From an uncultured Alphaproteobacteria bacterium (lineage in GTDB: Bacteria > Pseudomonadota > Alphaproteobacteria > HIMB59 > GCA-002718135): a stretch of 64,000 bases of DNA. The stretch covers positions 469,573-533,572 of the forward strand of contig CACIED010000001.1 in NCBI GenBank assembly GCA_902585605.1, written 5' to 3'. The notes below the pieces were generated by a model. The model was not told where the DNA came from, ran no database searches, and saw only the letters and a list, made by a program, of their open reading frames with translations. The translations under genes and the position numbers were made by a program. How positions within the stretch are numbered: the stretch's first letter is position 1; each line of letters starts with the position of its first letter. Below are positions 1 through 64,000 of the stretch, piece after piece.

Positions 1-249
1 CAATTTTTATGTTATAAAAATAAAGATGACATAATGGAATACAATAAAATTGAAAATAATAAATACTCAATTCCTAAACATATCGAGTTAATTCTTTTTA
101 ATAAGACTGAAATTAATGAAAATAATAAATTAGAGCAAATTCAGTTTTCTTTTTTTGATGAATTTTACAAAAATTATAATAATCTAATTTTTAAAAAAAA
201 TATTATTATTAAACCAATTTATATATCAAATAATCAATTGTTAAATTGA
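1..249 (+). CDS. 3' end of a CDS running off the left edge (possibly tsaB/yeaZ, judged only from its position upstream of rimI)
   Basis: Frame 1 is open from nt 1 to TGA at 247-249. The stop overlaps the TTG start of the next gene. The visible residues carry no recognisable motif, so the functional guess rests only on the common tsaB-rimI adjacency. Confidence 0.35.
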   Translation, partial: QFLCYKNKDDIMEYNKIENNKYSIPKHIELILFNKTEINENNKLEQIQFSFFDEFYKNYNNLIFKKNIIIKPIYISNNQLLN

Positions 250-725
250 ACAGAATTAGTCAAATAAATAAAGAGGAGCTATCTTCAATCATTAAGTTTA
301 TTGATGATAATAGTGATGAATATAGTTATTTTAAAAAGATAGGCTGGAATCTAAAAAATATTGAAAGTCAATTTAACAAAGTTAATAATTATTCTCTTGG
401 ATATTTTAAGGCTAATAACCTAGTAGGACTTTTAATTGGAGATGCAATTAAAAGTGATAAAGATTGTGACTTAGAGTTACATATTTTATTAGTATCAAAA
501 GACCAACGAAGAAAACAAATTGCGACAAAATTATTAAATTATGTTGAAACAAATATAATTAAATTTTCACAGATTTTCATTGAAGTTGCTGAAGATAATT
601 TAGATGCAATAAGTTTTTATAAAAAAAACAACTTTGTTTTTTTAAATTTTAGACATAATTATTATAGATATAATGATAGAAAAGTTCATGCTAAATGCTT
701 TATAAAAAAAATAAATCATGAGTGA
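246..725 (+). CDS. rimI: GNAT-family ribosomal-protein-alanine N-acetyltransferase (RimI-like)
   Basis: 159 aa, GNAT size, with an acetyl-CoA-loop-like segment VSKDQRRKQIATKLL. It sits directly upstream of miaB as in other Alphaproteobacteria. TTG start overlaps the upstream stop. Confidence 0.7.
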   Translation: MNRISQINKEELSSIIKFIDDNSDEYSYFKKIGWNLKNIESQFNKVNNYSLGYFKANNLVGLLIGDAIKSDKDCDLELHILLVSKDQRRKQIATKLLNYVETNIIKFSQIFIEVAEDNLDAISFYKKNNFVFLNFRHNYYRYNDRKVHAKCFIKKINHE

Positions 726-2019
726 TAAATACATTTATATAAAATCATACGGCTGTCAGATGAATGTATATGACAGTAACCGTATAAAAGATTTGTTTTC
801 AAATAAAGGATATAAAGTAACTGATGATATTTCAAAGGCAGATTTAACTGTTTTGAACACTTGTCATATTAGAGAAAAGGCAGTTGAAAAAGTTTACTCT
901 GATATTGGTAGAGTTAAAAAAATTAAAGATAAAAAACAGAACATGAAACTAGTAGTTGCTGGTTGTGTAGCTCAAGCTGAGGGTCTTGAAATAAAAAAAA
1001 GATCACCGTCAGTTGATTATGTTGTAGGACCACAATCTTATCACAAATTACCTGATATGATCGATAGAGTTGACGAATTAGAAAATAGTGAATTTTTACA
1101 AAATGAAAAATTTAAAAATTTAATTTTTAATTCTTCAAATTTATCATCTGAATTTTTATCTATTCAAGAAGGATGTGATAAATTCTGTTCTTTCTGTGTA
1201 GTGCCATACACTAGGGGGCCCGAATTTTCTAGACCAGTTAATGATATTGTAGCAGAGACAAAAAAATATGTTTCAAACGGAATTAAAGAAATAATTTTAC
1301 TAGGTCAAAATGTTAATGCCTATCATGGCATTGCTTCTGATGGAAAATCAAAAGATCTAGCTTATTTGATTAACAAGATAGGAGAAATTGAAGAAATTAA
1401 GAGGATTAGATATATGACATCTCATCCTATAGATATGAAAGATTCACTAATTAATGCTCATGCTGACAATACTAAACTAATGCCTTTTCTTCATCTACCT
1501 ATTCAATCTGGCTCAGATAAAATTTTAAAAAAAATGAATAGAAAACATACAGTCGATGATTATTTAAAAATTGTAGAAAAAATAAGAAATGTTCGTCCTG
1601 ATATTGCTCTTTCATCAGATTTTATCGTTGGCTTTCCAGAAGAAACAGATAAAGATTTTGAAGACACAATGAATTTTATTGAAAAGGTTAATTTTGTTAT
1701 TGCTTATTCATTTATTTATAGTCCAAGACCAGGAACGCCTGCTCAAAATAAAGATAATATTAGTATATTAAATAAAAAAGCACGTTTAAGTGCATTGCAA
1801 TCTTTGCTTACGCAACAACAAATAAATTTTAATAAATCATTTATTAATAAAGGTATGGAAGTATTATTTGAAAAAATTGGAAGACACAAAGACCAATTTA
1901 TAGGTCGTACAATTTATAATCAAAGTACGTTTGTTAATTCTAAAGAAGATTTATTAAATCAAATTATGAATGTTAAAATTATAAACTCAACTAATTTTGC
2001 TCTTGAATGTCAGATATAG
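718..2019 (+). CDS. miaB: tRNA-i6A37 methylthiotransferase MiaB
   Basis: N-terminal YIKSYGCQMNVYDS, radical-SAM CxxxCxxC (CDKFCSFCVVPYTRG) and a C-terminal TRAM-like region. 433 aa. Confidence 0.95.
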   Translation: MSDKYIYIKSYGCQMNVYDSNRIKDLFSNKGYKVTDDISKADLTVLNTCHIREKAVEKVYSDIGRVKKIKDKKQNMKLVVAGCVAQAEGLEIKKRSPSVDYVVGPQSYHKLPDMIDRVDELENSEFLQNEKFKNLIFNSSNLSSEFLSIQEGCDKFCSFCVVPYTRGPEFSRPVNDIVAETKKYVSNGIKEIILLGQNVNAYHGIASDGKSKDLAYLINKIGEIEEIKRIRYMTSHPIDMKDSLINAHADNTKLMPFLHLPIQSGSDKILKKMNRKHTVDDYLKIVEKIRNVRPDIALSSDFIVGFPEETDKDFEDTMNFIEKVNFVIAYSFIYSPRPGTPAQNKDNISILNKKARLSALQSLLTQQQINFNKSFINKGMEVLFEKIGRHKDQFIGRTIYNQSTFVNSKEDLLNQIMNVKIINSTNFALECQI

Positions 2020-2966
2020 TAAATAAGAACGAAAATCTGGAGTTGGAATTGGATGATAATACAATTCTAAGTAACTTATTTGGAGTTAATGATAGAAATT
2101 TATCTCTTATAGAGCAAATTAATCAAGTTAAAATTCAATATCGTGGAAATAAAATTAAAATTTCAGGTAATAAAAAATCAATTTTTGAAACTAAGAAAAC
2201 TATTCTTAATTTATTTAAAGAAGCACAAAATGGAGCTGAAATAGATGAGGATAGAATTAGAGATAATAAAAGCTTAATATCTATGAATATTAAAACAGAT
2301 AAGCAGATGGATTTATTTATTCAAACAAAAAAAAGAAAAATTATACCAAGAACTGAAATACAAAATAAATATCTTCAACTACTAAACACAAAAAATATTA
2401 CATTTGCTATTGGTCCGGCTGGAACTGGAAAAACTTATCTAGCTGTAGCGAAAGCAGTTTCAGCCCTTCAAGATGGAAAGGTAAATAAAATTATTCTATC
2501 AAGACCAGCTGTTGAAGCTGGTGAAAAGTTAGGTTTTCTACCAGGGGATTTAAAAGAAAAAGTAGATCCTTTTTTGAGACCCATTTATGATGCACTATAT
2601 TCAATGCTTCCCTATGAACAGGTAGAAAAAAAGTTACTTAATAACACAATTGAAATAGCACCTATCGCATTTATGAGAGGAAGAACACTTGAAGATTGTT
2701 TTATAATTTTAGATGAAGCTCAAAATACAACAAAAACACAAATGAAAATGTTTTTAACAAGACTAGGTAAAAATAGTCAAATGGTAGTTGTAGGAGACAT
2801 CACACAGATCGATCTTGTAAGTGAAAAAGATTCAGGGCTTAAAGATGCATTAAAAAAATTAAACAAAGTTAACGATATAGGTTTCATTGAATTATCAGAA
2901 AAGGATGTCGTGCGACATGATTTAGTCAAAAAAATTATTAATGCATATGAAAAACATAAAAGTTGA
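2007..2966 (+). CDS. ybeZ: PhoH-like ATPase (YbeZ)
   Basis: Walker A GPAGTGKTYLAV, DEAQN box, and miaB-phoH-ybeY-corC synteny. Confidence 0.9.
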   Translation: MSDIVNKNENLELELDDNTILSNLFGVNDRNLSLIEQINQVKIQYRGNKIKISGNKKSIFETKKTILNLFKEAQNGAEIDEDRIRDNKSLISMNIKTDKQMDLFIQTKKRKIIPRTEIQNKYLQLLNTKNITFAIGPAGTGKTYLAVAKAVSALQDGKVNKIILSRPAVEAGEKLGFLPGDLKEKVDPFLRPIYDALYSMLPYEQVEKKLLNNTIEIAPIAFMRGRTLEDCFIILDEAQNTTKTQMKMFLTRLGKNSQMVVVGDITQIDLVSEKDSGLKDALKKLNKVNDIGFIELSEKDVVRHDLVKKIINAYEKHKS

Positions 2967-3420
2967 TTTTTTTTCTGAATCAAAAAAATGGCCAAGGCGA
3001 ATACCTAAAATTAAGACTATTACTAAAAAGACTATAAATAAAATGAGCTCTTATTTTAAAAGAGATCATAAATTTGAACTAAATATAATTTTAACAGATA
3101 AATCAAAAATGATTAAACTTAATAAAACCTATAAAAATAAACAAACAGATACTGATGTTCTTACTTTTATTACAAAGAACTCAAATAAAAATATTGGAAA
3201 AATTTTATATTGTGATATTTTTTTCTCAATTGATACTATTGAAAAATATATACGTAGGAATAAAATTAACATATATGATCATTTTAGCCATTTACTAATC
3301 CATAGTTTACTACATATTAACGGATATAATCATAAAAAAAATTTAGAATTTAAAAAAATGAAAAGAGAGGAGATAAAAATTTTGGGATTATTTGGAATTA
3401 AAGATCCTTACACAATTTAA
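2941..3420 (+). CDS. ybeY: rRNA maturation endoribonuclease YbeY
   Basis: Zinc motif HxxxHxxGxxH present as HSLLHINGYNH. 159 aa, in the conserved position. Confidence 0.9.
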   Translation: MHMKNIKVDFFSESKKWPRRIPKIKTITKKTINKMSSYFKRDHKFELNIILTDKSKMIKLNKTYKNKQTDTDVLTFITKNSNKNIGKILYCDIFFSIDTIEKYIRRNKINIYDHFSHLLIHSLLHINGYNHKKNLEFKKMKREEIKILGLFGIKDPYTI

Positions 3421-4268
3421 TGAATATAAATAACGCTGATAAATCATCGAGCTGGAAAAATTGGATAATTAAAAAATTATTATCCAATGATTCAACAAAA
3501 GAAGATATTTTAAATTTTATAGCTAATGATGATGATAATAAAAATATTGAAGATCTAAATGATAATAATGAGAAAAATCTAATTAAAAATATCGTAAATT
3601 TGAATGAAAAAAGTGTAGAAGATTTAATGATACCTAGAAGTGAAATAGTAGCCTTAGAACATGATAAATCGTACAACGAAATTTTAGAAGTTATTAAGGA
3701 AGAGGGACATTCTAGAATTCCAGTATTCAAAAAAAATATTGATAATGTAATTGGTTTTTTTCACATAAAAGATTTTATTAAATCTTCACATGATACATTT
3801 CAGATGAGTGAAATAATAAGAGATGTATTATATGTTGCTCCAAAATCTCCGATTTTAGATTTACTTAAAACCATGAGATCATCTAGGATACATATAGGGC
3901 TAGTCGTTGATGGGGTTGGAGGTGTTGATGGATTGGTAACGATAGAAGACTTAGTTGAAGAAATTGTTGGTGAAATTGAAGATGAACACGACGCAGAAGA
4001 TGATGAAGAATTAGTCTATAAAAAATCAGATAATTCAATAACTGTAGATGCTAGTTATAGAGTGGAAGATTTGGAAGAATTTTTTTCAATTAACATTCCA
4101 AGAAATGAAGATGATGAAACTTCTTCTGTAGGTGGTCTTGTATATGAAAAAATAAATAGGATACCAAAAAATAATGAAGTAATTGATTTTAATGATGAAC
4201 TTAGGATCAAAATCGTTAAATCAAACAATAGAAAAATTGAAATTGTTGAAGTAAATAAAAATAATTGA
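3420..4268 (+). CDS. corC: CBS-pair / CorC_HlyC domain protein (CorC/YbeX, TlyC-like)
   Basis: Typical CBS region (LMIPRSEIVALEH ... GHSRIPVF ... GLVTIEDLVEEIVGEIEDE) and a C-terminal transporter-associated domain. No N-terminal TM domain. TAATG overlap with ybeY. Confidence 0.85.
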   Translation: MNINNADKSSSWKNWIIKKLLSNDSTKEDILNFIANDDDNKNIEDLNDNNEKNLIKNIVNLNEKSVEDLMIPRSEIVALEHDKSYNEILEVIKEEGHSRIPVFKKNIDNVIGFFHIKDFIKSSHDTFQMSEIIRDVLYVAPKSPILDLLKTMRSSRIHIGLVVDGVGGVDGLVTIEDLVEEIVGEIEDEHDAEDDEELVYKKSDNSITVDASYRVEDLEEFFSINIPRNEDDETSSVGGLVYEKINRIPKNNEVIDFNDELRIKIVKSNNRKIEIVEVNKNN

Positions 4269-5719
4269 GTATTTTAATTTATTTTATCTTAGGACTTTTA
4301 ACCTCACTTTTATTTCCTCCATATTTTTTTTTACCACTAGGTTTTATCATTTTTCCATTCCTTTGTTTTTTATTAGAATCAAATAAAGAAAATTCTAGTG
4401 ATAAAAATATTTTTAATAAATTTTCAATATTTGGGTTTGGTTTTTTTATTAGTTATTTATTTTGGATTAAAAACCCTTTTTTTGTTTTTGAAGAAACTAG
4501 AAATTTTTTTCTGGTTTTTTTATTACTGATAATATTCTTATCTGTAATTTTAGGTTTAATCTTTACAATAATTTTTAAATTAGGAAAAAAAATTCCAATA
4601 ATCATTCTTATCCCACTAATGTTCACATCTACTGAATATATAATATCAATATTTTTTTATGGATTTCCTTGGTTTACATTTTCGTTATTACTTTCTAGTA
4701 ATGAATATTTACTATTTTCACTAAAATTATTTGGAACGTTATTTTCAAGTTATTTAATTATTCAGATATTTTGCATACCTTTTATTTTTTTAACAAAAGA
4801 AAACTTTAAACAAGAATTGAAATATCTGTCATTATTTATTGCTTTGCCAATTATTACTTTAATTATTACAAATTTTAACAAAGAAGGAAATAATTTTAAA
4901 ATTAAAACAATTAATTTGGAAATTTTCCAATTAAATTTTAAAAATAATGACAAATTTTTAACTCCTGAGAAAAAACTTCAAAGAATAATCAAACATATAG
5001 ATGAAAGTAATGCAGATTTGCTTATCTTTGGTGAAAATAATTTTCCTTATCTTTTAGATGATCTTGAACTAAAAATTATAAAAGACACTTTAAAAGAAAA
5101 TCAAACATTAATTATTGGAGCTACAAGATATGAAAATAATAAATATTACAATAGCTTAATAAATATTAATTTAGCAAATGTAACTTACTTTGATAAAAAA
5201 ATACTTGTTCCCTTTGGAGAGTTTCTACCATTAAGAGATTCATTAACTTTTTTAGAAAGTATCGTTGGTCAAAATGATTATTCAAAAGGTAAAGTTGAAA
5301 GAATAATTAATCTATCTGATAATATAAGTTTTATTCCCGTGATTTGTTATGAAATTGTTTTTTATTGGAAGCTTTTAAATAAATTTAATAACAAAGGTAA
5401 TTTTATTGTAAATATTACGAATGATTTTTGGTTTGGTGATTATCTCGGTCCTTATCAACATTTCTATCTAACTAAAATCAGAGCTGCAGAGTTTAATAAG
5501 CCAATTATTCGCGTTTCCAATAATGGAATATCTGCAGTGATAGATAATAATGGTGCTGTGCTAAATAAAACTGAATTCAACAAAGCTGAGAAATTTAAAC
5601 ACAAGTTATTTTTCAAAGAAAATAATAATTTTGTCAATTTTCATTCAATATTTAAAATTTATCTCTTTATCATTTTTACATTAACTACTTTCTATTATTT
5701 AAGAAAAAATGATAAGTAA
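4265..5719 (+). CDS. lnt: apolipoprotein N-acyltransferase
   Basis: Multi-TM N-terminal half followed by a CN-hydrolase domain with candidate E/K/C triad segments (FGENNFP ... KKILVPFGE ... ICYEIVF). Sits in the ybeY-corC-lnt block. Confidence 0.85.
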   Translation: MSILIYFILGLLTSLLFPPYFFLPLGFIIFPFLCFLLESNKENSSDKNIFNKFSIFGFGFFISYLFWIKNPFFVFEETRNFFLVFLLLIIFLSVILGLIFTIIFKLGKKIPIIILIPLMFTSTEYIISIFFYGFPWFTFSLLLSSNEYLLFSLKLFGTLFSSYLIIQIFCIPFIFLTKENFKQELKYLSLFIALPIITLIITNFNKEGNNFKIKTINLEIFQLNFKNNDKFLTPEKKLQRIIKHIDESNADLLIFGENNFPYLLDDLELKIIKDTLKENQTLIIGATRYENNKYYNSLININLANVTYFDKKILVPFGEFLPLRDSLTFLESIVGQNDYSKGKVERIINLSDNISFIPVICYEIVFYWKLLNKFNNKGNFIVNITNDFWFGDYLGPYQHFYLTKIRAAEFNKPIIRVSNNGISAVIDNNGAVLNKTEFNKAEKFKHKLFFKENNNFVNFHSIFKIYLFIIFTLTTFYYLRKNDK

Positions 5720-6365
5720 TAATTATAGTAATCGCTTATTTGGGAGAACAAGAGGAAGAAGCAAGAAAAAAATTGATTTAAAAAAATATCATCAAAAAGT
5801 TGACAAATACAAATTTCATAATTGCGATAAAAAAATAAATTATATTTTAGATATTGGCACCGGATATGGTGAAACTAGTATATTTCTTGCAAATCAATTT
5901 TTAGATAAAGTAATTATATCTTGCGAAAAATACATTGATGGAAATATAATTTTACTTAAAAATATTGAAAAGAATAAAATAAAAAATATTCTACTACATA
6001 ATGGAAATGTATACGATGTTTTAGAAAGTATACATAGAGAATGTTTTGACCTTGTATGGATATTTTTTCCTGATCCATGGCCAAAAAATAGACACGCAAA
6101 GCGTAGATTGATAACTACTGATTTTTTGATAAAACTTTATAAAGTGTTAAAAGATAAAAGCGAGATACATATAGCTACAGATTCAGCAATTTATGTAAGA
6201 TTTATTTTAAACTCAATTTATAATTGTAAGGACTATTTTGTCTGGCTGAACCAATCTCAAATGAATTTGCATATAAAAGATTATTTCGATATTGAGACAA
6301 AATATTATAAAAAAGCAATTAATTCTCAAAGAAAACCATCTTTATTCATTTTAAGAAAATTATAA
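5709..6365 (+). CDS. trmB: tRNA (guanine46-N7)-methyltransferase
   Basis: Signature FFPDPWPKNRHAKRR and SAM-binding LDIGTGYGE. Confidence 0.9.
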   Translation: MISNNYSNRLFGRTRGRSKKKIDLKKYHQKVDKYKFHNCDKKINYILDIGTGYGETSIFLANQFLDKVIISCEKYIDGNIILLKNIEKNKIKNILLHNGNVYDVLESIHRECFDLVWIFFPDPWPKNRHAKRRLITTDFLIKLYKVLKDKSEIHIATDSAIYVRFILNSIYNCKDYFVWLNQSQMNLHIKDYFDIETKYYKKAINSQRKPSLFILRKL

Positions 6366-6405
6366 GCTTGAAATTCTTTAAAATATTTATATACGCAGTA
6401 ATATT

Positions 6406-6431
6406 AAGGTGGGTTATCCCACCTTTTTTTT
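6406..6431 (+). terminator. Rho-independent terminator / attenuator hairpin immediately upstream of nusA
   Basis: aaGGTGGG-ttat-CCCACCtt followed by a T8 run ending at 6431. Stem is 6408-6413 / 6418-6423. The nusA ATG is at 6438. Confidence 0.7.
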
Positions 6432-6437
6432 ATAACT

Positions 6438-7976
6438 ATGGCTAAAAAAAAATATAATGTAATTAGAGAAGAGATGCTTCAAGTTGCATCTAATGTAGCG
6501 CAAGAAAAGAATATTGATCAAGACTCAGTTTTTTCCGCAATGGAACAAGCATTAGAAAAAGCTGCAAGAGTAAAATATGGTCAAGAGATTGATATAAGAA
6601 TATCTATTGATAGAAGCACAGGCGATATTAAACTTAATTCTTATTTGGAAGTTGTGGAAAATATTGAAGAAGAGTTTCAATCTAGACAAATTCTTTTAGA
6701 AGATGCAAAAAAAACTAATCCAAATATAGGTTTAGGAGAGTTCATTATTAAAGAACTACCACCTATTGAATTAGGCAGAGTTGCAGCACAAAATGCAAAA
6801 GGTGTTATTATTCAAAAAGTAAGAGAAGCTGATAAGTCTAACCAATATCAAGAATATAAAGATAAAGTTGGAGAGATAGCAGTTGGAATTGTTAAAAGAA
6901 CAGAGTTTGGAAATCTAATTTTGGATTTAGGCAAAAGCGAAGCAATAATAAAAAGAGAAGAATTAATCCCAAGAGAGGCTTTTAAAAACGGCGATAGAGT
7001 AAGGGCATATATTTATGAGGTTAAAGATGATGTTAAAGGATATCAGGTTTTTCTATCAAGAACTCATCCTCAATTTTTGTCTAAACTGTTTTATCAAGAA
7101 GTACCTGAAATATATGAAGGTGTTATTGTTGTTAAAAGTGTTGCAAGAGATCCAGGCTCAAGAGCCAAAATTAGTGTTTTTACTGAAGACTCTACTATAG
7201 ATCCAGTAGGAGCATGTGTTGGCATGAGGGGCTCAAGGGTTCAAGCTGTTGTAAATGAATTGCAAGGTGAAAAGATAGATATTGTTACTTGGTCAGATAA
7301 TCAAGCTACTTTCTTAGCAAATGCACTTGCTCCTGCTGAAGTAAGTAAAATTTTTTTATATGAAGAAAAAAATAAAGTTGAGGTCGTAATACCTGATGAC
7401 CAATTAAGTTTAGCAATTGGTAGAAAAGGTCAAAACGTTAAATTAGCCTCAAATTTAACTAGTTTAGAAATTGACATATTAACAGAAGATGAAGAGTCTG
7501 AAAGAAGACAACAAGAATTTAAAGAAAAAAGTGTTTTATTAGCTGAAACTCTTGATGTTGAAGATGTTATCGCTCAGCTACTTGTTACTGATGGCTATAC
7601 AAGTGTTGAATCTATAGCTTTGGAAACTTTGGAAAATTTAGAAAAAATAGAAGGATTTGATTCTACATTGGCACAAGAAATAATTGATAGATCTAAAAGT
7701 TTTTTAAAAGAAAAAGAAGACTCTGACAAAAAACTCATAGAAGAAAATATTAATGATGACAAATTAAAAAGTTTAAAAGGTATGAATAATAGCATTTTAG
7801 CAGAACTTGCAAAATCAAACATACTTAATGTTAATGATTTTGCTGATTTAGCAACTTTCGAACTTATAGACAAAGAAGAAGGTATTTTAAAAGATCTAGA
7901 TCTTGATGAGGAAGTAGCCAATAATATGATAATGGAAGCAAGAAGTTTCTGGTCTGAAGAACAAAATGAGGATTAA
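6438..7976 (+). CDS. nusA: transcription termination/antitermination factor NusA
   Basis: S1 plus tandem KH domains (GACVGMRGSRVQAVVNELQGEKIDIV; LAIGRKGQNVKLAS) and an acidic C-terminal repeat region. nusA-infB synteny. Confidence 0.97.
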   Translation: MAKKKYNVIREEMLQVASNVAQEKNIDQDSVFSAMEQALEKAARVKYGQEIDIRISIDRSTGDIKLNSYLEVVENIEEEFQSRQILLEDAKKTNPNIGLGEFIIKELPPIELGRVAAQNAKGVIIQKVREADKSNQYQEYKDKVGEIAVGIVKRTEFGNLILDLGKSEAIIKREELIPREAFKNGDRVRAYIYEVKDDVKGYQVFLSRTHPQFLSKLFYQEVPEIYEGVIVVKSVARDPGSRAKISVFTEDSTIDPVGACVGMRGSRVQAVVNELQGEKIDIVTWSDNQATFLANALAPAEVSKIFLYEEKNKVEVVIPDDQLSLAIGRKGQNVKLASNLTSLEIDILTEDEESERRQQEFKEKSVLLAETLDVEDVIAQLLVTDGYTSVESIALETLENLEKIEGFDSTLAQEIIDRSKSFLKEKEDSDKKLIEENINDDKLKSLKGMNNSILAELAKSNILNVNDFADLATFELIDKEEGILKDLDLDEEVANNMIMEARSFWSEEQNED

Positions 7977-7978
7977 AA

Positions 7979-10219
7979 TTGGATAAAGATAAAGGTAACA
8001 AGAAAAAGCCGTTAAAACTATCATCTTCAGGGAGATTACAAATAAGAAAAAATCTTGGTCCAGCCGGCGATAAAGTCAGAAACAGTGGTAATAAGAAAAC
8101 TATACAAATTGTTTTTAAAAATAAAAATAATCAACAAAAAAGCTCATCAACAACTCAATCAAATTTTAGAGGATCTTCTAGCCTAAGAACACCCAGACCA
8201 GGAATAAATTCTTCACCACAACCAAACTTTTCTTCACCTAACAAAACCAGAAATTTTGAAAATAAAAATAAAAAAAATGTAGATAAAAAAACCCAGCAAA
8301 AAAAATCAACTCTTAGACCACTTGAAGATGATTTTAGTAAATTGGATGCAAAAAAAATATTAGAACAAGAAGAGCAAGAGTTTGATAAATTTCCAAGTTT
8401 AGCAAAAATAAAAAGAGCGCGAGAAAAAGAAAAACTTAAATCAGCAAACGATGATGAAGAAAGCAAAATTTCTAGAGAGATATCTATTCCTGATTTTATT
8501 ACTGTGCAAGATTTAGCAAATAGAATGGCAGAAAAAACTGCAGATGTAGTAAAAGTTCTAATGAAAATGGGCGTTATGGCAAATGCTACGCAATCTTTAG
8601 AGTCCGATACAGCTCAATTAGTTGCAGAAGAGCTTGGTCATAAAGTTACTGTTGTTAAAGATGATGATGTATTAAATGATATTAAAGATTTTGAAGATCA
8701 TGAGGATAGTCTTATTAAAAGAGCTCCTGTTGTTACAATCATGGGACATGTTGATCATGGTAAAACATCTTTATTGGATGCTTTTAGACAAAGTAACGTA
8801 GTATCTGGAGAAGCTGGTGGTATTACACAACATATTGGAGCTTATCAAATTAATAACAAAAATAAAAAAATTACATTTATTGATACTCCAGGTCATGCGG
8901 CTTTCTCAAATATGAGAGCTAGAGGATCTAAAACAACTGATATAGTTATACTTGTTGTGGCTGCTGATGATGGAATCAAACCTCAGACTATCGAATCAAT
9001 TGCCCATGCAAAATCTGCTGAAGTCCCAATAATAGTTGCTATTAACAAAATTGATCTTCCAGGAGCTGATCCTGACAAAGTTAGGAATGAATTACTTAGT
9101 CACGAAGTAATTGTTGAAAAACTTAGCGGTGAAGTTTTAGATATTGAAGTGTCAGCAACTAAAGGAACAAATTTAGATAAATTAGAAGAGGCGATTCATT
9201 TACAAGCAGACCTTCTTAATCTCAAAGCTAATCCTGATAGAAAAGCTAGAGGATCTGTAATTGAATCTAAACTAGAAAAAGGCAGAGGTTCTGTTGCAAC
9301 TATCCTAGTACAAAAAGGAACATTAAAAGTAAGTGATATTTTTGTATCAGGATCTGAATGGGGGAAGGTTAAAGCTCTAATAGATGACAAAGGTAAAAAT
9401 ATAAAACAAGCTGAACCATCAGTACCAGTTGAAGTCTTGGGATTTGATTCTAATCCATTAGCTGGTGACGACTTTATTGTAGTTGAAAACGAAGGTATTG
9501 CGCGTAAAATTGCAGAATTTAGATCAAGTAAACTACAAATTCAAAAAAATACAGTGGCTAAATCAAATGTTGAAGAGATGTTTGCGCAAATTAATAAAGG
9601 TGAAGCAACAAATCTTCCAGTAGTAATTAAAACTGATGTTCAAGGTTCTGCCGAAGCAATTGAAAATTCAATTACTAAACTTTCAACTGATGAAGTTAAG
9701 GTCAATGTTATTTATAAAGGTGTTGGTGCAATTACTGAGAGTGATGTTACGTTAGCTGGTTCAGGAAAAGGTTTTATTGTTGGTTTTAATGTTAGAGCTC
9801 TACCTCATGCAAGAGATATAGCAAAAAGAGATGGTGTAGATATAAAATATTATTCAATTATTTATGAACTTATTGACGATGTAAAAAATCTTTTAACTGG
9901 TTTGCTAAAACCAGATATTTCAGAAAATATCACAGGTAATGTTGAGATTAGAGAGGTCTTTAATATTTCAAAAGTTGGCAATATTGCAGGTTGTATGGTT
10001 AAAGATGGTTTTATTTCTAGAAAATCACAGATTAGAATTCTAAGAGACAATATTGTAATTCATAAAGGACAAATTAGTAGTTTAAAAAGATTTAAGGAAG
10101 AAGTATCTGAGGTTAAGTCAGGTTTTGAGTGTGGTGTAATGCTAGATAATTATAGCGATATAAAAGTCGGTGATATTATTGAAACATTTGAAGAAGTTTC
10201 TACAAGTAGAAAGTTATAA
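7979..10219 (+). CDS. infB: translation initiation factor IF-2
   Basis: GTPase motifs GHVDHGKTSLLD, DTPGH, NKID. Low-complexity basic N-terminus. TTG start 2 nt after the nusA stop. Confidence 0.97.
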   Translation: MDKDKGNKKKPLKLSSSGRLQIRKNLGPAGDKVRNSGNKKTIQIVFKNKNNQQKSSSTTQSNFRGSSSLRTPRPGINSSPQPNFSSPNKTRNFENKNKKNVDKKTQQKKSTLRPLEDDFSKLDAKKILEQEEQEFDKFPSLAKIKRAREKEKLKSANDDEESKISREISIPDFITVQDLANRMAEKTADVVKVLMKMGVMANATQSLESDTAQLVAEELGHKVTVVKDDDVLNDIKDFEDHEDSLIKRAPVVTIMGHVDHGKTSLLDAFRQSNVVSGEAGGITQHIGAYQINNKNKKITFIDTPGHAAFSNMRARGSKTTDIVILVVAADDGIKPQTIESIAHAKSAEVPIIVAINKIDLPGADPDKVRNELLSHEVIVEKLSGEVLDIEVSATKGTNLDKLEEAIHLQADLLNLKANPDRKARGSVIESKLEKGRGSVATILVQKGTLKVSDIFVSGSEWGKVKALIDDKGKNIKQAEPSVPVEVLGFDSNPLAGDDFIVVENEGIARKIAEFRSSKLQIQKNTVAKSNVEEMFAQINKGEATNLPVVIKTDVQGSAEAIENSITKLSTDEVKVNVIYKGVGAITESDVTLAGSGKGFIVGFNVRALPHARDIAKRDGVDIKYYSIIYELIDDVKNLLTGLLKPDISENITGNVEIREVFNISKVGNIAGCMVKDGFISRKSQIRILRDNIVIHKGQISSLKRFKEEVSEVKSGFECGVMLDNYSDIKVGDIIETFEEVSTSRKL

Positions 10220-10231
10220 TGTTTTTTTACA

Positions 10232-10597
10232 ATGGATACGCAGAGGCAAATTAGATTTGGCGAGTTAATAAGGTCATTATTAAGTGATTGTTTACTAAAA
10301 GAAGATTTTTTTGACGAAAATATCAATTCTACATCTATTACAATATCATTTGTTAGAATGTCTAAGGATTTAAAAATTGCAAATGTATACTTTATGCCTC
10401 TTGGAGGTAAAGACAAATCAGAAATTTTAGATATTTTGAAGGATAGAAAATATATTTTTCAGAAGTTTCTTTCGAAAGCAAAAATTAATTCAAAATTTAC
10501 TCCAAGACTCTCTTTTTATTTAGATGATACATTTGACGAGGCAGAAAAAATTGAAAACCTTTTATTAAATAAAAATGTCTTAAGAGATATTAAGTAA
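10232..10597 (+). CDS. rbfA: ribosome-binding factor A
   Basis: 121 aa with RbfA-like N-terminus (QRQIRFGELIRSLLS). Conserved position between infB and truB. Confidence 0.85.
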   Translation: MDTQRQIRFGELIRSLLSDCLLKEDFFDENINSTSITISFVRMSKDLKIANVYFMPLGGKDKSEILDILKDRKYIFQKFLSKAKINSKFTPRLSFYLDDTFDEAEKIENLLLNKNVLRDIK

Positions 10598-11502
10598 TGA
10601 TTTCAAAACAAGGTTGGATAAATTTATACAAACCCAAAAATATTACATCTTTTAAAGCCATTAATTCAATAAAAAAAAAATTTTCAATTAATAAAATTGG
10701 TCATGCGGGTACTTTAGATCCTATGGCAGAAGGTGTGTTACCAATAGCTATAGGAAAAGCAACAAAACTAATTCCATATATCAGCAATATGAACAAAGAA
10801 TATGAGTTTACAGTAACTTGGGGCATTCAAACAGCAACAGATGATGCAGAGGGTGAAATTTTATTTGAATCAAGTTACCTCCCTAAAAGAAAAGAAATAG
10901 AAAAAAAAATTATTAATTATATTGGTTTTATAAGTCAGATACCCCCAAAAGTTTCAGCAGTTAAAATTAATGGTAAAAGAGCTTATAAATTATTTAGAGA
11001 AAATAAAAAATTTACGATTCAACCAAAAAAAGTTTTTATCGAAGATCTGTGTATTACTGATCACAGTATTAACAAAACGTCATTTAAAATTTTATGCGGT
11101 CAGGGCTTTTATGTTAGAAGTCTAGCTCGTGATTTAGCTATAGATCTTAAAACATATGGACACATTTCTTCATTGAAAAGGTTAAAAGTAGGTAAATTCA
11201 TTGAAAAAAATTCGATTTTACTGGACGATCTTCTAAAAATAGGACAAATGCACGAAGAAATTAATTGTATCTCCACTACAATTTCTATGCTGGACGACAT
11301 CTTGGCTTATGAAATTGAAGAAAAATTAGATATTGAAAATTTATCTTTTGGAAGATCTATTAAAATTGATGAAAGAAAAGTTATAAATCCTTCGTCAATA
11401 AACTTAGATAAAAAAAATATTTTTTTATTTAAGAAAGGAGACATTGTCTCAATAGGCAAATTAGATGGTAATTTGTTTAAACCAAATAAAATATTAATAT
11501 AG
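10597..11502 (+). CDS. truB: tRNA pseudouridine55 synthase
   Basis: Catalytic motif [16 protein letters not shown] and synteny. Confidence 0.95.
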
Positions 11503-11510
11503 GAGAACCG

Positions 11511-11780
11511 ATGTCGATAACAAAAGAAAATAAAAAAAATCTTATTAATGAATTTTCTAAAAATGAAAAAGATACTGGATCAGCAGGTGTTCAGATAGCA
11601 GTTTTATCAGAAAGAATAAAAAATTTAACTGAACATTTTAAGACTCACAATAAAGACAATCATTCAAAAAGAGGACTAGTATCATTAGTTAATAAAAGAA
11701 AAAAATTATTAAACTACTTATCTAAAAAAAATAAATCTGAATATTCAGATTTAATTAAAAAATTAAATATTAGAGGTTAA
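11511..11780 (+). CDS. rpsO: 30S ribosomal protein S15
   Basis: 89 aa with [11 protein letters not shown] motif. GGAG Shine-Dalgarno 8 nt upstream. rpsO-pnp pair. Confidence 0.95.
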
Positions 11781-11802
11781 AAAAAGAGGATAAATAAAAA
11801 TT

Positions 11803-13896
11803 ATGTTTGATGTGAAAAATGTAGAAATTGAATGGGCTGGAAGAACACTTAAATTAGAAACTGGAAAAATAGCAAGACAAGCTGACTCAACAGTTATAGC
11901 CACTTATGGTGGTACGACAGTTATGTGTAATGTAGTTGCTGCAAAAGAAGCAAATCCTGATATGGATTTTTTCCCCTTAACAGTAAATTATCAAGAAAAA
12001 TATTATTCTGTAGGAAAAATACCTGGTGGTTTTTTTAAAAGAGAGGCTAGACCAACTGAAAAAGAAACATTAGTTTCTCGATTAATTGATAGGCCAGTTA
12101 GACCTTTATTTCATAAAGATTTTAAAAATGAGACCCAAGTTACTTGTACTGTATTATCTCATGATCAAGAAAATGACTCAGATGTTGTAGCAATGGTAGC
12201 AGCAAGTGCTGCATTAACTTTATCTGGTTTGCCATTTTTAGGACCACTCGGAGCAATAAAGATTGGTTTTATAGACGAAGAGTTTGTTGTTAACCCGAGT
12301 AAGAGTCAATTATCAAATTCTAAACTAGAATTAGTATTGGCAGGGACTAAGGAAGGTGTACTAATGATCGAGTCTGAAGCTCACGAGCTTTCAGAAAAAC
12401 AAATGTTAGATGCAGTAGTTCTTGGTCAAGAAAATTATAAAACAGTGATTGAAGCAATAATTTCCTTAGCTAAAAAAGCTGCAAAAGAACCTTGGGAACT
12501 TAAAGAAAAAGATGTAGAAATTAAAAATCTACCATCTAAGATCAACGAAGACTTTGGTAAAAATTTTATAGATGCTTATAAAATAACTGAAAAACAAAAA
12601 AGATCAGAAAAATTATCTTCGTTACGAAATGAAATTTCTGAAAAATTTGTAAGTGAAACACTCTCATCAGTATTGGTTTCAGATGCAATAAAAAATGTAG
12701 AAAAAGATATAGTTAGAGGAGAACTGATTAATTCTGGTAATAGAATTGATGGAAGAGATACAAAAACAGTCCGTCCAATTGTGTGTGAAACTGGAGTTTT
12801 AGAAAGGACTCACGGGTCTGCTTTATTTACAAGAGGAGAAACACAAGCTCTTGTAGTTTCAACTTTGGGAACTGGACAAGACGAGCAAAGAATAGATGCA
12901 ATTGATGGTGAATATACAGAGAATTTTATGCTTCATTACAATTTTCCACCTTACTCTGTTGGAGAAGTTGGAAGAATAGGTTCTACAAGTAGAAGAGAAA
13001 TAGGACATGGAAAATTAGCCTGGAGAGCTATTCACCCAATGTTACCTTCAAAAGAAAAGTTTCCTTACACTTATAGAGTTGTATCTGAAATTACAGAATC
13101 TAATGGCTCTAGCTCTATGGCAACTGTTTGTGGTACCTCAATGTCTTTAATGGATGCAGGAGTGCCTTTAGAAAGACCAGTAGCAGGTATCGCGATGGGC
13201 TTAATTAAAGAGAATGATAAATATGTAATATTATCAGACATACTTGGTGATGAAGATCATCTTGGTGATATGGATTTTAAAGTTGCAGGAACTTCTGAAG
13301 GAATAACTTCATTACAAATGGATATTAAAATAACTAGTATCACAGCTGAAATTATGAAAGAAGCACTAGCCCAAGCTAAAGATGGACGCTTCCATATACT
13401 TGGTGAAATGGCTAAAGCAATTGATAAACCTAATCAATCGATTTCTCAATACGCACCAACAATAACTAATCTACAAATAAACAAAGATAAAATTAGAGAA
13501 GTTATTGGTAAAGGAGGAGCAGTTATTAGAGAGATATCTGAAACAACTGGAGCTAAAATTGAAATCAATGATGAAGGTTTAGTGAGTATTGCAGCTGTAG
13601 ATCAAAAATCTGGAAATGATGCATTAGAATGGATCAAAGGTATTGTCGAAGAGCCAGAGATTGGTAAAATTTATGATGGTAAAGTTATAAAGATAATGGA
13701 CTTTGGTGCTTTTGTTAATTTCATGGGATCTACAGATGGACTAGTTCATATTAGTCAATTAAAAAATGAAAGAGTAGAGAAAGTTGAAGATGTTATTAGT
13801 GAAGGAGATATCGTTAAAGTAAAAGTGTTGGATATCGACTCAAGAGGAAAAATAAAACTTTCTATGAAAGCAGTTGACGCAGAAGAAAACGTTTAA
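11803..13896 (+). CDS. pnp: polyribonucleotide nucleotidyltransferase (PNPase)
   Basis: Two RNase PH domains ([15 protein letters not shown]; [11 protein letters not shown]), then KH ([15 protein letters not shown]) and S1 ([18 protein letters not shown]). 697 aa. Confidence 0.97.
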
Positions 13897-14629
13897 ATTA
13901 CCTAAATTAATTGGGCACAGAGGTGTAAAAGATCTGTGTCCAGAAAACACTTTAGAATCTATTTCAAAGGCATTCGATTTAGGTTTAAGTTTTGTAGAAA
14001 TAGATGTTAAGATTTCTAAAGACAGAGTTCCAATTTTATTACATGATGACACACTTGATAGAACTACTAATGGAAGTGGGCTTGCAATTGATTATGATTA
14101 TGGAAACATAAAAAAACTTGATGCGGGAAAATTTTTTTATAATGAAAATACAAATATTTTTGTTCCAAAGTTAGAAGACATTCTTAGTTTGTGTACAAAT
14201 TATAATGGTAATTTAAATATCGAATTAAAACCCAATAAAAATTTTGAAAAAGAAAATGTTTATCAAATATATAAAATTATAAAAAATATTAATCAAATAG
14301 ATATTTTTTTCTCCTCATTTGATGTGATTTCTATTTTAGAAATTTCAAAACTTTACCCTCAATCTATGCGTAGTTTTTTATTAGATGATTTTAAAGAATA
14401 TAATATTGATGATTTGATTAGTATATCAATAAATCATGATTTAAAAATTTGTGGATTAAATATAGATCTTGTTACTACTGATATTATAAAAAAAATTAAA
14501 GGATCTAATATGGAAATTACTGTTTATTCAGATAAAAATATAAATTTATCTAGCGCTAATGATATTTTCTCCATAGGTGTTGATAGTATTTTTGTTGATA
14601 ATCCTTTAGATTTATTAGGAAAATTTTAG
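13874..14629 (+). CDS. ugpQ: cytoplasmic glycerophosphodiester phosphodiesterase (GDPD family)
   Basis: GDPD motifs GHRG...ENT and EIDV...D. No signal peptide. The ORF start overlaps the pnp 3' end by 23 nt, so the true start may be slightly downstream. Confidence 0.75.
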
Positions 14630-15399
14630 AGCTTATTGGGCATTCCAATAATATTGTAACCACAGTCAACATAATGTACTTCACCAGTAACTGCAGAAGA
14701 TAAATCACTAACAAAGTATAAAGCAGATTTACCAATTTCATCTAGTTTTGCATTTCGTTTCAATGCTGAATGTTCTTCTGTAAATTTAAACACCTCCCTA
14801 GCATTATTTATTGCTGCACCAGCAATTGTTCTCATAGGTCCTGCTGAGATTGCATTAACACGAATATTTTTTGTGCCTAAATCTGCACTTAAGTATTTTA
14901 CACTTGTTTCCAAAGCGGCTTTAGCAATTCCCATTAAATTGTAATTTGGAATTACTTTATTTGACCCGTAAAAAGTAAGGGTGAGAATACTTCCTCCATC
15001 ATTCATGATAGGTTCAAAATTTCTTGCAAGACTAGTTAAAGAAAAACATGATATTTCCAAACAATTAATAAAATTATCCTTGGTAGTGTTAACATATCTA
15101 CCATTTAACTCTGACTTATCTGCAAATGCAACAGCATGAATTATAAAATCAATTGTGCCCCATTCTTTTTTTATAATTTCTACAGATTTGTTTATTGAGT
15201 CATCATTATTAAAATCACATTCTATTAATATTTTTGAATTAATTTCTTCAGAAAGTGGTTTCACTCTCTTCAATAATATTTCATTTTGATAACCAATGGC
15301 TATTTCAGCATCATTTTCAGCTAGTTGTTTTGCTATTCCCCATGCAATTGAATGATTATTTGCAATACCAAATACTAAACCTTTTTTATTTTTAAGCAT
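14626..15399 (-). CDS. fabI: enoyl-ACP reductase (NADH)
   Basis: N-terminus [17 protein letters not shown] and SDR Y/K region (MGIAKAALE). fabA-fabB-fabI cluster. Confidence 0.93.
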
Positions 15400-16609
15400 G
15401 ATATTTTGAAAATACTAATGTTGCATTTGTACCGCCAAAACCAAAACTATTCGACATAACTTGCTCAATTTCAACGTCATTTTCCGTTTTTAAAAGAATA
15501 TTACAATCTTTGGCACTATCATCGAGATTTTCAATATTAGCAGAACCACTAATAAAATTATTTTTCATCATCAATAAACTATAAATTGCTTCATGCACAC
15601 CAGTTGCTCCTAAAGAATGACCAGTCAAAGATTTTGTTGAGCTCATTTTAGGAATATTGGAACCAAAAACATTCTTGATTGCTTCCAATTCTTTTACATC
15701 TCCTATTGGGGTGCTTGTTCCATGTGTATTTATATAATCAATTTTACCATCAATATTATTTAATGCTTGCTTCATGCATCTTTCTGCTCCTTCTCCAGAA
15801 GGCTGTACCATATCATATCCATCTGAGGTTGCTCCATATCCTGTTATTTCACCATATATTTTAGCACCTCTAGCTTTTGCATGCTCTAATTCTTCAAGTA
15901 CTAAAGTTCCACCTCCACCAGCAATTACAAAACCATCTCTATCTGCATCATATGCCCTTGAAGATTTTTTTGGAGTAGAATTATATTTTGATGACAAAGC
16001 ACCCATTGCATCAAATAAAATTGATAAAGTCCAATGTAGTTCTTCACCCCCTCCGGCAAAAACAATGTTTTGTTTTCCCATTTGAATTAGTTCGTACGCA
16101 TTACCAATACAATGTGAACTTGTAGAACATGCTGAAGTAATTGAATAGTTAACTCCTTTAATTTTAAAAGGAGTTGCAAGAGTTGCAGAATTTGTACTAG
16201 ACATTGCTCTTGGCACCATAAATGGTCCAATTTTTTTTGAACCCGAACTCTTCCCAATTTCAGAAGACTTAAATAAATTTTGTGTAGATGGACCACCTGA
16301 ACCAACAATTATACCAGTCATTTCATTTGAGATATCACTATCCTCCAGCCCTGAGTCGTCTATAGCATCTTTCATCGCAATATAGTTGTAGGCAGCTCCA
16401 TCACCCATAAACCTTAGTAATCTTCTATCAATTTCGTTACTAATATCTATATTTGGTTTACCGTGTACAAGACTTCTAAAAGAAAACTCCTCATACTCTT
16501 CTGCACTTGTTATCCCAGATTTCAAATTTTTAAGACTGTCTATAACATCCGATTGATTATTACCAATACATGATACTATACCTAAACCTGTTACTACTAC
16601 TCTATTCAT
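15392..16609 (-). CDS. fabB: 3-oxoacyl-ACP synthase I
   Basis: KAS fold with active-site Cys context [15 protein letters not shown], His motifs ([16 protein letters not shown]) and C-terminal [10 protein letters not shown]. Adjacent to fabA. Confidence 0.93.
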
Positions 16610-16612
16610 TAC

Positions 16613-17119
16613 TTATTTCTCAGGTGAAAATAAACCGACTTTCATATCTTTAGCTTCATAAATTGTTTCACCATCAGCTTTTAAAACACCATCTCCAACT
16701 CCTAAAATCAATTTTCTTAGTATAAGTCTTTTAAGAGATATATGATAAGTTACTTTTTTGACTTTTTGTAATACCTGACCGGTAAACTTAACTTCACCAA
16801 CTCCTAAAGCCCTACCCTTTCCTGGTTGACCAAGCCATCCTAAATAAAAACCGAGTAATTGCCACATAGCATCCAAACCTAAACAACCCGGCATTACTGG
16901 ATCATCTTTAAAATGACATTTAAAAAACCATAAGTCTTCTTTAATATCTAATTCCGCAATAACCTCACCTTTAGCGAATACTCCTCCATTCTCATTTATT
17001 GAAGTAATTCTGTCGAACATTAACATAGGAGGCATTGGAAGTTGTGCATTCCCTTTTCCAAAAAGAACACCTTTTGCACAATCAATTAATTGATCGTAGG
17101 TAAATGAATTTTGTTTCAT
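16613..17119 (-). CDS. fabA: 3-hydroxydecanoyl-ACP dehydratase/isomerase
   Basis: FabA active-site region [24 protein letters not shown]. 168 aa. Confidence 0.95.
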
Positions 17120-17158
17120 AATTTTAATTAAACTTTTTTTATGTATTTATCAATTAAC

Positions 17159-17911
17159 TTAAACTGATTTTAAATAACAATCATGTTTACTTTTAATAAC
17201 AATATTATCAATGCTTAATTTTTTTCCATCAGAAATTGTCATTATATTAGTTTCATCCTTTAAATTTAAATAGAAATTAATTATTTTTTGAGCAGCAATC
17301 AAACCTGCTAACCCTGCAGAAATGCCTGAAATACCCACTACATCACATCTGGGAAGATCAACATCATCTTTGTTAGGAAATATACAATTTAAACATAGAT
17401 GATTATTTTTATTTGAATTATTGAAAAGAATTATTTGTAAATCGTGTCTTAATGCAGAGGAATATAAAAAATTGATTGAGTTTTTGAGACAATATTCATT
17501 TAATAATTTAGAACTTACCCAATCATCAGTTGCATCAACAATTATAGAACATTCTTTTAAAGAATTTAAATTTAAAGAATTAATATTTTCATCAATAGTA
17601 TGAATTTTACATTCAGTATTGATTAATTGTAATTTATTTTTAGCTACATCAACTTTTTTTCTTCCAATATCATTTAAATTAAACAAAATTTGTCTATTAA
17701 GATTACTTTTTTCAACAATGTCTCCATCTACTATTAACAATTCTTTTATTCCAGAGTTGACTAAATATTGACTTAAAGGACATCCTATACCCCCCATACC
17801 TACAATACCAATTTTTATATTTGATAATTTTTTTAGGTTTTCTTCGGAAAATTCTTTTAAAATAAATAATCTACTGAAAATTTTATATTCTTCTTCAGAG
17901 TAATTATTCAT
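17159..17911 (-). CDS. ThiF/MoeB/HesA-family E1-like adenylyltransferase
   Basis: Rossmann GIVGMGGIGCPLSQYL, SNLNRQ motif, CLNC plus downstream Cys (LPRCDVVG). I cannot tell from sequence alone whether it acts in the thiamin, molybdopterin or another pathway. Confidence 0.75.
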   Translation of the reverse strand: MNNYSEEEYKIFSRLFILKEFSEENLKKLSNIKIGIVGMGGIGCPLSQYLVNSGIKELLIVDGDIVEKSNLNRQILFNLNDIGRKKVDVAKNKLQLINTECKIHTIDENINSLNLNSLKECSIIVDATDDWVSSKLLNEYCLKNSINFLYSSALRHDLQIILFNNSNKNNHLCLNCIFPNKDDVDLPRCDVVGISGISAGLAGLIAAQKIINFYLNLKDETNIMTISDGKKLSIDNIVIKSKHDCYLKSV

Positions 17912-17915
17912 AATT

Positions 17916-19085
17916 CTATATAGAATTATAAATTTGTTTTATAATTTGCTTTGCACAATTTACCTTTGTCATTTTCTTAAATTTTTTTATCTGGTTTTTT
18001 GTAATTATTGAAATCCGATTATAATCTGAACCAAAAACTTTATTTTTACTATCGATTTTATTATAAATCATCATATCACATTTTTTATCAACTAATTTTT
18101 TTTTGGCATTATCAATGCTCCCCGTTTCTGCAGCAAAACCAACTAAAAATTTAGGCCTTTGAGTTTTACTTTTTCCAATTTTTTCTAAAATATCAATATT
18201 CTTATAAAGACTAATATTTAATTTTTCATTTTTTTTAATCTTGGATTTATTTATATTTTTATTTTTGAAATCAGATACTGCAGCAGTAAAAATTCCTATA
18301 TCAATTTTAGAAATTTTTCTAATTTTTTGATACATTTCGTTTGCTGATTTAATTTGAATAAATTTTAAATTTGGTGGAGGATCTAAATTTGTTGGTCCAG
18401 ATATCAAGGTTACATCCGCTCCATATAAAACTAATTGTGAAGCAATTTCATAGCCTTGTTTTCCAGAAGATTGATTTGAAATAAACCTAACTGGATCAAT
18501 CATTTCAATTGTTGGTCCTGCAGTTACTAGGCATTTTTTATTTTTTAACAAATTAACATTTTCTAGTCTGTTTAAAATTCTATTTACTATATTTTTTGAG
18601 TTGTGAATTCTGCCTAAACCAAATTCTCCACACTTTAGTTTTCCAACTGTAGGACCAATAAACTCATGACCGTTACCTTTTAATAATCTTACATTTTTTT
18701 GATTAATTTTATTATGCCACATAAAACTATTCATTGCGGGGACAAACAAAATTTTTTTATTTGAGGCAAGCAACGTATTAGAAGCTAAATTATCTCCATA
18801 TCCATTAGCAAATTTTGCAATAGAATTAGCTGTAGCTGGACACACAACTATTATATCATTATCTCTTGATAAATTAATATGAAGCATCTTATTTTTTTTC
18901 TCATCTTCATCAGTAAATATTCTATTTTTAAGTAATTTTTTTATCTCTGATATTTTTACATATTTCTTTGCCTCTTTAGTTAGAATGCAGCTAATTTTAA
19001 CTTCATTAATATTCAGCAAAGCAAAAACTTCTTTACATCGAGATGCAGCAATAGAGCCAGTTATAATTAATAAAATTTTATTCAT
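17916..19085 (-). CDS. coaBC: bifunctional phosphopantothenoylcysteine decarboxylase / phosphopantothenate-cysteine ligase
   Basis: N-terminal flavoprotein domain (ILLIITGSIAA) and DFP domain (LVTAGPTIEMIDPVRFISNQSSGKQG). Confidence 0.9.
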   Translation of the reverse strand: MNKILLIITGSIAASRCKEVFALLNINEVKISCILTKEAKKYVKISEIKKLLKNRIFTDEDEKKNKMLHINLSRDNDIIVVCPATANSIAKFANGYGDNLASNTLLASNKKILFVPAMNSFMWHNKINQKNVRLLKGNGHEFIGPTVGKLKCGEFGLGRIHNSKNIVNRILNRLENVNLLKNKKCLVTAGPTIEMIDPVRFISNQSSGKQGYEIASQLVLYGADVTLISGPTNLDPPPNLKFIQIKSANEMYQKIRKISKIDIGIFTAAVSDFKNKNINKSKIKKNEKLNISLYKNIDILEKIGKSKTQRPKFLVGFAAETGSIDNAKKKLVDKKCDMMIYNKIDSKNKVFGSDYNRISIITKNQIKKFKKMTKVNCAKQIIKQIYNSI

Positions 19086-19816
19086 TACAGTTTATAGCCA
19101 GTATGTATTGCTACAATTCCATTAAATAGATTAATAGTTTCAACTTTAGTAAATCCGCAATTACATAGATTTTTGCTAAGTTCTTCTTGTGATGGAAACA
19201 AATCAATACTTTCACTCAAATATTTATAAGCATTCTTATCTTTAGCAATTATTTCTCCTAACAGAGGTAAAATCTTTGATTTGTAAATTTTATATGAACT
19301 TGATACCAAAGATGATTTAGGTGTACTAAATTCTAGGCAACAATATTTACCACCAGGTTTAAGAACTCTGTAAGCCTCTTTTATAGATAATAAATACTCT
19401 GTCACATTTCTCAAGCAGAAAGAAATAGTATATTTATCAAAAAAATTATTTTCAAAATTTAACTTTTCAGCATTACCAATAAAATATTTTATATTTTTTT
19501 CTTTTCTTAATCTTTTTCTTCCTTCTAATAACATTTCTTCATTTAGATCTAAAAGATAAAGACTGGTTGATAAATTTTCTTTTAAAATTTCGCTGGCAAT
19601 ATCACCAGAACCAGAACCAACATCCAAGATAATTTCATTTTCTTTTAGATTCACAGTTTCTACAAATCTTTTTTTCCATAAACGATGCATACCTAAACTC
19701 ATTAAATCATTCATAATATCGTAGTTTTGAGCTACGCTTGAAAATACATTCTGAACAAGTTTAGTCTTTTGTTTTGAATTTACTTTTGTATAACCAAAAT
19801 TATAATCTTTTTTCAT
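19085..19816 (-). CDS. ubiE: demethylmenaquinone/ubiquinone C-methyltransferase
   Basis: UbiE/MenG signature VFSSVAQNYDIMNDLMSLGMHRLWK and SAM motif LDVGSGSGD. Confidence 0.9.
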   Translation of the reverse strand: MKKDYNFGYTKVNSKQKTKLVQNVFSSVAQNYDIMNDLMSLGMHRLWKKRFVETVNLKENEIILDVGSGSGDIASEILKENLSTSLYLLDLNEEMLLEGRKRLRKEKNIKYFIGNAEKLNFENNFFDKYTISFCLRNVTEYLLSIKEAYRVLKPGGKYCCLEFSTPKSSLVSSSYKIYKSKILPLLGEIIAKDKNAYKYLSESIDLFPSQEELSKNLCNCGFTKVETINLFNGIVAIHTGYKL

Positions 19817-19817
19817 T

Positions 19818-20636
19818 ATGCCAGAATTACCTGAAGTTGAAACTACAGTTAAAGGACTTAGTGTAATATTGAATCAAAAAATATCTAATGTAAAAATTCA
19901 TACTTCAAAACTTCGTTTTAAAATTCCAAATAATATAATTAATATACTACGTTACTCCAAGATATCCAACCTAAGACGTATAGCAAAGTTCATAATCATA
20001 GATTTAGATACAGACTATTCCCTATTAATACACCTAGGAATGTCAGGAAGATTAAAAACTGTTAATAAAAGCTACAAACAAGTAAAACATGATCATTTTG
20101 TTATTTACTTTTTAAGTGGAATGATATTTGTTTATCATGACCCAAGGAAATTTGGGTTTGTTGACATAGTAAAAACAAAAGACCTACAAAAACAAAAGTA
20201 TATATCAAGTTTGGGTGTAGATGCACTGAGTACAAATCTTACAGCACAATTGATATTTGAAAAAATTTCAAAATCTGAGGTCCCAATAAAGCAGATTTTA
20301 CTAAATCAAAAATTAATTGCTGGTATAGGTAATATCTATGCATCGGAAATTCTATTTGATTCAAAAATTTCACCACTTACTTTGGGTAAGGATTTAGAAA
20401 TTAGTCTCATTATGAAACTAATTAAGTCCATTAGAAAAATTTTAAAGAAAGCAATTAAATATGGAGGATCGAGTATACGAGATTATAGGACTACTGACGG
20501 TACATTAGGAAACTTTCAGTCAAATTTTAAGGTTTATAATAAAGAAGGAAAAAAAATAGGTGGAGATAAGGTAAAAAAGATCATTCAATACGGAAGATCT
20601 ACTTTTTATTGTCCAAAACTTCAAAATAACAAGTAA
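19818..20636 (+). CDS. mutM: formamidopyrimidine-DNA glycosylase (Fpg/MutM) with a degenerate zinc finger
   Basis: N-terminal MPELPEVET and an H2TH region (GIGNIYASEILF). The C-terminal finger retains only 1 of the 4 canonical Cys (see findings). Confidence 0.92.
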   Translation: MPELPEVETTVKGLSVILNQKISNVKIHTSKLRFKIPNNIINILRYSKISNLRRIAKFIIIDLDTDYSLLIHLGMSGRLKTVNKSYKQVKHDHFVIYFLSGMIFVYHDPRKFGFVDIVKTKDLQKQKYISSLGVDALSTNLTAQLIFEKISKSEVPIKQILLNQKLIAGIGNIYASEILFDSKISPLTLGKDLEISLIMKLIKSIRKILKKAIKYGGSSIRDYRTTDGTLGNFQSNFKVYNKEGKKIGGDKVKKIIQYGRSTFYCPKLQNNK

Positions 20637-20654
20637 TTCTATATTAAATATTAA

Positions 20655-20682
20655 TTGACTTAATTTATTTTGAATTTATAGC
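20655..20682 (+). promoter_or_regulatory. candidate sigma70-type promoter for rpsT
   Basis: TTGACT (20655-20660), 16-nt spacer, TATAGC (20677-20682), 6 nt before the rpsT ATG region. AT-rich background makes this weak evidence. Confidence 0.3.
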
Positions 20683-20688
20683 ACGCAT

Positions 20689-20949
20689 ATGGCTAATCAT
20701 GCTTCAGCAAAAAAAAGATCTAGACAGAACAAAACTAGAAATACTGTTAATTCTCAATACCTATCTAAATTTAGAAACGCTCTAAATAAATTTAAATCAT
20801 CAGTAGAAGCAAAAAATGAGGAAGAAATCCAAAAATCTTTCAGCAATGTCAACTCAATAATGGCCAGAGCATCAAAAAAAGGTATTTTTAAAAAAGAATA
20901 CATATCCAGAAAGTTATCCTCTTTATCAAAACAAATTTCAAAAAAATAA
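20689..20949 (+). CDS. rpsT: 30S ribosomal protein S20
   Basis: 86 aa, N-terminus MANHASAKKRSRQNKTRN typical of S20. rpsT-dnaA adjacency as in other Alphaproteobacteria. Confidence 0.9.
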   Translation: MANHASAKKRSRQNKTRNTVNSQYLSKFRNALNKFKSSVEAKNEEEIQKSFSNVNSIMARASKKGIFKKEYISRKLSSLSKQISKK

Positions 20950-21001
20950 TTTTTTTTTAATTTTTTTCACTTTTCTTCTTGCTAAAAATACTTAAAGGGT
21001 G

Positions 21002-21096
21002 TTGATTAAGTAAATTAATTTGGTGATAGAATTTTACGACTTTAGATTTTTTGCGTAAAATTTTTTTAAGCTATAAAATCATCTTGTTGGGGGAAA
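21002..21096 (+). promoter_or_regulatory. candidate dnaA promoter (extended -10) and Shine-Dalgarno
   Basis: TTGATT (21002-21007) with a long 19-nt spacer, then TGaTAGAAT (TAGAAT at 21027-21032). GGGGGA at 21089-21094 lies just upstream of the ATG at 21097. Confidence 0.25.
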
Positions 21097-22491
21097 ATGG
21101 ATAATTCATCTACTATATTTGACGACAGTAAATGGTTATCCTTTAAAAAAAATCTTAAAAAAAACGTTGGTGATTCAGCTTTTAATAATTGGTTAAAACA
21201 TTTAAATTATGTTTCATTAGAAGAGACCACTATAACTTTTTCAGTTCCTACAAAATTTTTAAGGGATTGGATTGTTAATAATTATTCCGATAAAATAAAA
21301 AGTGAAGCAAAAAATCAATTAGATAAAGTTGATACTATTAAATTTGTTGTTAAGCCTTCTGGTGGTAGGATTGTTCCAGGAACTACACGAACTATCAAAA
21401 GTAACGATAATCATTGGAAATCCACTATGGATCTTAGATCTAATCAATCCTCAACGTATCCTAATGAATTTGGAGCCCCACTGGACCCTAGGTTTACGTT
21501 TGAAAATTTTGTTGTTGGCAAGCCAAATGAATTAGCATTCGCTGCATCACAAAGAGTTTCTGAAGCAGATAAAATTACTTTTAACCCTCTTTTTTTATGT
21601 GGAGGTGTTGGTTTAGGTAAAACCCATTTAATGCATGCAATTGGATGGAAAATTAAACAAAAACAACCTGAAAGAAAAGTAATTTATCTATCAGCTGAAA
21701 AATTTATGTATCAATTTGTGAGAGCATTAAGATATAAAGACACATCTGCATTTAAAGAACAATTTCGTTCAATTGATGTTCTCATGATAGATGATGTGCA
21801 GTTTATAAGTGGCAAAGATAATACACAAGAAGAATTCTTTCATACCTTTAATGCTTTAATTGAGCAAAATAAACAAATTGTTATTTCAGCTGACAAAACA
21901 CCAACAGATCTTGATGGTGTCCAAGAAAGATTAAAATCTAGACTTGGTTGTGGTTTGGTAGCTGATATTCACCCTACAACTTATGAGTTAAGACTAGGTA
22001 TATTAATTGAAAAAGCTCATAAAAGAGGTGTTGAGATACCTCCTAAAGTTCTAGAGTTTCTCTCGCATAGAATTATATCAAATGTTAGAGAAATGGAGGG
22101 CGCTCTTAATAGATTAGTAGCTCATGCTACATTAGTTGGAACTTCAATTACAGTTGAAACAGCACAATTAGTTTTACAAGACTTGTTAAAATCATCAAAT
22201 AAAAAAATAACTATTGAAGAAATTCAAAGAAAGGTTGCAGAGCATTTTAATATAAGAATAACAGATATGCACTCTCCACGAAGGTCAAGATCAGTTGCTC
22301 GTCCAAGACAAATAGCAATGTATTTAGCAAAGTCTATCACCTCAAGATCTCTTCCAGAAATTGGAAGAAAATTTGGTGGCAGAGATCACACGACTGTAAT
22401 GCATGCTGTAAAAAAAATAGAAGAGCTCAAATTATCTGATGTCAATTTTAACGAAGATTTAGAATTATTGAAAAGACTAATAGATTCATAA
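21097..22491 (+). CDS. dnaA: chromosomal replication initiator DnaA
   Basis: AAA+ Walker A GGVGLGKTHLMHA, Walker B LMIDDVQF, and C-terminal DNA-binding domain (GGRDHTTVMHAVKKI). Confidence 0.97.
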   Translation: MDNSSTIFDDSKWLSFKKNLKKNVGDSAFNNWLKHLNYVSLEETTITFSVPTKFLRDWIVNNYSDKIKSEAKNQLDKVDTIKFVVKPSGGRIVPGTTRTIKSNDNHWKSTMDLRSNQSSTYPNEFGAPLDPRFTFENFVVGKPNELAFAASQRVSEADKITFNPLFLCGGVGLGKTHLMHAIGWKIKQKQPERKVIYLSAEKFMYQFVRALRYKDTSAFKEQFRSIDVLMIDDVQFISGKDNTQEEFFHTFNALIEQNKQIVISADKTPTDLDGVQERLKSRLGCGLVADIHPTTYELRLGILIEKAHKRGVEIPPKVLEFLSHRIISNVREMEGALNRLVAHATLVGTSITVETAQLVLQDLLKSSNKKITIEEIQRKVAEHFNIRITDMHSPRRSRSVARPRQIAMYLAKSITSRSLPEIGRKFGGRDHTTVMHAVKKIEELKLSDVNFNEDLELLKRLIDS

Positions 22492-22514
22492 TACATTTTG
22501 TCATATGCTTAGAT

Positions 22515-23630
22515 ATGAAATTTAAAATATCACGTTCAAATTTCTTTAAATCACTTTCTCACTTACAGGGCGTTGTTGATAAAAGGAACTCACTTCCAAT
22601 TTTAGCAAATATTTTAATTGAAGCTAAAGATAATAAATTGATTTTATCTTCGACTGATATGGATATCTCAATAATTGAAAAAATATCTTGTAATGTTGCA
22701 GAAGAAGGAGCCACTACTATAAACTCACAGATACTTTATGACATTGTTAGAAAAATAGATGATAACAGTCAAATTGAAATTATTTCAAACAATGGCAAAA
22801 TTCTCACTTTGAGATCAGAAGGATCAAGATTTTCATTGGCATGCCTACCTAAAGAAGATTATCCGATAATTGAAAAAGAAAATCCAGGTGTCGATATTAC
22901 TTTAAATTCAAAAATTCTTTTTAAATTAATTGATAAAACTAAATTTGCTATTTCTAATGAAGAAACAAGATATTTTTTAAATGGTCTTTATTTTAATGTA
23001 ACAAATGAAGAAAATAAAAATATTGTTACTCTCGTTGGTACAGATGGTCATAGACTTGCAAAATTTAGTCACGTAATTGAAAAAAAAATAGATCAAGTAT
23101 CAGGAGTAATTATTCCTAAAAAAACAATCTATGAATTATCAAAATTATTATCAGAAAATGATATTGATGTAAAAATATCAATTAGCACAAATAAAATAGT
23201 ATTTATAGTTGGTGAAATTGTATTTATATCTAAACTAATAGATGGCAGCTTTCCAGATTATAAAAGAGTGATTCCCAATGATAATAAAAATATTCTAAAA
23301 ATTAATAGAGATAAATTATTATCTGCTGTTGATAGGGTTAGCACAATAGCAAATGAAAAATCTCCAGTAATAAAATTTAAATTATTAGAAAATATTCTTA
23401 ATTTAAATACTATAAATAATGAAAGTAGCACTGCTTCAGAGGATTTGAAAATAAATTATGAAGGTAAGGATATAGAAATTGGATTTAATTCAAAATATAT
23501 TATGGATATAGTAAATAATTTGGAAGATACAGAAATATCAATTAGTTTAAAAGATAATACCTCTCCAGTAATTGCACAAGAAAATTCAAATACGAATCTT
23601 GTATATGTTTTAATGCCTATGAGAGTCTAA
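22515..23630 (+). CDS. dnaN: DNA polymerase III beta sliding clamp
   Basis: 371 aa with three-domain clamp pattern and C-terminal MPMRV. dnaA-dnaN-recF-gyrB order. Confidence 0.95.
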   Translation: MKFKISRSNFFKSLSHLQGVVDKRNSLPILANILIEAKDNKLILSSTDMDISIIEKISCNVAEEGATTINSQILYDIVRKIDDNSQIEIISNNGKILTLRSEGSRFSLACLPKEDYPIIEKENPGVDITLNSKILFKLIDKTKFAISNEETRYFLNGLYFNVTNEENKNIVTLVGTDGHRLAKFSHVIEKKIDQVSGVIIPKKTIYELSKLLSENDIDVKISISTNKIVFIVGEIVFISKLIDGSFPDYKRVIPNDNKNILKINRDKLLSAVDRVSTIANEKSPVIKFKLLENILNLNTINNESSTASEDLKINYEGKDIEIGFNSKYIMDIVNNLEDTEISISLKDNTSPVIAQENSNTNLVYVLMPMRV

Positions 23631-23633
23631 AAT

Positions 23634-27178
<3,545 letters not shown>

Positions 27179-27184
27179 TTTTTA

Positions 27185-28414
27185 ATGAATACTATTTTAC
27201 TTGGCAACCTTATAAAAATAAGATGGATAGCCATTATAGGTCAGATAATAGCAATATTTTTTGTTTCATTTATTATTAAAATACAAATCCCTTTTTTCGA
27301 AACTCTAACAATAATCTTACTATCAGTTGCTATCAATTTTTATTCCTATTATGAAGAAAGAAAAAATAAAACTATTAGTAATATAAAGGCTTTTTCTTTT
27401 TTGCTTTTCGACACTTTACAATTAGGATTTTTACTTTTTTTGACTGGTGGAATAATTAATCCATTTTCGATATTAATTTTAGCACCTGTCATAACTTCAG
27501 CTTCTTATTTGCCAGCATTAATGACAGTAATTCTTTCAACAATTTCTATTATAATTATAGTTTTATTAAATTTTTATTTTATTCCTCTTGATTTAGGTTC
27601 TAAATTTTATCTACCAGAATTATATAGTTTTGGTTTAGTTGCAGCATTAATTATCACAGTAATTTTTATAGCTATTTATGCCTATCTTTTTGCAAGTTCT
27701 TCAAGAAAAATTTCTAATGCTTTATCTATTTCAAAACTTCAGATTTTAAATCAAAAAAAAATGACCGAGGTCGGCTCGTTAAGTGCAGCTGCTGCACATG
27801 AATTAGGCACTCCACTCAATACTATTTTTTTAATTTTAAACGATCTTTTAAAAGAAGAAAAATTAATAGGAGATAGCAATATTGCAAAAGATATTATTTT
27901 ACTCAAATCTCAAGCTGAAAGATGTAAAGAAATATTACAAAGATTTTCCAAAAATCCTTTAAAACTAAAGGACAAATTTCTAGAAAAGGTAAAAATATCA
28001 GATTTAATAAAAATAAATTTCGATAAGTTTAATAAAAATAAAAAACTAATTTTGGAGATACAACCTCCAAATGATGAGCCTGAAATTATCTTTAGAGATG
28101 AAATTATGTACGCACTTGGGAATATCATACAAAATTCAATATATTTTTGTACCACAACTACAAAAGTAAAAATAAAATATAAAAAATCAGATCTTAAAAT
28201 TACTATTTCTGATGATGGAAAAGGATTTTCAAAAGATATACTTGATAAATTAGGTGAGCCTTATGTATCAAAAAATAAACAAGGAATGGGATTAGGTATA
28301 TTTATCGCAAAAAATTTGATTGAAAATATGGGAGGTAACCTGAACTTTTTTAATTCTAACGAAAACTATGCTAATGTTGAAATAATTTTTGAAAACTCTA
28401 TCTTAAATATATGA
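27185..28414 (+). CDS. regB: redox-sensing histidine kinase RegB/PrrB
   Basis: Six-TM N-terminus carrying the RegB quinone-site heptapeptide GGxxNPF (GGIINPF, nt 27446-27466). H-box SAAAAHELGTPLNTI. Redox-box Cys context QAERCKEIL. Followed by regA. Confidence 0.85.
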   Translation: MNTILLGNLIKIRWIAIIGQIIAIFFVSFIIKIQIPFFETLTIILLSVAINFYSYYEERKNKTISNIKAFSFLLFDTLQLGFLLFLTGGIINPFSILILAPVITSASYLPALMTVILSTISIIIIVLLNFYFIPLDLGSKFYLPELYSFGLVAALIITVIFIAIYAYLFASSSRKISNALSISKLQILNQKKMTEVGSLSAAAAHELGTPLNTIFLILNDLLKEEKLIGDSNIAKDIILLKSQAERCKEILQRFSKNPLKLKDKFLEKVKISDLIKINFDKFNKNKKLILEIQPPNDEPEIIFRDEIMYALGNIIQNSIYFCTTTTKVKIKYKKSDLKITISDDGKGFSKDILDKLGEPYVSKNKQGMGLGIFIAKNLIENMGGNLNFFNSNENYANVEIIFENSILNI

Positions 28415-28938
28415 CTATGAAACTACTAATAGTTGATGATGACTTGCCATTTAGAGAACGTCTAACCAGATCGATGGAAAAAAAAGGATTTAATGTAACT
28501 TCTTCTCCTGGTTTCAAAGACTCTCTGATAAAAGTAAATGATACCAACTTTGATTATGCAGTCGTCGATATGAGACTTGAAGATGGATCTGGACTTGAAT
28601 TAATTAAAGAATTACAAAAAGTTAGTCCTAACACAAAATCATTATTGTTAACGGGATACGGAAATATAGCAACAGCAGTTGCAGCAATAAAATCAGGGGC
28701 AATAGACTATTTGCCAAAACCGGCAGAAATTGATCAAATTTACGACGCATTAACTAATTCTAAGGAAATATTACCCCCTCCTCCAGAAAATCCTATGACT
28801 GCAGATAGAATTAGGTGGGAACATATCCAAAGAGTGTTTATACAATGTAATAGAAATGTTTCTGAAACTGCAAGAAGGTTAAGAATGCATAGAAGAACTT
28901 TACAAAGAATTCTTAATAAGCACGCACCAAGAGAATAA
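28411..28938 (+). CDS. regA: response regulator RegA/PrrA/ActR
   Basis: Receiver domain plus the near-invariant RegA HTH NVSETARRLRMHRRTLQRIL. 175 aa. Confidence 0.9.
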   Translation: MTMKLLIVDDDLPFRERLTRSMEKKGFNVTSSPGFKDSLIKVNDTNFDYAVVDMRLEDGSGLELIKELQKVSPNTKSLLLTGYGNIATAVAAIKSGAIDYLPKPAEIDQIYDALTNSKEILPPPPENPMTADRIRWEHIQRVFIQCNRNVSETARRLRMHRRTLQRILNKHAPRE

Positions 28939-29966
28939 TGAATTACGAAATTTCAATTATTGTTCCAATCTATAATGAATTCAGAATAATTGAAAGTTTT
29001 ATAAAAAAACTCTTTGATACTTTTTCCAATGTTAAATCAAAATATATATTTATTGATGATGGATCCAATGATGGAAGCAAAGAGTGGTTAGAAAAAAATT
29101 TAAGTTCAATCTTTAAAAATAAAAACTACGTATTTATTAGTCTAGACAAAAATAAAGGTAAAGGTTTTGCCGTAAAGCAAGGAATATCAAAAGTTGAAGG
29201 ATTTCACACAATTTTTATCGACTCAGATCTTGAGTATGATCCAAAAGATGCTTTAGATCTATATAATCAAGTAAAAAGAAATGAAGATATAAAAGTAATT
29301 TATGGTTCAAGATATTTGAGTGGCAAGCTACAATTGAGAAGACATTTTTTTAATGATATTGCCGTTAGATTAAATACATGGATTTTTAATTTGTTATTTG
29401 ATCAATCAATTACTGATTTGCATACAGGAACAAAAATAGTTGAAAATACTCTATTAAAAAGTTTAAAACTCTCCTTGAATAGGTTTGGTTTAGAAATTGA
29501 TCTAAGTAGTCAAATATCTAAAAAAAATATCAATATCTATGAAAGTGGAATTAGTTATATTGAGAGAACAGTTGAAGAAGGTAAGAAGATTACTTTTGTT
29601 GATGGATTATTAAGTTATTATTTTTTATTTAGAGCTAGATTTTTACAAAACGATCTACAAACACAAACTTCATTACTCTATTCATTAATCATGATGATGT
29701 ATATCGGATCATACTTTGGTATGGGTATAGGTAAAACCTTAATTATTATTATTTTTGCATTAATTGGCTTACTCAATGCAATGCACAGAAAATTAATTCC
29801 ACTTAGTATTATTTTTATTAGTATATTTATTGGTAGTTTGTTCAGTTCCGGTAACGGTAGAATCTATCCTATATTAATATTTTATTTTTTTAGTTTATGG
29901 ATTTCTAAAAAAATTTCTAAAAGATTTAACAGCCAAGACAATTATTTGCTAAAGTTCTTTATTTAG
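28938..29966 (+). CDS. family-2 glycosyltransferase with C-terminal multi-TM extension (polyprenyl-phosphate glycosyltransferase type: ArnC/GtrB/DPM1-like)
   Basis: GT-A motifs ISIIVPIYNE, IDDGSNDGS, DSDLEYDP. About 120 C-terminal residues form 4-5 hydrophobic helices. TAATG coupling to the regA stop. Confidence 0.8.
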   Translation: MNYEISIIVPIYNEFRIIESFIKKLFDTFSNVKSKYIFIDDGSNDGSKEWLEKNLSSIFKNKNYVFISLDKNKGKGFAVKQGISKVEGFHTIFIDSDLEYDPKDALDLYNQVKRNEDIKVIYGSRYLSGKLQLRRHFFNDIAVRLNTWIFNLLFDQSITDLHTGTKIVENTLLKSLKLSLNRFGLEIDLSSQISKKNINIYESGISYIERTVEEGKKITFVDGLLSYYFLFRARFLQNDLQTQTSLLYSLIMMMYIGSYFGMGIGKTLIIIIFALIGLLNAMHRKLIPLSIIFISIFIGSLFSSGNGRIYPILIFYFFSLWISKKISKRFNSQDNYLLKFFI

Positions 29967-30882
29967 TAATCTTTAAAAAAATACTCTCCAAATCTTCATC
30001 ATATGTTTTGATTTCTGAAAATATAATTTTATTTTTATCAAGTTCTTTGATAATTTCACTTAAACTTATTTTTTTTTTATTATATTCAAAAATTAATGAA
30101 TTCTCACCATCATAATTATAAATTAAAGGTTTTAATTTCTCAGGCATTGATATATTTTTACTAATAATATCAAATTTTACTTTTCGATTTGAAAATAAAT
30201 TTAATAGGTTATCTTTCTTGTCTTCTATTATCTTAATTCCTTTATTTATAATTGTAATTAAATCACACATTTTCTCTGCCTCTTCAAGGTAATGAGTGGT
30301 CAAACAAATAGTTTTCCCCATTTGTTTTAATTCACCTACATATTTCCATAAGTTTTGCCTCAACTCTACATCTACGCCTGCAGTTGGTTCATCTAAAACG
30401 ATTACATCTGGATTGTGCACTAAAGCTTTAGCTATTAAAAGTCTTCTTCTCATACCTCCAGATAAAGTTCTTGCATAAGCGTTTCTTTGATCCGATAATC
30501 CTAGATCATGTAATATTTTTTCAGTTCTTCTATTTTTTTTTCTAATTCCGTACAATCCTGCTTGCAATTCTAAAAGCTCAAAAGGAGTAAAGAAAGGATC
30601 AATATTTAATTCTTGTGGCACAATACCAATTTTCTTTCTTGTAGCTATTGCATTGATATCTTGATTAATACCCTCAATATAAACAGTGCCTTGTGTTTTT
30701 TTTACAATACCTGATAGTATATTAATAAATGTTGACTTTCCTGCACCATTTGGACCAAGAAGACCATAAATACATCCTTTAGGAATATTTATAGAAAAAT
30801 CCTGCAAAGCGTTTATTTTTTGATTATCTTTTATAAATATCTTAGATAAATTTTTTACTTCTATTGCGAATTTATTATTCAT
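29959..30882 (-). CDS. ABC transporter ATP-binding protein (ABC-2/YadG-like, with C-terminal extra domain); no adjacent permease
   Basis: Walker A GPNGAGKST, signature LSGGMRRRL, Walker B VIVLDEPT, H-loop TTHYLEE. 307 aa. Confidence 0.9.
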   Translation of the reverse strand: MNNKFAIEVKNLSKIFIKDNQKINALQDFSINIPKGCIYGLLGPNGAGKSTFINILSGIVKKTQGTVYIEGINQDINAIATRKKIGIVPQELNIDPFFTPFELLELQAGLYGIRKKNRRTEKILHDLGLSDQRNAYARTLSGGMRRRLLIAKALVHNPDVIVLDEPTAGVDVELRQNLWKYVGELKQMGKTICLTTHYLEEAEKMCDLITIINKGIKIIEDKKDNLLNLFSNRKVKFDIISKNISMPEKLKPLIYNYDGENSLIFEYNKKKISLSEIIKELDKNKIIFSEIKTYDEDLESIFLKITK

Positions 30883-32137
30883 GATTAAAAAATTTTTTAA
30901 TTAGTTCTATGTTTCTTATTACCTGATTTTTACCATAATGAGGATATGTAGGAAGCAAAATAATATTATTTACAACCTCTCTAATATTTTTTAATTCTTT
31001 ATTTTTATACTTTTTAAAAATGTTTAACTCATTACAATTTCTATAAAAGTAAATTGCAAGATCTCTGTCATTTTCATACAGATAATTTATCAATTTATCT
31101 CTTTTATGATACTGTATAGGAAAATTAATCCAACCATTTTCAAAGTTATGTTGAAATTTTGGAATAATTAAATCATTAATATCCTTTAAATTCTCAAAGT
31201 ATAGTTTCGCATTTTCAATCCTTATATTTAAATCTTTTTTATAATATTTTAATTGTTTTAAAATATTATCAGACTGGCTTAAAGAAATAATTTTTTTATA
31301 ATTTTCTGGAAGTTGTTCTTGTAAATATGGATTTGGATCATTTTTACTAAAATTATTTATAAATTTAATATTAAATTTATAACCAAGCTTAACAATGTAG
31401 CTTGTAAAAAATTTAAATACCATACCATTGGTTGCAACTGTAACAAATAGTGATTTAATATAATTTTTAAGCAAGCCTCTATAATCGTGTGATTTAAATT
31501 TTTTATGTTCACTAAGTATTTTATTGTATATCGAGTCATCTTTAGTCATTATTAGGCCTCCATTTAGTGAACTAATAAATTTAAAAATCCCAAAACTAAA
31601 AAATGAAATATCACCCAATGTGCCTACGAATTTATCTTTTGTTTTTGTTCCAAAACTAATGGCACAATCCTCTATTAGATATATATTATTTTTTTTTGTA
31701 AAATTAATAATTTTATTTATATCCTTATTGATTAAATGAGTATGAGTAATTAGAATGCCAGCAACTTTGTCATCGTAAACTTTTTCAATAGAATTAATAT
31801 CTATTGTAATACTTTTTTTATCTACATCACTAAACACAGGAACACCTCCAGCACATATAACCATGTTAACGATATCAAATATTGTAAATGGAGATAAAAT
31901 TATTTTATTTTTATTTGGTTTTATACAAGCTTTTATTGCTAAGTATGCCCCTAGTCGACCTTTATTGATACATAGTGTATTTTTTATACCGAAATGCTTC
32001 TTAAAATAATTATTTAAAATTTTTGTCTTATTTAAATTAAATAAATTAAATGTAATAAAATGTAATAAATTTTTTATTAAATAAAATTTGTATATTTTTT
32101 GTCTTGGATTCGGTCTCATTTTTATAAATTCTGACAT
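30875..32137 (-). CDS. DegT/DnrJ/EryC1/StrS-family PLP-dependent sugar aminotransferase (divergent)
   Basis: Fold-type I layout: IKNTLCINKGRLGAYLAIKA, LIEDCAISFG, and candidate PLP-Lys segment SFFSFGIFKFISSLNGG. N-terminal ~60 aa are atypical. Confidence 0.65.
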   Translation of the reverse strand: MSEFIKMRPNPRQKIYKFYLIKNLLHFITFNLFNLNKTKILNNYFKKHFGIKNTLCINKGRLGAYLAIKACIKPNKNKIILSPFTIFDIVNMVICAGGVPVFSDVDKKSITIDINSIEKVYDDKVAGILITHTHLINKDINKIINFTKKNNIYLIEDCAISFGTKTKDKFVGTLGDISFFSFGIFKFISSLNGGLIMTKDDSIYNKILSEHKKFKSHDYRGLLKNYIKSLFVTVATNGMVFKFFTSYIVKLGYKFNIKFINNFSKNDPNPYLQEQLPENYKKIISLSQSDNILKQLKYYKKDLNIRIENAKLYFENLKDINDLIIPKFQHNFENGWINFPIQYHKRDKLINYLYENDRDLAIYFYRNCNELNIFKKYKNKELKNIREVVNNIILLPTYPHYGKNQVIRNIELIKKFFNHE

Positions 32138-33186
32138 TAAAAAAAATTATTTAAAAAGTTATTAACTATATCATTAGAAATCGGCCCAGGTTTTTTTTGG
32201 TCGATAAATGGCATACTTATTCCACTTATGTTTTTTGACAAGCTATTAAAAATTTTATTTATATTTTCATTATCTATTTTTAGATTACAATAATGTATAG
32301 AATCTCCAAATTTTCTTAAATTACTTACCTCTGATATCAGTCTATTATCATAATCTAGTTTAAGCTCTAAATGTTTTTGTTTATTATAAAAAATTTGATC
32401 AACATAGAAAGGTACATTTAAATTTAAGTTGTTTATGGATTTTTGATAACCCGTAAAATGTTTTATTGCTCTTATTAAATCATATTTTATAACAACATCT
32501 TTCACATGATTATTTAGTATAATATTACTAGAAGTAGTTATTCTAAATTTGTGATCAAATTCAGATAGATTAATCTTGCTGTTATTTATAATTATTTTGG
32601 ATCTATATAATAAATCAATTAATTGAGAGAAACTAATTGCTAATATCAGTTTGTTTGTTAGGACTATTTCATAATTCTTTTTATTTTTAAAATAAATCTT
32701 TAATTTAATTGAATCAGAGTCAATCATTATTGAGTGAAGAAAACCTTTCTGGATTTTTTTAATTAAAAATTTAGAATCAATTATATTATTATATTTATCT
32801 ATCATTTGAGCTATGCCATCTTTATTTGATTTATAACCATTGCTATTATTATTTATTTGTTTCAATTTAAAATTTTTTTCAAGTTCGGTTAAAGTATTTT
32901 TTTGTAATTCATCTATGTTTATAAAACCACCCCAAATGTTAGAATGACCACCAATAGAAAGTCTATCATGAATTCTTGTTTTATTGTTAAGTCTATAATT
33001 AAAATTACCAAATGATTTTGTAACTGAGGAAAAAAATTTATTTACATTAAGATTTTTTCTTTCTTTGAATTTTTCTTTTAAATAAATTTCATTATCTAAA
33101 GATATTGTTACTGGATTAAATTTTTCTAAAAATATATTTGCAATTAGAGCTGAAAAACCACTACCAATAATTACAAATTTTTCCAT
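32137..33186 (-). CDS. hypothetical protein with N-terminal dinucleotide (FAD/NAD)-binding motif, possibly a reduced GMC-like oxidoreductase
   Basis: MEKFVIIGSGFSALIA (GxGxxA beta-alpha-beta start) and GGHSNIWGG, which resembles the GGxSxxWxG segment of FAD oxidoreductases. The rest is unrecognisable and I/N/K-rich. Confidence 0.4.
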   Translation of the reverse strand: MEKFVIIGSGFSALIANIFLEKFNPVTISLDNEIYLKEKFKERKNLNVNKFFSSVTKSFGNFNYRLNNKTRIHDRLSIGGHSNIWGGFINIDELQKNTLTELEKNFKLKQINNNSNGYKSNKDGIAQMIDKYNNIIDSKFLIKKIQKGFLHSIMIDSDSIKLKIYFKNKKNYEIVLTNKLILAISFSQLIDLLYRSKIIINNSKINLSEFDHKFRITTSSNIILNNHVKDVVIKYDLIRAIKHFTGYQKSINNLNLNVPFYVDQIFYNKQKHLELKLDYDNRLISEVSNLRKFGDSIHYCNLKIDNENINKIFNSLSKNISGISMPFIDQKKPGPISNDIVNNFLNNFF

Positions 33187-33288
33187 ATTTTAATTAAATT
33201 GAACAATTATTAAATATAACTTGGTAATTATACAACTGATTTAAAAATTATCTTTTTAAAATTATTAAATTAATTTATTAAATATTTG

Positions 33289-33999
33289 ATGAACAAAAAA
33301 GTTATAATATTAACTAGTAAAGACAAAATAATAAACTTTACTTTGATAAATAATCTTAAAAAAAACAGTAATATTAAAATTTTGTCTGTAATATCTTTAA
33401 AAGAAAACAATACAATTAAAAAAAAAATTAAATTAATTTTTTTACTAAATATACAAAATATAATAGAAATTTTATATAAATTATTAATTGGATTATTTTC
33501 AAATAAAAACTTAATAATAAATAGTGTATTTTATAGAGATATAAATTCGAAAATAACTATTGATTATATAAATTCTTTAAAAAGCGAATTAGTAATTTGT
33601 ATAAACTGTCCTCAAATATTAACAAATAACACTATTAAATTGATAAAAGCTCCCTTATATAATTTTCATCCAGGAGATATTCCAAGTTATAGAGGAGTTT
33701 TTATTCCTTTTTTTCTTTTAAAAAATAAAACAAATAAAGCTTGTCTGACTTTTCACAAAATATCAGTAGAAATTGATAATGGTGAAATTATTAATAAAAA
33801 ATATTATGATATCAAAAATTCAGACAATATTTATTCTATATATAAAAAAATTTTTATTTCTGCTGAGGCAATATCATTTATTACAGATTGCATAGAGCAC
33901 TCAAAGAAATTAAATTTTCAAATTAATCCTGAAGATGAAAACAGATACTACACTTATCCCAATTTAAAAGAGATACTTATGTTTCGTCTTGGTTTGTAA
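33289..33999 (+). CDS. formyltransferase-family protein (Fmt/ArnA-N/PurN-like N-domain only)
   Basis: YNFHPGDIPSYRG matches the N-x-H-x-x-x-LP-x-YRG formyl-transfer motif. A downstream Asp context (VEIDNGEII) is present. The ORF track starts at TTG 33286; ATG at 33289 is preferred. Confidence 0.6.
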   Translation: MNKKVIILTSKDKIINFTLINNLKKNSNIKILSVISLKENNTIKKKIKLIFLLNIQNIIEILYKLLIGLFSNKNLIINSVFYRDINSKITIDYINSLKSELVICINCPQILTNNTIKLIKAPLYNFHPGDIPSYRGVFIPFFLLKNKTNKACLTFHKISVEIDNGEIINKKYYDIKNSDNIYSIYKKIFISAEAISFITDCIEHSKKLNFQINPEDENRYYTYPNLKEILMFRLGL

Positions 34000-35347
34000 A
34001 ATTAAAATTTGTTAAACTTATTAGTAATCCTAATGCAAAAAAAACTTCAATTCCATACCAGTTTTTAAGTAAACTACCTGTCGACATTATTGGCCAAAAG
34101 AGTGTAAAAAAAATTATTAAGCTAAATTTGTTATTAATTGTATTAATATTTTTGATTATTTTTATGAAAATAAATATTAACATTATTAAAAATGAGATTA
34201 ATCCTATTAAACCAGTTTCGCTTAAAAATTGAATATAAATGTTGTGAGGGTGCGCACTACATTTTCCATAATTAATTTTTACAGAACTATATTTATTATC
34301 TGCTAGGCATGTATTTTCATAATTATTTAAACCTACACCAGTGATTTTATTATCCATCCACATTTTAAATGCATCTGAATAAATTCCAAAATAAACAGAT
34401 TTATCAAAGTATTTTATAACTTCAGTAAATTGTGGGTTTGTTTTTATTATTTTCGAACAGTTTACATTTTTATTTTCTGGACATGGTCCAAATTTTTCAA
34501 TTAACAATCCATGATGATAAGGCGTTGAGTCAATTATAGTATAATCATAATTCATTTTATGGTAATTATTTGTTAAAAAAATAAGTATAGATGAAAAGAC
34601 TATTGAAATAATTACAAGTTTTCTTTTATTTTTAATTAATAATAATAATAATACAATACCTAATGATGTTGTCGCAAATGCCATTGCTTCACCACTTAAC
34701 CATACTACAAAGCTAGCAAGGCTCAGGTACAAAATCAATGCTATATCAAAAGTATAGCTTTTATTTTTAATCAATAAAAAATAAAATATTGGAAAGAAAA
34801 TATACCTCGAAATATGTGATCCTGGAATATCATCACTAAAAGGACCTGTTAATCTTCCATAATGAGTTGATGTAAAACCGAATAAATCTGGTCCAAATCC
34901 TTGTAATGAATCATAATTTAAAAACTGATACAGGCAATCTATGGTAACAAACATTAAAGTAATTAAAATAATAATAATAAGAGTATATAAGCTTTTTTTT
35001 GAAACAATGAGCCAACAATTAATTGCAATACAAAATATAATGTATCTAATAAATATTAAAGACTCAGTAAGAGAGATGACGTAATTATTTGAAAAAAAAC
35101 TAGTAAAAACTAAAGAAGACCAAAAAAATAGTGAAGCAATGATCCAATGTTTTTTAATCCAAGTAAAGTTTCTATTAAAAATTGAAGCCAATAAAAAAAA
35201 GATACAAATAAGTGTAATTGAAATATCAGGTATAGCTGGTCCAGTTAGCAATGATATTGGTAATAAATATAATAAAATTATTGATATTTTTCTTAAATCA
35301 AATTTAATATAGCTTAACATAGAATTATTTATTATTTTATAAGACAT
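33977..35347 (-). CDS. O-antigen ligase / Wzy_C-family polytopic membrane protein (WaaL- or PglL-like)
   Basis: At least 10 predicted TM helices. A large loop ends in the family motif SAHPHNIYIQFLSETGLIG (H-x-H-N ... E-x-G). Confidence 0.65.
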   Translation of the reverse strand: MSYKIINNSMLSYIKFDLRKISIILLYLLPISLLTGPAIPDISITLICIFFLLASIFNRNFTWIKKHWIIASLFFWSSLVFTSFFSNNYVISLTESLIFIRYIIFCIAINCWLIVSKKSLYTLIIIILITLMFVTIDCLYQFLNYDSLQGFGPDLFGFTSTHYGRLTGPFSDDIPGSHISRYIFFPIFYFLLIKNKSYTFDIALILYLSLASFVVWLSGEAMAFATTSLGIVLLLLLIKNKRKLVIISIVFSSILIFLTNNYHKMNYDYTIIDSTPYHHGLLIEKFGPCPENKNVNCSKIIKTNPQFTEVIKYFDKSVYFGIYSDAFKMWMDNKITGVGLNNYENTCLADNKYSSVKINYGKCSAHPHNIYIQFLSETGLIGLISFLIMLIFIFIKIIKNINTINNKFSLIIFFTLFWPIMSTGSLLKNWYGIEVFFALGLLISLTNFNFTNQDET

Positions 35348-35349
35348 AG

Positions 35350-38091
35350 ATGAGCAAATTACAAAAATTAATACTTGTTGATGGTTCAGCTTATATATTT
35401 AGAGCTTACTATGGTTTACCTCCTATGAACAGATCAGATGGTACACCTATTAATGCAGTTTTTGGATTTACCAATATGCTTGTTAAACTTATAGAAGATT
35501 ATAGCAACGATAGAATGATAATAATTTTTGATGCCGCTAGGGAAAACTTTAGAAATAAAATTTATTCAGAATATAAAGCTAATAGAGGTGAAGCACCAGA
35601 CGATTTAATTCCACAATTTCCATTAATAAGAGATTGTGTAAAAAGCTTTAATATACCACAGCTAGAAATAGAAGGATATGAAGCAGATGATTTAATTGCA
35701 ACGTATGTTAATCTGGCAAAAAAAGATGATATTGAGACTATTATAGTATCCTCTGACAAAGATTTAATGCAGCTTGTGAGTAAAAAGGTGACAATGCTTG
35801 ATCCAATGAAAAACAAAAAAATTGAAATTAAAGATGTTGAGGAAAAATTTGGAGTCAAACCCGATAAAGTCATTTTTATTCAAGCTCTAACAGGTGATAA
35901 AGTAGATAACATCCCAGGTGCTCCAGGTATAGGCCCTAAGACAGCATCTCAATTAATAAATGAATATAATGATATTGATGGATTACTAAAAAATGTTGAT
36001 AAAATTAAACAAGAAAAAAGAAGAAACGTTTTAAGAGAGGCAGAAAAGGATATAAGAATAAGCTTAGAGCTAGTAACGCTAAAAAATGATGTCAAGATAC
36101 CTAAGAGCATTGATAAAATAAGAACTTATAATGAATTAAAAAATGAAAATAATAATATCTTTGATTTTCTTAAAGAGCAGGGCTTTAGATCAACATCTGA
36201 AAGATTAAAATCTAATTCTTTTATATCTGGTGATAATGATAACATCGTTCAAAAAAAACAAATACAGCCAAAGTATCAATTAATTAATTCAAAGAATAAT
36301 TTTGAAAAAGTTTTAAAAGAAATTGAAAAAAATGGCATTTGCGCCATTGATACTGAGACAAACTCACTTAATATAGAAAAAGCTAAATTAGTTGGTATAT
36401 CAATTTGTTGCAGTGAAAGTACTTCTTATTATATTCCTATAAACCATACTACTTTAGATGGTTCTAAAAAAATTGATAATCAGTTAGAGGAAAAATATGT
36501 AATTAATCATATTAAAAAAATATGTGAAAATGAATCGATCTTAAAAATTGGGCAAAACATAAAATATGATATTAGAATCTTAAATAAGTATGGAGTAATT
36601 TTTAATTCAATTGCAGACACTATGTTGCTTTCCTATTCAATTGATAATGGAATTTTTAAACACAATTTAGATGATCTATCATTTAATCATTTAAATCATA
36701 CAACAATTAAATATAAGGAAGTCGTTGGAACAGGGAAAAATGAAATCACTTTTGATAAAGTAACCATTGATAAGGCAATTAATTATGCTGCAGAAGATTC
36801 TCTATTAACATTCAGGCTTTTTCATCATCTCTATCCTCGTTCAGTAAAAGAAAAGACTAATTTTGTTTATCGAAACATCGATTTACCTCTTATAGAGGTA
36901 TTATCTTCAATCGAAGCAAATGGCATTGAGGTAAATAAAGTGTTTTTAACAAATCTAAGTTATGAATTTGAAAATGAAAGTAAAAAACTTGAAAAGAATA
37001 TTTACAAACTTTCAAAGAAAGAGTTCAATATTGGCTCACCAAAGCAATTAGGAGAGATATTATTTATTAATCTTAAAATACCTGGTGGAAAAAAAACAAA
37101 ATCAGGCACTTATTCTACTGATTCTTCAACTTTAAATAATTTAGCTTCAGAGGGATTTGAAATTGCTAAACTTGTTCTTGATTGGAGAGAGTTAACAAAG
37201 CTTAAATCAACATATACAGATGCTTTATTTAGATTAACAGATGGTAAAAGTAGAGTTCATACATCATTTGGTTTAGCTAATACACTAACTGGACGATTAA
37301 GCTCTACAGATCCTAATCTTCAAAATATTCCAATTAGAACTGAAAATGGCAAAAAAATAAGAACAGCATTTATTAGTGGAAAAGGAAAAAAACTAGTTAG
37401 TTTCGATTATTCACAAATAGAACTAAGATTGGCTGCAGAAATTTCAGGAGATAAAAATTTTATCAAAGCATTTAACAATAATGAAGACATTCATGCAGCA
37501 ACGGCTAAGGAAATATTTAGTTTGAAAGATAGTCAAATTAATAATGATTACAGAAGAAAAGCAAAAGCAATTAATTTTGGGATTCTATATGGCATTAGTC
37601 CATATGGTTTGGCAAAGCAACTTGATATTTCAAACACAGAAGCAAAAGATTACATAAATGAGTATTTTAATAAATATCCAAATATAAAAAAATACATGGA
37701 CCATCAAATCGATTTTGCAAAAACAAACCAATATGTTGAAACAATTTTTAAAAGAAAAATTAATATAAAAGGGATTACAGATAAGAATTTTGCTGTAAGA
37801 GGTTTCGCTGAAAGACAAGCTATTAATGCGCCAATACAAGGTAGTGCGGCTGATATTATTAAGTTAGCAATGATTGAAATTCATAAAGAAATAAAACTTA
37901 AAAACATTGAGGCAGAAATGCTTTTACAAGTACACGACGAACTGATTTTCGAAGTTGAAAGTAAAAAATATGATAATTTAGTAAGTAATGTAAAAACAAT
38001 TATGGAGTCAGTGCATTTAAAGTACAAAAATTTTTCAGTTCCATTAACCGTTGATTATGGAGCTGGTGATAATTGGGGTCAGGCACATTAA
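35350..38091 (+). CDS. polA: DNA polymerase I
   Basis: 5'-3' exonuclease N-domain, 3'-5' exonuclease (AIDTETNSL), and polymerase motifs A (DYSQIELR), B (RRKAKAINFGILYG) and C (QVHDEL). 913 aa. Confidence 0.97.
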   Translation: MSKLQKLILVDGSAYIFRAYYGLPPMNRSDGTPINAVFGFTNMLVKLIEDYSNDRMIIIFDAARENFRNKIYSEYKANRGEAPDDLIPQFPLIRDCVKSFNIPQLEIEGYEADDLIATYVNLAKKDDIETIIVSSDKDLMQLVSKKVTMLDPMKNKKIEIKDVEEKFGVKPDKVIFIQALTGDKVDNIPGAPGIGPKTASQLINEYNDIDGLLKNVDKIKQEKRRNVLREAEKDIRISLELVTLKNDVKIPKSIDKIRTYNELKNENNNIFDFLKEQGFRSTSERLKSNSFISGDNDNIVQKKQIQPKYQLINSKNNFEKVLKEIEKNGICAIDTETNSLNIEKAKLVGISICCSESTSYYIPINHTTLDGSKKIDNQLEEKYVINHIKKICENESILKIGQNIKYDIRILNKYGVIFNSIADTMLLSYSIDNGIFKHNLDDLSFNHLNHTTIKYKEVVGTGKNEITFDKVTIDKAINYAAEDSLLTFRLFHHLYPRSVKEKTNFVYRNIDLPLIEVLSSIEANGIEVNKVFLTNLSYEFENESKKLEKNIYKLSKKEFNIGSPKQLGEILFINLKIPGGKKTKSGTYSTDSSTLNNLASEGFEIAKLVLDWRELTKLKSTYTDALFRLTDGKSRVHTSFGLANTLTGRLSSTDPNLQNIPIRTENGKKIRTAFISGKGKKLVSFDYSQIELRLAAEISGDKNFIKAFNNNEDIHAATAKEIFSLKDSQINNDYRRKAKAINFGILYGISPYGLAKQLDISNTEAKDYINEYFNKYPNIKKYMDHQIDFAKTNQYVETIFKRKINIKGITDKNFAVRGFAERQAINAPIQGSAADIIKLAMIEIHKEIKLKNIEAEMLLQVHDELIFEVESKKYDNLVSNVKTIMESVHLKYKNFSVPLTVDYGAGDNWGQAH

Positions 38092-38100
38092 ATCTAATTT

Positions 38101-38229
38101 ATGCAAGTTAAAAAAAAAATTAAGAAAAAAAATCCCTATGCCCAAGATCTAAAATTACCTAAGTATAAACAAAGAATTGTTATGAGTAAAAGAACGTATA
38201 CGAGGAAGGGAAACAAAAAGTTTATTTAG
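38101..38229 (+). CDS. unlisted small ORF, 42 aa, 16 Lys/Arg; ArfA-like (alternative ribosome-rescue factor) motif
   Basis: Own translation: MQVKKKIKKKNPYAQDLKLPKYKQRIVMSKRTYTRKGNKKFI*. It fills the polA-grx spacer. The N-x8-P-x-[FY]-[KR]-Q-R-[IV] ... [ST]-Y-x-R-K-G pattern resembles the ArfA core. No search was run. Confidence 0.35.
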   Translation: MQVKKKIKKKNPYAQDLKLPKYKQRIVMSKRTYTRKGNKKFI

Positions 38230-38465
38230 AATTCTTCATCAAAGGTATTCACTTCAAACCATTTTTCAAGCTCATGATATCCTCCAATTTTTTCACCATT
38301 TAAAATTATTTGAGGAAAGGTTTTTGCGTTCGGAAACTTTTCAAAAAAATCTTCTCTCGTATAATCTGTATCAAGCATATAAATCTTTGGATTATATTTA
38401 GCTAACCTTAGTTTAGCTCTGTCACAGTATCCACAATTAGTTTTAGAATATATCTCTGCTTCCAT
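38226..38465 (-). CDS. glutaredoxin (RNR-associated, Grx1/NrdH-like role)
   Basis: CGYC active site and TFPQIILNGEKIGGY (Grx GSH-site-like). Last gene of the nrdA-nrdB-grx operon. The ATG at 38465-38463 shares one nt with the nrdB TGA (TGATG). The ORF track begins one codon earlier at TTG 38468. Confidence 0.8.
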   Translation of the reverse strand: MEAEIYSKTNCGYCDRAKLRLAKYNPKIYMLDTDYTREDFFEKFPNAKTFPQIILNGEKIGGYHELEKWFEVNTFDEEF

Positions 38466-39454
38466 CAAAATGCTTCATCAAAACTTAAAGCTCTATCTGT
38501 AGGTCTTTGATACTCAGATACTCTTTTTTCAAAAAAGTTTGTTACGTTTTGAACATCCAATGCTCTCATAAAATCAAAAGGATTCTCTGTTTTAAAGACT
38601 CTGTCAAATTCAAATAGATCAGCAATTCTGTCTGCAACAGCTTCGATATACTGACACATTAAATCAGCATTCATACCAATTAAATCTACTGGTAGTGCAT
38701 CTTTCACAAATTCTTTTTCAAAAGCTACTGCTTCTCTAACAATTTCTTCAAATTGTGATTGAGGTACGTCTGAAGGAATTAGAGATAAATCACTAATATC
38801 AGCATCAGTTAATGTTTTATTATTAAACTTATCTCTTAAAGTTCTAAACATTAATGATGAGAAGCTAAAGTGCATTCCTTCATCTCTTGCAATCCAATCA
38901 TTAGATAAGGCTAAACCAGGCAGTAAACCTCTTTTTCTAAAATAATATATTGCACAGAAAGAGCCTGCAAAAAATAAACCTTCAACTAATCCAAATCCTA
39001 TTAGTCTTGTTAATAAATTTTGACTACCATTGAGCCATTTTGATACCCATTTTGCTTTATGGTTAATACATGGTACGTTTTGTATTGCATCAAAAAGCAT
39101 ATCCTTTTCTTTTGTATCTTTTACATAAGCCTCAATTTGAAGACCATACATCTCTGCATGAATTGATTCATTCAACATTTGCATGGATATGAAACATCTC
39201 GCTTCAGGAATTAAAATTTCTTTGTAGAACCTACTAGCTAGGTTTTCGTTAATCATTGCTTCGGAGTTAGCAAAATATGCAAGTACGTGCTTAATAAAAT
39301 GCTTTTCACCATCATTTAAAGTTTCAAGATCTCTTAAATCATCCTGCAATGATACTTCTTCGGTTGTCCAAAAGGCTTGTATATGTTGTTTGTATCTATC
39401 CCAAATTTCTTGGTTTTTTATTGGAAATATTGATTTAACGCCTTTTGATATCAT
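38465..39454 (-). CDS. nrdB: class Ia ribonucleotide reductase beta subunit (eukaryote-like R2)
   Basis: Di-iron ligand segments (NESIHAEMY, EGLFFAGSF, RDEGMHFSF). C-terminal tail ...LSFDEAF is like eukaryotic ...DADF tails. Confidence 0.95.
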   Translation of the reverse strand: MISKGVKSIFPIKNQEIWDRYKQHIQAFWTTEEVSLQDDLRDLETLNDGEKHFIKHVLAYFANSEAMINENLASRFYKEILIPEARCFISMQMLNESIHAEMYGLQIEAYVKDTKEKDMLFDAIQNVPCINHKAKWVSKWLNGSQNLLTRLIGFGLVEGLFFAGSFCAIYYFRKRGLLPGLALSNDWIARDEGMHFSFSSLMFRTLRDKFNNKTLTDADISDLSLIPSDVPQSQFEEIVREAVAFEKEFVKDALPVDLIGMNADLMCQYIEAVADRIADLFEFDRVFKTENPFDFMRALDVQNVTNFFEKRVSEYQRPTDRALSFDEAF

Positions 39455-39468
39455 TCTTTACTCCTTCT

Positions 39469-42222
39469 TTATGCACTGCAAGTTTCGCAGTCTTCTGGTT
39501 CATTGTTTTGATTAATAGCAGTATTTATATAAGCATCCTTTGCTGCTTTTTCTGATGAAACTGTAACTTTTACAGCATCAACTGCTGATCTACTTCTTAG
39601 ATAATACATTCCTGTTTTAAGACCTTTTTTCCAAGCATACATATGCATTGAATTAACTTTTCCAAATGTAGGTGTTGAAAGCCAAAGATTCATTGATTGG
39701 GTTTGATCAATAAATGGTGCTCTATCTGCTGACATATCAATTACAGTTTTTTGTGATACTTCCCAAACTGTTTTATAAACCTCTTTAAGTTCTGTTGGAA
39801 TTTCATTTATGTTTTCTACCGATCCATTTTCTAAAATTATTTTGTCTCTCATTTCTTTATTCCACAATCCTCTTTGAGAAAGTTCATTCACTAAATATCG
39901 ATTTACCAGTAGGAACTCACCTGAGAGTGTTTGTCGTTTATATATATTAGAGGTTTGGATTTGGAATGTTTCAGTATTACCTAATATAATACCTGTTGAC
40001 GCAGTTGGCATGCAAGCTGTGGTTAAAGAGTTTCTTATACCGTGCTCTTTAATCTTAGCCCTAAGTGAATCCCAATCCCATTTTGAAGATGGGTTAACAT
40101 TCCAAAGATCAAATTGAAATTTACCTTCAGAAATCGGTGAATTTTTAAATGTTTCGTAGGCTCCTTTTTCTTTTGCTAATTCACATGAAGCTTCTAAAGC
40201 TCCAAAGTAAATTGTTTCAAAAATTAATTTATTTATTTCTTTAGCTTCTTCAGATTCATAAGCTATTCCTAACTTGAAGTAGACATCTGCAAGCCCCTGT
40301 ATCCCTAAACCTATAGGCCTATGCTTATTATTAGATCTTTCCGTTTTATCAGTTGGATAAAAATTAATATCAATTACTTCATCCAAGTTTTTAGTAGCTA
40401 ATTTTGCAGTTTCGTAAAGAGCATCATAGTCATATATTAATTTTTTATCTGTTTTTTTTACAAATTTTGGCAGAGCTATAGAAGCCAAGTTACATACAGA
40501 TGTCTCGTTCTTATCAGAGTATTCAACTATTTCTGCACAAAGGTTTGAAGATTTAATGACACCAATATTTTTTTGGTTAGACTTATTATTGATAGAGTCT
40601 TTATAAAGCATATAGGGTTGTCCTGTTTCTATCTGCGCTTCTATGATTTTAGACATTAAATCTCTTGCTTTAATTTTTTCTAAATGCTTCATTTCATTTT
40701 CATACTTTGTGTAAAGTTTTTCAAAATCGTCACCATATACATCTGAAAGGCCTGGACATTCATGTTCACTCATAAGTGTCCATTCTTCATCGTTTTCTAC
40801 TCTCTTCATGAATAAATCTGGTATCCATAAAGCGTAGAACAAATCTCTAGCTCTAAATTCTTCAGCACCTGTATTTTTTCTAAGTTCTAGAAATTTCTCA
40901 ATGTCAGCGTGCCAAGGTTCTAAGTATACTGCAAAAGAACCTTTTCTTTTACCCCCACCTTGATCAACTGATTTAGCAGTTTCATTAAAAATTTTCAAAA
41001 ATGGTATGAGGCCATTAGATTTGCCATTTGTTGATTTTATTCTGCTTCCACTACCTCTAATGTTGTGAGCGTGCATTCCAATGCCGCCTGCAGTTTTAGA
41101 TATTAGTGCACAATCTTTAATAGTATTAAAAATACCTTCGATAGAATCATCTTCCATACCTATTAAAAAGCATGATGATAATTGCTGCATCTTTAATCCA
41201 CTATTAAACAATGTTGGAGTAGCATGCGTATACATACCAGTTGATAAACTTTTATAAGTTTCTTTTATTTTATCTAAGTTAAACTCACTACCGCTAACTG
41301 TTAAAGTTACTCTCATCCAAAGGTCTTGAGGTCTTTCAATTGTTTTATTATCAAACTTTAATAAATATGCTCTTATTAGTGTTGTGAGAGCAAAATAATC
41401 AAAAGTATAGTCTTTATCATAGTCAATTATAGACTCTATTAAATCTGCATTCTCCATCACCTTTTTATAATATTCTTCTCTTAACAATCCATCATCGTAT
41501 AAATTTTTTGTTGCTATGATAAAACCTGGAGTTTCTTTATGAAGTGAGTTTACTTTTATTCTTGCTGCAAGATAAGAATAATCAGGATGTTCAACTGTTA
41601 AAGCTGCAGCAGTTTCAGCAAGATAAGTATCAATTTCAACGGAACTAATATCACTATATAAGCCTGGAACAGCTTTTTGAACAACAACAATTGGATCAAT
41701 ATTTAAGCCAGTAGATAGAACAGAGACCCTATTGGTTATTTTATCCAGCGAAATTGGCTCTTTACTTCCATCTCTTTTAGTTACCATCATAGAAGAAGCT
41801 TTTTCTCCAACTTGTTCTTTTAGTTTTTTAGTGTGATATCTTGAAGCCGCTCTTTGTTCTCTATACAAAACATATGCTCTAGCAACTTTATGATGTTCAT
41901 CCCTCATAAGCGCTAACTCCACTTGATCTTGTATATCCTCAATGTGAATCATGTCACCGTCAGCAATTCTTCTAGTTAGAGCTGAGACAACTTTATGTGT
42001 TAATGCTTCAACAGTTTTATGAATTCCATCTTGTTGTTCTTTTTCCTTATTTTTATCATTTCTAATTTTAGTTTGTGCTAAGAATGCTTTTTTTATAGCA
42101 TTTGAAATTTTATCTGATTTGAAGGGAGTGATAGCCCCGTCACGACGTACGACACTTAATGTTAAAATATTTACACTTTTTTCTTCTGGGATTTTTGCTG
42201 ATACCTGTAGATTGTCTGCCAT
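39469..42222 (-). CDS. nrdA: class Ia ribonucleotide reductase alpha subunit with two N-terminal ATP-cones
   Basis: Two ATP-cone repeats (VVRRDGAITPFKSDKISNAI...; MVTKRDGSKEPISLDKITNRV...). Active-site NLCAEI. C-terminal redox pair CETCSA. 917 aa. Confidence 0.97.
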   Translation of the reverse strand: MADNLQVSAKIPEEKSVNILTLSVVRRDGAITPFKSDKISNAIKKAFLAQTKIRNDKNKEKEQQDGIHKTVEALTHKVVSALTRRIADGDMIHIEDIQDQVELALMRDEHHKVARAYVLYREQRAASRYHTKKLKEQVGEKASSMMVTKRDGSKEPISLDKITNRVSVLSTGLNIDPIVVVQKAVPGLYSDISSVEIDTYLAETAAALTVEHPDYSYLAARIKVNSLHKETPGFIIATKNLYDDGLLREEYYKKVMENADLIESIIDYDKDYTFDYFALTTLIRAYLLKFDNKTIERPQDLWMRVTLTVSGSEFNLDKIKETYKSLSTGMYTHATPTLFNSGLKMQQLSSCFLIGMEDDSIEGIFNTIKDCALISKTAGGIGMHAHNIRGSGSRIKSTNGKSNGLIPFLKIFNETAKSVDQGGGKRKGSFAVYLEPWHADIEKFLELRKNTGAEEFRARDLFYALWIPDLFMKRVENDEEWTLMSEHECPGLSDVYGDDFEKLYTKYENEMKHLEKIKARDLMSKIIEAQIETGQPYMLYKDSINNKSNQKNIGVIKSSNLCAEIVEYSDKNETSVCNLASIALPKFVKKTDKKLIYDYDALYETAKLATKNLDEVIDINFYPTDKTERSNNKHRPIGLGIQGLADVYFKLGIAYESEEAKEINKLIFETIYFGALEASCELAKEKGAYETFKNSPISEGKFQFDLWNVNPSSKWDWDSLRAKIKEHGIRNSLTTACMPTASTGIILGNTETFQIQTSNIYKRQTLSGEFLLVNRYLVNELSQRGLWNKEMRDKIILENGSVENINEIPTELKEVYKTVWEVSQKTVIDMSADRAPFIDQTQSMNLWLSTPTFGKVNSMHMYAWKKGLKTGMYYLRSRSAVDAVKVTVSSEKAAKDAYINTAINQNNEPEDCETCSA

Positions 42223-42260
42223 TTAAATTCTATCCATTTTTAAAAAATTATTGTCGAAAA

Positions 42261-42276
42261 ACACAATATGTAGTGC
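42261..42276. promoter_or_regulatory. candidate NrdR box upstream of nrdA
   Basis: ACACAATATGTAGTGC resembles the palindromic NrdR-box consensus acaCwAtATaTwGtgt as I recall it. It lies about 40-55 nt upstream of the nrdA ATG. Confidence 0.4.
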
Positions 42277-42288
42277 CGCCGAAAAGGG

Positions 42289-42316
42289 ACAATACAACAT
42301 TTGCTCAATATCGCAA
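42289..42316 (-). promoter_or_regulatory. candidate sigma70-type promoter of nrdA-nrdB-grx
   Basis: On the minus strand: TTGCGA (42316-42311), 16-nt spacer, TATTGT (42294-42289). The NrdR-like box lies just downstream of it. Confidence 0.3.
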
Positions 42317-42510
42317 TAAGAACAAAACATGAACATAAATATTTTTTTTATCATGTCAATCCCTTACTTAATTTATATTTTCAGAAGGCAAACAAGTTAT
42401 TGAAATATTTACATTTACTTATCAACTTAAGTCACAATTTGTTAAATTTACTAACTGAGTCATTTTTTCTTTGAACTTAAATCTGCCATAAATTATTAAT
42501 AAAAGGTACT

Positions 42511-43195
42511 ATGACTAAGATAGCATTGGTTGATGATGAGCAGTCGATTCTCACATCAGTATCTCTTTCTCTACAAAGTGAAGGGTTTAAAGTAGATACA
42601 TTTCTTAATGGAGTTGAAGCTTTAGAGGCTCTTGAAAGCAAATCTTATGATTTGGGATTGTTTGATATTAAGATGCCTAAAATGGATGGAAATGAACTTC
42701 TTTCAAAAGTACGTTCGAGCAAGATTGAAAATCTAAAAGATCTTCCTATTATCTTTTTAACATCAAAAGATCATGAACAAGATGAGATTATTGGATTAAG
42801 AATGGGAGCTTCAGATTATATTAAAAAACCTTTTTCACAAAAATTATTAAATGAGCGCATAAGAACAGTGCTAAGAATTCATAACAATAGAACTGAAGAA
42901 CAAAAAGATAATAATATTAAAAAACAAAATTTTATAAAAGGTGATTTAATACTAGATGAAGATAAACAATTATGTTTTTGGAAAGATATAGAAATTGAAC
43001 TTACAGTTGCAGAGTTTAATTTAATTAAATCTCTTGCTCAGTATCCTGGAGTAGTAAAGGATAGAAATCAATTAATGGACGCTATGTATGGTGATTCAAT
43101 ATACGTTGATGATAGGACTATCGACAGCCATATAAAGAGATTAAGAAAAAAATTCAGATCTTATGATAATTCTTTTGACCAAATAAGAACAAGAT

Positions 43196-43224
<29 letters not shown>
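42511..43224 (+). CDS. chvI: OmpR-family response regulator ChvI (BvrR/ChvI-type)
   Basis: N-terminus IALVDDEQSILTSVSLSLQSEGFKV...FDIKMPKMDG...IFLTSKD...KPFSQKLL closely follows the ChvI/BvrR sequence as I recall it. C-terminal winged helix. Paired with a ChvG-like kinase. Confidence 0.85.
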
Positions 43225-46218
<2,994 letters not shown>

Positions 46219-46226
46219 GAGTTAAT

Positions 46227-47396
46227 ATGAAAAGATCTTATTTATTTACAAGTGAATCAGTTTCTGAAGGCCATCCAGATAAAGTTTGTGACAGAATTTC
46301 AGATATGGTTGTTGATACTTATTTATCTTCAGGTGACCCACAAACACGCGTAGCTTGTGAGACTTTGACTACCACCAATAAAGTAGTTTTAGCTGGAGAA
46401 GTAAGGGGGCCATCAGTTTCTAAAGATCAGATTATATCTCAAGTAAGAGATTGTATTAAAGATATTGGTTATGAACAAGATGGCTTTCATTGGCAGAATT
46501 GTGATATTGAAAGTTTTCTTCATGAGCAGTCAGCTGATATTGCTATGGGTGTTGATTCTGGTAGCAATAAAGATGAGGGTGCAGGCGATCAAGGAATCAT
46601 GTTTGGTTTTGCTTGTAAAGACACTGAATCATTAATGCCAGCACCTATACATTATTCTCATCAAATATTATATAAAATGGCACAAGCCCGTAAAGATGGA
46701 TCTGCATCTGGTCTAGAACCTGATTCAAAAAGCCAAGTTACAATGCTTTACGAAAACGGAAAACCAAGCAAAGTTACTTCCTTAGTTATTTCTTCACAAC
46801 ATAAAGAAGGTTTATCTCCTGAGGACGTAAAAGAAATTGTTAAACCTTACGTATATGAGTGCATACCTAATAACTTGTTAGAAGGTCTTAAAGATGAAGA
46901 ATTCTATGTTAACCCCACAGGTAACTTTGTAATTGGAGGCCCTGATGGTGATTCTGGTTTAACTGGTCGTAAAATAATAGTTGATACATATGGTGGTGCA
47001 GCGCCCCATGGTGGAGGTGCATTTTCGGGAAAGGATCCATCTAAAGTTGATAGATCTGCAGCATATGCAGCTAGGTACTTAGCAAAAAATGTTGTTGCAG
47101 CGGATCTAGCTGATGAGTGTACTATACAGTTATCTTATGCAATAGGAGTATCAAAACCTTTATCGGTATATGTAAATACAAATGGAACAAACAAAGTTGA
47201 TGAACAGAAAATTGAAAAATCTGTGCAAGATTTGTTTGATCTTAGCCCAAGAGGAATAAGAGAACATTTAAAACTAACAAATGCAATTTATGTTCCAACT
47301 TCTGCTTATGGTCATTTTGGTAGAGAACCAAGTGACAATGGACATTTTACTTGGGAAAAAACTGATTTAGTGGAAGCTTTAAAAGGAATTGCATAA
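46227..47396 (+). CDS. metK: S-adenosylmethionine synthetase
   Basis: [43 protein letters not shown]. Confidence 0.97.
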
Positions 47397-47402
47397 TAAA
47401 AT

Positions 47403-47849
47403 TTGCAAAAATTAAGTAATCAAATTTTAGATCTTCGTGAACTTGAAAAAATCTCCACTAATTTATGCAAAGACATATCTGTTGGAGATATTTACTTATT
47501 TCAAGGAGAGCTAGGTGCTGGTAAAACAACATTTATAAGATTATTAATTAATAAGCTTTTTGTACTAAATAATTTACCAAAACCATCTTCTATTACTAGT
47601 CCAACATTCCCTATTTTGATAACCTATGAATTGAATTCATCACAAATCTATCATTATGATCTTTATAGATTAAAGAGCATAAAGGAATTAGAGGAATTAG
47701 ATTTCTTCGAAAATTTAAATAACAATATTACATTTATAGAGTGGCCTGAAATTTTAATTAGTTTACCGCTAAACAAAAATCATTATTTAATAAATTTAGA
47801 TATGATTTCAGAAACTAAAAGAAAAATTAATATTTGTTTTAAACAATAG
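47403..47849 (+). CDS. tsaE: tRNA t6A37 biosynthesis ATPase TsaE (YjeE)
   Basis: P-loop GELGAGKTTFIR and SPTFPIL ... HYDLYRL motifs. TTG start. Confidence 0.85.
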   Translation: MQKLSNQILDLRELEKISTNLCKDISVGDIYLFQGELGAGKTTFIRLLINKLFVLNNLPKPSSITSPTFPILITYELNSSQIYHYDLYRLKSIKELEELDFFENLNNNITFIEWPEILISLPLNKNHYLINLDMISETKRKINICFKQ

Positions 47850-47853
47850 TCTA

Positions 47854-48771
47854 ATGAACTCTGATCATAGTGATTTAGAAAAAATTGAGGACGGATTATC
47901 TAATAAATTAATTTATAGGATTACTAAAAAAGAGAATACCAAAATAATAATTGATTTTTCTAGAGATAAACAAGAGTTTAAAAATTTCCTTACTGTTTAT
48001 GAAATATTACAAAAGATTAATATATCAATTCCTAAGATATATGAAGTTAATCAAAAGCAATATAAAATATATATGCAAGATTTTGGAAAAAATAGATTTA
48101 ATAAAATATACAATAAAAATAATCTTTATAAACTTTTAAAATTAGCTGTAGAAAATATTATTGTTATCCAAAATGAATCAAATTTAAATAATTTAAAAAA
48201 ATTAAAAGAATACACCTTTGAAGATTTAAAAATTGAACTTAAAGAGTTTGTTTCTTATTATATTCCTAACAACAAAAATTCGAATTTTCCAACTTCAAAA
48301 TTTTATGAATCATGGAAAAGTATATTTTATTCTCAAAATTATAATATGAAAAATTTTGTTCACAAAGACTTTGAATTTGTTAATTTATTTTTTTTAGAAA
48401 ATTGTGAATCACATTTACAATGTGGAATTATTGATTTTCAAAGTGCTTTTAAGGGATTTATAGGATGGGATCTAATATCACTATTAGAAAATCCAAGAAT
48501 TAATTTTACACAAAATTACAATGATAAATTAATTGAATATTTTTATGATAACACTTCAATTATTGAAAATTTTAATACTTTTCTGGAACAATATTATGTT
48601 TTAAGTTTAGCTCGACAGACTCGATTACTTGGTAGATGGAGAAAATTATTTAGCACAAATAATGATAATAAATACTTAAACTATTTAAAAATAACTAAAT
48701 TTAGAACAATAGCGACATTGAAAAATATTAAAAATTATGAACTAAGATCAATGTATGAAAAGTATTTATAA
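47854..48771 (+). CDS. aminoglycoside-phosphotransferase-fold kinase (AmgK-like anomeric MurNAc/GlcNAc kinase candidate)
   Basis: Brenner motif HKDFEFVN and IIDFQSA (DFG-equivalent). Conserved tsaE-kinase-nucleotidyltransferase arrangement of Alphaproteobacteria. Confidence 0.6.
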   Translation: MNSDHSDLEKIEDGLSNKLIYRITKKENTKIIIDFSRDKQEFKNFLTVYEILQKINISIPKIYEVNQKQYKIYMQDFGKNRFNKIYNKNNLYKLLKLAVENIIVIQNESNLNNLKKLKEYTFEDLKIELKEFVSYYIPNNKNSNFPTSKFYESWKSIFYSQNYNMKNFVHKDFEFVNLFFLENCESHLQCGIIDFQSAFKGFIGWDLISLLENPRINFTQNYNDKLIEYFYDNTSIIENFNTFLEQYYVLSLARQTRLLGRWRKLFSTNNDNKYLNYLKITKFRTIATLKNIKNYELRSMYEKYL

Positions 48772-48774
48772 TTT

Positions 48775-49455
48775 ATGAAGAATTTTACGTTAATGATTTT
48801 ATGTGCAGGTTTTGGATCAAGAATGTTAGATTTGACACGCAGTACGCCAAAACCTCTGTTAAAATATAAAAATAAAGTGTTATTAAAGAACACAATTGAT
48901 TTCTTTACTAATATTGGATGTGATGAAATCTTAATAAATACACACTATTTACATAATAAAATTAAAAAGTATTTGGACAAAAATTTTAAAAAATATCCCA
49001 TTGAGATTATCTATGAAAAAAAAATACTTGGTACAGGGGGAGGAGTAAAAAATATTTTCAATTATACAAATAGAAAAAAAATATGTGTTGTTAATTCTGA
49101 TATTTTTTGGACTAAAAAAAATAAATCACATATCAAATATTTTCTTAATAATTATCATGATATTTCTCACTGTAAAATGTTGTTATCTAAAAATATTAAT
49201 TTTTTAGGTTTAAAAAAAGAAAATGGAGACTTTACTTTAAAAAGAAATGTAGTCTCAAATTGGAATAATAAAAATGAGAAATTGTATTATTCCGGCCTTC
49301 AAATCGTATCTAAAAATATCTTTAATAAAAGAAAAAAAATATTCTCAATGAATGAAATTTGGACAAAATTAATAAAAAAAAATCAAATCAAAGGTTATGT
49401 AATTCCTTCTAAAATTAGACATATTGGGGATAAAAAATCAATTTTAGAAAATTAG
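48775..49455 (+). CDS. sugar-1-phosphate nucleotidyltransferase (MurU-like candidate)
   Basis: N-terminal MILCAGFGSRMLDLTRSTPKPLL (GxGxR...PKPL) and GTGGG. Paired with the upstream kinase. Confidence 0.65.
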   Translation: MKNFTLMILCAGFGSRMLDLTRSTPKPLLKYKNKVLLKNTIDFFTNIGCDEILINTHYLHNKIKKYLDKNFKKYPIEIIYEKKILGTGGGVKNIFNYTNRKKICVVNSDIFWTKKNKSHIKYFLNNYHDISHCKMLLSKNINFLGLKKENGDFTLKRNVVSNWNNKNEKLYYSGLQIVSKNIFNKRKKIFSMNEIWTKLIKKNQIKGYVIPSKIRHIGDKKSILEN

Positions 49456-49501
49456 ATTTAATTTAGCTTGATAATAGATAAATATTTCTTAAATATTATC
49501 T

Positions 49502-49822
49502 ATGTCTACTCTTAAAACAAACGATCAAACTTTTGATAAAGATATATCTACTAATGACGTTCCAGTGGTAGTTGATTTTGGTGCAGAATGGTGTGGTCCA
49601 TGTAAAGTACTTGATCCAATTTTAGAGGAAATTGCTAGTGAAAATAAAGATAAGGTTAAAATATACAAAATGAACATTGACGAGAACCCTATGACACCAC
49701 AAAAATACGGTATTAGGGGTATTCCTACAATAATGATTTTTAAAAATGGTGAGTTAATCGATACTAAGGTCGGTAGTCTTCCTAAAACAGCATTAGAGAC
49801 CTGGATACATTCCAATTTATAA
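49502..49822 (+). CDS. trxA: thioredoxin
   Basis: WCGPCK active site, 106 aa, GIRGIPT cis-Pro loop. Confidence 0.95.
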   Translation: MSTLKTNDQTFDKDISTNDVPVVVDFGAEWCGPCKVLDPILEEIASENKDKVKIYKMNIDENPMTPQKYGIRGIPTIMIFKNGELIDTKVGSLPKTALETWIHSNL

Positions 49823-51079
49823 TAGTTTTTTTCTAATTTTGCCAATTAAATATAAAGAACCGGTAATTAAATATATTTTTTGCTGATTAGAATTAAAATA
49901 TTTTAAAGCATCATTTATATTATTTAACTGCTCGCATTTAATAGAGTGCAAATCACAAATATCATTTATCTGTTTAGCTTTAAATGAATTTTTTTCCTCT
50001 GGAATTTTTATAGCTAAAACTTTGGATACTCTTTTTTTTATTTTATTTAAAAACAAACTTGCTTTTTTATTATTCAGCATTCCAAATAAAACTACAGGTT
50101 TAATTTTTTTAGTTTTTAAGAATATGTTTAGTTTTTCTGCTCCATCAACATTATGAGATCCATCAAGAATAATTTTATTCTTTCTATAATTAATAATTTC
50201 TAATCTTCCTGGCCAAACTGTATTTTTAATTGCTGTATTAATTTTATCTGTATTTAATTTATATCCCATATTTTTTATAATCTTTGAAAAATATATAGCT
50301 ATTGATGCATTTTCTTCTTGATGTTTTCCATTCAATGAGGGTTGAAAATAGTAATACTTTTTTTTATCCATAATTACCTCAAATTTATTTTTTAATGATT
50401 TTTTGACTCGAAAATCTTTTCCATAAAAATATTTATTTTCAAAATTTTTTAATTTTTTTTGAATATGTTTTCTTAGCTCTTTTTTTTGCTTACCAACTAA
50501 AACAAATTCACAATTCTTAACAATTCCCAATTTTTCATTAGCTATCTTCTTAATTGTTTTTCCTAAAAATTCTTCATGATCAAAACCAATTGGCGTTAAA
50601 ATACTACAAATCTTTTTTGGTATTATGTTGGTAGCATCTAACCTACCACCTAATCCTGTTTCTAAAATAAGAAAGTCTGACTTTGATTGTTGAAATAGTA
50701 AAAAGGCCACAGCCGTTGTTATTTCGAAAAAAGTTATTGGTTTTTTATTATTAATTTTTTTTACATATTTTAAAGTATTGTACAGTTTGTTTGTATTTAC
50801 TTCATTATTATTTAGTATTATTCTTTCATTAAAATTTGACAAATGTGGAGAAATATATGCATCACACTTATATCCATTATCAACTAAGATTTGCCTTATA
50901 AAACTTTGAACTGAACCTTTTCCGTTAGTCCCTGCAATATGAATAGTTCTTGGGAGATGATTTTGAGGATTATTTAGTTTTTTCAATAAAAATCCTAATC
51001 TGTCTAACGATAGATCAATATACTTAGGATGAAGTTTGACAAGCTCATCTAATAACTTTTCTGTTTTAGATTTCACCAA
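49817..51079 (-). CDS. folC: dihydrofolate synthase / folylpolyglutamate synthase
   Basis: Mur-ligase P-loop HIAGTNGKGSV. trpFBA-accD-folC synteny. Confidence 0.9.
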   Translation of the reverse strand: MVKSKTEKLLDELVKLHPKYIDLSLDRLGFLLKKLNNPQNHLPRTIHIAGTNGKGSVQSFIRQILVDNGYKCDAYISPHLSNFNERIILNNNEVNTNKLYNTLKYVKKINNKKPITFFEITTAVAFLLFQQSKSDFLILETGLGGRLDATNIIPKKICSILTPIGFDHEEFLGKTIKKIANEKLGIVKNCEFVLVGKQKKELRKHIQKKLKNFENKYFYGKDFRVKKSLKNKFEVIMDKKKYYYFQPSLNGKHQEENASIAIYFSKIIKNMGYKLNTDKINTAIKNTVWPGRLEIINYRKNKIILDGSHNVDGAEKLNIFLKTKKIKPVVLFGMLNNKKASLFLNKIKKRVSKVLAIKIPEEKNSFKAKQINDICDLHSIKCEQLNNINDALKYFNSNQQKIYLITGSLYLIGKIRKKLL

Positions 51080-51922
51080 TTAACTTATATGATCCAATAC
51101 TTTGTATAATGTTTCTCTTAGATCTTTCCTATGAGAAACAATATCTACCATTCCATGATCTTTCAGGTATTCAGCTTTTTGAAAATCAATAGGTAATTCT
51201 TCTCTAATAGTGTCTTGTATAACTCTTTTACCCGCAAATCCTATTGTTGCACCTTGCTCAGCTATTGTTATATCACCTAACATTGCGAAAGACGCAGTTA
51301 CCCCACCTGTTGTAGGCTCAGTTAAAACTACTATGTATGGAATATTATTTTCATTTAACAAATCTACTGCAGCAATAGTTCTGGGCATTTGCATCAAACT
51401 TACAATTCCTTCCTGCATTCTAGCACCACCAGATGCAGTAACAATTACATAAGGTAATTTGTTTTTAATAGCAATTTTAGCTCCCTTAACTATTGCTCCT
51501 CCGACTGCTCTGCCCATAGATCCACCCATGAATTCAAAATTCATAACTCCAGAAATAATTTCTTTATCTTTAATTTTACCTTGAATAAGTATGAAAGCAT
51601 CTTCTCTGTTTGTTTTCTTTCTATATTCTTTCAACCTATCTTTATATTTTTTTTTATCTGTGAAATTTAATGGATCATCTGAAATTTTATCAGGACTAAT
51701 TTCATTATAATTTCCGGCTTCAAAAAATAATTTTATTCTATCATCTGCAGACATTCTAAAATGATAATTACAATTTACACAAACATATAAATTGTCTTTT
51801 AAATCTTTATGATGAATCATATTTCCACATGAAACACAGTTATTCCATAATTTTTCTGGCACTTCTCTTCTTTTTACAAGCGAAGATAATTTAGGTTTAA
51901 CAAAATTTGTCAGCCAATTCAT
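51080..51922 (-). CDS. accD: acetyl-CoA carboxylase carboxyltransferase beta subunit
   Basis: N-terminal zinc ribbon CVSCGNMIHHKDLKDNLYVCVNCNYH and carboxyltransferase domain (MGGSMG, ASGGARMQEG). Confidence 0.95.
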   Translation of the reverse strand: MNWLTNFVKPKLSSLVKRREVPEKLWNNCVSCGNMIHHKDLKDNLYVCVNCNYHFRMSADDRIKLFFEAGNYNEISPDKISDDPLNFTDKKKYKDRLKEYRKKTNREDAFILIQGKIKDKEIISGVMNFEFMGGSMGRAVGGAIVKGAKIAIKNKLPYVIVTASGGARMQEGIVSLMQMPRTIAAVDLLNENNIPYIVVLTEPTTGGVTASFAMLGDITIAEQGATIGFAGKRVIQDTIREELPIDFQKAEYLKDHGMVDIVSHRKDLRETLYKVLDHIS

Positions 51923-52713
51923 ATTTTAGTTCCATTTTTTAAATCTTTAGAAAACTTATCAATTTCTGATATCATTTTTTTTTTATTATTTAAATTTTCT
52001 TCAATAATTTTAATTATACTAGAACCAACAACCGCACCATCTGCTATTTTACATATATTATTTACATCAGTTGAGTTTTTAATCCCAAAACCAGGAATAA
52101 CAGGTAAGTTTGAGTGTGTTTTAATAAATGCTACCGATTTTTCTAGGTCTTTTAAATTTGCAGATTTTTGACCAGTAATTCCCATTACACTTACATAATA
52201 CAAAAAACCACTAGCATTTTTTAGTATCAGCTTTAGCCTGTCCTTATCAGTTGTAGGGGTAATTAATCTAATTAGATCAATTTGGTTATTTTTCAGTTCA
52301 TTAATTAAATCATCATCTTCTTCAGGTTGTAAATCAACAATAATTAGGCCATCAACCCCATTTTCTTTGCATTTTTTTACGAACTTCTTAATTCCAAAAT
52401 ATAGGATTAAGTTATAGTAACCCATTAGAATAATTGGTAGATCGCCTTTTCTTTTCTTTGCCTCACTAGCTAAAAAAAATATATTTTCTAAATCAGTTCC
52501 TTCGTTAATAGCTCTATTACTTGATAATTGAATTGTTGGTCCATCTGCCATTGGATCCGAAAATGGCATTCCAATTTCAATTATATCAGCACCATTATTA
52601 ATTATAGTCTTAATAATTTCTAAACTTGTATCTAGATCAGGGTCGCCTCCAGTAACGAATGTTACCAATTTTTTTTTATTATTTTTGAATACCTGACTAA
52701 TTAAATTAGCCAT
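51919..52713 (-). CDS. trpA: tryptophan synthase alpha chain
   Basis: FVTGGDPD and IEIGMPFSDPMADGPTIQ motifs. Confidence 0.93.
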   Translation of the reverse strand: MANLISQVFKNNKKKLVTFVTGGDPDLDTSLEIIKTIINNGADIIEIGMPFSDPMADGPTIQLSSNRAINEGTDLENIFFLASEAKKRKGDLPIILMGYYNLILYFGIKKFVKKCKENGVDGLIIVDLQPEEDDDLINELKNNQIDLIRLITPTTDKDRLKLILKNASGFLYYVSVMGITGQKSANLKDLEKSVAFIKTHSNLPVIPGFGIKNSTDVNNICKIADGAVVGSSIIKIIEENLNNKKKMISEIDKFSKDLKNGTKI

Positions 52714-53922
52714 TTAAATTTTAATTTTTAGTTCATCAGCTATTGTAAAAATATCTTTATCGCCTCTACCACACATATTCATTACAAAAATTTTATCTTT
52801 ACTGTAGTTTTTTGCAATTTTCTTTAAGGCGGCCAATGCATGTGCTGGTTCTAAAGCAGGAATTATACCTTCTAATTTACAACAGTATTGAAATGCATCT
52901 AGAGCTTCCTTATCTGTTGCTGACATGTATGTTACTCTTTTTTCTTCAAATAAAAAGGAATGCTCTGGTCCAATACCTGGATAATCTAAACCAGCTGAAA
53001 TGGAGTGTGCTTCTTGAATTTGACCATTTTTTGATTGTAATAAATACGTTTTATTTCCATGCAACACCCCAGGTTTTCCACCAGTTAAACTTGCTGCATG
53101 CTTGTTGGTATCTATACCGTGACCAGCTGCTTCAACAGCAATCATTTCAACATTTGAGTCATCTAAAAATTCATGAAAAAGCCCCAAAGCATTTGATCCA
53201 CCACCAATACAGGCCATTAATAAATCTGGTGATCTTCCTTCTGCCTTTTCTAGTTGTTCTCTAACTTCTGTACCAATTATAGATTGAAAATCTCTCACCA
53301 TTGCTGGGTATGGATGAGGTCCTGCAGCTGTACCTATTATATAAAAAGTATCTTTAACATTTGTTACCCAATCTCTTAGAGCTTCATTCATAGCATCTTT
53401 CAGAGATTTTGAACCAGTTGAAACAGAACGTATTTCTGCTCCAAGTAATTTCATTCTAAAAACATTAGGTGATTGCCTTTCTATGTCTTTTTCTCCCATA
53501 TAAACAATACACGGCAAACCAAATAAAGCACATACTGTTGCTGTAGCTACACCGTGTTGACCCGCTCCTGTTTCAGCGATAATTCTAGTTTTACCCATTT
53601 TTTTTGCTAATAAAATCTGGCCCATACAATTATTTATTTTATGAGCACCCGTATGGTTCAACTCATCTCTTTTAAAATAAATTTTTGGCCCACCAAGATC
53701 GTTAGTAATTCTTTCAGCAAAAAATAGTGGACTTGGTCTACCAACATAAGTTTTCAAATAATGGTTAAATTCGTTATTAAAATTTTTATCATTTTTTATT
53801 TTTTCATATTCTTTCTCTACTTCGAGAATTAATGGCATTAAAGTTTCGGAAACATATCTTCCACCAAATTGGCCAAAGTATCCTTTTTCATTTGGATAAT
53901 TTTTGTATGTATTCTTAAGCAT
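52714..53922 (-). CDS. trpB: tryptophan synthase beta chain
   Basis: PLP-Lys motif [19 protein letters not shown], and [10 protein letters not shown] at the N-terminus. Confidence 0.97.
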
Positions 53923-54544
53923 ATTTCAATTTTTCGACAAAATTATTTATAATCTGATTATCTTTAATGCCAAGCTCTTTTTCAACCCCTGATGATAAAT
54001 CTATTCCTGGAGGTTTAATTTCTTCAAGAATCTGAGTGATATTATTAGCGTTAATCCCACCAGATAAAAACCAGGGTTTTTCAGTTTCTAGATTTTTCAG
54101 AATATTCCAATCAAAACTTTTGGAATTACCTCCTGGTAGTTCGTTCTTTAAAGGTTTGTAATCAAATAGAAGATAATCAGAGTCCTTGTAATTATCAATC
54201 TCATTTAAGTCGTTATTATTATTAATTGAAATTGATTTAATAATTTTTACACCATTTTTTTTAATTCTTTTTATATACTCTTTATTTTCTGATCCATGTA
54301 ATTGTACATATTTTAAATTTAAATTTTTTATTATGTTTTCCAATTCATTAATATTTTTATTTACAAAAACACCAACACCTTTGATCTTTAAATCTTGAGA
54401 TAATTTTTGTAGAAAACTTGCATTTTGAAATGATATATTTCTTGGACTTTTTGGATAAAAAATCATACCAAAAAAGTCAACATCATTTTTTTCACAGCAC
54501 AGCAGTGTATTTTTATTATTTATTCCACATATTTTGGTAAACAT
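53915..54544 (-). CDS. trpF: phosphoribosylanthranilate isomerase
   Basis: N-terminal FTKICGI, 209 aa TIM-barrel size, immediately upstream of trpB. Confidence 0.85.
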
Positions 54545-54546
54545 TA

Positions 54547-55230
54547 TTAATTAATTGTTCTATTAATCTCTTTTAAAATTTTCAGTGGGTCTTTTGACTC
54601 GGTGATTGGTCTACCTATAACTAAAAAATTTGCCCCTAAATTGATTGCATTTTCTGGGGTTGCTGTTCTTTTTTGATCATCACTTTTAATTTTATCATTT
54701 ATTCTAATTCCAGGTGTTACAATTATAAAGTTTTTCCCAACTTCTTTCCTAATAAATTTAATTTCCTTTGGGCTACATACAACACCATCTAAATTATTCT
54801 TTTTTGCTTCTCTGGCAAATTTTTTTACTAATAGTAACAATTTACTTTCATTATAATATTTCTTAGTTTGTTTTTTATCCAAGCTAGTTAAAATAGAGAC
54901 TCCTAATATTTTTGTTCTAGCCTTCTTTATTTTTGATGATTGCATCATTTCATCTCCTCCCGAAATATGTATAGTTGTTAGTAATGGTTTAATTTTTATT
55001 ATTGCTTTTATTCCCCTTTTTACAGTATTTGGAATATCATGTAATTTTAAATCAAGAAAAATTCTAGGGCAAATAGCGTATATTTTTTTATAACCGTTAA
55101 GACCATAATTAAAAAAAAACTGGTATCCAACTTTAAAAGCATATACTTCATTTTTTAAAATTTTAACTAAATTTATTGTCTTGTTTAAGTTACTGCTATC
55201 TAATGCAACAATAACTTTCTTTGACCTCAT
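54547..55230 (-). CDS. pyrF: orotidine-5'-phosphate decarboxylase
   Basis: VALD...FKVG...FLDLKLHDIPNTV (DxKxxDIxxT) motifs. 227 aa. Confidence 0.9.
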   Translation of the reverse strand: MRSKKVIVALDSSNLNKTINLVKILKNEVYAFKVGYQFFFNYGLNGYKKIYAICPRIFLDLKLHDIPNTVKRGIKAIIKIKPLLTTIHISGGDEMMQSSKIKKARTKILGVSILTSLDKKQTKKYYNESKLLLLVKKFAREAKKNNLDGVVCSPKEIKFIRKEVGKNFIIVTPGIRINDKIKSDDQKRTATPENAINLGANFLVIGRPITESKDPLKILKEINRTIN

Positions 55231-55234
55231 TCCA

Positions 55235-55528
55235 TTAATCCGAATTTGTATAGGAGTTTATTCTATTATGTAATATTTTACCTATTTTAAAGTGTAATTT
55301 ATAACTTTTATTTTTAAATATTTTTTCATTTGTTTTTGGATTTCTAACATACTTCTCTTTATTTATTTTTTTACTTAAAGTACCAAAACCTCTTATTTCA
55401 ATATTTTTTCCCTGTTTAAGAGAGTCAGTAATTTTTTTTATAAAAATATTAAATATTACCTCAATATCCTCGTTGTTTAGGTTGTTATGTTTTTTTTGTA
55501 ATCTCTCTAATATTTCTGATTTGAGCAT
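55235..55528 (-). CDS. ihfB: integration host factor beta subunit (HU/IHF family)
   Basis: IEIRGFGTL ... RNPKTNEKI ... HFKIGK pattern. Located downstream of rpsA, as ihfB is in Proteobacteria. Confidence 0.85.
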   Translation of the reverse strand: MLKSEILERLQKKHNNLNNEDIEVIFNIFIKKITDSLKQGKNIEIRGFGTLSKKINKEKYVRNPKTNEKIFKNKSYKLHFKIGKILHNRINSYTNSD

Positions 55529-55533
55529 CAGCC

Positions 55534-57234
55534 TTATTTTTTAAGGACTGAACCTAAAATATCGCCTAGTGAAGCGCCTGATGTGCTAGAACCATACTTA
55601 CTAAGTGCTTCTTTTTCATCTCGAATTTCAAGTTCTTTTATTGATAGATTGAGTGATCTACTTTTGGAATCTAAAGAAATAATTACTGAATCAATTTTTT
55701 CATCCAATGCAAACCTATCTGTTTTATTTTGATTTTTATCGTTAGAAAGATTAGATTTTTTTATAAAACCAAATATCTTATTTTCTTTATCTAACTCGAC
55801 CTTTAATCCTTTTTCGTCAATTTCAATAATTGTACCGGTTACATTAGAGTTTATTGGATTTGATTCAATAAAGTCTTGGACAGGATCATTTTTTAAATGT
55901 TTAATACCCAAACTGATTCTTTCTTTATCAGCGTTTATATCTAATATTTTGACTTTTAACTGATCGCCCTTCTTAAAACTTTTAATAATTGTTTCACACT
56001 CTTTTTCATCCCAGCTTAAATCTGAAATATGCACCATACCATCAATTTCATCAATAACTTTTACAAATATTCCAAAATCAACAATATTTACAATTTCTGT
56101 TTCTAAAGTATCATTCACATTAAATTTATCTTTAAGTTTATTCCAGGGATTTTCTTTCATTTGTCTTAAGCTACAATTAATTCTTTTTTTATCATCATCT
56201 ATTTCTAAAACTAAAACTTCAATTTCTTGGTTTAAACTTACTATTTTAGATGGATGTGGAGGTTTTTTTAACCAGCTAAGCTCATTTAAACTTACCACTC
56301 CATCATAATTTTTGTTAATTACAATATTAACATTATTATCATTCATACTAATTACAGTACCTACGACTTTATCATTTAGATTAATTTTTGACTTTACTTC
56401 ATCCCATGGATTTTCAGTAAGTTGTTTAATACCCAGGCTTAATCTAGAAAGCTCTTCATCAAATTTTAAAACTTTTACTTTAATTGTTGAATTCAACTCC
56501 AGAACTTCTGATGGATTACTGATTTTAGTCCATGAAATATCTGTAACGTGGACTAAACCATCTATTCCTCCTAAATCAATAAATGCGCCATAATCTGTTA
56601 TATTTTTAACTTTTCCTTCAACTACAGAACCTTCTTTTATATTTTTTAAAAGTTCTGATCTTTGCTCTTTAAGTTCATTCTCTGTTATTGCTTTTCTTGA
56701 TACTACAATATTCCCTCTATATTTATCCATTTTTAAGATCATCAATTCTAAAGGTTTATTTAATAATTCTTTTGTATCTTTTATAATTTGCCTAGTATCT
56801 ATCTGACTCCCTGGAAGAAAAGCAGTGACACCATCTAAATCTACACTCATTCCACCTTTAACTCTATTAAATGGAATTCCTGTTACAACTTTATTTTCGT
56901 TAAAACTTAACTGCAGATTTTGCCATGCTTTTTGTTTAACAGCCTTTTCTCTAGAAAGTATTGTCTCCCCATTTGAACTATCTACGTTTTCTATAAATAC
57001 TTCTATTTCATCACCTATTTCAATTTCTGTTTTATGACCTGGTCTTGAAAATTCACTTAAAGGAATACGACCCTCACTTTTTAACCCAACATCTATTGTA
57101 ACAATTTCATTTTCTACTGAGATAATTATACCAGTGGCAATACTTTTTTCTTTAGCAGAGGAACTACTTAATGATTTAGAGATTAAAGCATCGTATTCAG
57201 AATTAGATATTTTATTACTTTGCTCTGTTTTCAT
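55534..57234 (-). CDS. rpsA: 30S ribosomal protein S1
   Basis: Six S1 repeats (e.g. GSVVEGKVKNITDYGAFIDLGGIDGLVHVTDISW). 566 aa. cmk-rpsA-ihfB order. Confidence 0.97.
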   Translation of the reverse strand: MKTEQSNKISNSEYDALISKSLSSSSAKEKSIATGIIISVENEIVTIDVGLKSEGRIPLSEFSRPGHKTEIEIGDEIEVFIENVDSSNGETILSREKAVKQKAWQNLQLSFNENKVVTGIPFNRVKGGMSVDLDGVTAFLPGSQIDTRQIIKDTKELLNKPLELMILKMDKYRGNIVVSRKAITENELKEQRSELLKNIKEGSVVEGKVKNITDYGAFIDLGGIDGLVHVTDISWTKISNPSEVLELNSTIKVKVLKFDEELSRLSLGIKQLTENPWDEVKSKINLNDKVVGTVISMNDNNVNIVINKNYDGVVSLNELSWLKKPPHPSKIVSLNQEIEVLVLEIDDDKKRINCSLRQMKENPWNKLKDKFNVNDTLETEIVNIVDFGIFVKVIDEIDGMVHISDLSWDEKECETIIKSFKKGDQLKVKILDINADKERISLGIKHLKNDPVQDFIESNPINSNVTGTIIEIDEKGLKVELDKENKIFGFIKKSNLSNDKNQNKTDRFALDEKIDSVIISLDSKSRSLNLSIKELEIRDEKEALSKYGSSTSGASLGDILGSVLKK

Positions 57235-57235
57235 T

Positions 57236-57871
57236 TTAAAAATCTTTGAATATGTTGTTAATTTGTTTTATCGTATCTTTAAATTCACCGTTATTATTAA
57301 CAATAAAAGCATTTTTAGGCACTACAAGCGGTGAGTTTTTTCTTAATTTATCTTTGTTATCTCTCAATTCAATATCTCTCAAAATTTTTCGGTATATAGA
57401 CTTTTCACCACTATCAATCAACTGTTTATATCTTCTTTTTGCTCTAATTTTAGGATTTACGTCAATATATAGTTTCAAGTTGGCTTTTTTAAAAACAACA
57501 GATCCTATGTCTCTTCCATCAATAACAAAACCTTTATAATATTTATTTTCTTTTACAAAATCATATTGCAATTTATTAATAAATTCCCTTACACAATTGT
57601 ATATGGCAATTTTTGAAGCTATTTTTGCTATTTGTTGAGTTCGAATCTTCTTACTTTTTCTATAGGGAATTGATTTAATTTTTTTAATTTTTTTTTTGAC
57701 TTCTTCTATTTTGTCGATTTCAACCTTATCTTTCAATAAAATATAACCTAATCTTCTATATAGTATTCCTGAATCAAGGTGTTTTAATTGCCATTTTTTA
57801 CTAATATATTTCGAGATTTTTTCTTTCCCCGAGGCCGCAGGTCCGTCAATAGTTACAATTTTATGTTTCAA
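57236..57871 (-). CDS. cmk: cytidylate kinase
   Basis: P-loop IVTIDGPAASGKEKIS and the DGRDIGS motif. Confidence 0.9.
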   Translation of the reverse strand: MKHKIVTIDGPAASGKEKISKYISKKWQLKHLDSGILYRRLGYILLKDKVEIDKIEEVKKKIKKIKSIPYRKSKKIRTQQIAKIASKIAIYNCVREFINKLQYDFVKENKYYKGFVIDGRDIGSVVFKKANLKLYIDVNPKIRAKRRYKQLIDSGEKSIYRKILRDIELRDNKDKLRKNSPLVVPKNAFIVNNNGEFKDTIKQINNIFKDF

Positions 57872-59166
57872 ATAAGTCTACCACCAATTTTATTAATCTC
57901 ATCCTTAAAATTAGGAAAACTAGTATTTATAGACTCTGAGTCTTTAATTTCTAAAGGACCAATCTTAGTTCCCATTATTGCAAAAGCCATAGCTATTCTG
58001 TGATCAAAATCTGTTTGAATTATATTTTTTTTTATTTCATATTTTTTTGAAGGAAAAATAAAGAGATCATCATCTACTATTTTACAATCTACTCCACAAC
58101 TTTGTAAATTGATTAATATTAAGTTTAATCTATCACTTTCTTTAACTCTTAATTCAGTTAATCCACGAAAAATGCTTGGTGAGCTTGCAAATGATGCAGC
58201 CACAGCAAGAATTGGATATTCATCTATCATTAGATCTGCCATTTCAGGACCAAGTTCACACCCATTTAAATTGGATGTTTTCACTTCAATATCACAAATT
58301 TTTTCATTGTTACTCAGTCTTTGATTGAGAATATTAATTGAAGCTCCCATTTTTTTTAGTGCTAAAATAATTCCATTTCTAGTAGGATTATTGTTAATAT
58401 CTTTAAGAAGCAATTTTGAATTCTTATTAATTAGTGCACTTACAATAAAAAAAGCACTACTTGATAAATCATTAGGAACATCTATATTTTTAGAATTCAA
58501 TTCTTTTTTTCCACTAATTTTAATTGTTTTTTTATAATCATTTTTTACAATTTTTAAATTAGCTCCAAATGACTCTAACATTGTTTCTGTGTGATCTCTT
58601 GTTACCCTATTTTCATTTATTATTGTTTCCCCTTCAGTATTTAAGCTTGCAAGAAGAATTCCTGATTTTATTTGCGCAGATGGAATCTTTAAATTAATTT
58701 TATTGTTTGATAAATCATTACCTTTAATTGATATAGGTAAAGTACCATTAGTTGTATTAATTCTTGCATTCATCTTACTCAAAGGGTCTGAAATTCTTTT
58801 CATGGGTCTTTTTGAAAGAGATGCATCACCTGTTAAAAGTGTATCAAAGTTCTGAGATGATAAAAGTCCTATCAATAGTCTAGCACTGGTTCCAGAGTTT
58901 CCAAGGTAGATTTCACTTTTAGGTTTTTTTAAAGAATTTAAACCATTACCATAAATAATTAAAATATTATTTTTTTCTTGAATTTTAACACCCATATTTT
59001 TGAAAGCTTTAAGTGTATGCAGAACATCATCGGATTTTAATATATTTTTAATTTCACAAATACCGTTTGAAATCGAAGGTATTATTATTGATCTATGCGA
59101 AATAGATTTGTCTCCAGGTATACGAGGTGTTCCATTAATACCATTACTAATAGTATAGCTAATCAT
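57868..59166 (-). CDS. aroA: 3-phosphoshikimate 1-carboxyvinyltransferase (EPSP synthase)
   Basis: PGDKSISHR, LGNSGTSARLL and RVKESDRL motifs. Confidence 0.95.
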   Translation of the reverse strand: MISYTISNGINGTPRIPGDKSISHRSIIIPSISNGICEIKNILKSDDVLHTLKAFKNMGVKIQEKNNILIIYGNGLNSLKKPKSEIYLGNSGTSARLLIGLLSSQNFDTLLTGDASLSKRPMKRISDPLSKMNARINTTNGTLPISIKGNDLSNNKINLKIPSAQIKSGILLASLNTEGETIINENRVTRDHTETMLESFGANLKIVKNDYKKTIKISGKKELNSKNIDVPNDLSSSAFFIVSALINKNSKLLLKDINNNPTRNGIILALKKMGASINILNQRLSNNEKICDIEVKTSNLNGCELGPEMADLMIDEYPILAVAASFASSPSIFRGLTELRVKESDRLNLILINLQSCGVDCKIVDDDLFIFPSKKYEIKKNIIQTDFDHRIAMAFAIMGTKIGPLEIKDSESINTSFPNFKDEINKIGGRLI

Positions 59167-59167
59167 T

Positions 59168-59923
59168 TTATAATTTAAAATCTGATCCTAGATAAAATTT
59201 TTTAATTTTTTCGTCATTAATTGCCGTTATTGGGTCTCCATCATAGAAAATAGCACCTTCATTTACTATATAAACCTTATCAACTATTTTTAATGTCTCT
59301 CTAACATTATGATCAGTTATTAAAACTCCAATATTTCTATCTTTTAACTTTTTTATTATTATTTTAATTTCTTCAATAGAGACAGGATCAATGCCTGTAA
59401 GAGGTTCATCTAAAAGTAAGTATTTTGGTTCAGTAGCAAGAGTTCTAGCAATTTCCAATCTTCTCCTTTCTCCACCTGATAGAACAATTGATTTTGATTT
59501 ACGTACATGGTTAATATCAAATTCATTAAGTAAATTCTGTAAAATAATATTTTGTTTATTTTTATCTTTTTCTTTAATTTCAATAATTGATAATAGATTA
59601 TCTTCTACATTCATACCTCTAAAAATTGATGCCTCTTGAGGAAGATAACTTATACCAAGTTTACCTCTTAGATAAATTGGCAGATTTGATACATCCAGTT
59701 TGTCTAGTATTATACTACCTGTATCTGGTTTGACTAAACCAACAATAATATAAAAAGTTGTAGTTTTACCTGCCCCATTAGGTCCTAACAATCCTACAAC
59801 CTCCCTTCTTTTAATAGAAATACTTATATCTCTAACGACCTGTTTATTCCCATAAGTTTTTGAAATTTTGTTTATTGTCAATCCATTATCTAAAATCTGA
59901 AACTTTTTATTCATTATTTTCAA
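59168..59923 (-). CDS. lptB: LPS export ABC transporter ATPase LptB
   Basis: Walker A GPNGAGKTTTFY, signature LSGGERRRLEIAR, Walker B LLLDEP. lptC-lptA-lptB order. Confidence 0.93.
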   Translation of the reverse strand: MKIMNKKFQILDNGLTINKISKTYGNKQVVRDISISIKRREVVGLLGPNGAGKTTTFYIIVGLVKPDTGSIILDKLDVSNLPIYLRGKLGISYLPQEASIFRGMNVEDNLLSIIEIKEKDKNKQNIILQNLLNEFDINHVRKSKSIVLSGGERRRLEIARTLATEPKYLLLDEPLTGIDPVSIEEIKIIIKKLKDRNIGVLITDHNVRETLKIVDKVYIVNEGAIFYDGDPITAINDEKIKKFYLGSDFKL

Positions 59924-60674
59924 TTATTACCTTAACTTTAGTTTTATCATTAGATTTTATCTTATATGAATTATTTTCTGTATCAAGTGTACCATAATCA
60001 CCAGTTATTTTTTCTCCATCACGAATAATAGCCACATTATCGATTAGTTCAATTATTGAAGTTTTATTATCAAAATTTATTTTTTTCGCATACATCTCAG
60101 TGTTGTTGTTTTTAATATATGAAATTTTTTTATCTTTCACTTTTAACAAACTTATTTCTTTTTGATCCATTGAATTTGAAAATAAACCATCTATAAATTC
60201 TGCTTTAATCAAAATATTATTGCTAAATAATTTTGAATTTGAGCCCTTTAAAAGAAAACTTCCATTCAGATTATTAACTTTTATAGACCCATTTGATTGC
60301 ATTTCGAAATCTTGTGTGATTAATATTGATTTGCTGCCTTCAATTTTAAGATCTTGTATTTTGATTGTGAGTTCTAATTTTTCTCCACTGCCTTTCATAT
60401 CAAATTCTGAAGAATTAAAATTTACATTGCCAGCAGCGTTTAAAGAAATAATATCATATAAATTTTTATCAAAATTTATTTTTACATTATCAGCATTTAA
60501 TATAAAATTATCTGAAACAATTTTAACATTTTTTTTTAATAAATAATATTTTTCATCTTGATAAACTTCTACTCCATCTTCAGTAGTAATTTCTGTCTGA
60601 CCTTGTTCTCTAGCTATTAGTTTTGTTACACATAGAAGTATAAATATAAAAACAATTTTTATGAAAATTTTCAT
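59907..60674 (-). CDS. lptA: periplasmic LPS transport protein LptA (OstA-N family), extended
   Basis: Signal peptide MKIFIKIVFIFILLCVTKLIA, beta-rich repetitive OstA-like sequence, positioned between lptC and lptB. Confidence 0.7.
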   Translation of the reverse strand: MKIFIKIVFIFILLCVTKLIAREQGQTEITTEDGVEVYQDEKYYLLKKNVKIVSDNFILNADNVKINFDKNLYDIISLNAAGNVNFNSSEFDMKGSGEKLELTIKIQDLKIEGSKSILITQDFEMQSNGSIKVNNLNGSFLLKGSNSKLFSNNILIKAEFIDGLFSNSMDQKEISLLKVKDKKISYIKNNNTEMYAKKINFDNKTSIIELIDNVAIIRDGEKITGDYGTLDTENNSYKIKSNDKTKVKVIIENNE

Positions 60675-61120
60675 TTTAATATAATATACGCATTACCATA
60701 AAAAATTATTTTGTTCCCTTTTTCATGAATATCAAAACCATCAGATGATATCTCAGTGTTTTCCGATTTAAATAATGATTTAGTTTTACTATGTGCAGTT
60801 TGTTCATTTCTATCGAAAATCACATTTTCTGTTTCAATACTGAAATCGTTTGATTTAAATCTTACATTTTCTCTCAATAGAATTTCATTTTTATTTAAAA
60901 AATTTCCTTCTTCTGCAGTAATATAAATTTTTTTAGTTTCATTATTTATTGCAAATTTCGGTTGAGATATATCCACGTTTGTTGATTTAGTTTGAATATT
61001 TTTTAATTTTTCATTACTTGTTGAAATTTGTTTAATAAAAATAAAGATTAAAAAGATAAATAACATTATTACTGAAAGTGTTAGAATTAATTTTCTATTA
61101 ATGAATAAAATAAAATTCAA
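60671..61120 (-). CDS. lptC: LPS export system protein LptC
   Basis: Single N-terminal TM anchor plus a ~120-aa beta-rich periplasmic domain. Located between kdsD and lptA. Confidence 0.65.
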   Translation of the reverse strand: MNFILFINRKLILTLSVIMLFIFLIFIFIKQISTSNEKLKNIQTKSTNVDISQPKFAINNETKKIYITAEEGNFLNKNEILLRENVRFKSNDFSIETENVIFDRNEQTAHSKTKSLFKSENTEISSDGFDIHEKGNKIIFYGNAYIILK

Positions 61121-61121
61121 T

Positions 61122-62081
61122 TTAACTCGTCAATCTTAGTAAGTCATGTATATGAACTATTCCTAATGGTGTTTTTTTATCACAAATAAATAAGCTAGTA
61201 ATTTTTTTTGTATTCATTAAGTTTATTGCTTCTCCAACTAACATATTTTTATCTGCTAAAGTGGGATTCTTTGTCATTATATCAGATGCTTTTTTTTCAA
61301 AAAATTTAGAATTTAATTTTCTTCTTAAATCGCCATCTGTGATTATCCCAACTATTTGTTTTTTTTGATTAATTACTCCTATACAACCAAAACTTTTTTG
61401 AGTCATGGTTATTAGTGCTTTAGACATTTTTTCATTCACTTTTGCGAGCGGCAGTTCTTTTTTAATATGCATAACTTCACTTAAGTTTTTTAGATCTTTG
61501 CCGAGATTACCTCCAGGATGAAGATTTTTAAATTCTTTACTTTTAAATCCTCTTAATTCTAGTAATGCAATCGCGATACAATCTCCGATAATCATACACA
61601 TTGAAGTTGAACTTGTAGGTGCTAAATTAAGTGGACATGCTTCTTTTGGTTTCTTATACAAAATACCTACATTAGAATTTTTATGTAAAGTACTTCTCGA
61701 ATTACTAGTTATGCTTACAAGTTTTATATTAAATCTTTTGGTAAACTGAATTATATTGTTTAGTTCTGATGTTTCACCTGAATTTGAAATTGCTATAACG
61801 CAATCATCTTTTTTTATACTTCCTAAATCACCATGACTGGCCTCTGTTGCATGAACAAAATATGATGCTGTTCCTGTAGATGTAAGTGTCGCAGAAATTT
61901 TATTTCCAATATGTGCGCTCTTACCGACTCCTGTTATAACAATTTTACCTTTAGCGTTATATATCAAATTAACTGCCTTACAAAAGTTAGTATTAAATGT
62001 AGATTTCAAGTTTTTAATACTATTTAGTTCACTTGTTAGAGTTCTTTTTGCACTGTTCAGTATTTTATGATTATTTTTCAT
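61122..62081 (-). CDS. kdsD: arabinose-5-phosphate isomerase (KdsD/KpsF)
   Basis: SIS domain (ITGVGKSAHIGNKISATLTSTG) followed by a tandem CBS pair. Confidence 0.9.
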   Translation of the reverse strand: MKNNHKILNSAKRTLTSELNSIKNLKSTFNTNFCKAVNLIYNAKGKIVITGVGKSAHIGNKISATLTSTGTASYFVHATEASHGDLGSIKKDDCVIAISNSGETSELNNIIQFTKRFNIKLVSITSNSRSTLHKNSNVGILYKKPKEACPLNLAPTSSTSMCMIIGDCIAIALLELRGFKSKEFKNLHPGGNLGKDLKNLSEVMHIKKELPLAKVNEKMSKALITMTQKSFGCIGVINQKKQIVGIITDGDLRRKLNSKFFEKKASDIMTKNPTLADKNMLVGEAINLMNTKKITSLFICDKKTPLGIVHIHDLLRLTS

Positions 62082-62689
62082 TAATGTTTAAATATATCAT
62101 GTTCTGACCAACCATTAATATCTAAGTCAGTTCTATATGGAATAAAATCAAAACAAGCTCTAGCAATTTTAACTCTTTTTTCTCTCAACAACATTTTATC
62201 CAGCTTATCTTTTATTTTATGTAAATATAAAACATCATTTGCAGCATATTGTTGTTGTTCTTTTGTTAATTCTCCACCCCAATCAGAGGATTGTTCAGTT
62301 TTTGAAATCGATTTTCCTAATAATTCACTGCAAAGATCTTTGTATCCATGTTTATCAGTATAGGTCCTAACTAACTTTGATGCAATTTTAGTACAGTAAA
62401 TATTTTTAATATTAATTTTGAAGTTGTGTTTGAATACGGCTACATCAAACCTAGCATAATGAAAAATTTTTTGAATTTTATTATTCTTAAGAATTTTAAT
62501 TAAATTTAGAGGTTTTTCAGTAGATAAGTCAATTTTTACCAGATGACACACTTCATCACCGTTAGAAATTTGGACTAAACATAATTTATCTCTTTTAGGA
62601 TTTAATCCCATTGTTTCACTATCCAATGCAATAATATTAGAAGCTTTAAAACTTGCTGGAAGATCTCCTTTATAGAAATTTATATTCAT
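62081..62689 (-). CDS. DEDDy 3'-5' exonuclease domain protein (short RNase D-like)
   Basis: Exo motifs ALDSETMGL (DxE), HYARFD and YAANDVLYLH (YxxxD). Only 202 aa, so it lacks HRDC domains. Confidence 0.75.
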   Translation of the reverse strand: MNINFYKGDLPASFKASNIIALDSETMGLNPKRDKLCLVQISNGDEVCHLVKIDLSTEKPLNLIKILKNNKIQKIFHYARFDVAVFKHNFKINIKNIYCTKIASKLVRTYTDKHGYKDLCSELLGKSISKTEQSSDWGGELTKEQQQYAANDVLYLHKIKDKLDKMLLREKRVKIARACFDFIPYRTDLDINGWSEHDIFKH

Positions 62690-62751
62690 TTTGATTTTAT
62701 TACCTGTATAATTTATATTTTTTTTCTATATCATTTATTTAATTAAAGGTC

Positions 62752-63657
62752 ATGAAATCAATAGTAATTTTTGGAGGTGCAGGTTTTGTAGGTAAACATC
62801 TAATAAGACGTCTTACTAAAAAAGGCCATAAAATCATTGTTCCATATCAAAGATCTGTGCAAGAAGCTAAAATCCGACTTTTAGGTGTAACAGGACAGGT
62901 AATTCCATTTCGTTATTCTTCATTAGAAGACAAAAGGCTTAAATCTGTTCTAAATAATGCCGAAGTGTGCATTAATTTAAAAACTACATACGATCAAAAA
63001 AAAGGAGATTTTAATAGTACAATTTATAAGTTTAATCAGAAACTTATTAGAAATTTAAAATCTAGTAAAGAATTAAAACAATTCATTCTTTTTTCTGGTC
63101 TTGGTGTAGATATTGATAAAAATTCAACAAGAAGCATTTCAATCCATAAATCTGAAAAGGAAGCTTTTAAACAATTAGATAATGTAATTATTATTAGACC
63201 AGGCGTTATTATAGGCGGTGGTGATATTTTCATGAAACGGCTTTTACCAATATTTAAAGTTTCATTTTTTGTCCCACTTTTTGGCGATGGTTCAACAAAA
63301 TTCCAACCAGTGTTTATTGATGATGTATCTCTTGCTGTTGATCAACTAATTAATTCTCAGATTGAAAAGAAAAATATTTATGAGCTTGCCGGTCCAAGGA
63401 TTTATTCTTACAAAGAATTTTTTAATCATATTTCTGATTTTTTAAACAAAACTAGAGTTTTTGTTCCTGTTCCTATGGCAGTAATGAAACCTATGATAAA
63501 CATTGCTGAAAAAACACCATTTTCTCCTCTTACGTCAGAACAGTTAACACTATTTGAAAAAGACAATCTTATTGTAAACGTTGATAAATCATTCCAAAAT
63601 CTTGATATTAATCCACAGGACACTCTACAAATACTTAAAAAAATTGTTGTAAATTAA
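62752..63657 (+). CDS. NAD(P)-binding epimerase/dehydratase-fold protein (complex I NDUFA9-like family)
   Basis: Rossmann VIFGGAGFVGKHL, extended-SDR size (301 aa), IIRPGVIIG segment. Confidence 0.6.
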   Translation: MKSIVIFGGAGFVGKHLIRRLTKKGHKIIVPYQRSVQEAKIRLLGVTGQVIPFRYSSLEDKRLKSVLNNAEVCINLKTTYDQKKGDFNSTIYKFNQKLIRNLKSSKELKQFILFSGLGVDIDKNSTRSISIHKSEKEAFKQLDNVIIIRPGVIIGGGDIFMKRLLPIFKVSFFVPLFGDGSTKFQPVFIDDVSLAVDQLINSQIEKKNIYELAGPRIYSYKEFFNHISDFLNKTRVFVPVPMAVMKPMINIAEKTPFSPLTSEQLTLFEKDNLIVNVDKSFQNLDINPQDTLQILKKIVVN

Positions 63658-63775
63658 GGGTTTCTTTATTTTTAGTACATAATTGGTACTATTATTATAA
63701 AATTATTGTTTCCTTTCTTATCTTGAATGTGTATTTGGTTTGATCTAGATAAAATAGTAAACAAATGATAACTAA

Positions 63776-64000
63776 ATGCTTAAATTTACAAAAATAAACA
63801 AGGAAAATCCTAATAAAATATCTGCTAAAGAAAGAGTAAAATCATTTGATGAAATTTACTCTAAATATGCCTCACTAAAGGCAGAAGAACAAGCCTCCAG
63901 ATGTTCTCAATGTGGTGTTCCTTTCTGCCAAGTTCATTGTCCTTTGCACAATAATATTCCAGATTGGTTAAAACTAACTGCTGAGGATAGAATGCAGGAG
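63776..64000 (+). CDS. gltD: 5' part of glutamate synthase small subunit (GltD), runs off the right edge
   Basis: Own translation from ATG 63776: MLKFTKINKENPNKISAKERVKSFDEIYSKYASLKAEEQASRCSQCGVPFCQVHCPLHNNIPDWLKLTAEDRMQE. The Cys cluster C-x2-C-x3-C-x3-C and NxIPxW are typical of the GltD N-terminus. Not in the ORF track because it is truncated. Confidence 0.85.
   Translation, partial: MLKFTKINKENPNKISAKERVKSFDEIYSKYASLKAEEQASRCSQCGVPFCQVHCPLHNNIPDWLKLTAEDRMQE

What the first reader, a model, noticed from the sequence alone, without database searches (positions are those of the whole stretch)
28938..35347. AT-rich six-gene envelope-glycan islet between regBA and polA: Arn-like formamido-sugar logic built from non-canonical parts
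**What the sequence shows.** This is the only accessory-looking block between otherwise core genes.
- It is visibly even more AT-rich than its flanks, and its proteins are strongly I/N/K-rich.
- It encodes a GT2 with a multi-TM tail, of the polyprenyl-phosphate glycosyltransferase type (ArnC/GtrB).
- It encodes a DegT-family aminotransferase (ArnB-like).
- It encodes a stand-alone formyltransferase N-domain protein with a HPGDIPSYRG motif (ArnA-N-like).
- It encodes a Wzy_C/WaaL-family membrane protein that could perform a periplasmic transfer step.
- It also encodes an FAD-motif ORF and an ABC ATPase.

**Inference.** Together these parts resemble a pathway that makes a formylated amino sugar on a polyprenyl-phosphate carrier and attaches it to LOS, lipid A or a protein.

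**What is missing or unusual.**
- Standard parts are absent locally: no NDP-sugar dehydratase or dehydrogenase, no sugar nucleotidyltransferase, no Wzx/ArnEF-type flippase and no deformylase.
- The GT2 start is translationally coupled to the regA stop (TAATG at 28936-28940). This places the first islet gene in the redox-responsive regBA transcription unit.
- No integrase, tRNA or flanking repeats are present, so this is not a classical mobile island.
Basis: partly seen in the sequence, partly recalled or inferred. Interest (0 to 1): 0.6.

Follow-up and report, generated by a model that had tools for sequence, protein, structure and literature searches.

The report
Swappable surface-sugar cassette in SAR11
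Between the regA and polA genes of this marine SAR11-type bacterium lies one version of a swappable gene cassette that most likely makes a formylated amino sugar and attaches it to the cell surface, using a previously undescribed small flavoprotein in place of the usual sugar dehydrogenase.

Summary
The six genes are real and the domain calls hold. They are a GtrB/DPMS/ArnC-type GT2, an ABC ATPase, a DegT aminotransferase, an orphan flavoprotein (ORF4), a sugar N-formyltransferase with Asn/His/Asp intact, and a WaaL-fold Wzy_C protein. The block is the lowest-GC 6.4 kb of the window.

It is not unique to this genome. It is one allele of a position-locked, hypervariable cassette bounded exactly by the regA stop and the polA start. 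Relatives carry nothing, ABC only, GT2+WzyC+ABC, or GT2+WzyC plus a tailoring module:
- ORF4+DegT+formyltransferase (this window);
- ORF4+DegT+GNAT acetyltransferase;
- ORF4+SDR;
- a methyltransferase.

DegT had an N-acyltransferase next to ORF4 in 18/18 informative loci (10 formyl, 8 acetyl). ORF4 belongs to a small family (229 clusters in 1.84 billion) with no Pfam match. Its fold and motifs resemble a miniature GMC oxidoreductase, the likely keto-sugar generator that explains the "missing" dehydrogenase.

The Arn analogy holds as logic (amination, formylation, polyprenyl-P carrier) but not as membership. There is no ArnT, ArnD or ArnEF, and scores fall far below the Arn equivalog cut-offs. 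The ABC ATPase is a resident of the junction without a permease. Acceptor, sugar identity and step order remain inferred.

Verdict: a new variant of a known kind, of moderate interest.

The parts
28411..28938 (+). regA (response regulator); left anchor of the cassette. Its stop overlaps the GT2 start (TAATG at 28936-28940).
   Evidence: ORF list. Sequence. 90-95% identical in close relatives. The overlap with GT2 is conserved in all GT2-bearing variants. DNA identity to close relatives ends at 28937-28981.
28938..29966 (+). GT2: polyprenyl-phosphate glycosyltransferase type (GtrB/DPMS/ArnC/AglJ-like), with a DSD motif at residues 95-97 and a C-terminal tail of 3-4 TM segments.
   Evidence: PF00535, E 2.5e-20. 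NCBIfam best hits are AglJ, PpgS and ArnC, all far below cut-off. Top PDB hits are GtrB 5ekp, DPMS 5mlz and ArnC. TM tail and DSD motif. Present if and only if WzyC is present.
29959..30882 (-). ABC-2/DrrA-type ABC transporter ATPase with no permease. Its start overlaps the DegT stop by 8 nt. Its 3' end overlaps the GT2 3' end by 8 nt.
   Evidence: PF00005, E 3e-34; TIGR01188 236 bits, below cut-off. No TM-rich ABC-2 permease in the 64 kb window. Present in every occupied junction variant. It falls into two sequence classes that follow gene position.
30875..32137 (-). DegT/DnrJ/EryC1-family PLP aminotransferase (start possibly Met7 at 32119).
   Evidence: PF01041, E 4e-43. 55 PDB relatives; the best is 7b0d, and the Lys in SFGIFK aligns to its Lys. 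Always downstream of ORF4 in the formyl and acetyl cassette types.
32137..33186 (-). ORF4: orphan FAD-type flavoprotein, a miniature GMC-like oxidoreductase (349 aa) and the proposed sugar CH-OH -> C=O oxidase.
   Evidence: No Pfam, NCBIfam or PDB sequence hit. The family has 252 word-indexed hits and 229 representative clusters. AF2 model: pLDDT 90, pTM 0.91. Best TM-scores are to GMC sugar/sterol oxidoreductases: 8qve 0.55, cholesterol oxidase 0.42-0.44. Three collinear GMC hallmark motifs align to E. coli BetA. Invariant G8, G10, G80, W85, G86, G87 and H298.
33187..33288 (.). 102-bp AT-rich divergent intergenic region between ORF4 (-) and the formyltransferase (+); presumed bidirectional promoter region.
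   Evidence: Sequence. The promoter scan is uninformative in this AT-rich DNA: 65 sites found against 76.6 expected.
33289..33999 (+). Stand-alone sugar N-formyltransferase (WbtJ/VioF/WbkC-like, 236 aa). It occupies the variable slot that holds GNAT, SDR or nothing in other alleles.
   Evidence: PF00551, E 3.8e-11. Best PDB hits are 6nbp, 6v2t/6v33, 4nv1, 5vyr, ArnA and WlaRD. Asn125-x-His127 and Asp163 align with their catalytic residues. FMT/GNAT alternation across loci.
33977..35347 (-). WaaL-fold Wzy_C membrane protein (probable true start ATG 35320, 447 aa); the periplasmic transferase candidate.
   Evidence: PF04932, E 6.6e-15. AF2 model: pLDDT 90, pTM 0.90. The only significant PDB fold match is WaaL 7tpg (E 1.7e-6, TM 0.58/0.63). 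Motif H359-N-x9-G370-x2-G and four invariant Cys. Its sequence partitions by cassette type.
35350..38091 (+). polA; right anchor of the cassette.
   Evidence: ORF list. About 90% identical in close relatives. DNA identity to close relatives resumes at 35364-35367.

Best explanation
The block is the 'formamido' allele of a position-locked, hypervariable surface-glycan decoration cassette of Pelagibacteraceae. It sits exactly between the regA stop and the polA start.

**Core of the cassette**
- A GtrB/DPMS/ArnC-type GT2 that loads one sugar onto polyprenyl phosphate. It is translationally coupled to regA.
- A WaaL-fold Wzy_C membrane enzyme that transfers the finished sugar to an envelope acceptor on the periplasmic side. 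The acceptor is probably lipooligosaccharide and possibly a protein.

**Swappable tailoring module in this allele**
1. ORF4, a miniature GMC-like flavoprotein, oxidises a sugar hydroxyl to a ketone.
2. The DegT aminotransferase converts the ketone to an amine.
3. The WbtJ/VioF-type formyltransferase caps the amine with formyl from N10-formyl-tetrahydrofolate.

No deformylase is present, so the formamido group is displayed. Other alleles display acetamido, epimerised, methylated or plain sugars.

**Shown**
- Gene content, folds and catalytic motifs.
- Variability of the locus.
- Co-occurrence rules.

**Inferred**
- The chemistry of ORF4.
- The order of steps.
- The identity of the sugar, the flippase and the acceptor.
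For: - **Domain, fold and motif evidence exists for each enzyme.** GT2. DegT with its catalytic Lys. Formyltransferase with Asn/His/Asp aligned to solved sugar N-formyltransferases. WzyC matching WaaL 7tpg as its only significant fold match.
- **ORF4 looks like a small GMC flavoprotein.** The model is confident. Its best TM-scores are to GMC sugar/sterol oxidoreductases. Three collinear GMC motifs align with BetA.
- **The acyltransferase slot swaps naturally.** In the slot between WzyC and ORF4, the formyltransferase is replaced by a GNAT in L081. Across 86 ORF4 loci, DegT follows ORF4 in 25. Wherever the other side is visible (18/18), an N-acyltransferase is there: FMT in 10, GNAT in 8.
- **ORF4 takes alternative partners.** It pairs with an SDR in 22 loci, or with a 205-214 aa protein in 18 loci. 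It is nearly always beside a GtrB-like GT2 and a membrane transferase (WzyC, PMT_2 or DUF1420), often with GtrA.
- **GT2 and WzyC are both present or both absent** in all junction variants seen.
- **WzyC tracks the sugar type while DegT does not.** WzyC identity is 58-67% within a cassette type and 40-45% between types, including formyl vs acetyl. DegT does not separate formyl from acetyl types (66 vs 65%).
- **The cassette is bounded by core genes and is incongruent with them.** DNA identity breaks at the regA stop and the polA start. polA is 90% identical to relatives that carry other cassettes. The cassette genes are closest to those of lineages whose polA is only 67% identical.
- **The organism makes LPS.** lptB/A/C-like genes and a kdsD-like gene lie in the window.
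Against: - No experiment exists, and no sugar or acceptor can be named.
- All characterised Wzy_C/WaaL-family enzymes (established knowledge) use undecaprenyl-PYROphosphate-linked glycans. A GtrB-type GT2 makes a MONOphosphate-linked sugar, whose usual partner is a GT-C enzyme. The proposed GT2 -> WzyC hand-off therefore has no precedent.
- No flippase is identifiable, and the ABC ATPase has no membrane partner.
- ORF4 has no statistically significant sequence link to GMC enzymes (hhalign probability <1% per motif). Foldseek TM-scores are modest (<=0.55).
- WzyC and the acyltransferase are adjacent. Their co-variation could therefore reflect linkage rather than specificity.
- Genomes with only the ABC gene at the junction show that the system is dispensable.
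Confidence: 0.55

Rival explanations
1. Strict Arn-type pathway. All tailoring happens on a soluble nucleotide sugar in the cytoplasm. The GT2 acts last, like ArnC, and transfers the already formylated amino sugar to undecaprenyl phosphate. The target is lipid A or core, giving charge or antimicrobial-peptide resistance.
For: - ArnB-, ArnA-N- and ArnC-like domains are all present.
- All solved relatives of the formyltransferase, and most solved relatives of DegT, act on NDP-sugars.
Against: - Scores are far below the Arn equivalog cut-offs: ArnC 39.7 vs 529 bits, ArnB 85.9 vs 631, ArnA 51 vs 777.
- There is no ArnT/GT-C, ArnD or ArnEF, and no UDP-GlcA dehydrogenase or decarboxylase.
- The GT2 is only weakly differentiated between formyl, acetyl and SDR cassettes (56-68%), whereas WzyC is sharply differentiated (40-45%). 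This is not what is expected if the GT2 selected the finished sugar.
- With no deformylase, no free amine is produced, so there is no Arn-like charge effect.
Confidence: 0.2
2. Two unrelated functions share the site. WzyC is the housekeeping O-antigen ligase for the glycan made by the large O-chain cluster elsewhere in the genome (HVR2). The ABC ATPase is the motor of that glycan's exporter. The GT2 and tailoring genes feed a different transferase, encoded elsewhere.
For: - WzyC has the WaaL fold and motif.
- In the three-gene and SDR cassette types, ABC and WzyC are adjacent and co-oriented.
- Pelagibacterales have a large, separate O-chain cluster (PMC11898729).
- Known WaaL enzymes use Und-PP donors (established knowledge).
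Against: - 5 of 16 close relatives lack WzyC at this site, so it is not a universal housekeeping ligase.
- WzyC is present only when the GT2 is present.
- WzyC clades follow the tailoring module of this cassette.
- No GT-C partner for the GT2 is present in any SAR11 junction variant.
Confidence: 0.15
3. The machinery is the same but the acceptor is a protein. WzyC would be a PglL/TfpO/TfpM-type O-oligosaccharyltransferase that decorates pilin or other periplasmic or surface proteins with the formamido sugar.
For: - The best NCBIfam hits of WzyC are TfpM (O-linking oligosaccharyltransferase, E 7e-10, partial) and a putative O-glycosylation ligase.
- Wzy_C is shared by ligases and O-OTases (established knowledge).
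Against: - Both hits are far below cut-off (38.5 vs 600 bits).
- The only significant fold match is WaaL, although few O-OTase structures may be in the library.
- No pilin or other acceptor gene is adjacent in any variant.
Confidence: 0.15
4. The six genes are merely neighbours in a gene-dense genome and do not form a pathway.
For: - SAR11 genomes are extremely compact.
- The genes lie on both strands.
- The ABC ATPase clearly persists without the others.
Against: - The same six-gene order recurs in lineages whose core genes are only about 67% identical and in many metagenome contigs.
- The co-occurrence rules are strict: GT2 with WzyC, and DegT with ORF4 and an acyltransferase.
- Start/stop overlaps link regA-GT2 and DegT-ABC.
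Confidence: 0.03

Closest known systems
Arn (PmrHFIJKLM) pathway: ArnB, ArnA-N, ArnC, ArnD, ArnE/F, ArnT
   Same: It uses a DegT aminotransferase and an N-formyltransferase to make a formamido sugar. A GT2 puts a sugar on undecaprenyl phosphate for periplasmic transfer.
   Different: - None of the proteins reaches an Arn equivalog score.
- There is no ArnA-C dehydrogenase/decarboxylase; a GMC-like flavoprotein is present instead.
- There is no deformylase and no ArnE/F.
- The final transferase has the WaaL fold rather than the GT-C fold of ArnT.
- The formyl group is probably retained.
Three-component Gtr-type systems (GtrA/GtrB/GtrC; also Francisella FlmF2/NaxD/FlmK, Bordetella LgmABC, Rhizobium RgtE/RgtA-D)
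   Same: A polyprenyl-P-sugar synthase plus a periplasmic membrane transferase adds a single sugar to LPS. These systems are small, variable and serotype-converting.
   Different: - No GtrA flippase is present.
- The transferase is Wzy_C/WaaL-fold rather than GT-C.
- The cassette is chromosomal and fixed in position, and no phage link was found.
- It carries a built-in tailoring module.
WbpB/WbpE/WbpD and GnnA/GnnB (oxidation-transamination-N-acylation of UDP-sugars)
   Same: It follows the same three-step chemistry: hydroxyl to ketone, to amine, to N-acyl amine, using a DegT-family transaminase.
   Different: - The oxidant there is an NAD-dependent Gfo/Idh/MocA dehydrogenase. Here it is an FAD-type GMC-like protein.
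- The acyltransferase there is a left-handed beta-helix enzyme. Here it is a formyltransferase or a GNAT.
DprE1/DprE2 (decaprenyl-phosphoryl-ribose 2'-epimerase of mycobacteria)
   Same: A flavoprotein oxidase plus a separate SDR reductase acts beside a polyprenyl-P-sugar pathway. The ORF4+SDR alleles have this layout.
   Different: - DprE1 is a VAO-family fold, not GMC-like.
- Action of ORF4 on a lipid-linked sugar is only a hypothesis.
- The SDR here is of the 'Epimerase' (extended) type.
WaaL O-antigen ligase (7tpg) and Wzy_C O-oligosaccharyltransferases (PglL, TfpO, TfpM)
   Same: It has a Wzy_C domain and the WaaL fold (TM 0.58-0.63). It carries the H-[NSQ]-x9-G-x2-[GTY] motif and conserved basic residues.
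   Different: - Sequence identity is 14%.
- It has an extra periplasmic beta-sheet with four invariant Cys.
- It is genetically tied to a monophosphate-sugar synthase rather than to a phosphoglycosyl transferase/Wzx pathway.
GMC sugar oxidoreductases (C-glycoside 3-oxidase DaCGO1 8qve, pyranose 2-oxidase 7qf8; from memory also paromamine 6'-oxidase NeoQ/BtrQ, which works with an aminotransferase)
   Same: It has a two-domain FAD fold and GMC-like motifs. Its proposed role is to oxidise a sugar hydroxyl, in this case so that a transaminase can follow.
   Different: - It is 349 aa rather than about 500-600 aa.
- It has no Pfam GMC hit.
- TM-score is at most 0.55.
- Its substrate is unknown.
Sugar N-formyltransferases WbtJ (4nv1), VioF (4yfv), WbkC (5vyr) and dTDP-Qui4N formyltransferases (6v2t, 6v33)
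   Same: It is similar in size (236 aa), has an NFHPG...RG folate/catalytic motif, and the Asp aligns.
   Different: Similarity is low (E 5e-8 at best). The substrate nucleotide or lipid is unknown.

Membership tests
Arn pathway (lipid A Ara4N modification) | ArnC, ArnB and ArnA orthology (NCBIfam equivalog cut-offs) | tested here: not met
   ArnC PRK10714 scored 39.7 vs 529 bits. ArnB PRK11658 scored 85.9 vs 631. ArnA PRK08125 scored 51.1 vs 777.
Arn pathway (lipid A Ara4N modification) | ArnT-type GT-C transferase, ArnD deformylase and ArnE/F flippase in the locus | tested here: not met
   None of the six proteins, and no neighbour, has such domains.
Polyprenyl-phosphate glycosyltransferases (GtrB/DPMS/ArnC type GT2) | GT2 catalytic domain with a DXD motif, closest to GtrB/DPMS/ArnC, plus C-terminal TM helices | tested here: met
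   PF00535. The top three PDB sequence families are GtrB, DPMS and ArnC. DSD at residues 95-97 and 3-4 TM segments at residues 246-306+.
Polyprenyl-phosphate glycosyltransferases (GtrB/DPMS/ArnC type GT2) | Formation of a polyprenyl-monophosphate sugar | not testable with these tools
   This needs an enzyme assay.
DegT/DnrJ/EryC1 sugar aminotransferases | PF01041 fold with the PLP-binding Lys (rather than the His of dehydrases) | tested here: met
   E 4e-43. The Lys of SFGIFK aligns to the Lys of FSFYPTK in 7b0d.
Sugar N-formyltransferases | Formyl_trans_N fold with the catalytic Asn-x-His and Asp | tested here: met
   PF00551. NFHPG aligns to NFHPG, and EID aligns to EVD/EID, in 6nbp and 6v2t. 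Positions N125, H127 and D163.
GMC oxidoreductases (ORF4) | Match to Pfam GMC_oxred_N/C or PROSITE signatures | tested here: not met
   No Pfam or NCBIfam hit at E <= 0.1. The A1 profile finds no PDB sequence.
GMC oxidoreductases (ORF4) | Two-domain FAD fold with GMC topology and hallmark motifs in order | tested here: inconclusive
WaaL / Wzy_C family | Wzy_C domain, WaaL fold, and the periplasmic-loop His motif H[NSQ]x9Gxx[GTY] | tested here: met
   PF04932. 7tpg is the only significant fold match. H359-N360-x9-G370-x2-G373 is invariant or nearly so.
WaaL / Wzy_C family | Und-PP-linked glycan donor and lipid A-core acceptor | not testable with these tools
   The genetic context (a GtrB-type GT2, with no phosphoglycosyl transferase or Wzx) argues for a different donor. 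This is inference only.
Classical genomic island | Integrase, tRNA target and flanking direct repeats | tested here: not met
   No tRNA, no significant repeats, and no integrase among the ORFs.
SAR11 flexible genomic islands (equivalent-position, replaceable cassettes) | Same chromosomal position in all genomes, alternative gene sets of related function, and core-gene boundaries | tested here: met
   At least seven configurations occur between regA and polA. Boundaries are sharp. The concept is described in PMC11796062.

The most novel reading that the evidence does not exclude
The ORF4 family may be a new class of flavoenzyme that oxidises sugars already attached to polyprenyl phosphate. It would be a functional analogue of DprE1 with a different, mini-GMC fold. 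Amination, N-formylation or N-acetylation, or epimerisation would then take place on the lipid carrier. A WaaL-fold enzyme would use the resulting polyprenyl-MONOphosphate monosaccharide as donor. Together these would define a previously unrecognised type of periplasmic single-sugar glycosylation system, built as GT2 + tailoring + WaaL-like instead of GT2 + GtrA + GT-C.
Probability: 0.25. Interest if true: 0.8.

Novelty: new variant of a known kind. Interest (0 to 1): 0.55.

Why it matters
SAR11 is the most abundant bacterial group in the ocean. Its surface glycans are thought to shape phage susceptibility and strain coexistence.

- **A second variable surface locus.** Besides the large O-chain cluster, these cells carry a compact, recombining cassette at a fixed site about 6.5 kb from dnaA. 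Its first gene is fused to the redox-responsive regBA operon. The cassette can switch the displayed sugar between plain, methylated, epimerised, acetamido and formamido forms.
- **An uncharacterised flavoprotein family.** ORF4 belongs to a small family that consistently accompanies lipid-carrier glycosylation genes.
- **An unusual enzyme pairing.** A GtrB-type synthase is paired with a WaaL-fold transferase.

Both the flavoprotein and the pairing give clear, testable biochemical predictions.

Tried and rejected
- **Sequence link from ORF4 to solved structures.** The A1 profile against PDB sequences gave nothing.
- **GMC comparison set from fetched loci.** A regex scan of all fetched loci for PROSITE GMC signatures found none. 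E. coli BetA was used instead. It gave only sub-significant but collinear motif matches.
- **Promoters and terminators.** The scan across the islet was uninformative in this AT-rich DNA, with fewer promoter-like sites than in shuffles.
- **Flanking repeats, tRNAs and Rfam.** Nothing was found. The classical mobile-island reading is rejected.
- **Phage carriage of ORF4 or WzyC.** There were no relatives in viral contigs.
- **ABC-2 permease.** None was found in the 64-kb window. The idea that the GT2 tail serves as the ABC membrane domain was considered. It was set aside because ABC-only junctions exist.
- **Literature.** No paper describing this locus, or a GMC-type oxidase plus DegT pair in LPS synthesis, was found in the held library.

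Full report
**1. Observation**

| Gene | Coordinates, strand | Length |
|---|---|---|
| GT2 | 28938-29966 (+) | 342 aa |
| ABC ATPase | 29959-30882 (-) | 307 aa |
| DegT aminotransferase | 30875-32137 (-) | 420 aa (possibly 414) |
| ORF4 | 32137-33186 (-) | 349 aa |
| formyltransferase | 33289-33999 (+) | 236 aa |
| Wzy_C protein | 33977-35347 (-) | 456 aa (probably 447, from ATG 35320) |

- Pfam confirms PF00535, PF00005, PF01041, PF00551 and PF04932. ORF4 gets no hit, and NCBIfam agrees.
- The regA stop and the GT2 start overlap as TAATG at 28936-28940.
- The islet has GC 0.227. It is the lowest of 576 sliding 6.4-kb windows (mean 0.275, sd 0.019). Its DegT-ORF4-formyltransferase core is 0.204. 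Its proteins are richer in I+N+K than the rest (0.35 vs 0.30).
- There is no tRNA, no Rfam family and no integrase. Only chance AT-rich repeats occur.
- The window starts near the replication origin. By size, order and N-terminal sequence, dnaA, dnaN, recF and gyrB lie at 21.1-27.2 kb, upstream of regB and regA. The same order is Pfam-annotated in L081 and L082. The islet is therefore about 6.5 kb from dnaA.
- Exact-sequence look-up places the window on a 629-kb NCBI contig. Cluster mates of its polA are named Pelagibacteraceae.

**2. The individual proteins**

- **GT2.** Its three best solved relatives are GtrB (5ekp), dolichol-P-mannose synthase (5mlz) and ArnC (9hwj, 9bhc, 8vxh), all polyprenyl-phosphate glycosyltransferases. 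Its best NCBIfam models are AglJ, PpgS and ArnC, all far below cut-off. It has a DSD motif and a hydrophobic tail of 3-4 segments.
- **DegT.** It has 55 solved relatives. The Schiff-base lysine is aligned, so it is a transaminase and not a dehydrase.
- **Formyltransferase.** Its best solved relatives are stand-alone sugar N-formyltransferases: 6nbp, 6v2t/6v33, WbtJ 4nv1 and WbkC 5vyr, then ArnA and WlaRD. NFHPG...RG and EID align to their catalytic Asn-x-His and Asp. The refutation condition 'lacks Asn/His/Asp' is therefore not met.
- **Wzy_C protein.**
  - It has no sequence hit in the PDB.
  - A confident AlphaFold model (pLDDT 90, pTM 0.90) has one significant fold match: the O-antigen ligase WaaL 7tpg (E 1.7e-6, TM 0.58/0.63). 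FtsW follows at a distance.
  - It carries H359-N-x9-G370-x2-G. From my own knowledge this matches the ligase motif H[NSQ]x9Gxx[GTY].
  - It also has four invariant cysteines in a periplasmic beta-sheet insert.
- **ABC ATPase.** It is of the DrrA/NodI (ABC-2) type. No membrane partner exists in the 64-kb window.

**3. ORF4**

- **Family size.**
  - The word-indexed search found 252 homologues. All are about 350 aa with no Pfam domain, and those that carry a name are called 'hypothetical'.
  - An exhaustive HMM search of 1.84 billion cluster representatives found only 229.
- **Fold.** The AlphaFold model is confident (pLDDT 90, pTM 0.91). Foldseek places it among two-domain FAD enzymes. The highest TM-scores all go to GMC-type oxidoreductases:
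  - C-glucosyl oxidoreductase 8qve, 0.55;
  - cholesterol oxidase, 0.42-0.44;
  - fructose dehydrogenase 8jej, 0.44;
  - pyranose 2-oxidase 7qf8, 0.41.
  - Non-GMC flavoproteins score 0.25-0.35.
- **Motifs.** Profile comparison with E. coli BetA picks out three collinear GMC hallmarks. Each is non-significant alone:
  - GxGxxG, residues 3-13 against BetA 4-14;
  - IGGHSNIWG, residues 78-86, against LGGSSLING 85-93;
  - residues 178-197 against the GMC signature-2 region, BetA 252-271.
- **By eye only.** Invariant H298 (IHYCN) and near-invariant N338 (SMPF...PGPISND) resemble BetA's FHPCGT and SIMPQ...GNLNAT, the region that holds the GMC catalytic His/Asn pair.
- **Conclusion.** I conclude with moderate confidence that ORF4 is a miniature, highly diverged GMC-like flavoprotein.

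**4. The junction in other genomes**

I anchored on RegA rather than on islet genes and fetched 80 loci from species-representative genomes. Two lineages share the order gyrB-regB-regA-[x]-polA-grx-nrdB-nrdA.

- **Distant lineage** (RegA 63% identical). regA and polA are adjacent, with nothing between them.
- **The 16 closest loci.** Thirteen of these (L001-L013) have flanks about 90% identical to the window. They carry either ABC only (5 loci, one with an FkbM-like methyltransferase) or GT2+WzyC+ABC (11 loci, one with a SAM methyltransferase). None of the 80 has DegT, ORF4 or the formyltransferase.
- **Following ORF4 homologues** to their contigs showed further variants:
  - the same six-gene architecture at the same junction in Pelagibacterales SAG-MED31 (L082) and in L087;
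  - a version with a GNAT acetyltransferase in place of the formyltransferase (L081);
  - a version GT2-ORF4-SDR-WzyC without DegT (L086).
- **Boundaries.** DNA identity between the window and its close relatives stops at 28937-28981 and resumes at 35364-35367. These are the regA stop and the polA start.
- **In the wild.** Metagenome contigs L089, L090 and L125 carry the window's own cassette at 94-97% nucleotide identity.
- **Incongruence with core genes.**
  - The window's polA is 90-91% identical to L001-L013 and 67% to L081/L082.
  - Its ABC, GT2 and WzyC are closer to L081/L082: 68-69%, 64-66%, and 58% (L082 only; 41% to L081).
  - They are more distant from L001-L013: 59%, 42-47% and 44-46%.
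  - The cassette has therefore been exchanged or kept as an old polymorphism, independently of the core.

**5. Census of ORF4 neighbourhoods**

A metagenome scan with the ORF4 profile added 80 loci. Neighbours were labelled by tblastn with proteins from the window and from the annotated loci. This gave the following among 86 non-duplicate loci.

| Neighbour of ORF4 | Loci |
|---|---|
| DegT immediately downstream | 25 |
| ...of which the other side is visible | 18 (formyltransferase 10, GNAT 8, neither 0) |
| SDR adjacent | 22 (14 with the layout SDR-ORF4-GT2) |
| Overlapping upstream 205-214 aa protein of unknown family | 18 |

- In several E-type loci the full order polA|ABC-WzyC-SDR-ORF4-GT2|regA is visible.
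- The third group has more distant members, with locus GC of 0.21-0.46. Their neighbours are GtrA, GtrB-like GT2, PMT_2 GT-C, DUF1420 or GT9 genes.
- ORF4 therefore tracks lipid-carrier periplasmic glycosylation modules. It takes one of three kinds of downstream partner.
- The formyl/acetyl alternation is the strongest evidence that the DegT product is an amine that gets N-acylated.

**6. Who sees the finished sugar?**

Pairwise identities within and between cassette types are shown below. Types are B = plain, C = formyl, D = acetyl, E = SDR.

| Protein | Within type | Between types |
|---|---|---|
| WzyC | 58-67% | 40-45% (C vs D 45%) |
| DegT | C-C 66% | C-D 65% |
| GT2 | 56-68% (C, D, E) | 56-64% among C, D and E; 43-44% to B |
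| ABC | 67-76% | two classes, {B,E} and {C,D}, 59-61% apart |

- The two ABC classes follow the gene's position in the cassette.
- This pattern is expected if WzyC handles the finished sugar and DegT acts before acylation.
- It also hints that the GT2 acts on a common precursor, so that tailoring happens after loading onto the lipid.
- The caveat is that WzyC and the acyltransferase are adjacent. Linkage alone could produce part of this pattern.

**7. Coupling to regBA**

- In the window and in L081, L082, L086 and L087 the overlap is TAATG.
- In the plain type, the GT2 starts at an ATG 14 nt before the regA stop, giving a 17-nt overlap.
- Every GT2-bearing allele is thus translationally coupled to regA.
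- Co-transcription is inferred, not shown. The promoter and terminator scan is uninformative here.

**8. Mechanism proposed**

Shown:
- the parts, their folds and their catalytic residues;
- the co-occurrence rules;
- the variability of the locus.

Inferred pathway:
1. ORF4 makes a keto-sugar.
2. DegT aminates it.
3. The formyltransferase caps it using N10-formyl-THF.
4. The GT2 provides the polyprenyl-phosphate carrier, either before or after tailoring.
5. An unidentified flippase moves the lipid-linked sugar across the membrane.
6. The WaaL-fold enzyme transfers the sugar to LOS or a protein.

No deformylase is present, so the formyl group is displayed.

The main weakness concerns the WaaL-fold enzyme's donor.
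- All characterised Wzy_C enzymes use pyrophosphate-linked donors (established knowledge).
- A GtrB-type GT2 makes monophosphate-linked sugars.
- Either this WaaL-like enzyme has a new donor type or the two proteins do not hand over directly.

The ABC ATPase is the only gene present in all occupied junctions. It is conserved at 87-91% among the ABC-only genomes L001, L002, L003 and L006, and L009 is more divergent at 72-74%. It is translationally coupled to DegT here. Its role (flipping, or something unrelated) is unresolved.

**9. Comparison with what is known**

- The Arn pathway shares the logic but not membership. Equivalog scores are failed by a wide margin, and there is no ArnT, ArnD or ArnEF.
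- Closer functional analogies are:
  - Gtr-type three-component systems;
  - the WbpB/E/D and GnnA/B oxidation-transamination-acylation triads;
  - DprE1/DprE2, for the SDR alleles.
- SAR11 literature describes small flexible islands at equivalent positions, enriched in cell-wall modification genes (PMC11796062). It also describes the large O-chain cluster/HVR2 at 7-15% from dnaA (bioRxiv 10.64898/2026.04.03.716430; PMC11898729).
- I found no description of this regA-polA cassette, of the ORF4 family, or of a GtrB-type/WaaL-type pairing.
- No relatives of ORF4 or WzyC occur in viral contigs.

**10. Verdict**

- This is a real, recurrent, uncharacterised system. It is best called a new variant of known lipid-carrier glycan-decoration systems, and it contains one new enzyme family.
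- Interest is moderate (0.55).

Noticed in passing
window 29959-30882; L001-L016: The DrrA-type ABC ATPase is the only gene found in every occupied regA-polA junction, including junctions with no glycan genes. It never has an adjacent permease. It falls into two sequence classes (59-61% apart) that follow its position in the cassette.
   Followed up: partly
L083:9364-10008, L084:9391-10008, L088:9370-10008 and 15 further loci: A 205-214 aa protein family with no Pfam hit always overlaps the start of distant ORF4 homologues. Its N-terminus looks Rossmann-like, and it has a 'DLIVVCGYDY' stretch reminiscent of formyltransferase N domains. It is absent from the window. It may be a third kind of partner for the flavoprotein.
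   Followed up: partly
L009:4746-5495; L015:1878-2591: Further junction variants carry methyltransferases. L009 has an FkbM-like methyltransferase next to ABC, with no GT2 or WzyC. L015 has a SAM methyltransferase between GT2 and WzyC.
   Followed up: partly
L132:311-6363; L128: In L132 the ORF4 homologue lies on the other side of polA, while WzyC, GNAT and DegT stay at the junction. In L128, ORF4 directly abuts polA. Both indicate rearrangement within the cassette.
   Followed up: no
window 35320-35352: By longest ORF, the WzyC and polA start codons are divergent and only 2 bp apart. With the more likely WzyC start at Met10 the gap is about 29 bp. Either way, each gene's promoter must lie inside the other's coding region.
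   Followed up: partly
window 47854-49455: An APH-family kinase and an NTP_transferase sit side by side (an AmgK/MurU-like pair, after a 148-aa ORF that looks TsaE-like by sequence only). Their GC is very low (0.20-0.22). This is the only sugar nucleotidyltransferase in the window, but it looks like a core cell-wall recycling pair rather than part of the islet.
   Followed up: partly
window 59168-62081: An lptB-like ABC ATPase and a SIS+CBS (kdsD-type) gene are identified by Pfam. The two short ORFs between them look like lptA and lptC by size and position only. This suggests the organism exports LPS or LOS.
   Followed up: partly
window 21097-28938: The order dnaA-dnaN-recF-gyrB-regB-regA places the cassette about 6.5 kb from dnaA, next to the presumed replication origin. 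It is well outside the known SAR11 hypervariable region HVR2.
   Followed up: partly
window 27000-36500: There are six terminator-like hairpins against 1.6 expected from shuffles. All lie inside coding regions (regB, regA, WzyC, polA), and none lies at a gene end in the islet.
   Followed up: no

Follow-up and report, generated by a model that had tools for sequence, protein, structure and literature searches.

A small conserved gene between polA and grx of a SAR11-like alphaproteobacterium and its sequence relationship to the ribosome-rescue factor ArfA

The small ORF at the polA–grx locus

The window, meaning the whole 64,000-nt stretch of DNA that was analysed, contains a spacer of 134 nt (38092–38225) between polA and grx. 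A crude ORF map, with 97.7% of the window covered, gave four gaps of at least 100 nt (20950–21096, 38092–38225, 42223–42510, and 63658–64000 at the edge), in line with the count in the earlier note. The spacer holds a small ORF that starts after 9 nt of intervening sequence behind the polA stop (Table 1). Its limits and its 42 codons were the same in the ORF listing and in the sequence, and its translation is MQVKKKIKKKNPYAQDLKLPKYKQRIVMSKRTYTRKGNKKFI (42 aa). The recount of basic residues gave 13 Lys and 3 Arg (16 of 42, 38%), the A10 run over codons 4–6 was seen directly in the letters, and the four nucleotides shared with the convergent grx stop were found as previously described. The ORF had been called unlisted. 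It is indeed absent from the first-stage track, but only through a length cut-off; homologous 42-aa ORFs have been called elsewhere, as unnamed or hypothetical proteins, by the NCBI, JGI, ENA, and Tara gene callers.

Table 1. Coordinates of the small ORF, its segments, and its neighbours in the window
Feature	Position	Strand	Description
polA	35350..38091	+	DNA polymerase I, 913 aa, upstream gene
arfA-like ORF	38101..38229	+	ATG start, 42 codons, TAG 38227–38229; "deletion-type" miniature ArfA homologue
A10 run	38110..38119	+	K4–K6 codons, Lys-rich N-terminus
N11–L19 (NPYAQDLKL)	38131..38157	+	Aligns with E. coli ArfA N14–D22
P20–V27 (PKYKQRIV)	38158..38181	+	Aligns with E. coli ArfA P23–E30
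K30–I42 (KRTYTRKGNKKFI)	38188..38226	+	Basic C-terminal tail; aligns with E. coli ArfA K33–R48 minus G35-K36-G37
Stop overlap	38226..38229	.	ORF TAG (+) versus grx TAA (-), 4 nt
grx	38226..38468	-	Glutaredoxin-like, 80 aa, first convergent gene of the grx-nrdB-nrdA row

The claim that 42 open codons are unusual for such DNA was borne out. An ATG-initiated ORF of at least 42 codons on either strand arose in 1.3% of 20,000 composition-preserving shuffles of 38081–38240. This rate is unusual but not decisive alone, and it is conservation that decides.

No significant promoter-like site was detected between polA and the small ORF, and direct reading found no Shine-Dalgarno sequence before ATG 38101. 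A terminator-like site was likewise absent from 37500–38800, and there is no room for one on either strand because the ORF and grx stops overlap. The only inverted repeat at the ORF was a weak palindrome of 13 nt where the two stops lie, and the ORF RNA was less structured than its shuffles (fold z = +1.88). The search of the window for an RNase III-type hairpin, an Rfam family, or a tmRNA or tRNA found none. Because the polA stop lies 9 nt before the ATG, co-transcription and translational coupling with polA are likely; most likely, the small ORF shares a transcript with polA and its translation is coupled to the termination of polA translation. The grx transcript must run antisense into it.

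Conservation of the ORF and of its position

Homologues of the 42-codon ORF formed 59 protein clusters, nearly all of 42 aa. A scan of genome contigs gave at least 14 loci, and the order polA-ORF-grx-nrdB was kept in at least eight single-cell genomes. A metagenome scan was anchored on polA and so was independent of the small ORF. Of its 12 loci whose polA C-terminus showed 70% identity or more, 11 carried the ORF immediately behind the polA stop, as did one locus with 66% polA identity. At loci with 64–68% polA identity, polA abuts grx without a spacer; the spacer exists only with the ORF.

Among 18 orthologous loci, the ORF started 0–12 nt past the polA stop. Its stop abutted or overlapped that of grx in 18 of 18 orthologues, and the in-frame stop was conserved in all 18 intact ones. 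One further orthologue (L007) carried a 1-nt deletion, through which the frame runs on to 99 codons. With this frameshifted copy included, the stops were TAG in 12 and TAA in 7, which rules out a conserved, RF1-only TAG stop as a regulatory feature.

The frame and motif were preserved down to about 50% identity. The mean pS was 0.61 against a mean pN of 0.21, the median dN/dS was 0.25, and the variable sites at codon positions 1, 2, and 3 numbered 24, 29, and 41 of 43. Synonymous changes were spread along the whole ORF; extra synonymous constraint at the 3' end, considered as a sign of an RNA element, was not visible beyond the last two codons. A run of A9–A11 was kept in the ten closest orthologues, with AAA at 30 of 30 positions for codons 4–6, and was shorter or displaced in more distant ones. 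The frame conservation and synonymous bias that the earlier note had proposed to look for in related polA–grx spacers were therefore both found. Because synteny and frame are conserved and dN/dS is close to 0.25, sequence comparison identifies the 42-codon ORF as a real gene under purifying selection.

The ORF could also yield no functional protein, being either a chance spacer ORF or a coupled frame whose translation tunes polA or grx. Its very short length, the missing Shine-Dalgarno sequence, a start right behind the polA stop, the overlapped grx stop, and the 1.3% of shuffles giving such an ORF fit this explanation. Against it stand a dN/dS of about 0.25, the saturation of synonymous changes, and a frame and motif that persist to about 50% identity. 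In addition, the family occurs in unrelated contexts (after a DPRP gene, after a response regulator, in phages, and in an alphaproteobacterium of 50% GC), and lineages without the ORF have no spacer. We regard this explanation as close to refuted.

Relationship of the 42-aa peptide to ArfA

The Pfam ArfA profile (PF03889), which the earlier note had named as the first test, did not match the window ORF even at E ≤ 10, so that this test looks negative. In a scan of 60 sequences (the window ORF and P0001–P0059), the sole match was P0059 at 29.4 bits (gathering threshold 25.5 bits), and the controls passed with 89.5 bits for E. coli ArfA and 35 bits for the HIMB114-type P0062. The NCBIfam scan also gave no match, but it was uninformative since NCBIfam has no ArfA model and left E. 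coli ArfA unmatched too. The PDB search with the SAR11-only first-round profile gave nothing significant, the best match being 2xu0_A, erythrocyte membrane protein 1 (E 1.3). Because this was a chance match, the family was widened before the PDB search.

Three profiles were used: A2 of SAR11-type sequences; A3 of 50 Pfam-ArfA-positive mini-ArfAs of the KGKGS type (35–45 aa), with no SAR11-type sequence inside; and A6 of 114 of the 628 family clusters that the SAR11-type profile collected at the 50% identity level (E ≤ 1e-3). Against 1419 window ORFs, the A3 HMM matched only 38101–38229 (E 8.4e-8; next best 0.64). Alignment of A2 to A3 by hhalign gave 97.8% probability and E 1.2e-12, with one 3-residue gap. 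Among 177,635 distinct PDB sequences, every ribosomal protein included, A3 found E. coli ArfA chains only (E 2.7e-6), and A6 also found only E. coli ArfA (E 7.6e-6, over ArfA residues 5–56); 17 of the 114 A6 members pass Pfam ArfA. In hhalign, A2 aligned to the single E. coli ArfA sequence at E 9.4e-5 with the register unchanged.

P0059, with a SAR11 N-terminus and a KGKGS C-terminus, was rejected as a bridge between the two types. On its 558-nt contig, a polA end matching the window exactly stands together with pfkB, which neighbours the other arfA locus; the sequence may have arisen by chimeric assembly or by recombination. The homology profiles were rebuilt without it.

With Lys and Arg making up 38% of its residues, no match to Pfam ArfA, and 2xu0_A at E 1.3 as the best PDB match of the SAR11-only profile, the peptide might instead be a small basic binder of ribosomes or nucleic acid, similar to ArfA only through Lys/Arg-driven convergence. 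Composition-matched shuffles (2000) speak against this, since the best of them scored 9.3 bits and the real sequence 28.5, and across real sequences scored at 28.5–28.7 bits the shuffle maxima were 9–11 bits. Furthermore, ArfA alone was matched in the PDB set, and the conserved family positions, for the most part occupied by non-basic residues (N, A, L, P, Y, Q, I/V, Y, G), keep one fixed register. Convergence is strongly disfavoured and in our judgement very improbable. Since two independent routes agree, one through the KGKGS minis (E 8.4e-8; hhalign 97.8%) and one from the wider family to the PDB (E 7.6e-6), profile comparison establishes the 42-aa peptide as an ArfA homologue. The resemblance first noticed by eye holds up, and hhalign and HMMER returned the identical register, including the 3-residue gap.

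The KGKGS mini-ArfAs occur in Pelagibacterales and marine phages, with the 35-aa ORF of HIMB114 and gp30 of pelagiphage HTVC027P (PMC12753301) as examples; they are 35–45 aa long and end in a real stop. They share 40–51% identity with the window ORF and the common pattern N-P-x-A-x-[DE]-L-x3-K-Y-[KR]-x-R-[IV]-V. They are also found in SAR11-type genomes, where they too lie tail-to-tail with the next gene, but their loci follow a DPRP/photolyase-like gene or a response regulator, whereas the window ORF follows polA. They keep KPKKGKGS[FY]KRKK and pass Pfam ArfA (P0062, 35 bits), whereas the window ORF has RSKKxYTRKGNKK and fails. On another contig (L180), one copy of each type is fused into a single 70-aa ORF adjoining grx.

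E. coli ArfA (YhdL; Pfam PF03889; PDB 5MDV, 5U4I, 5H5U, 5MGP, and 7OJ0) shares with the peptide the pattern N-x8-P-x-[FY]-[RK]-Q-R-[VI], then K-[KR], then [ST]-Y-x-R-K-G, in the same register. The peptide covers roughly E. coli positions 4–48, about the part modelled in ribosome structures. Within N11–L19, residues N11, A14, and L17 show little or no variation in the family; the corresponding short helix of E. coli ArfA (residues 15–24) touches both the decoding centre and the region of the RF2 switch loop (PMC8012679). Y22 aligns with F25, and Q24-R25-I26-V27 with Q27-R28-V29-E30. In E. coli, F25 makes a hydrophobic contact to RF2, and the Q27–E30 beta-strand pairs with RF2 domains II/IV (PMC8012679). 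The block [KR]-Y-[KR]-x-R-[IV]-[IV] is the best conserved in the SAR11-type, the KGKGS-type, and the wider family, and at the sequence level the RF2-binding segment of ArfA is present.

The C-terminal tail carries 6 Lys/Arg in 13 residues, with Y33, R35, and K36 invariant in the family, and ranks with the RF2-binding positions as the best-conserved part of the peptide. In E. coli ArfA, the K33–R48 segment fills the empty mRNA entry channel, and a protein cut to 40 residues is inactive (PMC8012679). The tail of the peptide reaches the equivalent of residue 48, and by this alignment it is sufficiently long and positively charged for the channel. The K-G-K-G-S-[YF] linker is replaced by K30-R31-T32-Y33, with G-K-G deleted in every alignment. 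The A18 position has Gln15 rather than a small residue, and the invariant alanine of the family, A14, is off by one position and falls on E17; in E. coli, A18T abolishes RF2 activation (PMC8012679). N38-K39 stands in place of the KH motif (K44-H45), which many non-SAR11 family members have as R-K-x-K-H.

Overall, the peptide retains the RF2-contacting aromatic residue, the beta-strand, and the basic tail of E. coli ArfA. Its size is about that of active truncated ArfA: it has 42 aa, against 72 encoded by E. coli arfA, of which the active form comprises about 55. Unlike E. coli ArfA, it lacks G35-K36-G37 and the KH motif, it has neither the hydrophobic C-terminal extension nor the hairpin module, it does not reach the Pfam threshold, and its host is alphaproteobacterial. 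The tail-to-tail arrangement with a convergent neighbour resembles that of arfA and mscL in Enterobacteria (PMC10070815).

Proposed function and the wider family

The ORF is a chromosomal gene of a SAR11-like alphaproteobacterium for a stripped-down ArfA relative that probably recruits RF2 to ribosomes stalled on broken mRNAs. We infer ribosome binding, RF2 recruitment, and the mode of expression from the comparisons above. On a ribosome whose mRNA stops in the P site or close to it, the tail K30–K40 would enter the mRNA entry channel and sense that it is empty. The segment Y22-K23-Q24-R25-I26-V27 would add a beta-strand to RF2 domains II/IV and recruit RF2 without a stop codon, while N11–L19 at the decoding centre would help RF2 to open. 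The peptidyl-tRNA would then be hydrolysed by the GGQ loop of RF2.

Neither prfB nor ssrA was found within the window, which also has no GGQ-containing ORF, and RF2 is the presumed partner. Because 11 of 57 long window ORFs stop at TGA, which only RF2 reads, RF2 must be present. The cultured SAR11 strain Ca. Pelagibacter ubique HTCC1040 was scored smpB+ and ssrA+, but arfB-, arfA-, and rqcH- (PMC11633108), so no other back-up rescue is known in SAR11.

Unlike E. coli arfA, the window ORF has a conserved genuine stop and lacks an RNase III hairpin and an internal terminator. Because no hairpin or terminator was found and the stop codon is genuine and conserved, E. coli-style nonstop-mRNA synthesis is not evident. 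Any tmRNA-dependent control would act through the antisense overlap with grx-nrdBA transcripts and not through a cis hairpin.

Other rescue factors offer further comparisons. ArfB has its own GGQ catalytic domain, SmpB acts with tmRNA, ArfT works with RF1 or RF2, and BrfA is also made from nonstop mRNA. Unlike ArfB, a 42-aa peptide without GGQ must borrow a release factor. BrfA of Bacillus subtilis and ArfT of Francisella are small peptides whose basic C-terminus lies in the mRNA channel and which bring a class I release factor to nonstop ribosomes (PMC8012679, PMC6881298), and ArfB and the SmpB C-terminal tail likewise probe the empty mRNA entry channel with a basic tail (PMC8012679). No sequence relationship of BrfA or ArfT to the window peptide was detected.

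The wider family has the consensus [KR]RNPxA[KR]DLRTPKY[RK]xRVV[KR]SKKxY[ST]RK. The PHROGs v4 profile phrog_20887 matched residues 8–37 of the window ORF on profile positions 2–31 of 46 (E 3.9e-4, 21.3 bits) and all 114 relatives (best E 2e-13). DUF7230 (PF23876) matched neither the window ORF (E ≤ 10) nor the other SAR11 42-mers; it matched 66 of the 114 relatives (best E 3.9e-10) and cross-matched E. coli ArfA weakly (E 0.11). On these profile matches, the peptide family is the one catalogued as phrog_20887 and, apparently, as Pfam DUF7230, two entries of "unknown function". DUF7230 was not mentioned in the literature searched, and its link to ArfA is apparently unrecorded. A word-indexed search with a 50% GC alphaproteobacterial homologue (L017) gave one relative only, and tblastn of KGKGS-type queries against phages gave no match, probably from low-complexity masking. 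A match of Roseobacter phage CRP-13 to the family was spurious.

Most of the family appears to be phage-borne, and its role there could differ. The peptide may accordingly be an ArfA homologue that does not perform RF2-dependent rescue, its mRNA-channel tail being kept for another role: recruitment of RF1 or of both release factors as in ArfT, blocking or hibernation of vacant ribosomes, or manipulation of translation by a domesticated phage gene. The phrog_20887 match of all 114 members tested, the presence of the family on 80 IMG/VR contigs, and its annotation as "hypothetical protein" in cultured Sinorhizobium, Agrobacterium, and Rhizobium phages are in keeping with such a role. So are three changes to parts important in E. 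coli (PMC8012679): the loss of GKG, the Gln aligned with A18, and the absence of the KH motif. Against it, the RF2-contacting aromatic residue with the Q-R-[VI] strand is the best-conserved block, and the gene lies amid core genes, outside any prophage, with conserved synteny and under purifying selection, in a group with no other known back-up rescue factor. We consider another role unlikely, and RF2 recruitment remains the preferred reading.

Reviews and two genome surveys place ArfA in Gamma- and some Betaproteobacteria only, and BrfA in the B. subtilis group (PMC8012679, PMC10070815, PMC11633108); the earlier note had given ArfA the same, mainly beta/gammaproteobacterial, distribution. Among 2,376 Alphaproteobacteria, ArfA was found in none (PMC11633108), and a second survey also reports it absent from this class (PMC10070815). 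Against these surveys, a miniature alphaproteobacterial ArfA is new, as had been anticipated. The novelty is partial, because Pfam-positive mini-ArfAs already stand in Pelagibacteraceae records and HIMB114, some of them named ArfA by JGI, and PMC12753301 described an ArfA from a pelagiphage in 2025.

A broader reading is offered tentatively, as a possibility that we would not call probable. DUF7230/phrog_20887 might be a very large unrecognised ArfA branch (628 clusters) of stop-terminated 33–60 aa peptides that bring a release factor to ribosomes on nonstop mRNAs. In SAR11, scored in published surveys as having trans-translation only, one of these peptides would be the sole back-up rescue factor, its supply tied to tmRNA capacity by the arfA/grx antisense pairing, where an RNase III-cut duplex would give a nonstop arfA mRNA and replace the cis hairpin. 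In hundreds of phage lineages (pelagiphages, large rhizobial phages, and many uncultured marine phages), the same peptide may maintain ribosome recycling when mRNAs are cut short by host or phage nucleases.

These results also indicate that curated models and nucleotide-level searches overlook very short, fast-evolving genes of AT-rich streamlined genomes. If RF2 recruitment is true, the minimal functional ArfA would be smaller than thought, with a dispensable KGKGS linker, and nonstop-mRNA autoregulation would not be obligatory to the ArfA design. DUF7230 and the phage-widespread phrog_20887 would gain a testable function. Furthermore, the most abundant marine heterotrophs would possess a hidden second rescue pathway.

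The small ORF in the polA–grx spacer

The earlier note proposed a 42-codon ORF in the spacer between polA and grx as a candidate miniature ArfA, the E. coli peptide that brings RF2 to ribosomes on nonstop mRNA. Its start, stop and length were re-found in the ORF listing, as were its A10 run and its overlap with the convergent grx stop. Its basic composition was confirmed (13 Lys and 3 Arg). The window has a G+C content of 27.4%, and 97.7% of it is covered by ORFs of at least 60 aa in a crude ORF map. The claimed rarity of the spacer held, since gaps of at least 100 nt occurred only at three internal spacers and at the right edge. An open frame of this length had also been called unusual; an ATG ORF so long was found in only 1.3% of local-sequence shuffles. 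The largest spacer matched no Rfam family at the gathering threshold.

Features of the window and of homologous loci
Feature	Position	Strand	Description
polA	35350–38091	+	Stop 9 nt 5' of the small ORF
Small ORF	ATG 38101 to TAG 38227–38229	+	42 codons, MQVKKKIKKKNPYAQDLKLPKYKQRIVMSKRTYTRKGNKKFI
A10 run	38110–38119	+	Inside the small ORF, codons K4–K6
grx	38226–38468	−	Convergent; 4-nt overlap with the small ORF holds both stop codons
nrdB, nrdA		−	Next after grx in the ORF listing
Internal spacer	20950–21096		147 nt left uncovered by the crude ORF map
polA–grx spacer	38092–38225		
Largest spacer	42223–42510		288 nt; upstream of the minus-strand nrdA
Tail-to-tail contexts of arfA-like loci	L002 5001–5108; L014 and L015; L180; window 38226–38229		Neighbours DUF805, pfkB, grx
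L001	1–558		ENA contig with protein P0059
L007	3001–3300		Single-cell genome AG-893-I03
L017	2983–3123		MAG CAJQQJ010000167.1
L027	1860–2300		Locus with polA identity of 77%
L180	1206–1418		JGI Ga0068472_10242113
L181	604–744		Sinorhizobium phage phiM12, SmphiM12_363, AGR47995.1

A protein search with the window ORF returned 59 clusters at 69–98% identity, nearly all exactly 42 aa. Their sources were marine metagenomes and NCBI genomes, and the entries were unnamed or called 'hypothetical'. The order polA-ORF-grx-nrdB was present in at least eight single-cell or metagenome-assembled 'uncultured Alphaproteobacteria bacterium' genomes. A metagenome scan was anchored on the last 119 polA residues, so the ORF itself was not selected for. 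The small ORF was present in 11 of the 12 loci with polA identity of at least 70%, plus one locus at 66%; in these it starts 0–12 nt past the polA stop, and its 3' end falls on the stop of grx. At L027, the small ORF and grx are replaced by a different ORF on the same strand, right after the polA stop, with a signal-peptide-like N-terminus (MKISLLTFIICIFFFNISFAQ...). In seven loci from SAR11-like lineages with polA C-terminal identity of 64–68% (L030–L035 and L037), polA and grx are convergent and abut around 1857–1860 with essentially zero spacer, and no small ORF lies between them at that locus. Therefore, the spacer exists only as the ORF.

Frame conservation in related spacers, named as a check in the earlier note, was observed across 18 orthologues: protein identity fell to about 50%, and the frame, a length of 40–43 aa and the pattern N-P-x-A-x-[DE]-L-x3-K-Y-[KR]-Q-R-x-V-x2-K-K-x-Y-x-R-K were kept. 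Substitution was biased to synonymous sites, the companion check (mean pS 0.61 vs. pN 0.21), with a median dN/dS of 0.25 among less saturated orthologue pairs. Variable sites at codon positions 1, 2 and 3 numbered 24, 29 and 41 of 43. The 42-codon ORF is almost certainly a real gene.

In the L007 copy, loss of 1 nt close to the 3' end removes the stop, and the frame then stays open for 99 codons, running antisense through grx, with an A-run sequencing error or a natural frameshift as the possible cause. All ten closest orthologues use AAA for K4–K6, which makes A9–A11 runs, against synonymous sites elsewhere that are about half saturated; the run is shorter or displaced in more distant orthologues. 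A-runs of such length favour ribosome sliding or transcriptional slippage.

Relationship to ArfA

The Pfam ArfA profile PF03889, also suggested as a check, did not match the window ORF or the other SAR11-type 42-mers, and NCBIfam contains no ArfA model, so no match was possible there. A search seeded with P0059 returned 1731 clusters of 35–45 aa with ...KYKxRIVKPKKGKGSFKRKK (KGKGS-type). Precomputed PF03889 annotation was present on all KGKGS-type clusters among the 120 clusters listed, and some were already named ArfA by JGI. The A3 profile was made from 50 KGKGS-type proteins and zero SAR11-type sequences. Among all 1419 stop-to-stop window ORFs, its sole match was the small ORF (E = 8.4e-8; runner-up 0.64), which scored 28.7 bits against shuffles of at most 11.3. 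In hhalign, the SAR11-type 42-mers aligned with A3 over 35 columns at 97.8% probability (E = 1.2e-12); the one gap, of 3 residues, faces G-K-G. In the PDB, A3 matched E. coli ArfA chains only (E = 2.7e-6).

When 1.84 billion representatives were scanned in full by HMMER, a SAR11-type profile gave 628 clusters (E ≤ 1e-3). Nearly all were of the deletion type, without G-K-G ([KR]RNPxA[KR]DLRTPKY[RK]xRVV[KR]SKKxY[ST]RK...). Their composition varies from Lys-rich to Arg-rich, and in many the C-terminus is R-K-x-K-H (compare Y-M-R-K-G-K-H in E. coli). Against the PDB, a profile of 114 of these clusters matched E. coli ArfA alone (E = 7.6e-6), spanning ArfA residues 5–56 with the insertion again at GKG. 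E. coli ArfA(1–55) scored 28.5 bits against the family profile, and 2000 shuffles scored at most 9.3. The Pfam ArfA model matched 17/114 members, and DUF7230 (PF23876), a family with no assigned function, matched 66/114.

The by-eye alignment of the earlier note returned in the same register in the profile alignments, including the 3-residue gap at GKG. Window residues N11, P20, Y22, Q24-R25-I26, K30-R31, T32-Y33 and R35-K36-G37 correspond to N14, P23, F25, Q27-R28-V29, K33-K34, S38-Y39 and R41-K42-G43 of E. coli ArfA, respectively. Judged from these alignments, the window ORF is very probably an ArfA homologue.

Relatives in bacteria and phages

The KGKGS type was found at other loci in Pelagibacteraceae records and in Alpha proteobacterium HIMB114. 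L017, from a marine alphaproteobacterium of 50% G+C, carries a deletion-type ORF, MARKPVKRNSVARALFDPRYRKRVIKSKKTYTRKGRVQNRPFAFAA, among ordinary-looking chromosomal ORFs. A 91% identical protein, annotated hypothetical, is present in an NCBI 'Alphaproteobacteria bacterium' record. Because the L017 copy lies in a mid-GC alphaproteobacterium, the deletion type also occurs outside SAR11 and phages. L180 encodes a single 70-aa ORF (P0060) with KGKGS-type and deletion-type units in tandem, flanked on one side by a response regulator (Trans_reg_C) and on the other by a glutaredoxin gene (grx) in convergent orientation. Therefore, both paralogue types can share one genome, adjacent to grx. In L001, a polA 3' end that matches the window exactly is followed by 27 SAR11-type N-terminal codons, then by a C-terminus of the KGKGS type and by pfkB, the gene that neighbours arfA at the other Pelagibacteraceae locus (L014/L015). 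Either the assembly is chimeric at the KYKQRIV-coding stretch common to both types, or the contig is a true recombinant.

The ArfA-like family is abundant in viruses, with members on 80 IMG/VR contigs of 28–58% G+C. The window ORF matched phrog_20887, a family of unknown function (E = 3.9e-4), as did 114/114 relatives. Cultured phages with a member were Sinorhizobium phiM12, M7, M19, N3 and M9, Agrobacterium Atu_ph07 and several Rhizobium phages. Phage members were annotated 'hypothetical protein' or, like the Atu_ph07 copy, unannotated. The phiM12 'hypothetical protein' SmphiM12_363 (46 aa, MKQRNPMARELSQSIYRKKVVKSKKTYNRKKIAGKRHPGDNFLKAA) is a clear deletion-type ArfA-like peptide. In 2025, a pelagiphage ArfA was noted, namely gp30 of HTVC027P (PMC12753301).

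Predicted function, control and novelty

In E. coli ArfA, RF2 is recruited through beta-sheet augmentation by F25 and the Q27–E30 strand, a short helix of residues 15–24 sits at the decoding centre, and the basic C-terminus occupies the empty mRNA channel; ArfA cut to 40 residues is inactive, A18T blocks RF2 activation, and a KH motif is common to ArfA and BrfA (PMC8012679). As in E. coli ArfA, the SAR11 peptide has the aromatic residue and the strand, and its tail extends to the equivalent of residue 48. In contrast to E. coli ArfA, GKG is deleted, Gln stands where A18 aligns, and the KH motif and the hydrophobic C-terminal extension are absent. TGA, which is read by RF2 only, is the stop of 11/57 long window ORFs; therefore, an RF2 partner should exist. 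prfB was not present in the 64-kb window. The SAR11 peptide is probably a release-factor-dependent rescue factor.

E. coli arfA is translated from RNase III-truncated nonstop mRNA. At the window locus, a cis element for such nonstop synthesis was not found, nor was a terminator-like site or a match to Rfam. The RNA of 38092–38300 folded worse than 199/200 shuffles, and the in-frame stop was conserved in the orthologues (TAG 12, TAA 7, counting the frameshifted L007). Because the start lies 0–12 nt past the polA stop with no Shine-Dalgarno before it, the arrangement points to co-transcription with polA and termination-reinitiation coupling. Since there is no room for a grx terminator, grx transcripts must run antisense through the small ORF. 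In all Pelagibacterales arfA-like loci examined, which cover four distinct contexts, the gene and a convergent neighbour are tail-to-tail, and the gap between them is −4 to +6 nt; the neighbour of the fused L180 gene is again grx. In Enterobacteria, arfA and mscL are likewise convergent, and their overlap is acted on by RNase III (PMC10070815). Given this precedent and the convergent neighbours, a trans-antisense route is possible, in which an antisense convergent transcript would act in trans to yield nonstop arfA mRNA. Nonstop or antisense control of the small ORF is conceivable but rather unlikely.

ArfA has been described as restricted to Beta- and Gammaproteobacteria (PMC8012679; PMC10070815). 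A survey found it in 0/2,376 Alphaproteobacteria and scored Ca. P. ubique HTCC1040 as smpB+, ssrA+, arfB−, arfA− and rqcH− (PMC11633108). The literature searched held no mention of DUF7230. The SAR11-like label of the window rests on base composition, genome compaction and nearest relatives that are marine single-cell genomes. The claim that ArfA in such an alphaproteobacterium would be new holds with respect to the published surveys and only in part with respect to databases, which already include Pfam-positive Pelagibacterales mini-ArfAs. We rate the window ORF as an ArfA-lineage gene that is divergent and miniaturised, ends in a real stop codon and is overlooked by curated models, in a clade believed to have no ArfA.

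What the first reader, a model, noticed from the sequence alone, without database searches (positions are those of the whole stretch)
38229..38482. Operon-encoded glutaredoxin ends in FDEEF, copying the NrdB C-terminal tail FDEAF
**What the sequence shows.**
- NrdB ends ...RALSFDEAF* (last five codons at 38468-38482).
- The next gene is a CGYC glutaredoxin coupled to nrdB by TGATG. It ends ...FEVNTFDEEF* (38229-38243).

**Established knowledge.** In class Ia RNRs the extreme C-terminal peptide of beta, for example the eukaryotic ...FTLDADF, is the element that docks into alpha.

**Inference.**
- A reductant carrying the same F-D-E-x-F terminus suggests tail mimicry. The Grx could be recruited to, or compete for, the beta-tail site on NrdA.
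- That would place the Grx next to the NrdA C-terminal redox pair (CETCSA).
- Grx domains fused to NrdB have been described. I am not aware of a described free Grx with a beta-like tail.
Basis: partly seen in the sequence, partly recalled or inferred. Interest (0 to 1): 0.55.

Follow-up and report, generated by a model that had tools for sequence, protein, structure and literature searches.

The report
Glutaredoxin carrying the RNR beta-subunit tail
A small electron-donor protein (glutaredoxin) encoded right after the ribonucleotide reductase genes of this SAR11 bacterium ends in a conserved floppy peptide that copies the tail by which the reductase's small subunit docks on its large subunit; marine phages show the same copying with a different tail, which suggests an undescribed way of bringing the reductant to the enzyme.

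Summary
NrdB (38468-39454, minus strand) ends ..RALSFDEAF. A 79-residue CGYC glutaredoxin (38229-38465) starts in a TGATG overlap and ends ..EVNTFDEEF.

- **Chance is unlikely.** Of 1776 ORFs of 60 aa or more in this genome, only these two end in F[DE][DE]xF.
- **The tail is free.** It lies outside the predicted fold and has low model confidence.
- **It is under selection.** The terminal Phe is kept in 86 of 86 distinct coding sequences, using both Phe codons. The tail persists in relatives about 50% identical that have a different active site (CPNC).
- **Position is constant.** In all 80 related genome loci the gene directly follows nrdB.
- **The tail tracks the local NrdB tail.** Examples: NrdB ..SFNEEF with Grx ..AFNSEEEF, and NrdB ..KFEEDF with Grx ..DFQDDF. 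In phages, NrdB ..TFKGFSL or ..KGLSL goes with Grx ..GTG[HYW][TS]L, ..ELSL or ..ELTL.
- **Controls.** Housekeeping Grx3 proteins lack such tails. So do SAR11-like Grx copies on phage contigs whose NrdB tail differs.
- **The pocket is intact.** All eight residues of the yeast R1 pocket that holds the Asp-Phe-COO- end of R2 are identical in this NrdA.

Best reading (about 0.6): the tail tethers the reductant to the beta-tail site on NrdA. Binding is untested. I found no paper describing this. The scan noted the same thing earlier in two other genomes.

The parts
39469..42222 (-). nrdA: class Ia RNR alpha subunit, eukaryote-like, 917 aa, with two ATP-cone stretches. It ends ..EPEDCETCSA.
   Evidence: The closest solved relatives are human RRM1 and yeast Rnr1 (E about 1e-277).
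39472..39489 (-). NrdA C-terminal redox pair, CETCSA (CxxC shuttle).
   Evidence: Conserved as C[EL]TCSA in 80 related loci.
39637..39756 (-). NrdA residues 823-862. This helix region carries the counterpart of yeast Rnr1 P-site subsite 2: S823, Q824, K825, I828, K855, S858, M859, Y862.
   Evidence: The yeast residues are named in PMC3483043. The alignment is and the letters were checked. All 8 are identical.
40642..40800 (-). NrdA residues 475-527. This is the N-terminal part of the counterpart of P-site subsite 1: V475 and E476 are kept, and R520, M523 and I527 replace yeast Q386, W389 and L393.
38465..39454 (-). nrdB: class Ia RNR beta subunit, 329 aa.
   Evidence: The closest solved relatives are mouse and human R2.
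38468..38491 (-). NrdB C-terminal docking tail, ALSFDEAF.
   Evidence: It reads RALSFD[ED][AT]F in 80 related loci.
38226..38465 (-). grx: 79-aa dithiol glutaredoxin (CGYC, TFPQ, GG), translationally coupled to nrdB by a TGATG overlap.
   Evidence: The AF2 model has mean pLDDT 88.4 and a Trx/Grx fold over residues 1-72.
38229..38249 (-). Grx C-terminal tail, NTFDEEF (residues 73-79). It is the beta-tail look-alike, lies outside the fold, and is predicted to be unstructured.
   Evidence: residues 76-79 have pLDDT below 50; N73 and F79 invariant, E77 in 82 of 86.

Best explanation
The gene after nrdB encodes the dedicated reductant of this eukaryote-like class Ia ribonucleotide reductase.

- **Tail.** Its last seven residues (NTFDEEF) form a free, flexible peptide that imitates the C-terminal docking peptide of NrdB (LSFDEAF).
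- **Docking (inferred).** The tail inserts its acidic-Phe-carboxylate end into the beta-tail site (P-site, subsite 2) on NrdA.
- **Reduction (inferred).** This tethers the CGYC active site next to the mobile CETCSA tail of NrdA, which it re-reduces after each turnover. It acts either on alpha protomers not engaged by beta at that moment, or in alternation with beta.
- **Stoichiometry.** Translational coupling to nrdB keeps Grx and beta in step.

Shown here: the tail, its conservation, its position outside the fold, its match to the cognate NrdB tail in several lineages, and the intact pocket on NrdA.

Inferred: binding, and the consequence for turnover.
For: 1. **Uniqueness.** Only NrdB and the Grx, out of 1776 ORFs, end in F[DE][DE].F.
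2. **Synteny.** In 80 of 80 SAR11 genome loci the Grx directly follows nrdB.
3. **Selection.** The terminal F is kept in 86 of 86 distinct coding sequences, with TTC 61 times and TTT 25 times. N73 is invariant and E77 is present in 82 of 86. Of 120 database homologues, 110 are full-length and end in F or Y.
4. **Persistence.** The tail survives in relatives about 50% identical that have a CPNC active site. All of these sit after an nrdB ending ..AFDE[AVSQ]F.
5. **Covariation inside Alphaproteobacteria**:
   - NrdB ..SFNEEF with Grx ..AFNSEEEF.
   - NrdB ..KFEEDF with Grx ..DFQDDF.
   - NrdB ..SFDESF with Grx ..NKPD[DE][DN]F.
6. **A different tail class in phages**:
   - NrdB ..DTFKGFSL with an overlapping Grx ending ..ETGYNGTG[HYW][TS]L.
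   - NrdB ..SFEGLSL with Grx ..MGELSL.
   - NrdB ..TLKGLSL with Grx ..SKELTL.
   - NrdB ..LKGMSL with Grx ..LGSLSL.
   - The ..L[ST]L cases were predicted before the look-up (note).
7. **Cluster statistics.** In 7 of 11 clusters (60% identity) of nrdB-adjacent Grx, the anchored last-four BLOSUM62 score against the cognate NrdB is at least 6. Only 7.3% of background pairs reach that score.
8. **Controls.**
   - The 37 best Grx hits in the sampled Pseudomonadota genomes (36 distinct loci, mostly Grx3-like) have no co-oriented nrdB neighbour and no such tail.
   - Only 1 of 25 non-adjacent pairs in the same locus scores at least 6.
   - SAR11-like Grx on phage contigs (87% and 71% identical) have lost the tail where the phage NrdB tail differs.
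9. **Structure.** AF2 gives pLDDT above 90 for the fold up to residue 72. The tail is unstructured, and residues 76-79 are below 50.
[quoted passage not shown] The 'not strongly sequence specific' subsite 1 is identical at 3 of 9. This mirrors an invariant tail end and a variable upstream hydrophobic position.
Against: - No binding or multimer model could be run, so docking on NrdA is inferred from analogy with NrdB.
- A ligand of the beta-tail site would compete with beta. R2-tail peptides are known inhibitors (PMC3483043), so net stimulation is not guaranteed.
- Some phage Grx that overlap nrdB have no look-alike tail (L119, L126, L136, L140, L224). The tail is therefore not obligatory for an operon Grx.
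- The phage GTGxTL tail aligns with its NrdB tail only if three residues are inserted.
- The independent origins number perhaps three to five, and the clusters are related. The statistics therefore overstate independence.
- This Grx is the only dithiol Grx found in the genome, so it must also have general duties.
- No glutathione reductase scored above the family cut-off. How the Grx itself is reduced is unknown.
Confidence: 0.6

Rival explanations
1. The tail makes the Grx a regulator rather than a better reductant. It occupies the beta-tail site and so competes with NrdB and damps RNR activity, perhaps depending on redox state. It would act as a built-in equivalent of the R2-peptide inhibitors.
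For: Peptides copying the R2 C-terminus inhibit eukaryotic RNR competitively at the P-site (PMC3483043). The tail resembles such a peptide, and the pocket is conserved.
Against: - The protein keeps a complete dithiol Grx active site under strong conservation.
- It is co-translated with beta, which is an odd way to make an inhibitor.
- Phages, which need maximal dNTP supply, evolved the same arrangement.
Confidence: 0.15
2. NrdB and the Grx share the tail because both are recognised by a third partner that is not NrdA, for example a protease adaptor, a chaperone or a maturation factor.
For: C-terminal acidic-aromatic peptides serve as handles in other systems, for example the SSB tail (my own knowledge, not tested here). 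Nothing here shows directly that NrdA is the receptor.
Against: - The only established receptor of the beta tail is alpha.
- The tail end fits the conserved subsite 2 of NrdA.
- The tail class switches together with the RNR type in phages. It is lost when the Grx moves to a phage with a different RNR.
- No candidate third gene is conserved in the operon.
Confidence: 0.08
3. The resemblance has no function. It would be a relic of a duplication of the nrdB 3' end, or a by-product of composition.
For: The two DNA tails share 13 of 15 bases. The genome is AT-rich with a strong codon preference.
Against: - The pattern is unique in the genome.
- Purifying selection acts on it, with synonymous variation at the terminal Phe codon.
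- It persists at about 50% core identity.
- It recurs in a different tail class in phages.
- It is lost in transferred copies.
Confidence: 0.04

Closest known systems
Grx::NrdB fusion proteins (Facklamia ignava NrdB; Francisella spp.; vibriophages), PMC6187632
   Same: A glutaredoxin is physically attached to the class I RNR so that the reductant travels with the enzyme. The fused Grx was shown to be an efficient RNR reductant. Such fusions also turned up here (393-398 aa, L203-L214).
   Different: In the fusions the link is covalent, at the N-terminus of NrdB. Here the Grx is a separate 79-aa protein in another reading frame. The proposed link is non-covalent, through a copy of the beta C-terminal peptide. 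The paper does not mention tails on free Grx.
C-terminal docking peptide of class Ia R2/NrdB (mouse FTLDADF; yeast Rnr2 and Rnr4 peptides; E. coli NrdB tail) and its P-site on R1
   Same: A short disordered C-terminal peptide with a hydrophobic anchor, acidic residues and a terminal Phe (or Leu in the E. coli-like class) bearing a free carboxylate. The pocket residues for the Asp-Phe end are identical in this NrdA.
   Different: The peptide sits on a redoxin, not on the radical-generating subunit. It lacks the upstream radical-transfer tyrosine region of beta.
Operon-encoded RNR redoxins: NrdH (class Ib) and phage T4 NrdC glutaredoxin
   Same: A small Grx-fold dithiol protein encoded with or for the RNR genes and acting as its hydrogen donor.
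   Different: - NrdH has a C[VM]QC site and a WSGFRP motif and goes with nrdEF (my own knowledge). This protein has CGYC, no such motif, and goes with a eukaryote-like class Ia enzyme.
- The cyanophage nrdC-type Grx found here are not next to nrdB and end ..ELEKLHG, without a beta-like tail.
E. coli Grx3 / Grx1 (closest solved sequences 1FOV, 3GRX, 1EGO)
   Same: The same fold and active-site layout (E 1e-6 to 1e-4).
   Different: Housekeeping Grx3 ends in an extra helix (..GKLDxLL), has no beta-like tail, and is not linked to nrdB.

Membership tests
Glutaredoxin, dithiol class (Pfam PF00462) | Profile match above the curated cut-off | tested here: met
   35.6 bits against a cut-off of 22.9. 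Weak sub-threshold matches to Grx3, GrxA and eukaryotic Grx models.
Glutaredoxin, dithiol class (Pfam PF00462) | CxxC at the start of helix 1, a cis-Pro motif T[VF]P, and a GG motif before the last helix, on a Trx fold | tested here: met
   The sequence has CGYC at 11-14, TFPQ at 49-52 and GG at 61-62. The AF2 model has a beta-alpha-beta-alpha-beta-beta-alpha order with pLDDT above 90.
Glutaredoxin, dithiol class (Pfam PF00462) | Reduced by glutathione | not testable with these tools
   gshB is present. No glutathione reductase scored above the family cut-off in a genome that is 91.7% complete.
NrdH-redoxin | C[VM]QC active site, WSGFRP motif, and linkage to class Ib nrdEF (features recalled from my own knowledge) | tested here: not met
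   The active site is CGYC and there is no WSGFRP motif. The neighbours are a eukaryote-like class Ia NrdA and NrdB.
Grx::NrdB fusion (PMC6187632) | Grx domain in the same polypeptide as NrdB | tested here: not met
   The ORF is separate and lies downstream of nrdB in another frame, with a TGATG overlap.
Beta-subunit-type P-site ligand (R2 C-terminal docking peptide) | Free C-terminal acidic-x-Phe (or [ST]-Leu) end with an upstream hydrophobic anchor, matching the cognate NrdB | tested here: met
   NTFDEEF against LSFDEAF. The match to the cognate tail holds in several lineages.
Beta-subunit-type P-site ligand (R2 C-terminal docking peptide) | Peptide is disordered and outside the folded domain | tested here: met
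   Residues 73-79 have no secondary structure, and residues 76-79 have pLDDT below 50.
Beta-subunit-type P-site ligand (R2 C-terminal docking peptide) | Binds the groove on alpha and competes with the beta tail | not testable with these tools
   Only single-chain folding is offered. The pocket residues are conserved, which permits binding but does not show it.

The most novel reading that the evidence does not exclude
Beta-tail mimicry is a general, repeatedly evolved way of recruiting accessory proteins to class I RNR. A free reductant carries a copy of whatever tail the local beta subunit uses. It thereby time-shares, or fills spare, beta-tail sites on alpha, for example the extra sites in higher alpha oligomers. 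This would couple re-reduction to subunit exchange in SAR11 and in many marine phages.
Probability: 0.45. Interest if true: 0.85.

Novelty: new variant of a known kind. Interest (0 to 1): 0.72.

Why it matters
How thioredoxins and glutaredoxins find the mobile C-terminal cysteine pair of class I RNR is poorly defined. No docking site for the reductant on alpha is established.

A reductant that carries the beta-subunit tail would point to a concrete site. It would also imply that re-reduction and beta binding are coordinated or alternate, and it offers simple experiments: tail deletion, peptide competition and tail swaps.

It occurs in SAR11, the most abundant marine bacteria, where very low protein copy numbers could make tethering valuable. 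It also occurs in many marine phages that depend on fast dNTP supply.

The beta-tail site is a drug target in eukaryotic RNR. A natural protein ligand of a nearly identical pocket is therefore of wider interest.

Tried and rejected
The exact contexts of several divergent-tailed Grx (P0148, P0146, P0268, P0244) could not be fetched. I used scans of viral and metagenome contigs and whole-genome searches instead.
- **P0254-type Grx (..NYGQGDF).** Its viral records hold no PF00268 match (the records are 2-67% complete). The prediction for that tail could not be confirmed.
- **P0146.** No identical locus was found. Its 50-55% relatives have other tails.
- **Variovorax phage V45v66 and Caulobacter phage Cr30.** Their Grx are not adjacent to nrdB and have no look-alike tail.
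- **Recent DNA duplication as the source of the tail.** Rejected, because the shared bases are the preferred codons and the tail is old and conserved.
- **Multimer modelling.** Not possible. Only single chains of the window's own proteins can be folded, and I did not try to get round that.
- **Literature.** Five full-text searches found no description of a beta-like tail on a free redoxin. The library lacks most subscription journals, so this is not proof of absence.
- One search printed a binomial for 8 of 11 clusters. The correct count is 7 of 11. By hand this still gives roughly 4e-6 if the clusters were independent, which they are not. With a conservative three independent origins among seven lineages, the chance figure is about 0.01.

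Full report
**1. Observation**

The minus strand of the window carries three genes in a row:
- nrdA (39469-42222, 917 aa, ending ..EPEDCETCSA);
- nrdB (38465-39454, 329 aa, ending ..RALSFDEAF);
- a 79-aa ORF (38226-38465) whose ATG shares the A of the nrdB TGA. It has CGYC at residues 11-14 and ends ..WFEVNTFDEEF.

Pfam calls the three proteins Ribonuc_red_lgC/lgN with an ATP-cone, Ribonuc_red_sm, and Glutaredoxin (35.6 bits against a cut-off of 22.9). NCBIfam agrees. Record titles of near-identical loci name Pelagibacteraceae and SAR11 single-cell genomes.

**2. Is it chance?**

In the window's own genome (1.46 Mb, 33 contigs) I listed 1776 ATG-started ORFs of at least 60 aa. Only NrdB and the Grx end in F[DE][DE].F, or even in [hydrophobic][DE][DE].[hydrophobic]. 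Only one further ORF ends in [DE][DE].F. Two neighbouring, translationally coupled genes sharing a genome-unique C-terminus is not a composition effect.

**3. What the protein is**

- The AF2 model (20-sequence alignment, mean pLDDT 88.4) is a normal glutaredoxin fold with pLDDT above 90 up to the last helix (63-72). Residues 73-79 have no secondary structure, and residues 76-79 fall below pLDDT 50. The tail is therefore a free peptide.
- The closest solved sequences are E. coli Grx3 and Grx1.
- The genome's only other PF00462 match is a CGFS monothiol Grx. This is therefore the only dithiol Grx found.
- gshB is present.
- No glutathione reductase scored above its family cut-off.
- Thioredoxins exist, one of them in the window.

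**4. Conservation**

- Of 120 database homologues at 67-96% identity, 110 are full-length and end in F or Y. Two tail forms occur..NSF[DEN]E[DE]F and ..AFNxP[DN]E[DN]F.
- In 80 of 80 related genome loci the Grx directly follows nrdB. NrdB ends RALSFD[ED][AT]F and NrdA ends C[EL]TCSA.
- Across 86 distinct 79-codon coding sequences, the terminal Phe is invariant while its codon varies (TTC 61, TTT 25). N73 is invariant and E77 is present in 82 of 86. This is purifying selection on a disordered tail.
- A metagenome scan with a divergent relative found ten loci with a CPNC active site, about 50% identical. All sit right after an nrdB ending ..AFDE[AVSQ]F, and all have Grx tails of the same two forms.

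**5. Covariation with the cognate NrdB tail**

An even sample of 401 Alphaproteobacteria genomes gave six with the nrdB-linked, tail-bearing Grx, in three families. The pairs were:

| NrdB tail | Grx tail |
|---|---|
| ..SFDEAF | ..TFDEEF |
| ..SFDESF | ..NKPD[DE][DN]F |
| ..SFNEEF | ..AFNSEEEF |
| ..KFEEDF | ..DFQDDF |

The two other hits at that threshold were ordinary Grx with no nrdB nearby.

Viral contigs gave a natural experiment. Many phage RNR operons of the E. coli-like tail class (NrdB ..DTFKGFSL) have a Grx overlapping nrdB by ATGA, and that Grx ends ..ETGYNGTG[HYW][TS]L.

Other phage pairs follow the same rule:

| NrdB tail | Grx tail |
|---|---|
| ..SFEGLSL | ..MGELSL |
| ..TLKGLSL | ..SKELTL |
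| ..LKGMSL | ..LGSLSL |

- I had written the ..L[ST]L prediction down before looking (note). It was met for the one protein whose exact locus could be found (P0226 = L223) and for two further lineages.
- These three Grx are only 36-42% identical to each other and to the GTGxTL group.
- A tail-less Grx (L140) is 68% identical to a tailed one. Tails have therefore been gained or lost several times.

**6. Statistics**

- Grouping nrdB-adjacent Grx cores at 60% identity gives 11 clusters. In 7 of them the mean BLOSUM62 score of the last four residues against the cognate NrdB is at least 6.
- Only 7.3% of pairs between background Grx and these NrdB tails reach that score. Only 1 of 25 non-adjacent same-locus pairs does.
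- All 65 distinct Grx next to an F-ending NrdB end in F. Of 23 next to an L-ending NrdB, 13 end in L and 3 in I.
- The clusters are related. A conservative count is three to five independent origins, which puts the chance figure near 0.01 rather than 1e-6.

**7. Controls**

- The 37 best Grx hits from an even sample of Pseudomonadota (36 distinct loci, mostly Grx3-like) end in the usual ..GKLDxLL helix. None has a co-oriented nrdB beside it; one locus has an nrdB on the opposite strand.
- Cyanophage nrdC-type Grx are not next to nrdB and have no such tail.
- Two groups of phage contigs carry Grx that are 87% and 71% identical to the SAR11 protein, so probably host-derived. There the phage NrdB ends ..GTWDDAF or ..VFDDAE, and the SAR11 tail has been replaced or cut off (L083, L085). 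This is what tail-to-RNR specificity predicts.
- Counter-examples exist. Five phage Grx lineages that abut nrdB have no look-alike tail (L119, L126, L136, L140, L224).

**8. The receptor**

NrdA and NrdB are very close to eukaryotic R1 and R2 (human RRM1 and yeast Rnr1 at E about 1e-277; mouse R2 at 6e-91).

For yeast Rnr1 a review lists the residues that hold the R2 heptapeptide (PMC3483043):
- Subsite 2 is S691, Q692, K693, I696, K723, S726, M727 and Y730. [quoted passage not shown]
- Subsite 1 is V342, E343, Q386, W389, L393, M721, G722, T725 and F729. [quoted passage not shown]

In the alignment (letters checked):
- All eight subsite-2 residues are identical in the window's NrdA: S823, Q824, K825, I828, K855, S858, M859 and Y862.
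- Three of nine subsite-1 residues are identical, and most of the others are hydrophobic exchanges.

This matches the tails. The [DEN]-F-COO- end is invariant in both NrdB and the Grx. The upstream hydrophobic residue may sit at position -5 or -8.

**9. Mechanism**

Established knowledge:
- The beta tail docks on alpha.
- The alpha C-terminal CxxC shuttles electrons to the active site.
- That pair is re-reduced by Trx, Grx or NrdH (PMC6187632, PMC4078304).

Inference: the Grx tail uses the beta-tail site to hold the CGYC centre near the CETCSA tail. This raises the local concentration of reductant in a cell with very few protein copies. It would work on alpha protomers whose site is free, or in alternation with beta.

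The main rival is that occupation of the site damps activity, as R2 peptides do.

**10. Known or new**

- Grx fused to NrdB is described and functional (PMC6187632). [quoted passage not shown]
- Five full-text searches found nothing on a beta-like tail on a free redoxin.
- Earlier notes of this scan reported the same feature in two other genomes, with the same reading. My tests were made independently and agree.
- I rate it a new variant of a known kind: an RNR-dedicated redoxin with a new, non-covalent mode of attachment.

Noticed in passing
L083/L084 and L085-L098, L105 (viral contigs): Phage contigs carry Grx that are 87% and 65-72% identical to the SAR11 Grx, so probably taken from the host. 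The beta-like tail has been replaced (..DKFIIKQENNNEGHTTRSG) or cut short (..ELDGLSF, ..DLNDLSV). Their own NrdB ends ..GTWDDAF or ..NVFDDAE. The second of these ends in Glu, which is unusual for a beta tail.
   Followed up: partly
L224-L230 (viral contigs): A phage Grx lineage right after nrdB (..DTFSGMSL) ends ..YLKGSE[AE]C. It has a C-terminal cysteine instead of a beta-like tail. The meaning is unknown.
   Followed up: no
L132, L142, L152 (viral contigs): These Grx have the phage-type tail stem but end ..NTGYNGTG[YH]GH instead of ..TL. No nrdB lies within the fetched flanks, and no PF00268 match was found in the one record searched (a 36-kb fragment).
   Followed up: partly
L219/L220 (viral contigs; P0254 cluster, contigs up to about 155 kb): This Grx ends ..NLGLGNYGQGDF, and P0244 is similar (..GGYGQGAF). 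The tail is Gly-rich and aromatic and has no nrdB in the records held. It may imitate the tail of some other partner.
   Followed up: partly
L203-L214 (viral contigs): Grx::NrdB fusion proteins of 393-398 aa ending ..GSW[NGS][DE]VY. This is the described fusion type.
   Followed up: no
window 39469-42222 (-): NrdA has two ATP-cone stretches (Pfam reports two, the best at residues 23-125). That is one more N-terminal cone than the aligned eukaryotic R1, whose alignment starts at residue 145.
   Followed up: no
window about 49508-49810 (+) (= G000:C1:519080-519382): A canonical thioredoxin gene (PF00085, 110 bits) lies about 11 kb from the RNR operon. It is an alternative RNR reductant in the same genome.
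   Followed up: no
G000:C14:14399-14593 (-) (L001): The only other glutaredoxin-family gene in the genome is a CGFS monothiol Grx. The nrdB-linked protein is therefore the sole dithiol Grx found. No glutathione reductase scored above its family cut-off, and the best hit (273 bits against 606) may be another flavoprotein disulfide reductase.
   Followed up: partly
window 35350-38091 (+): polA (913 aa) converges on the end of grx, with about 135 nt between the two stop codons.
   Followed up: no
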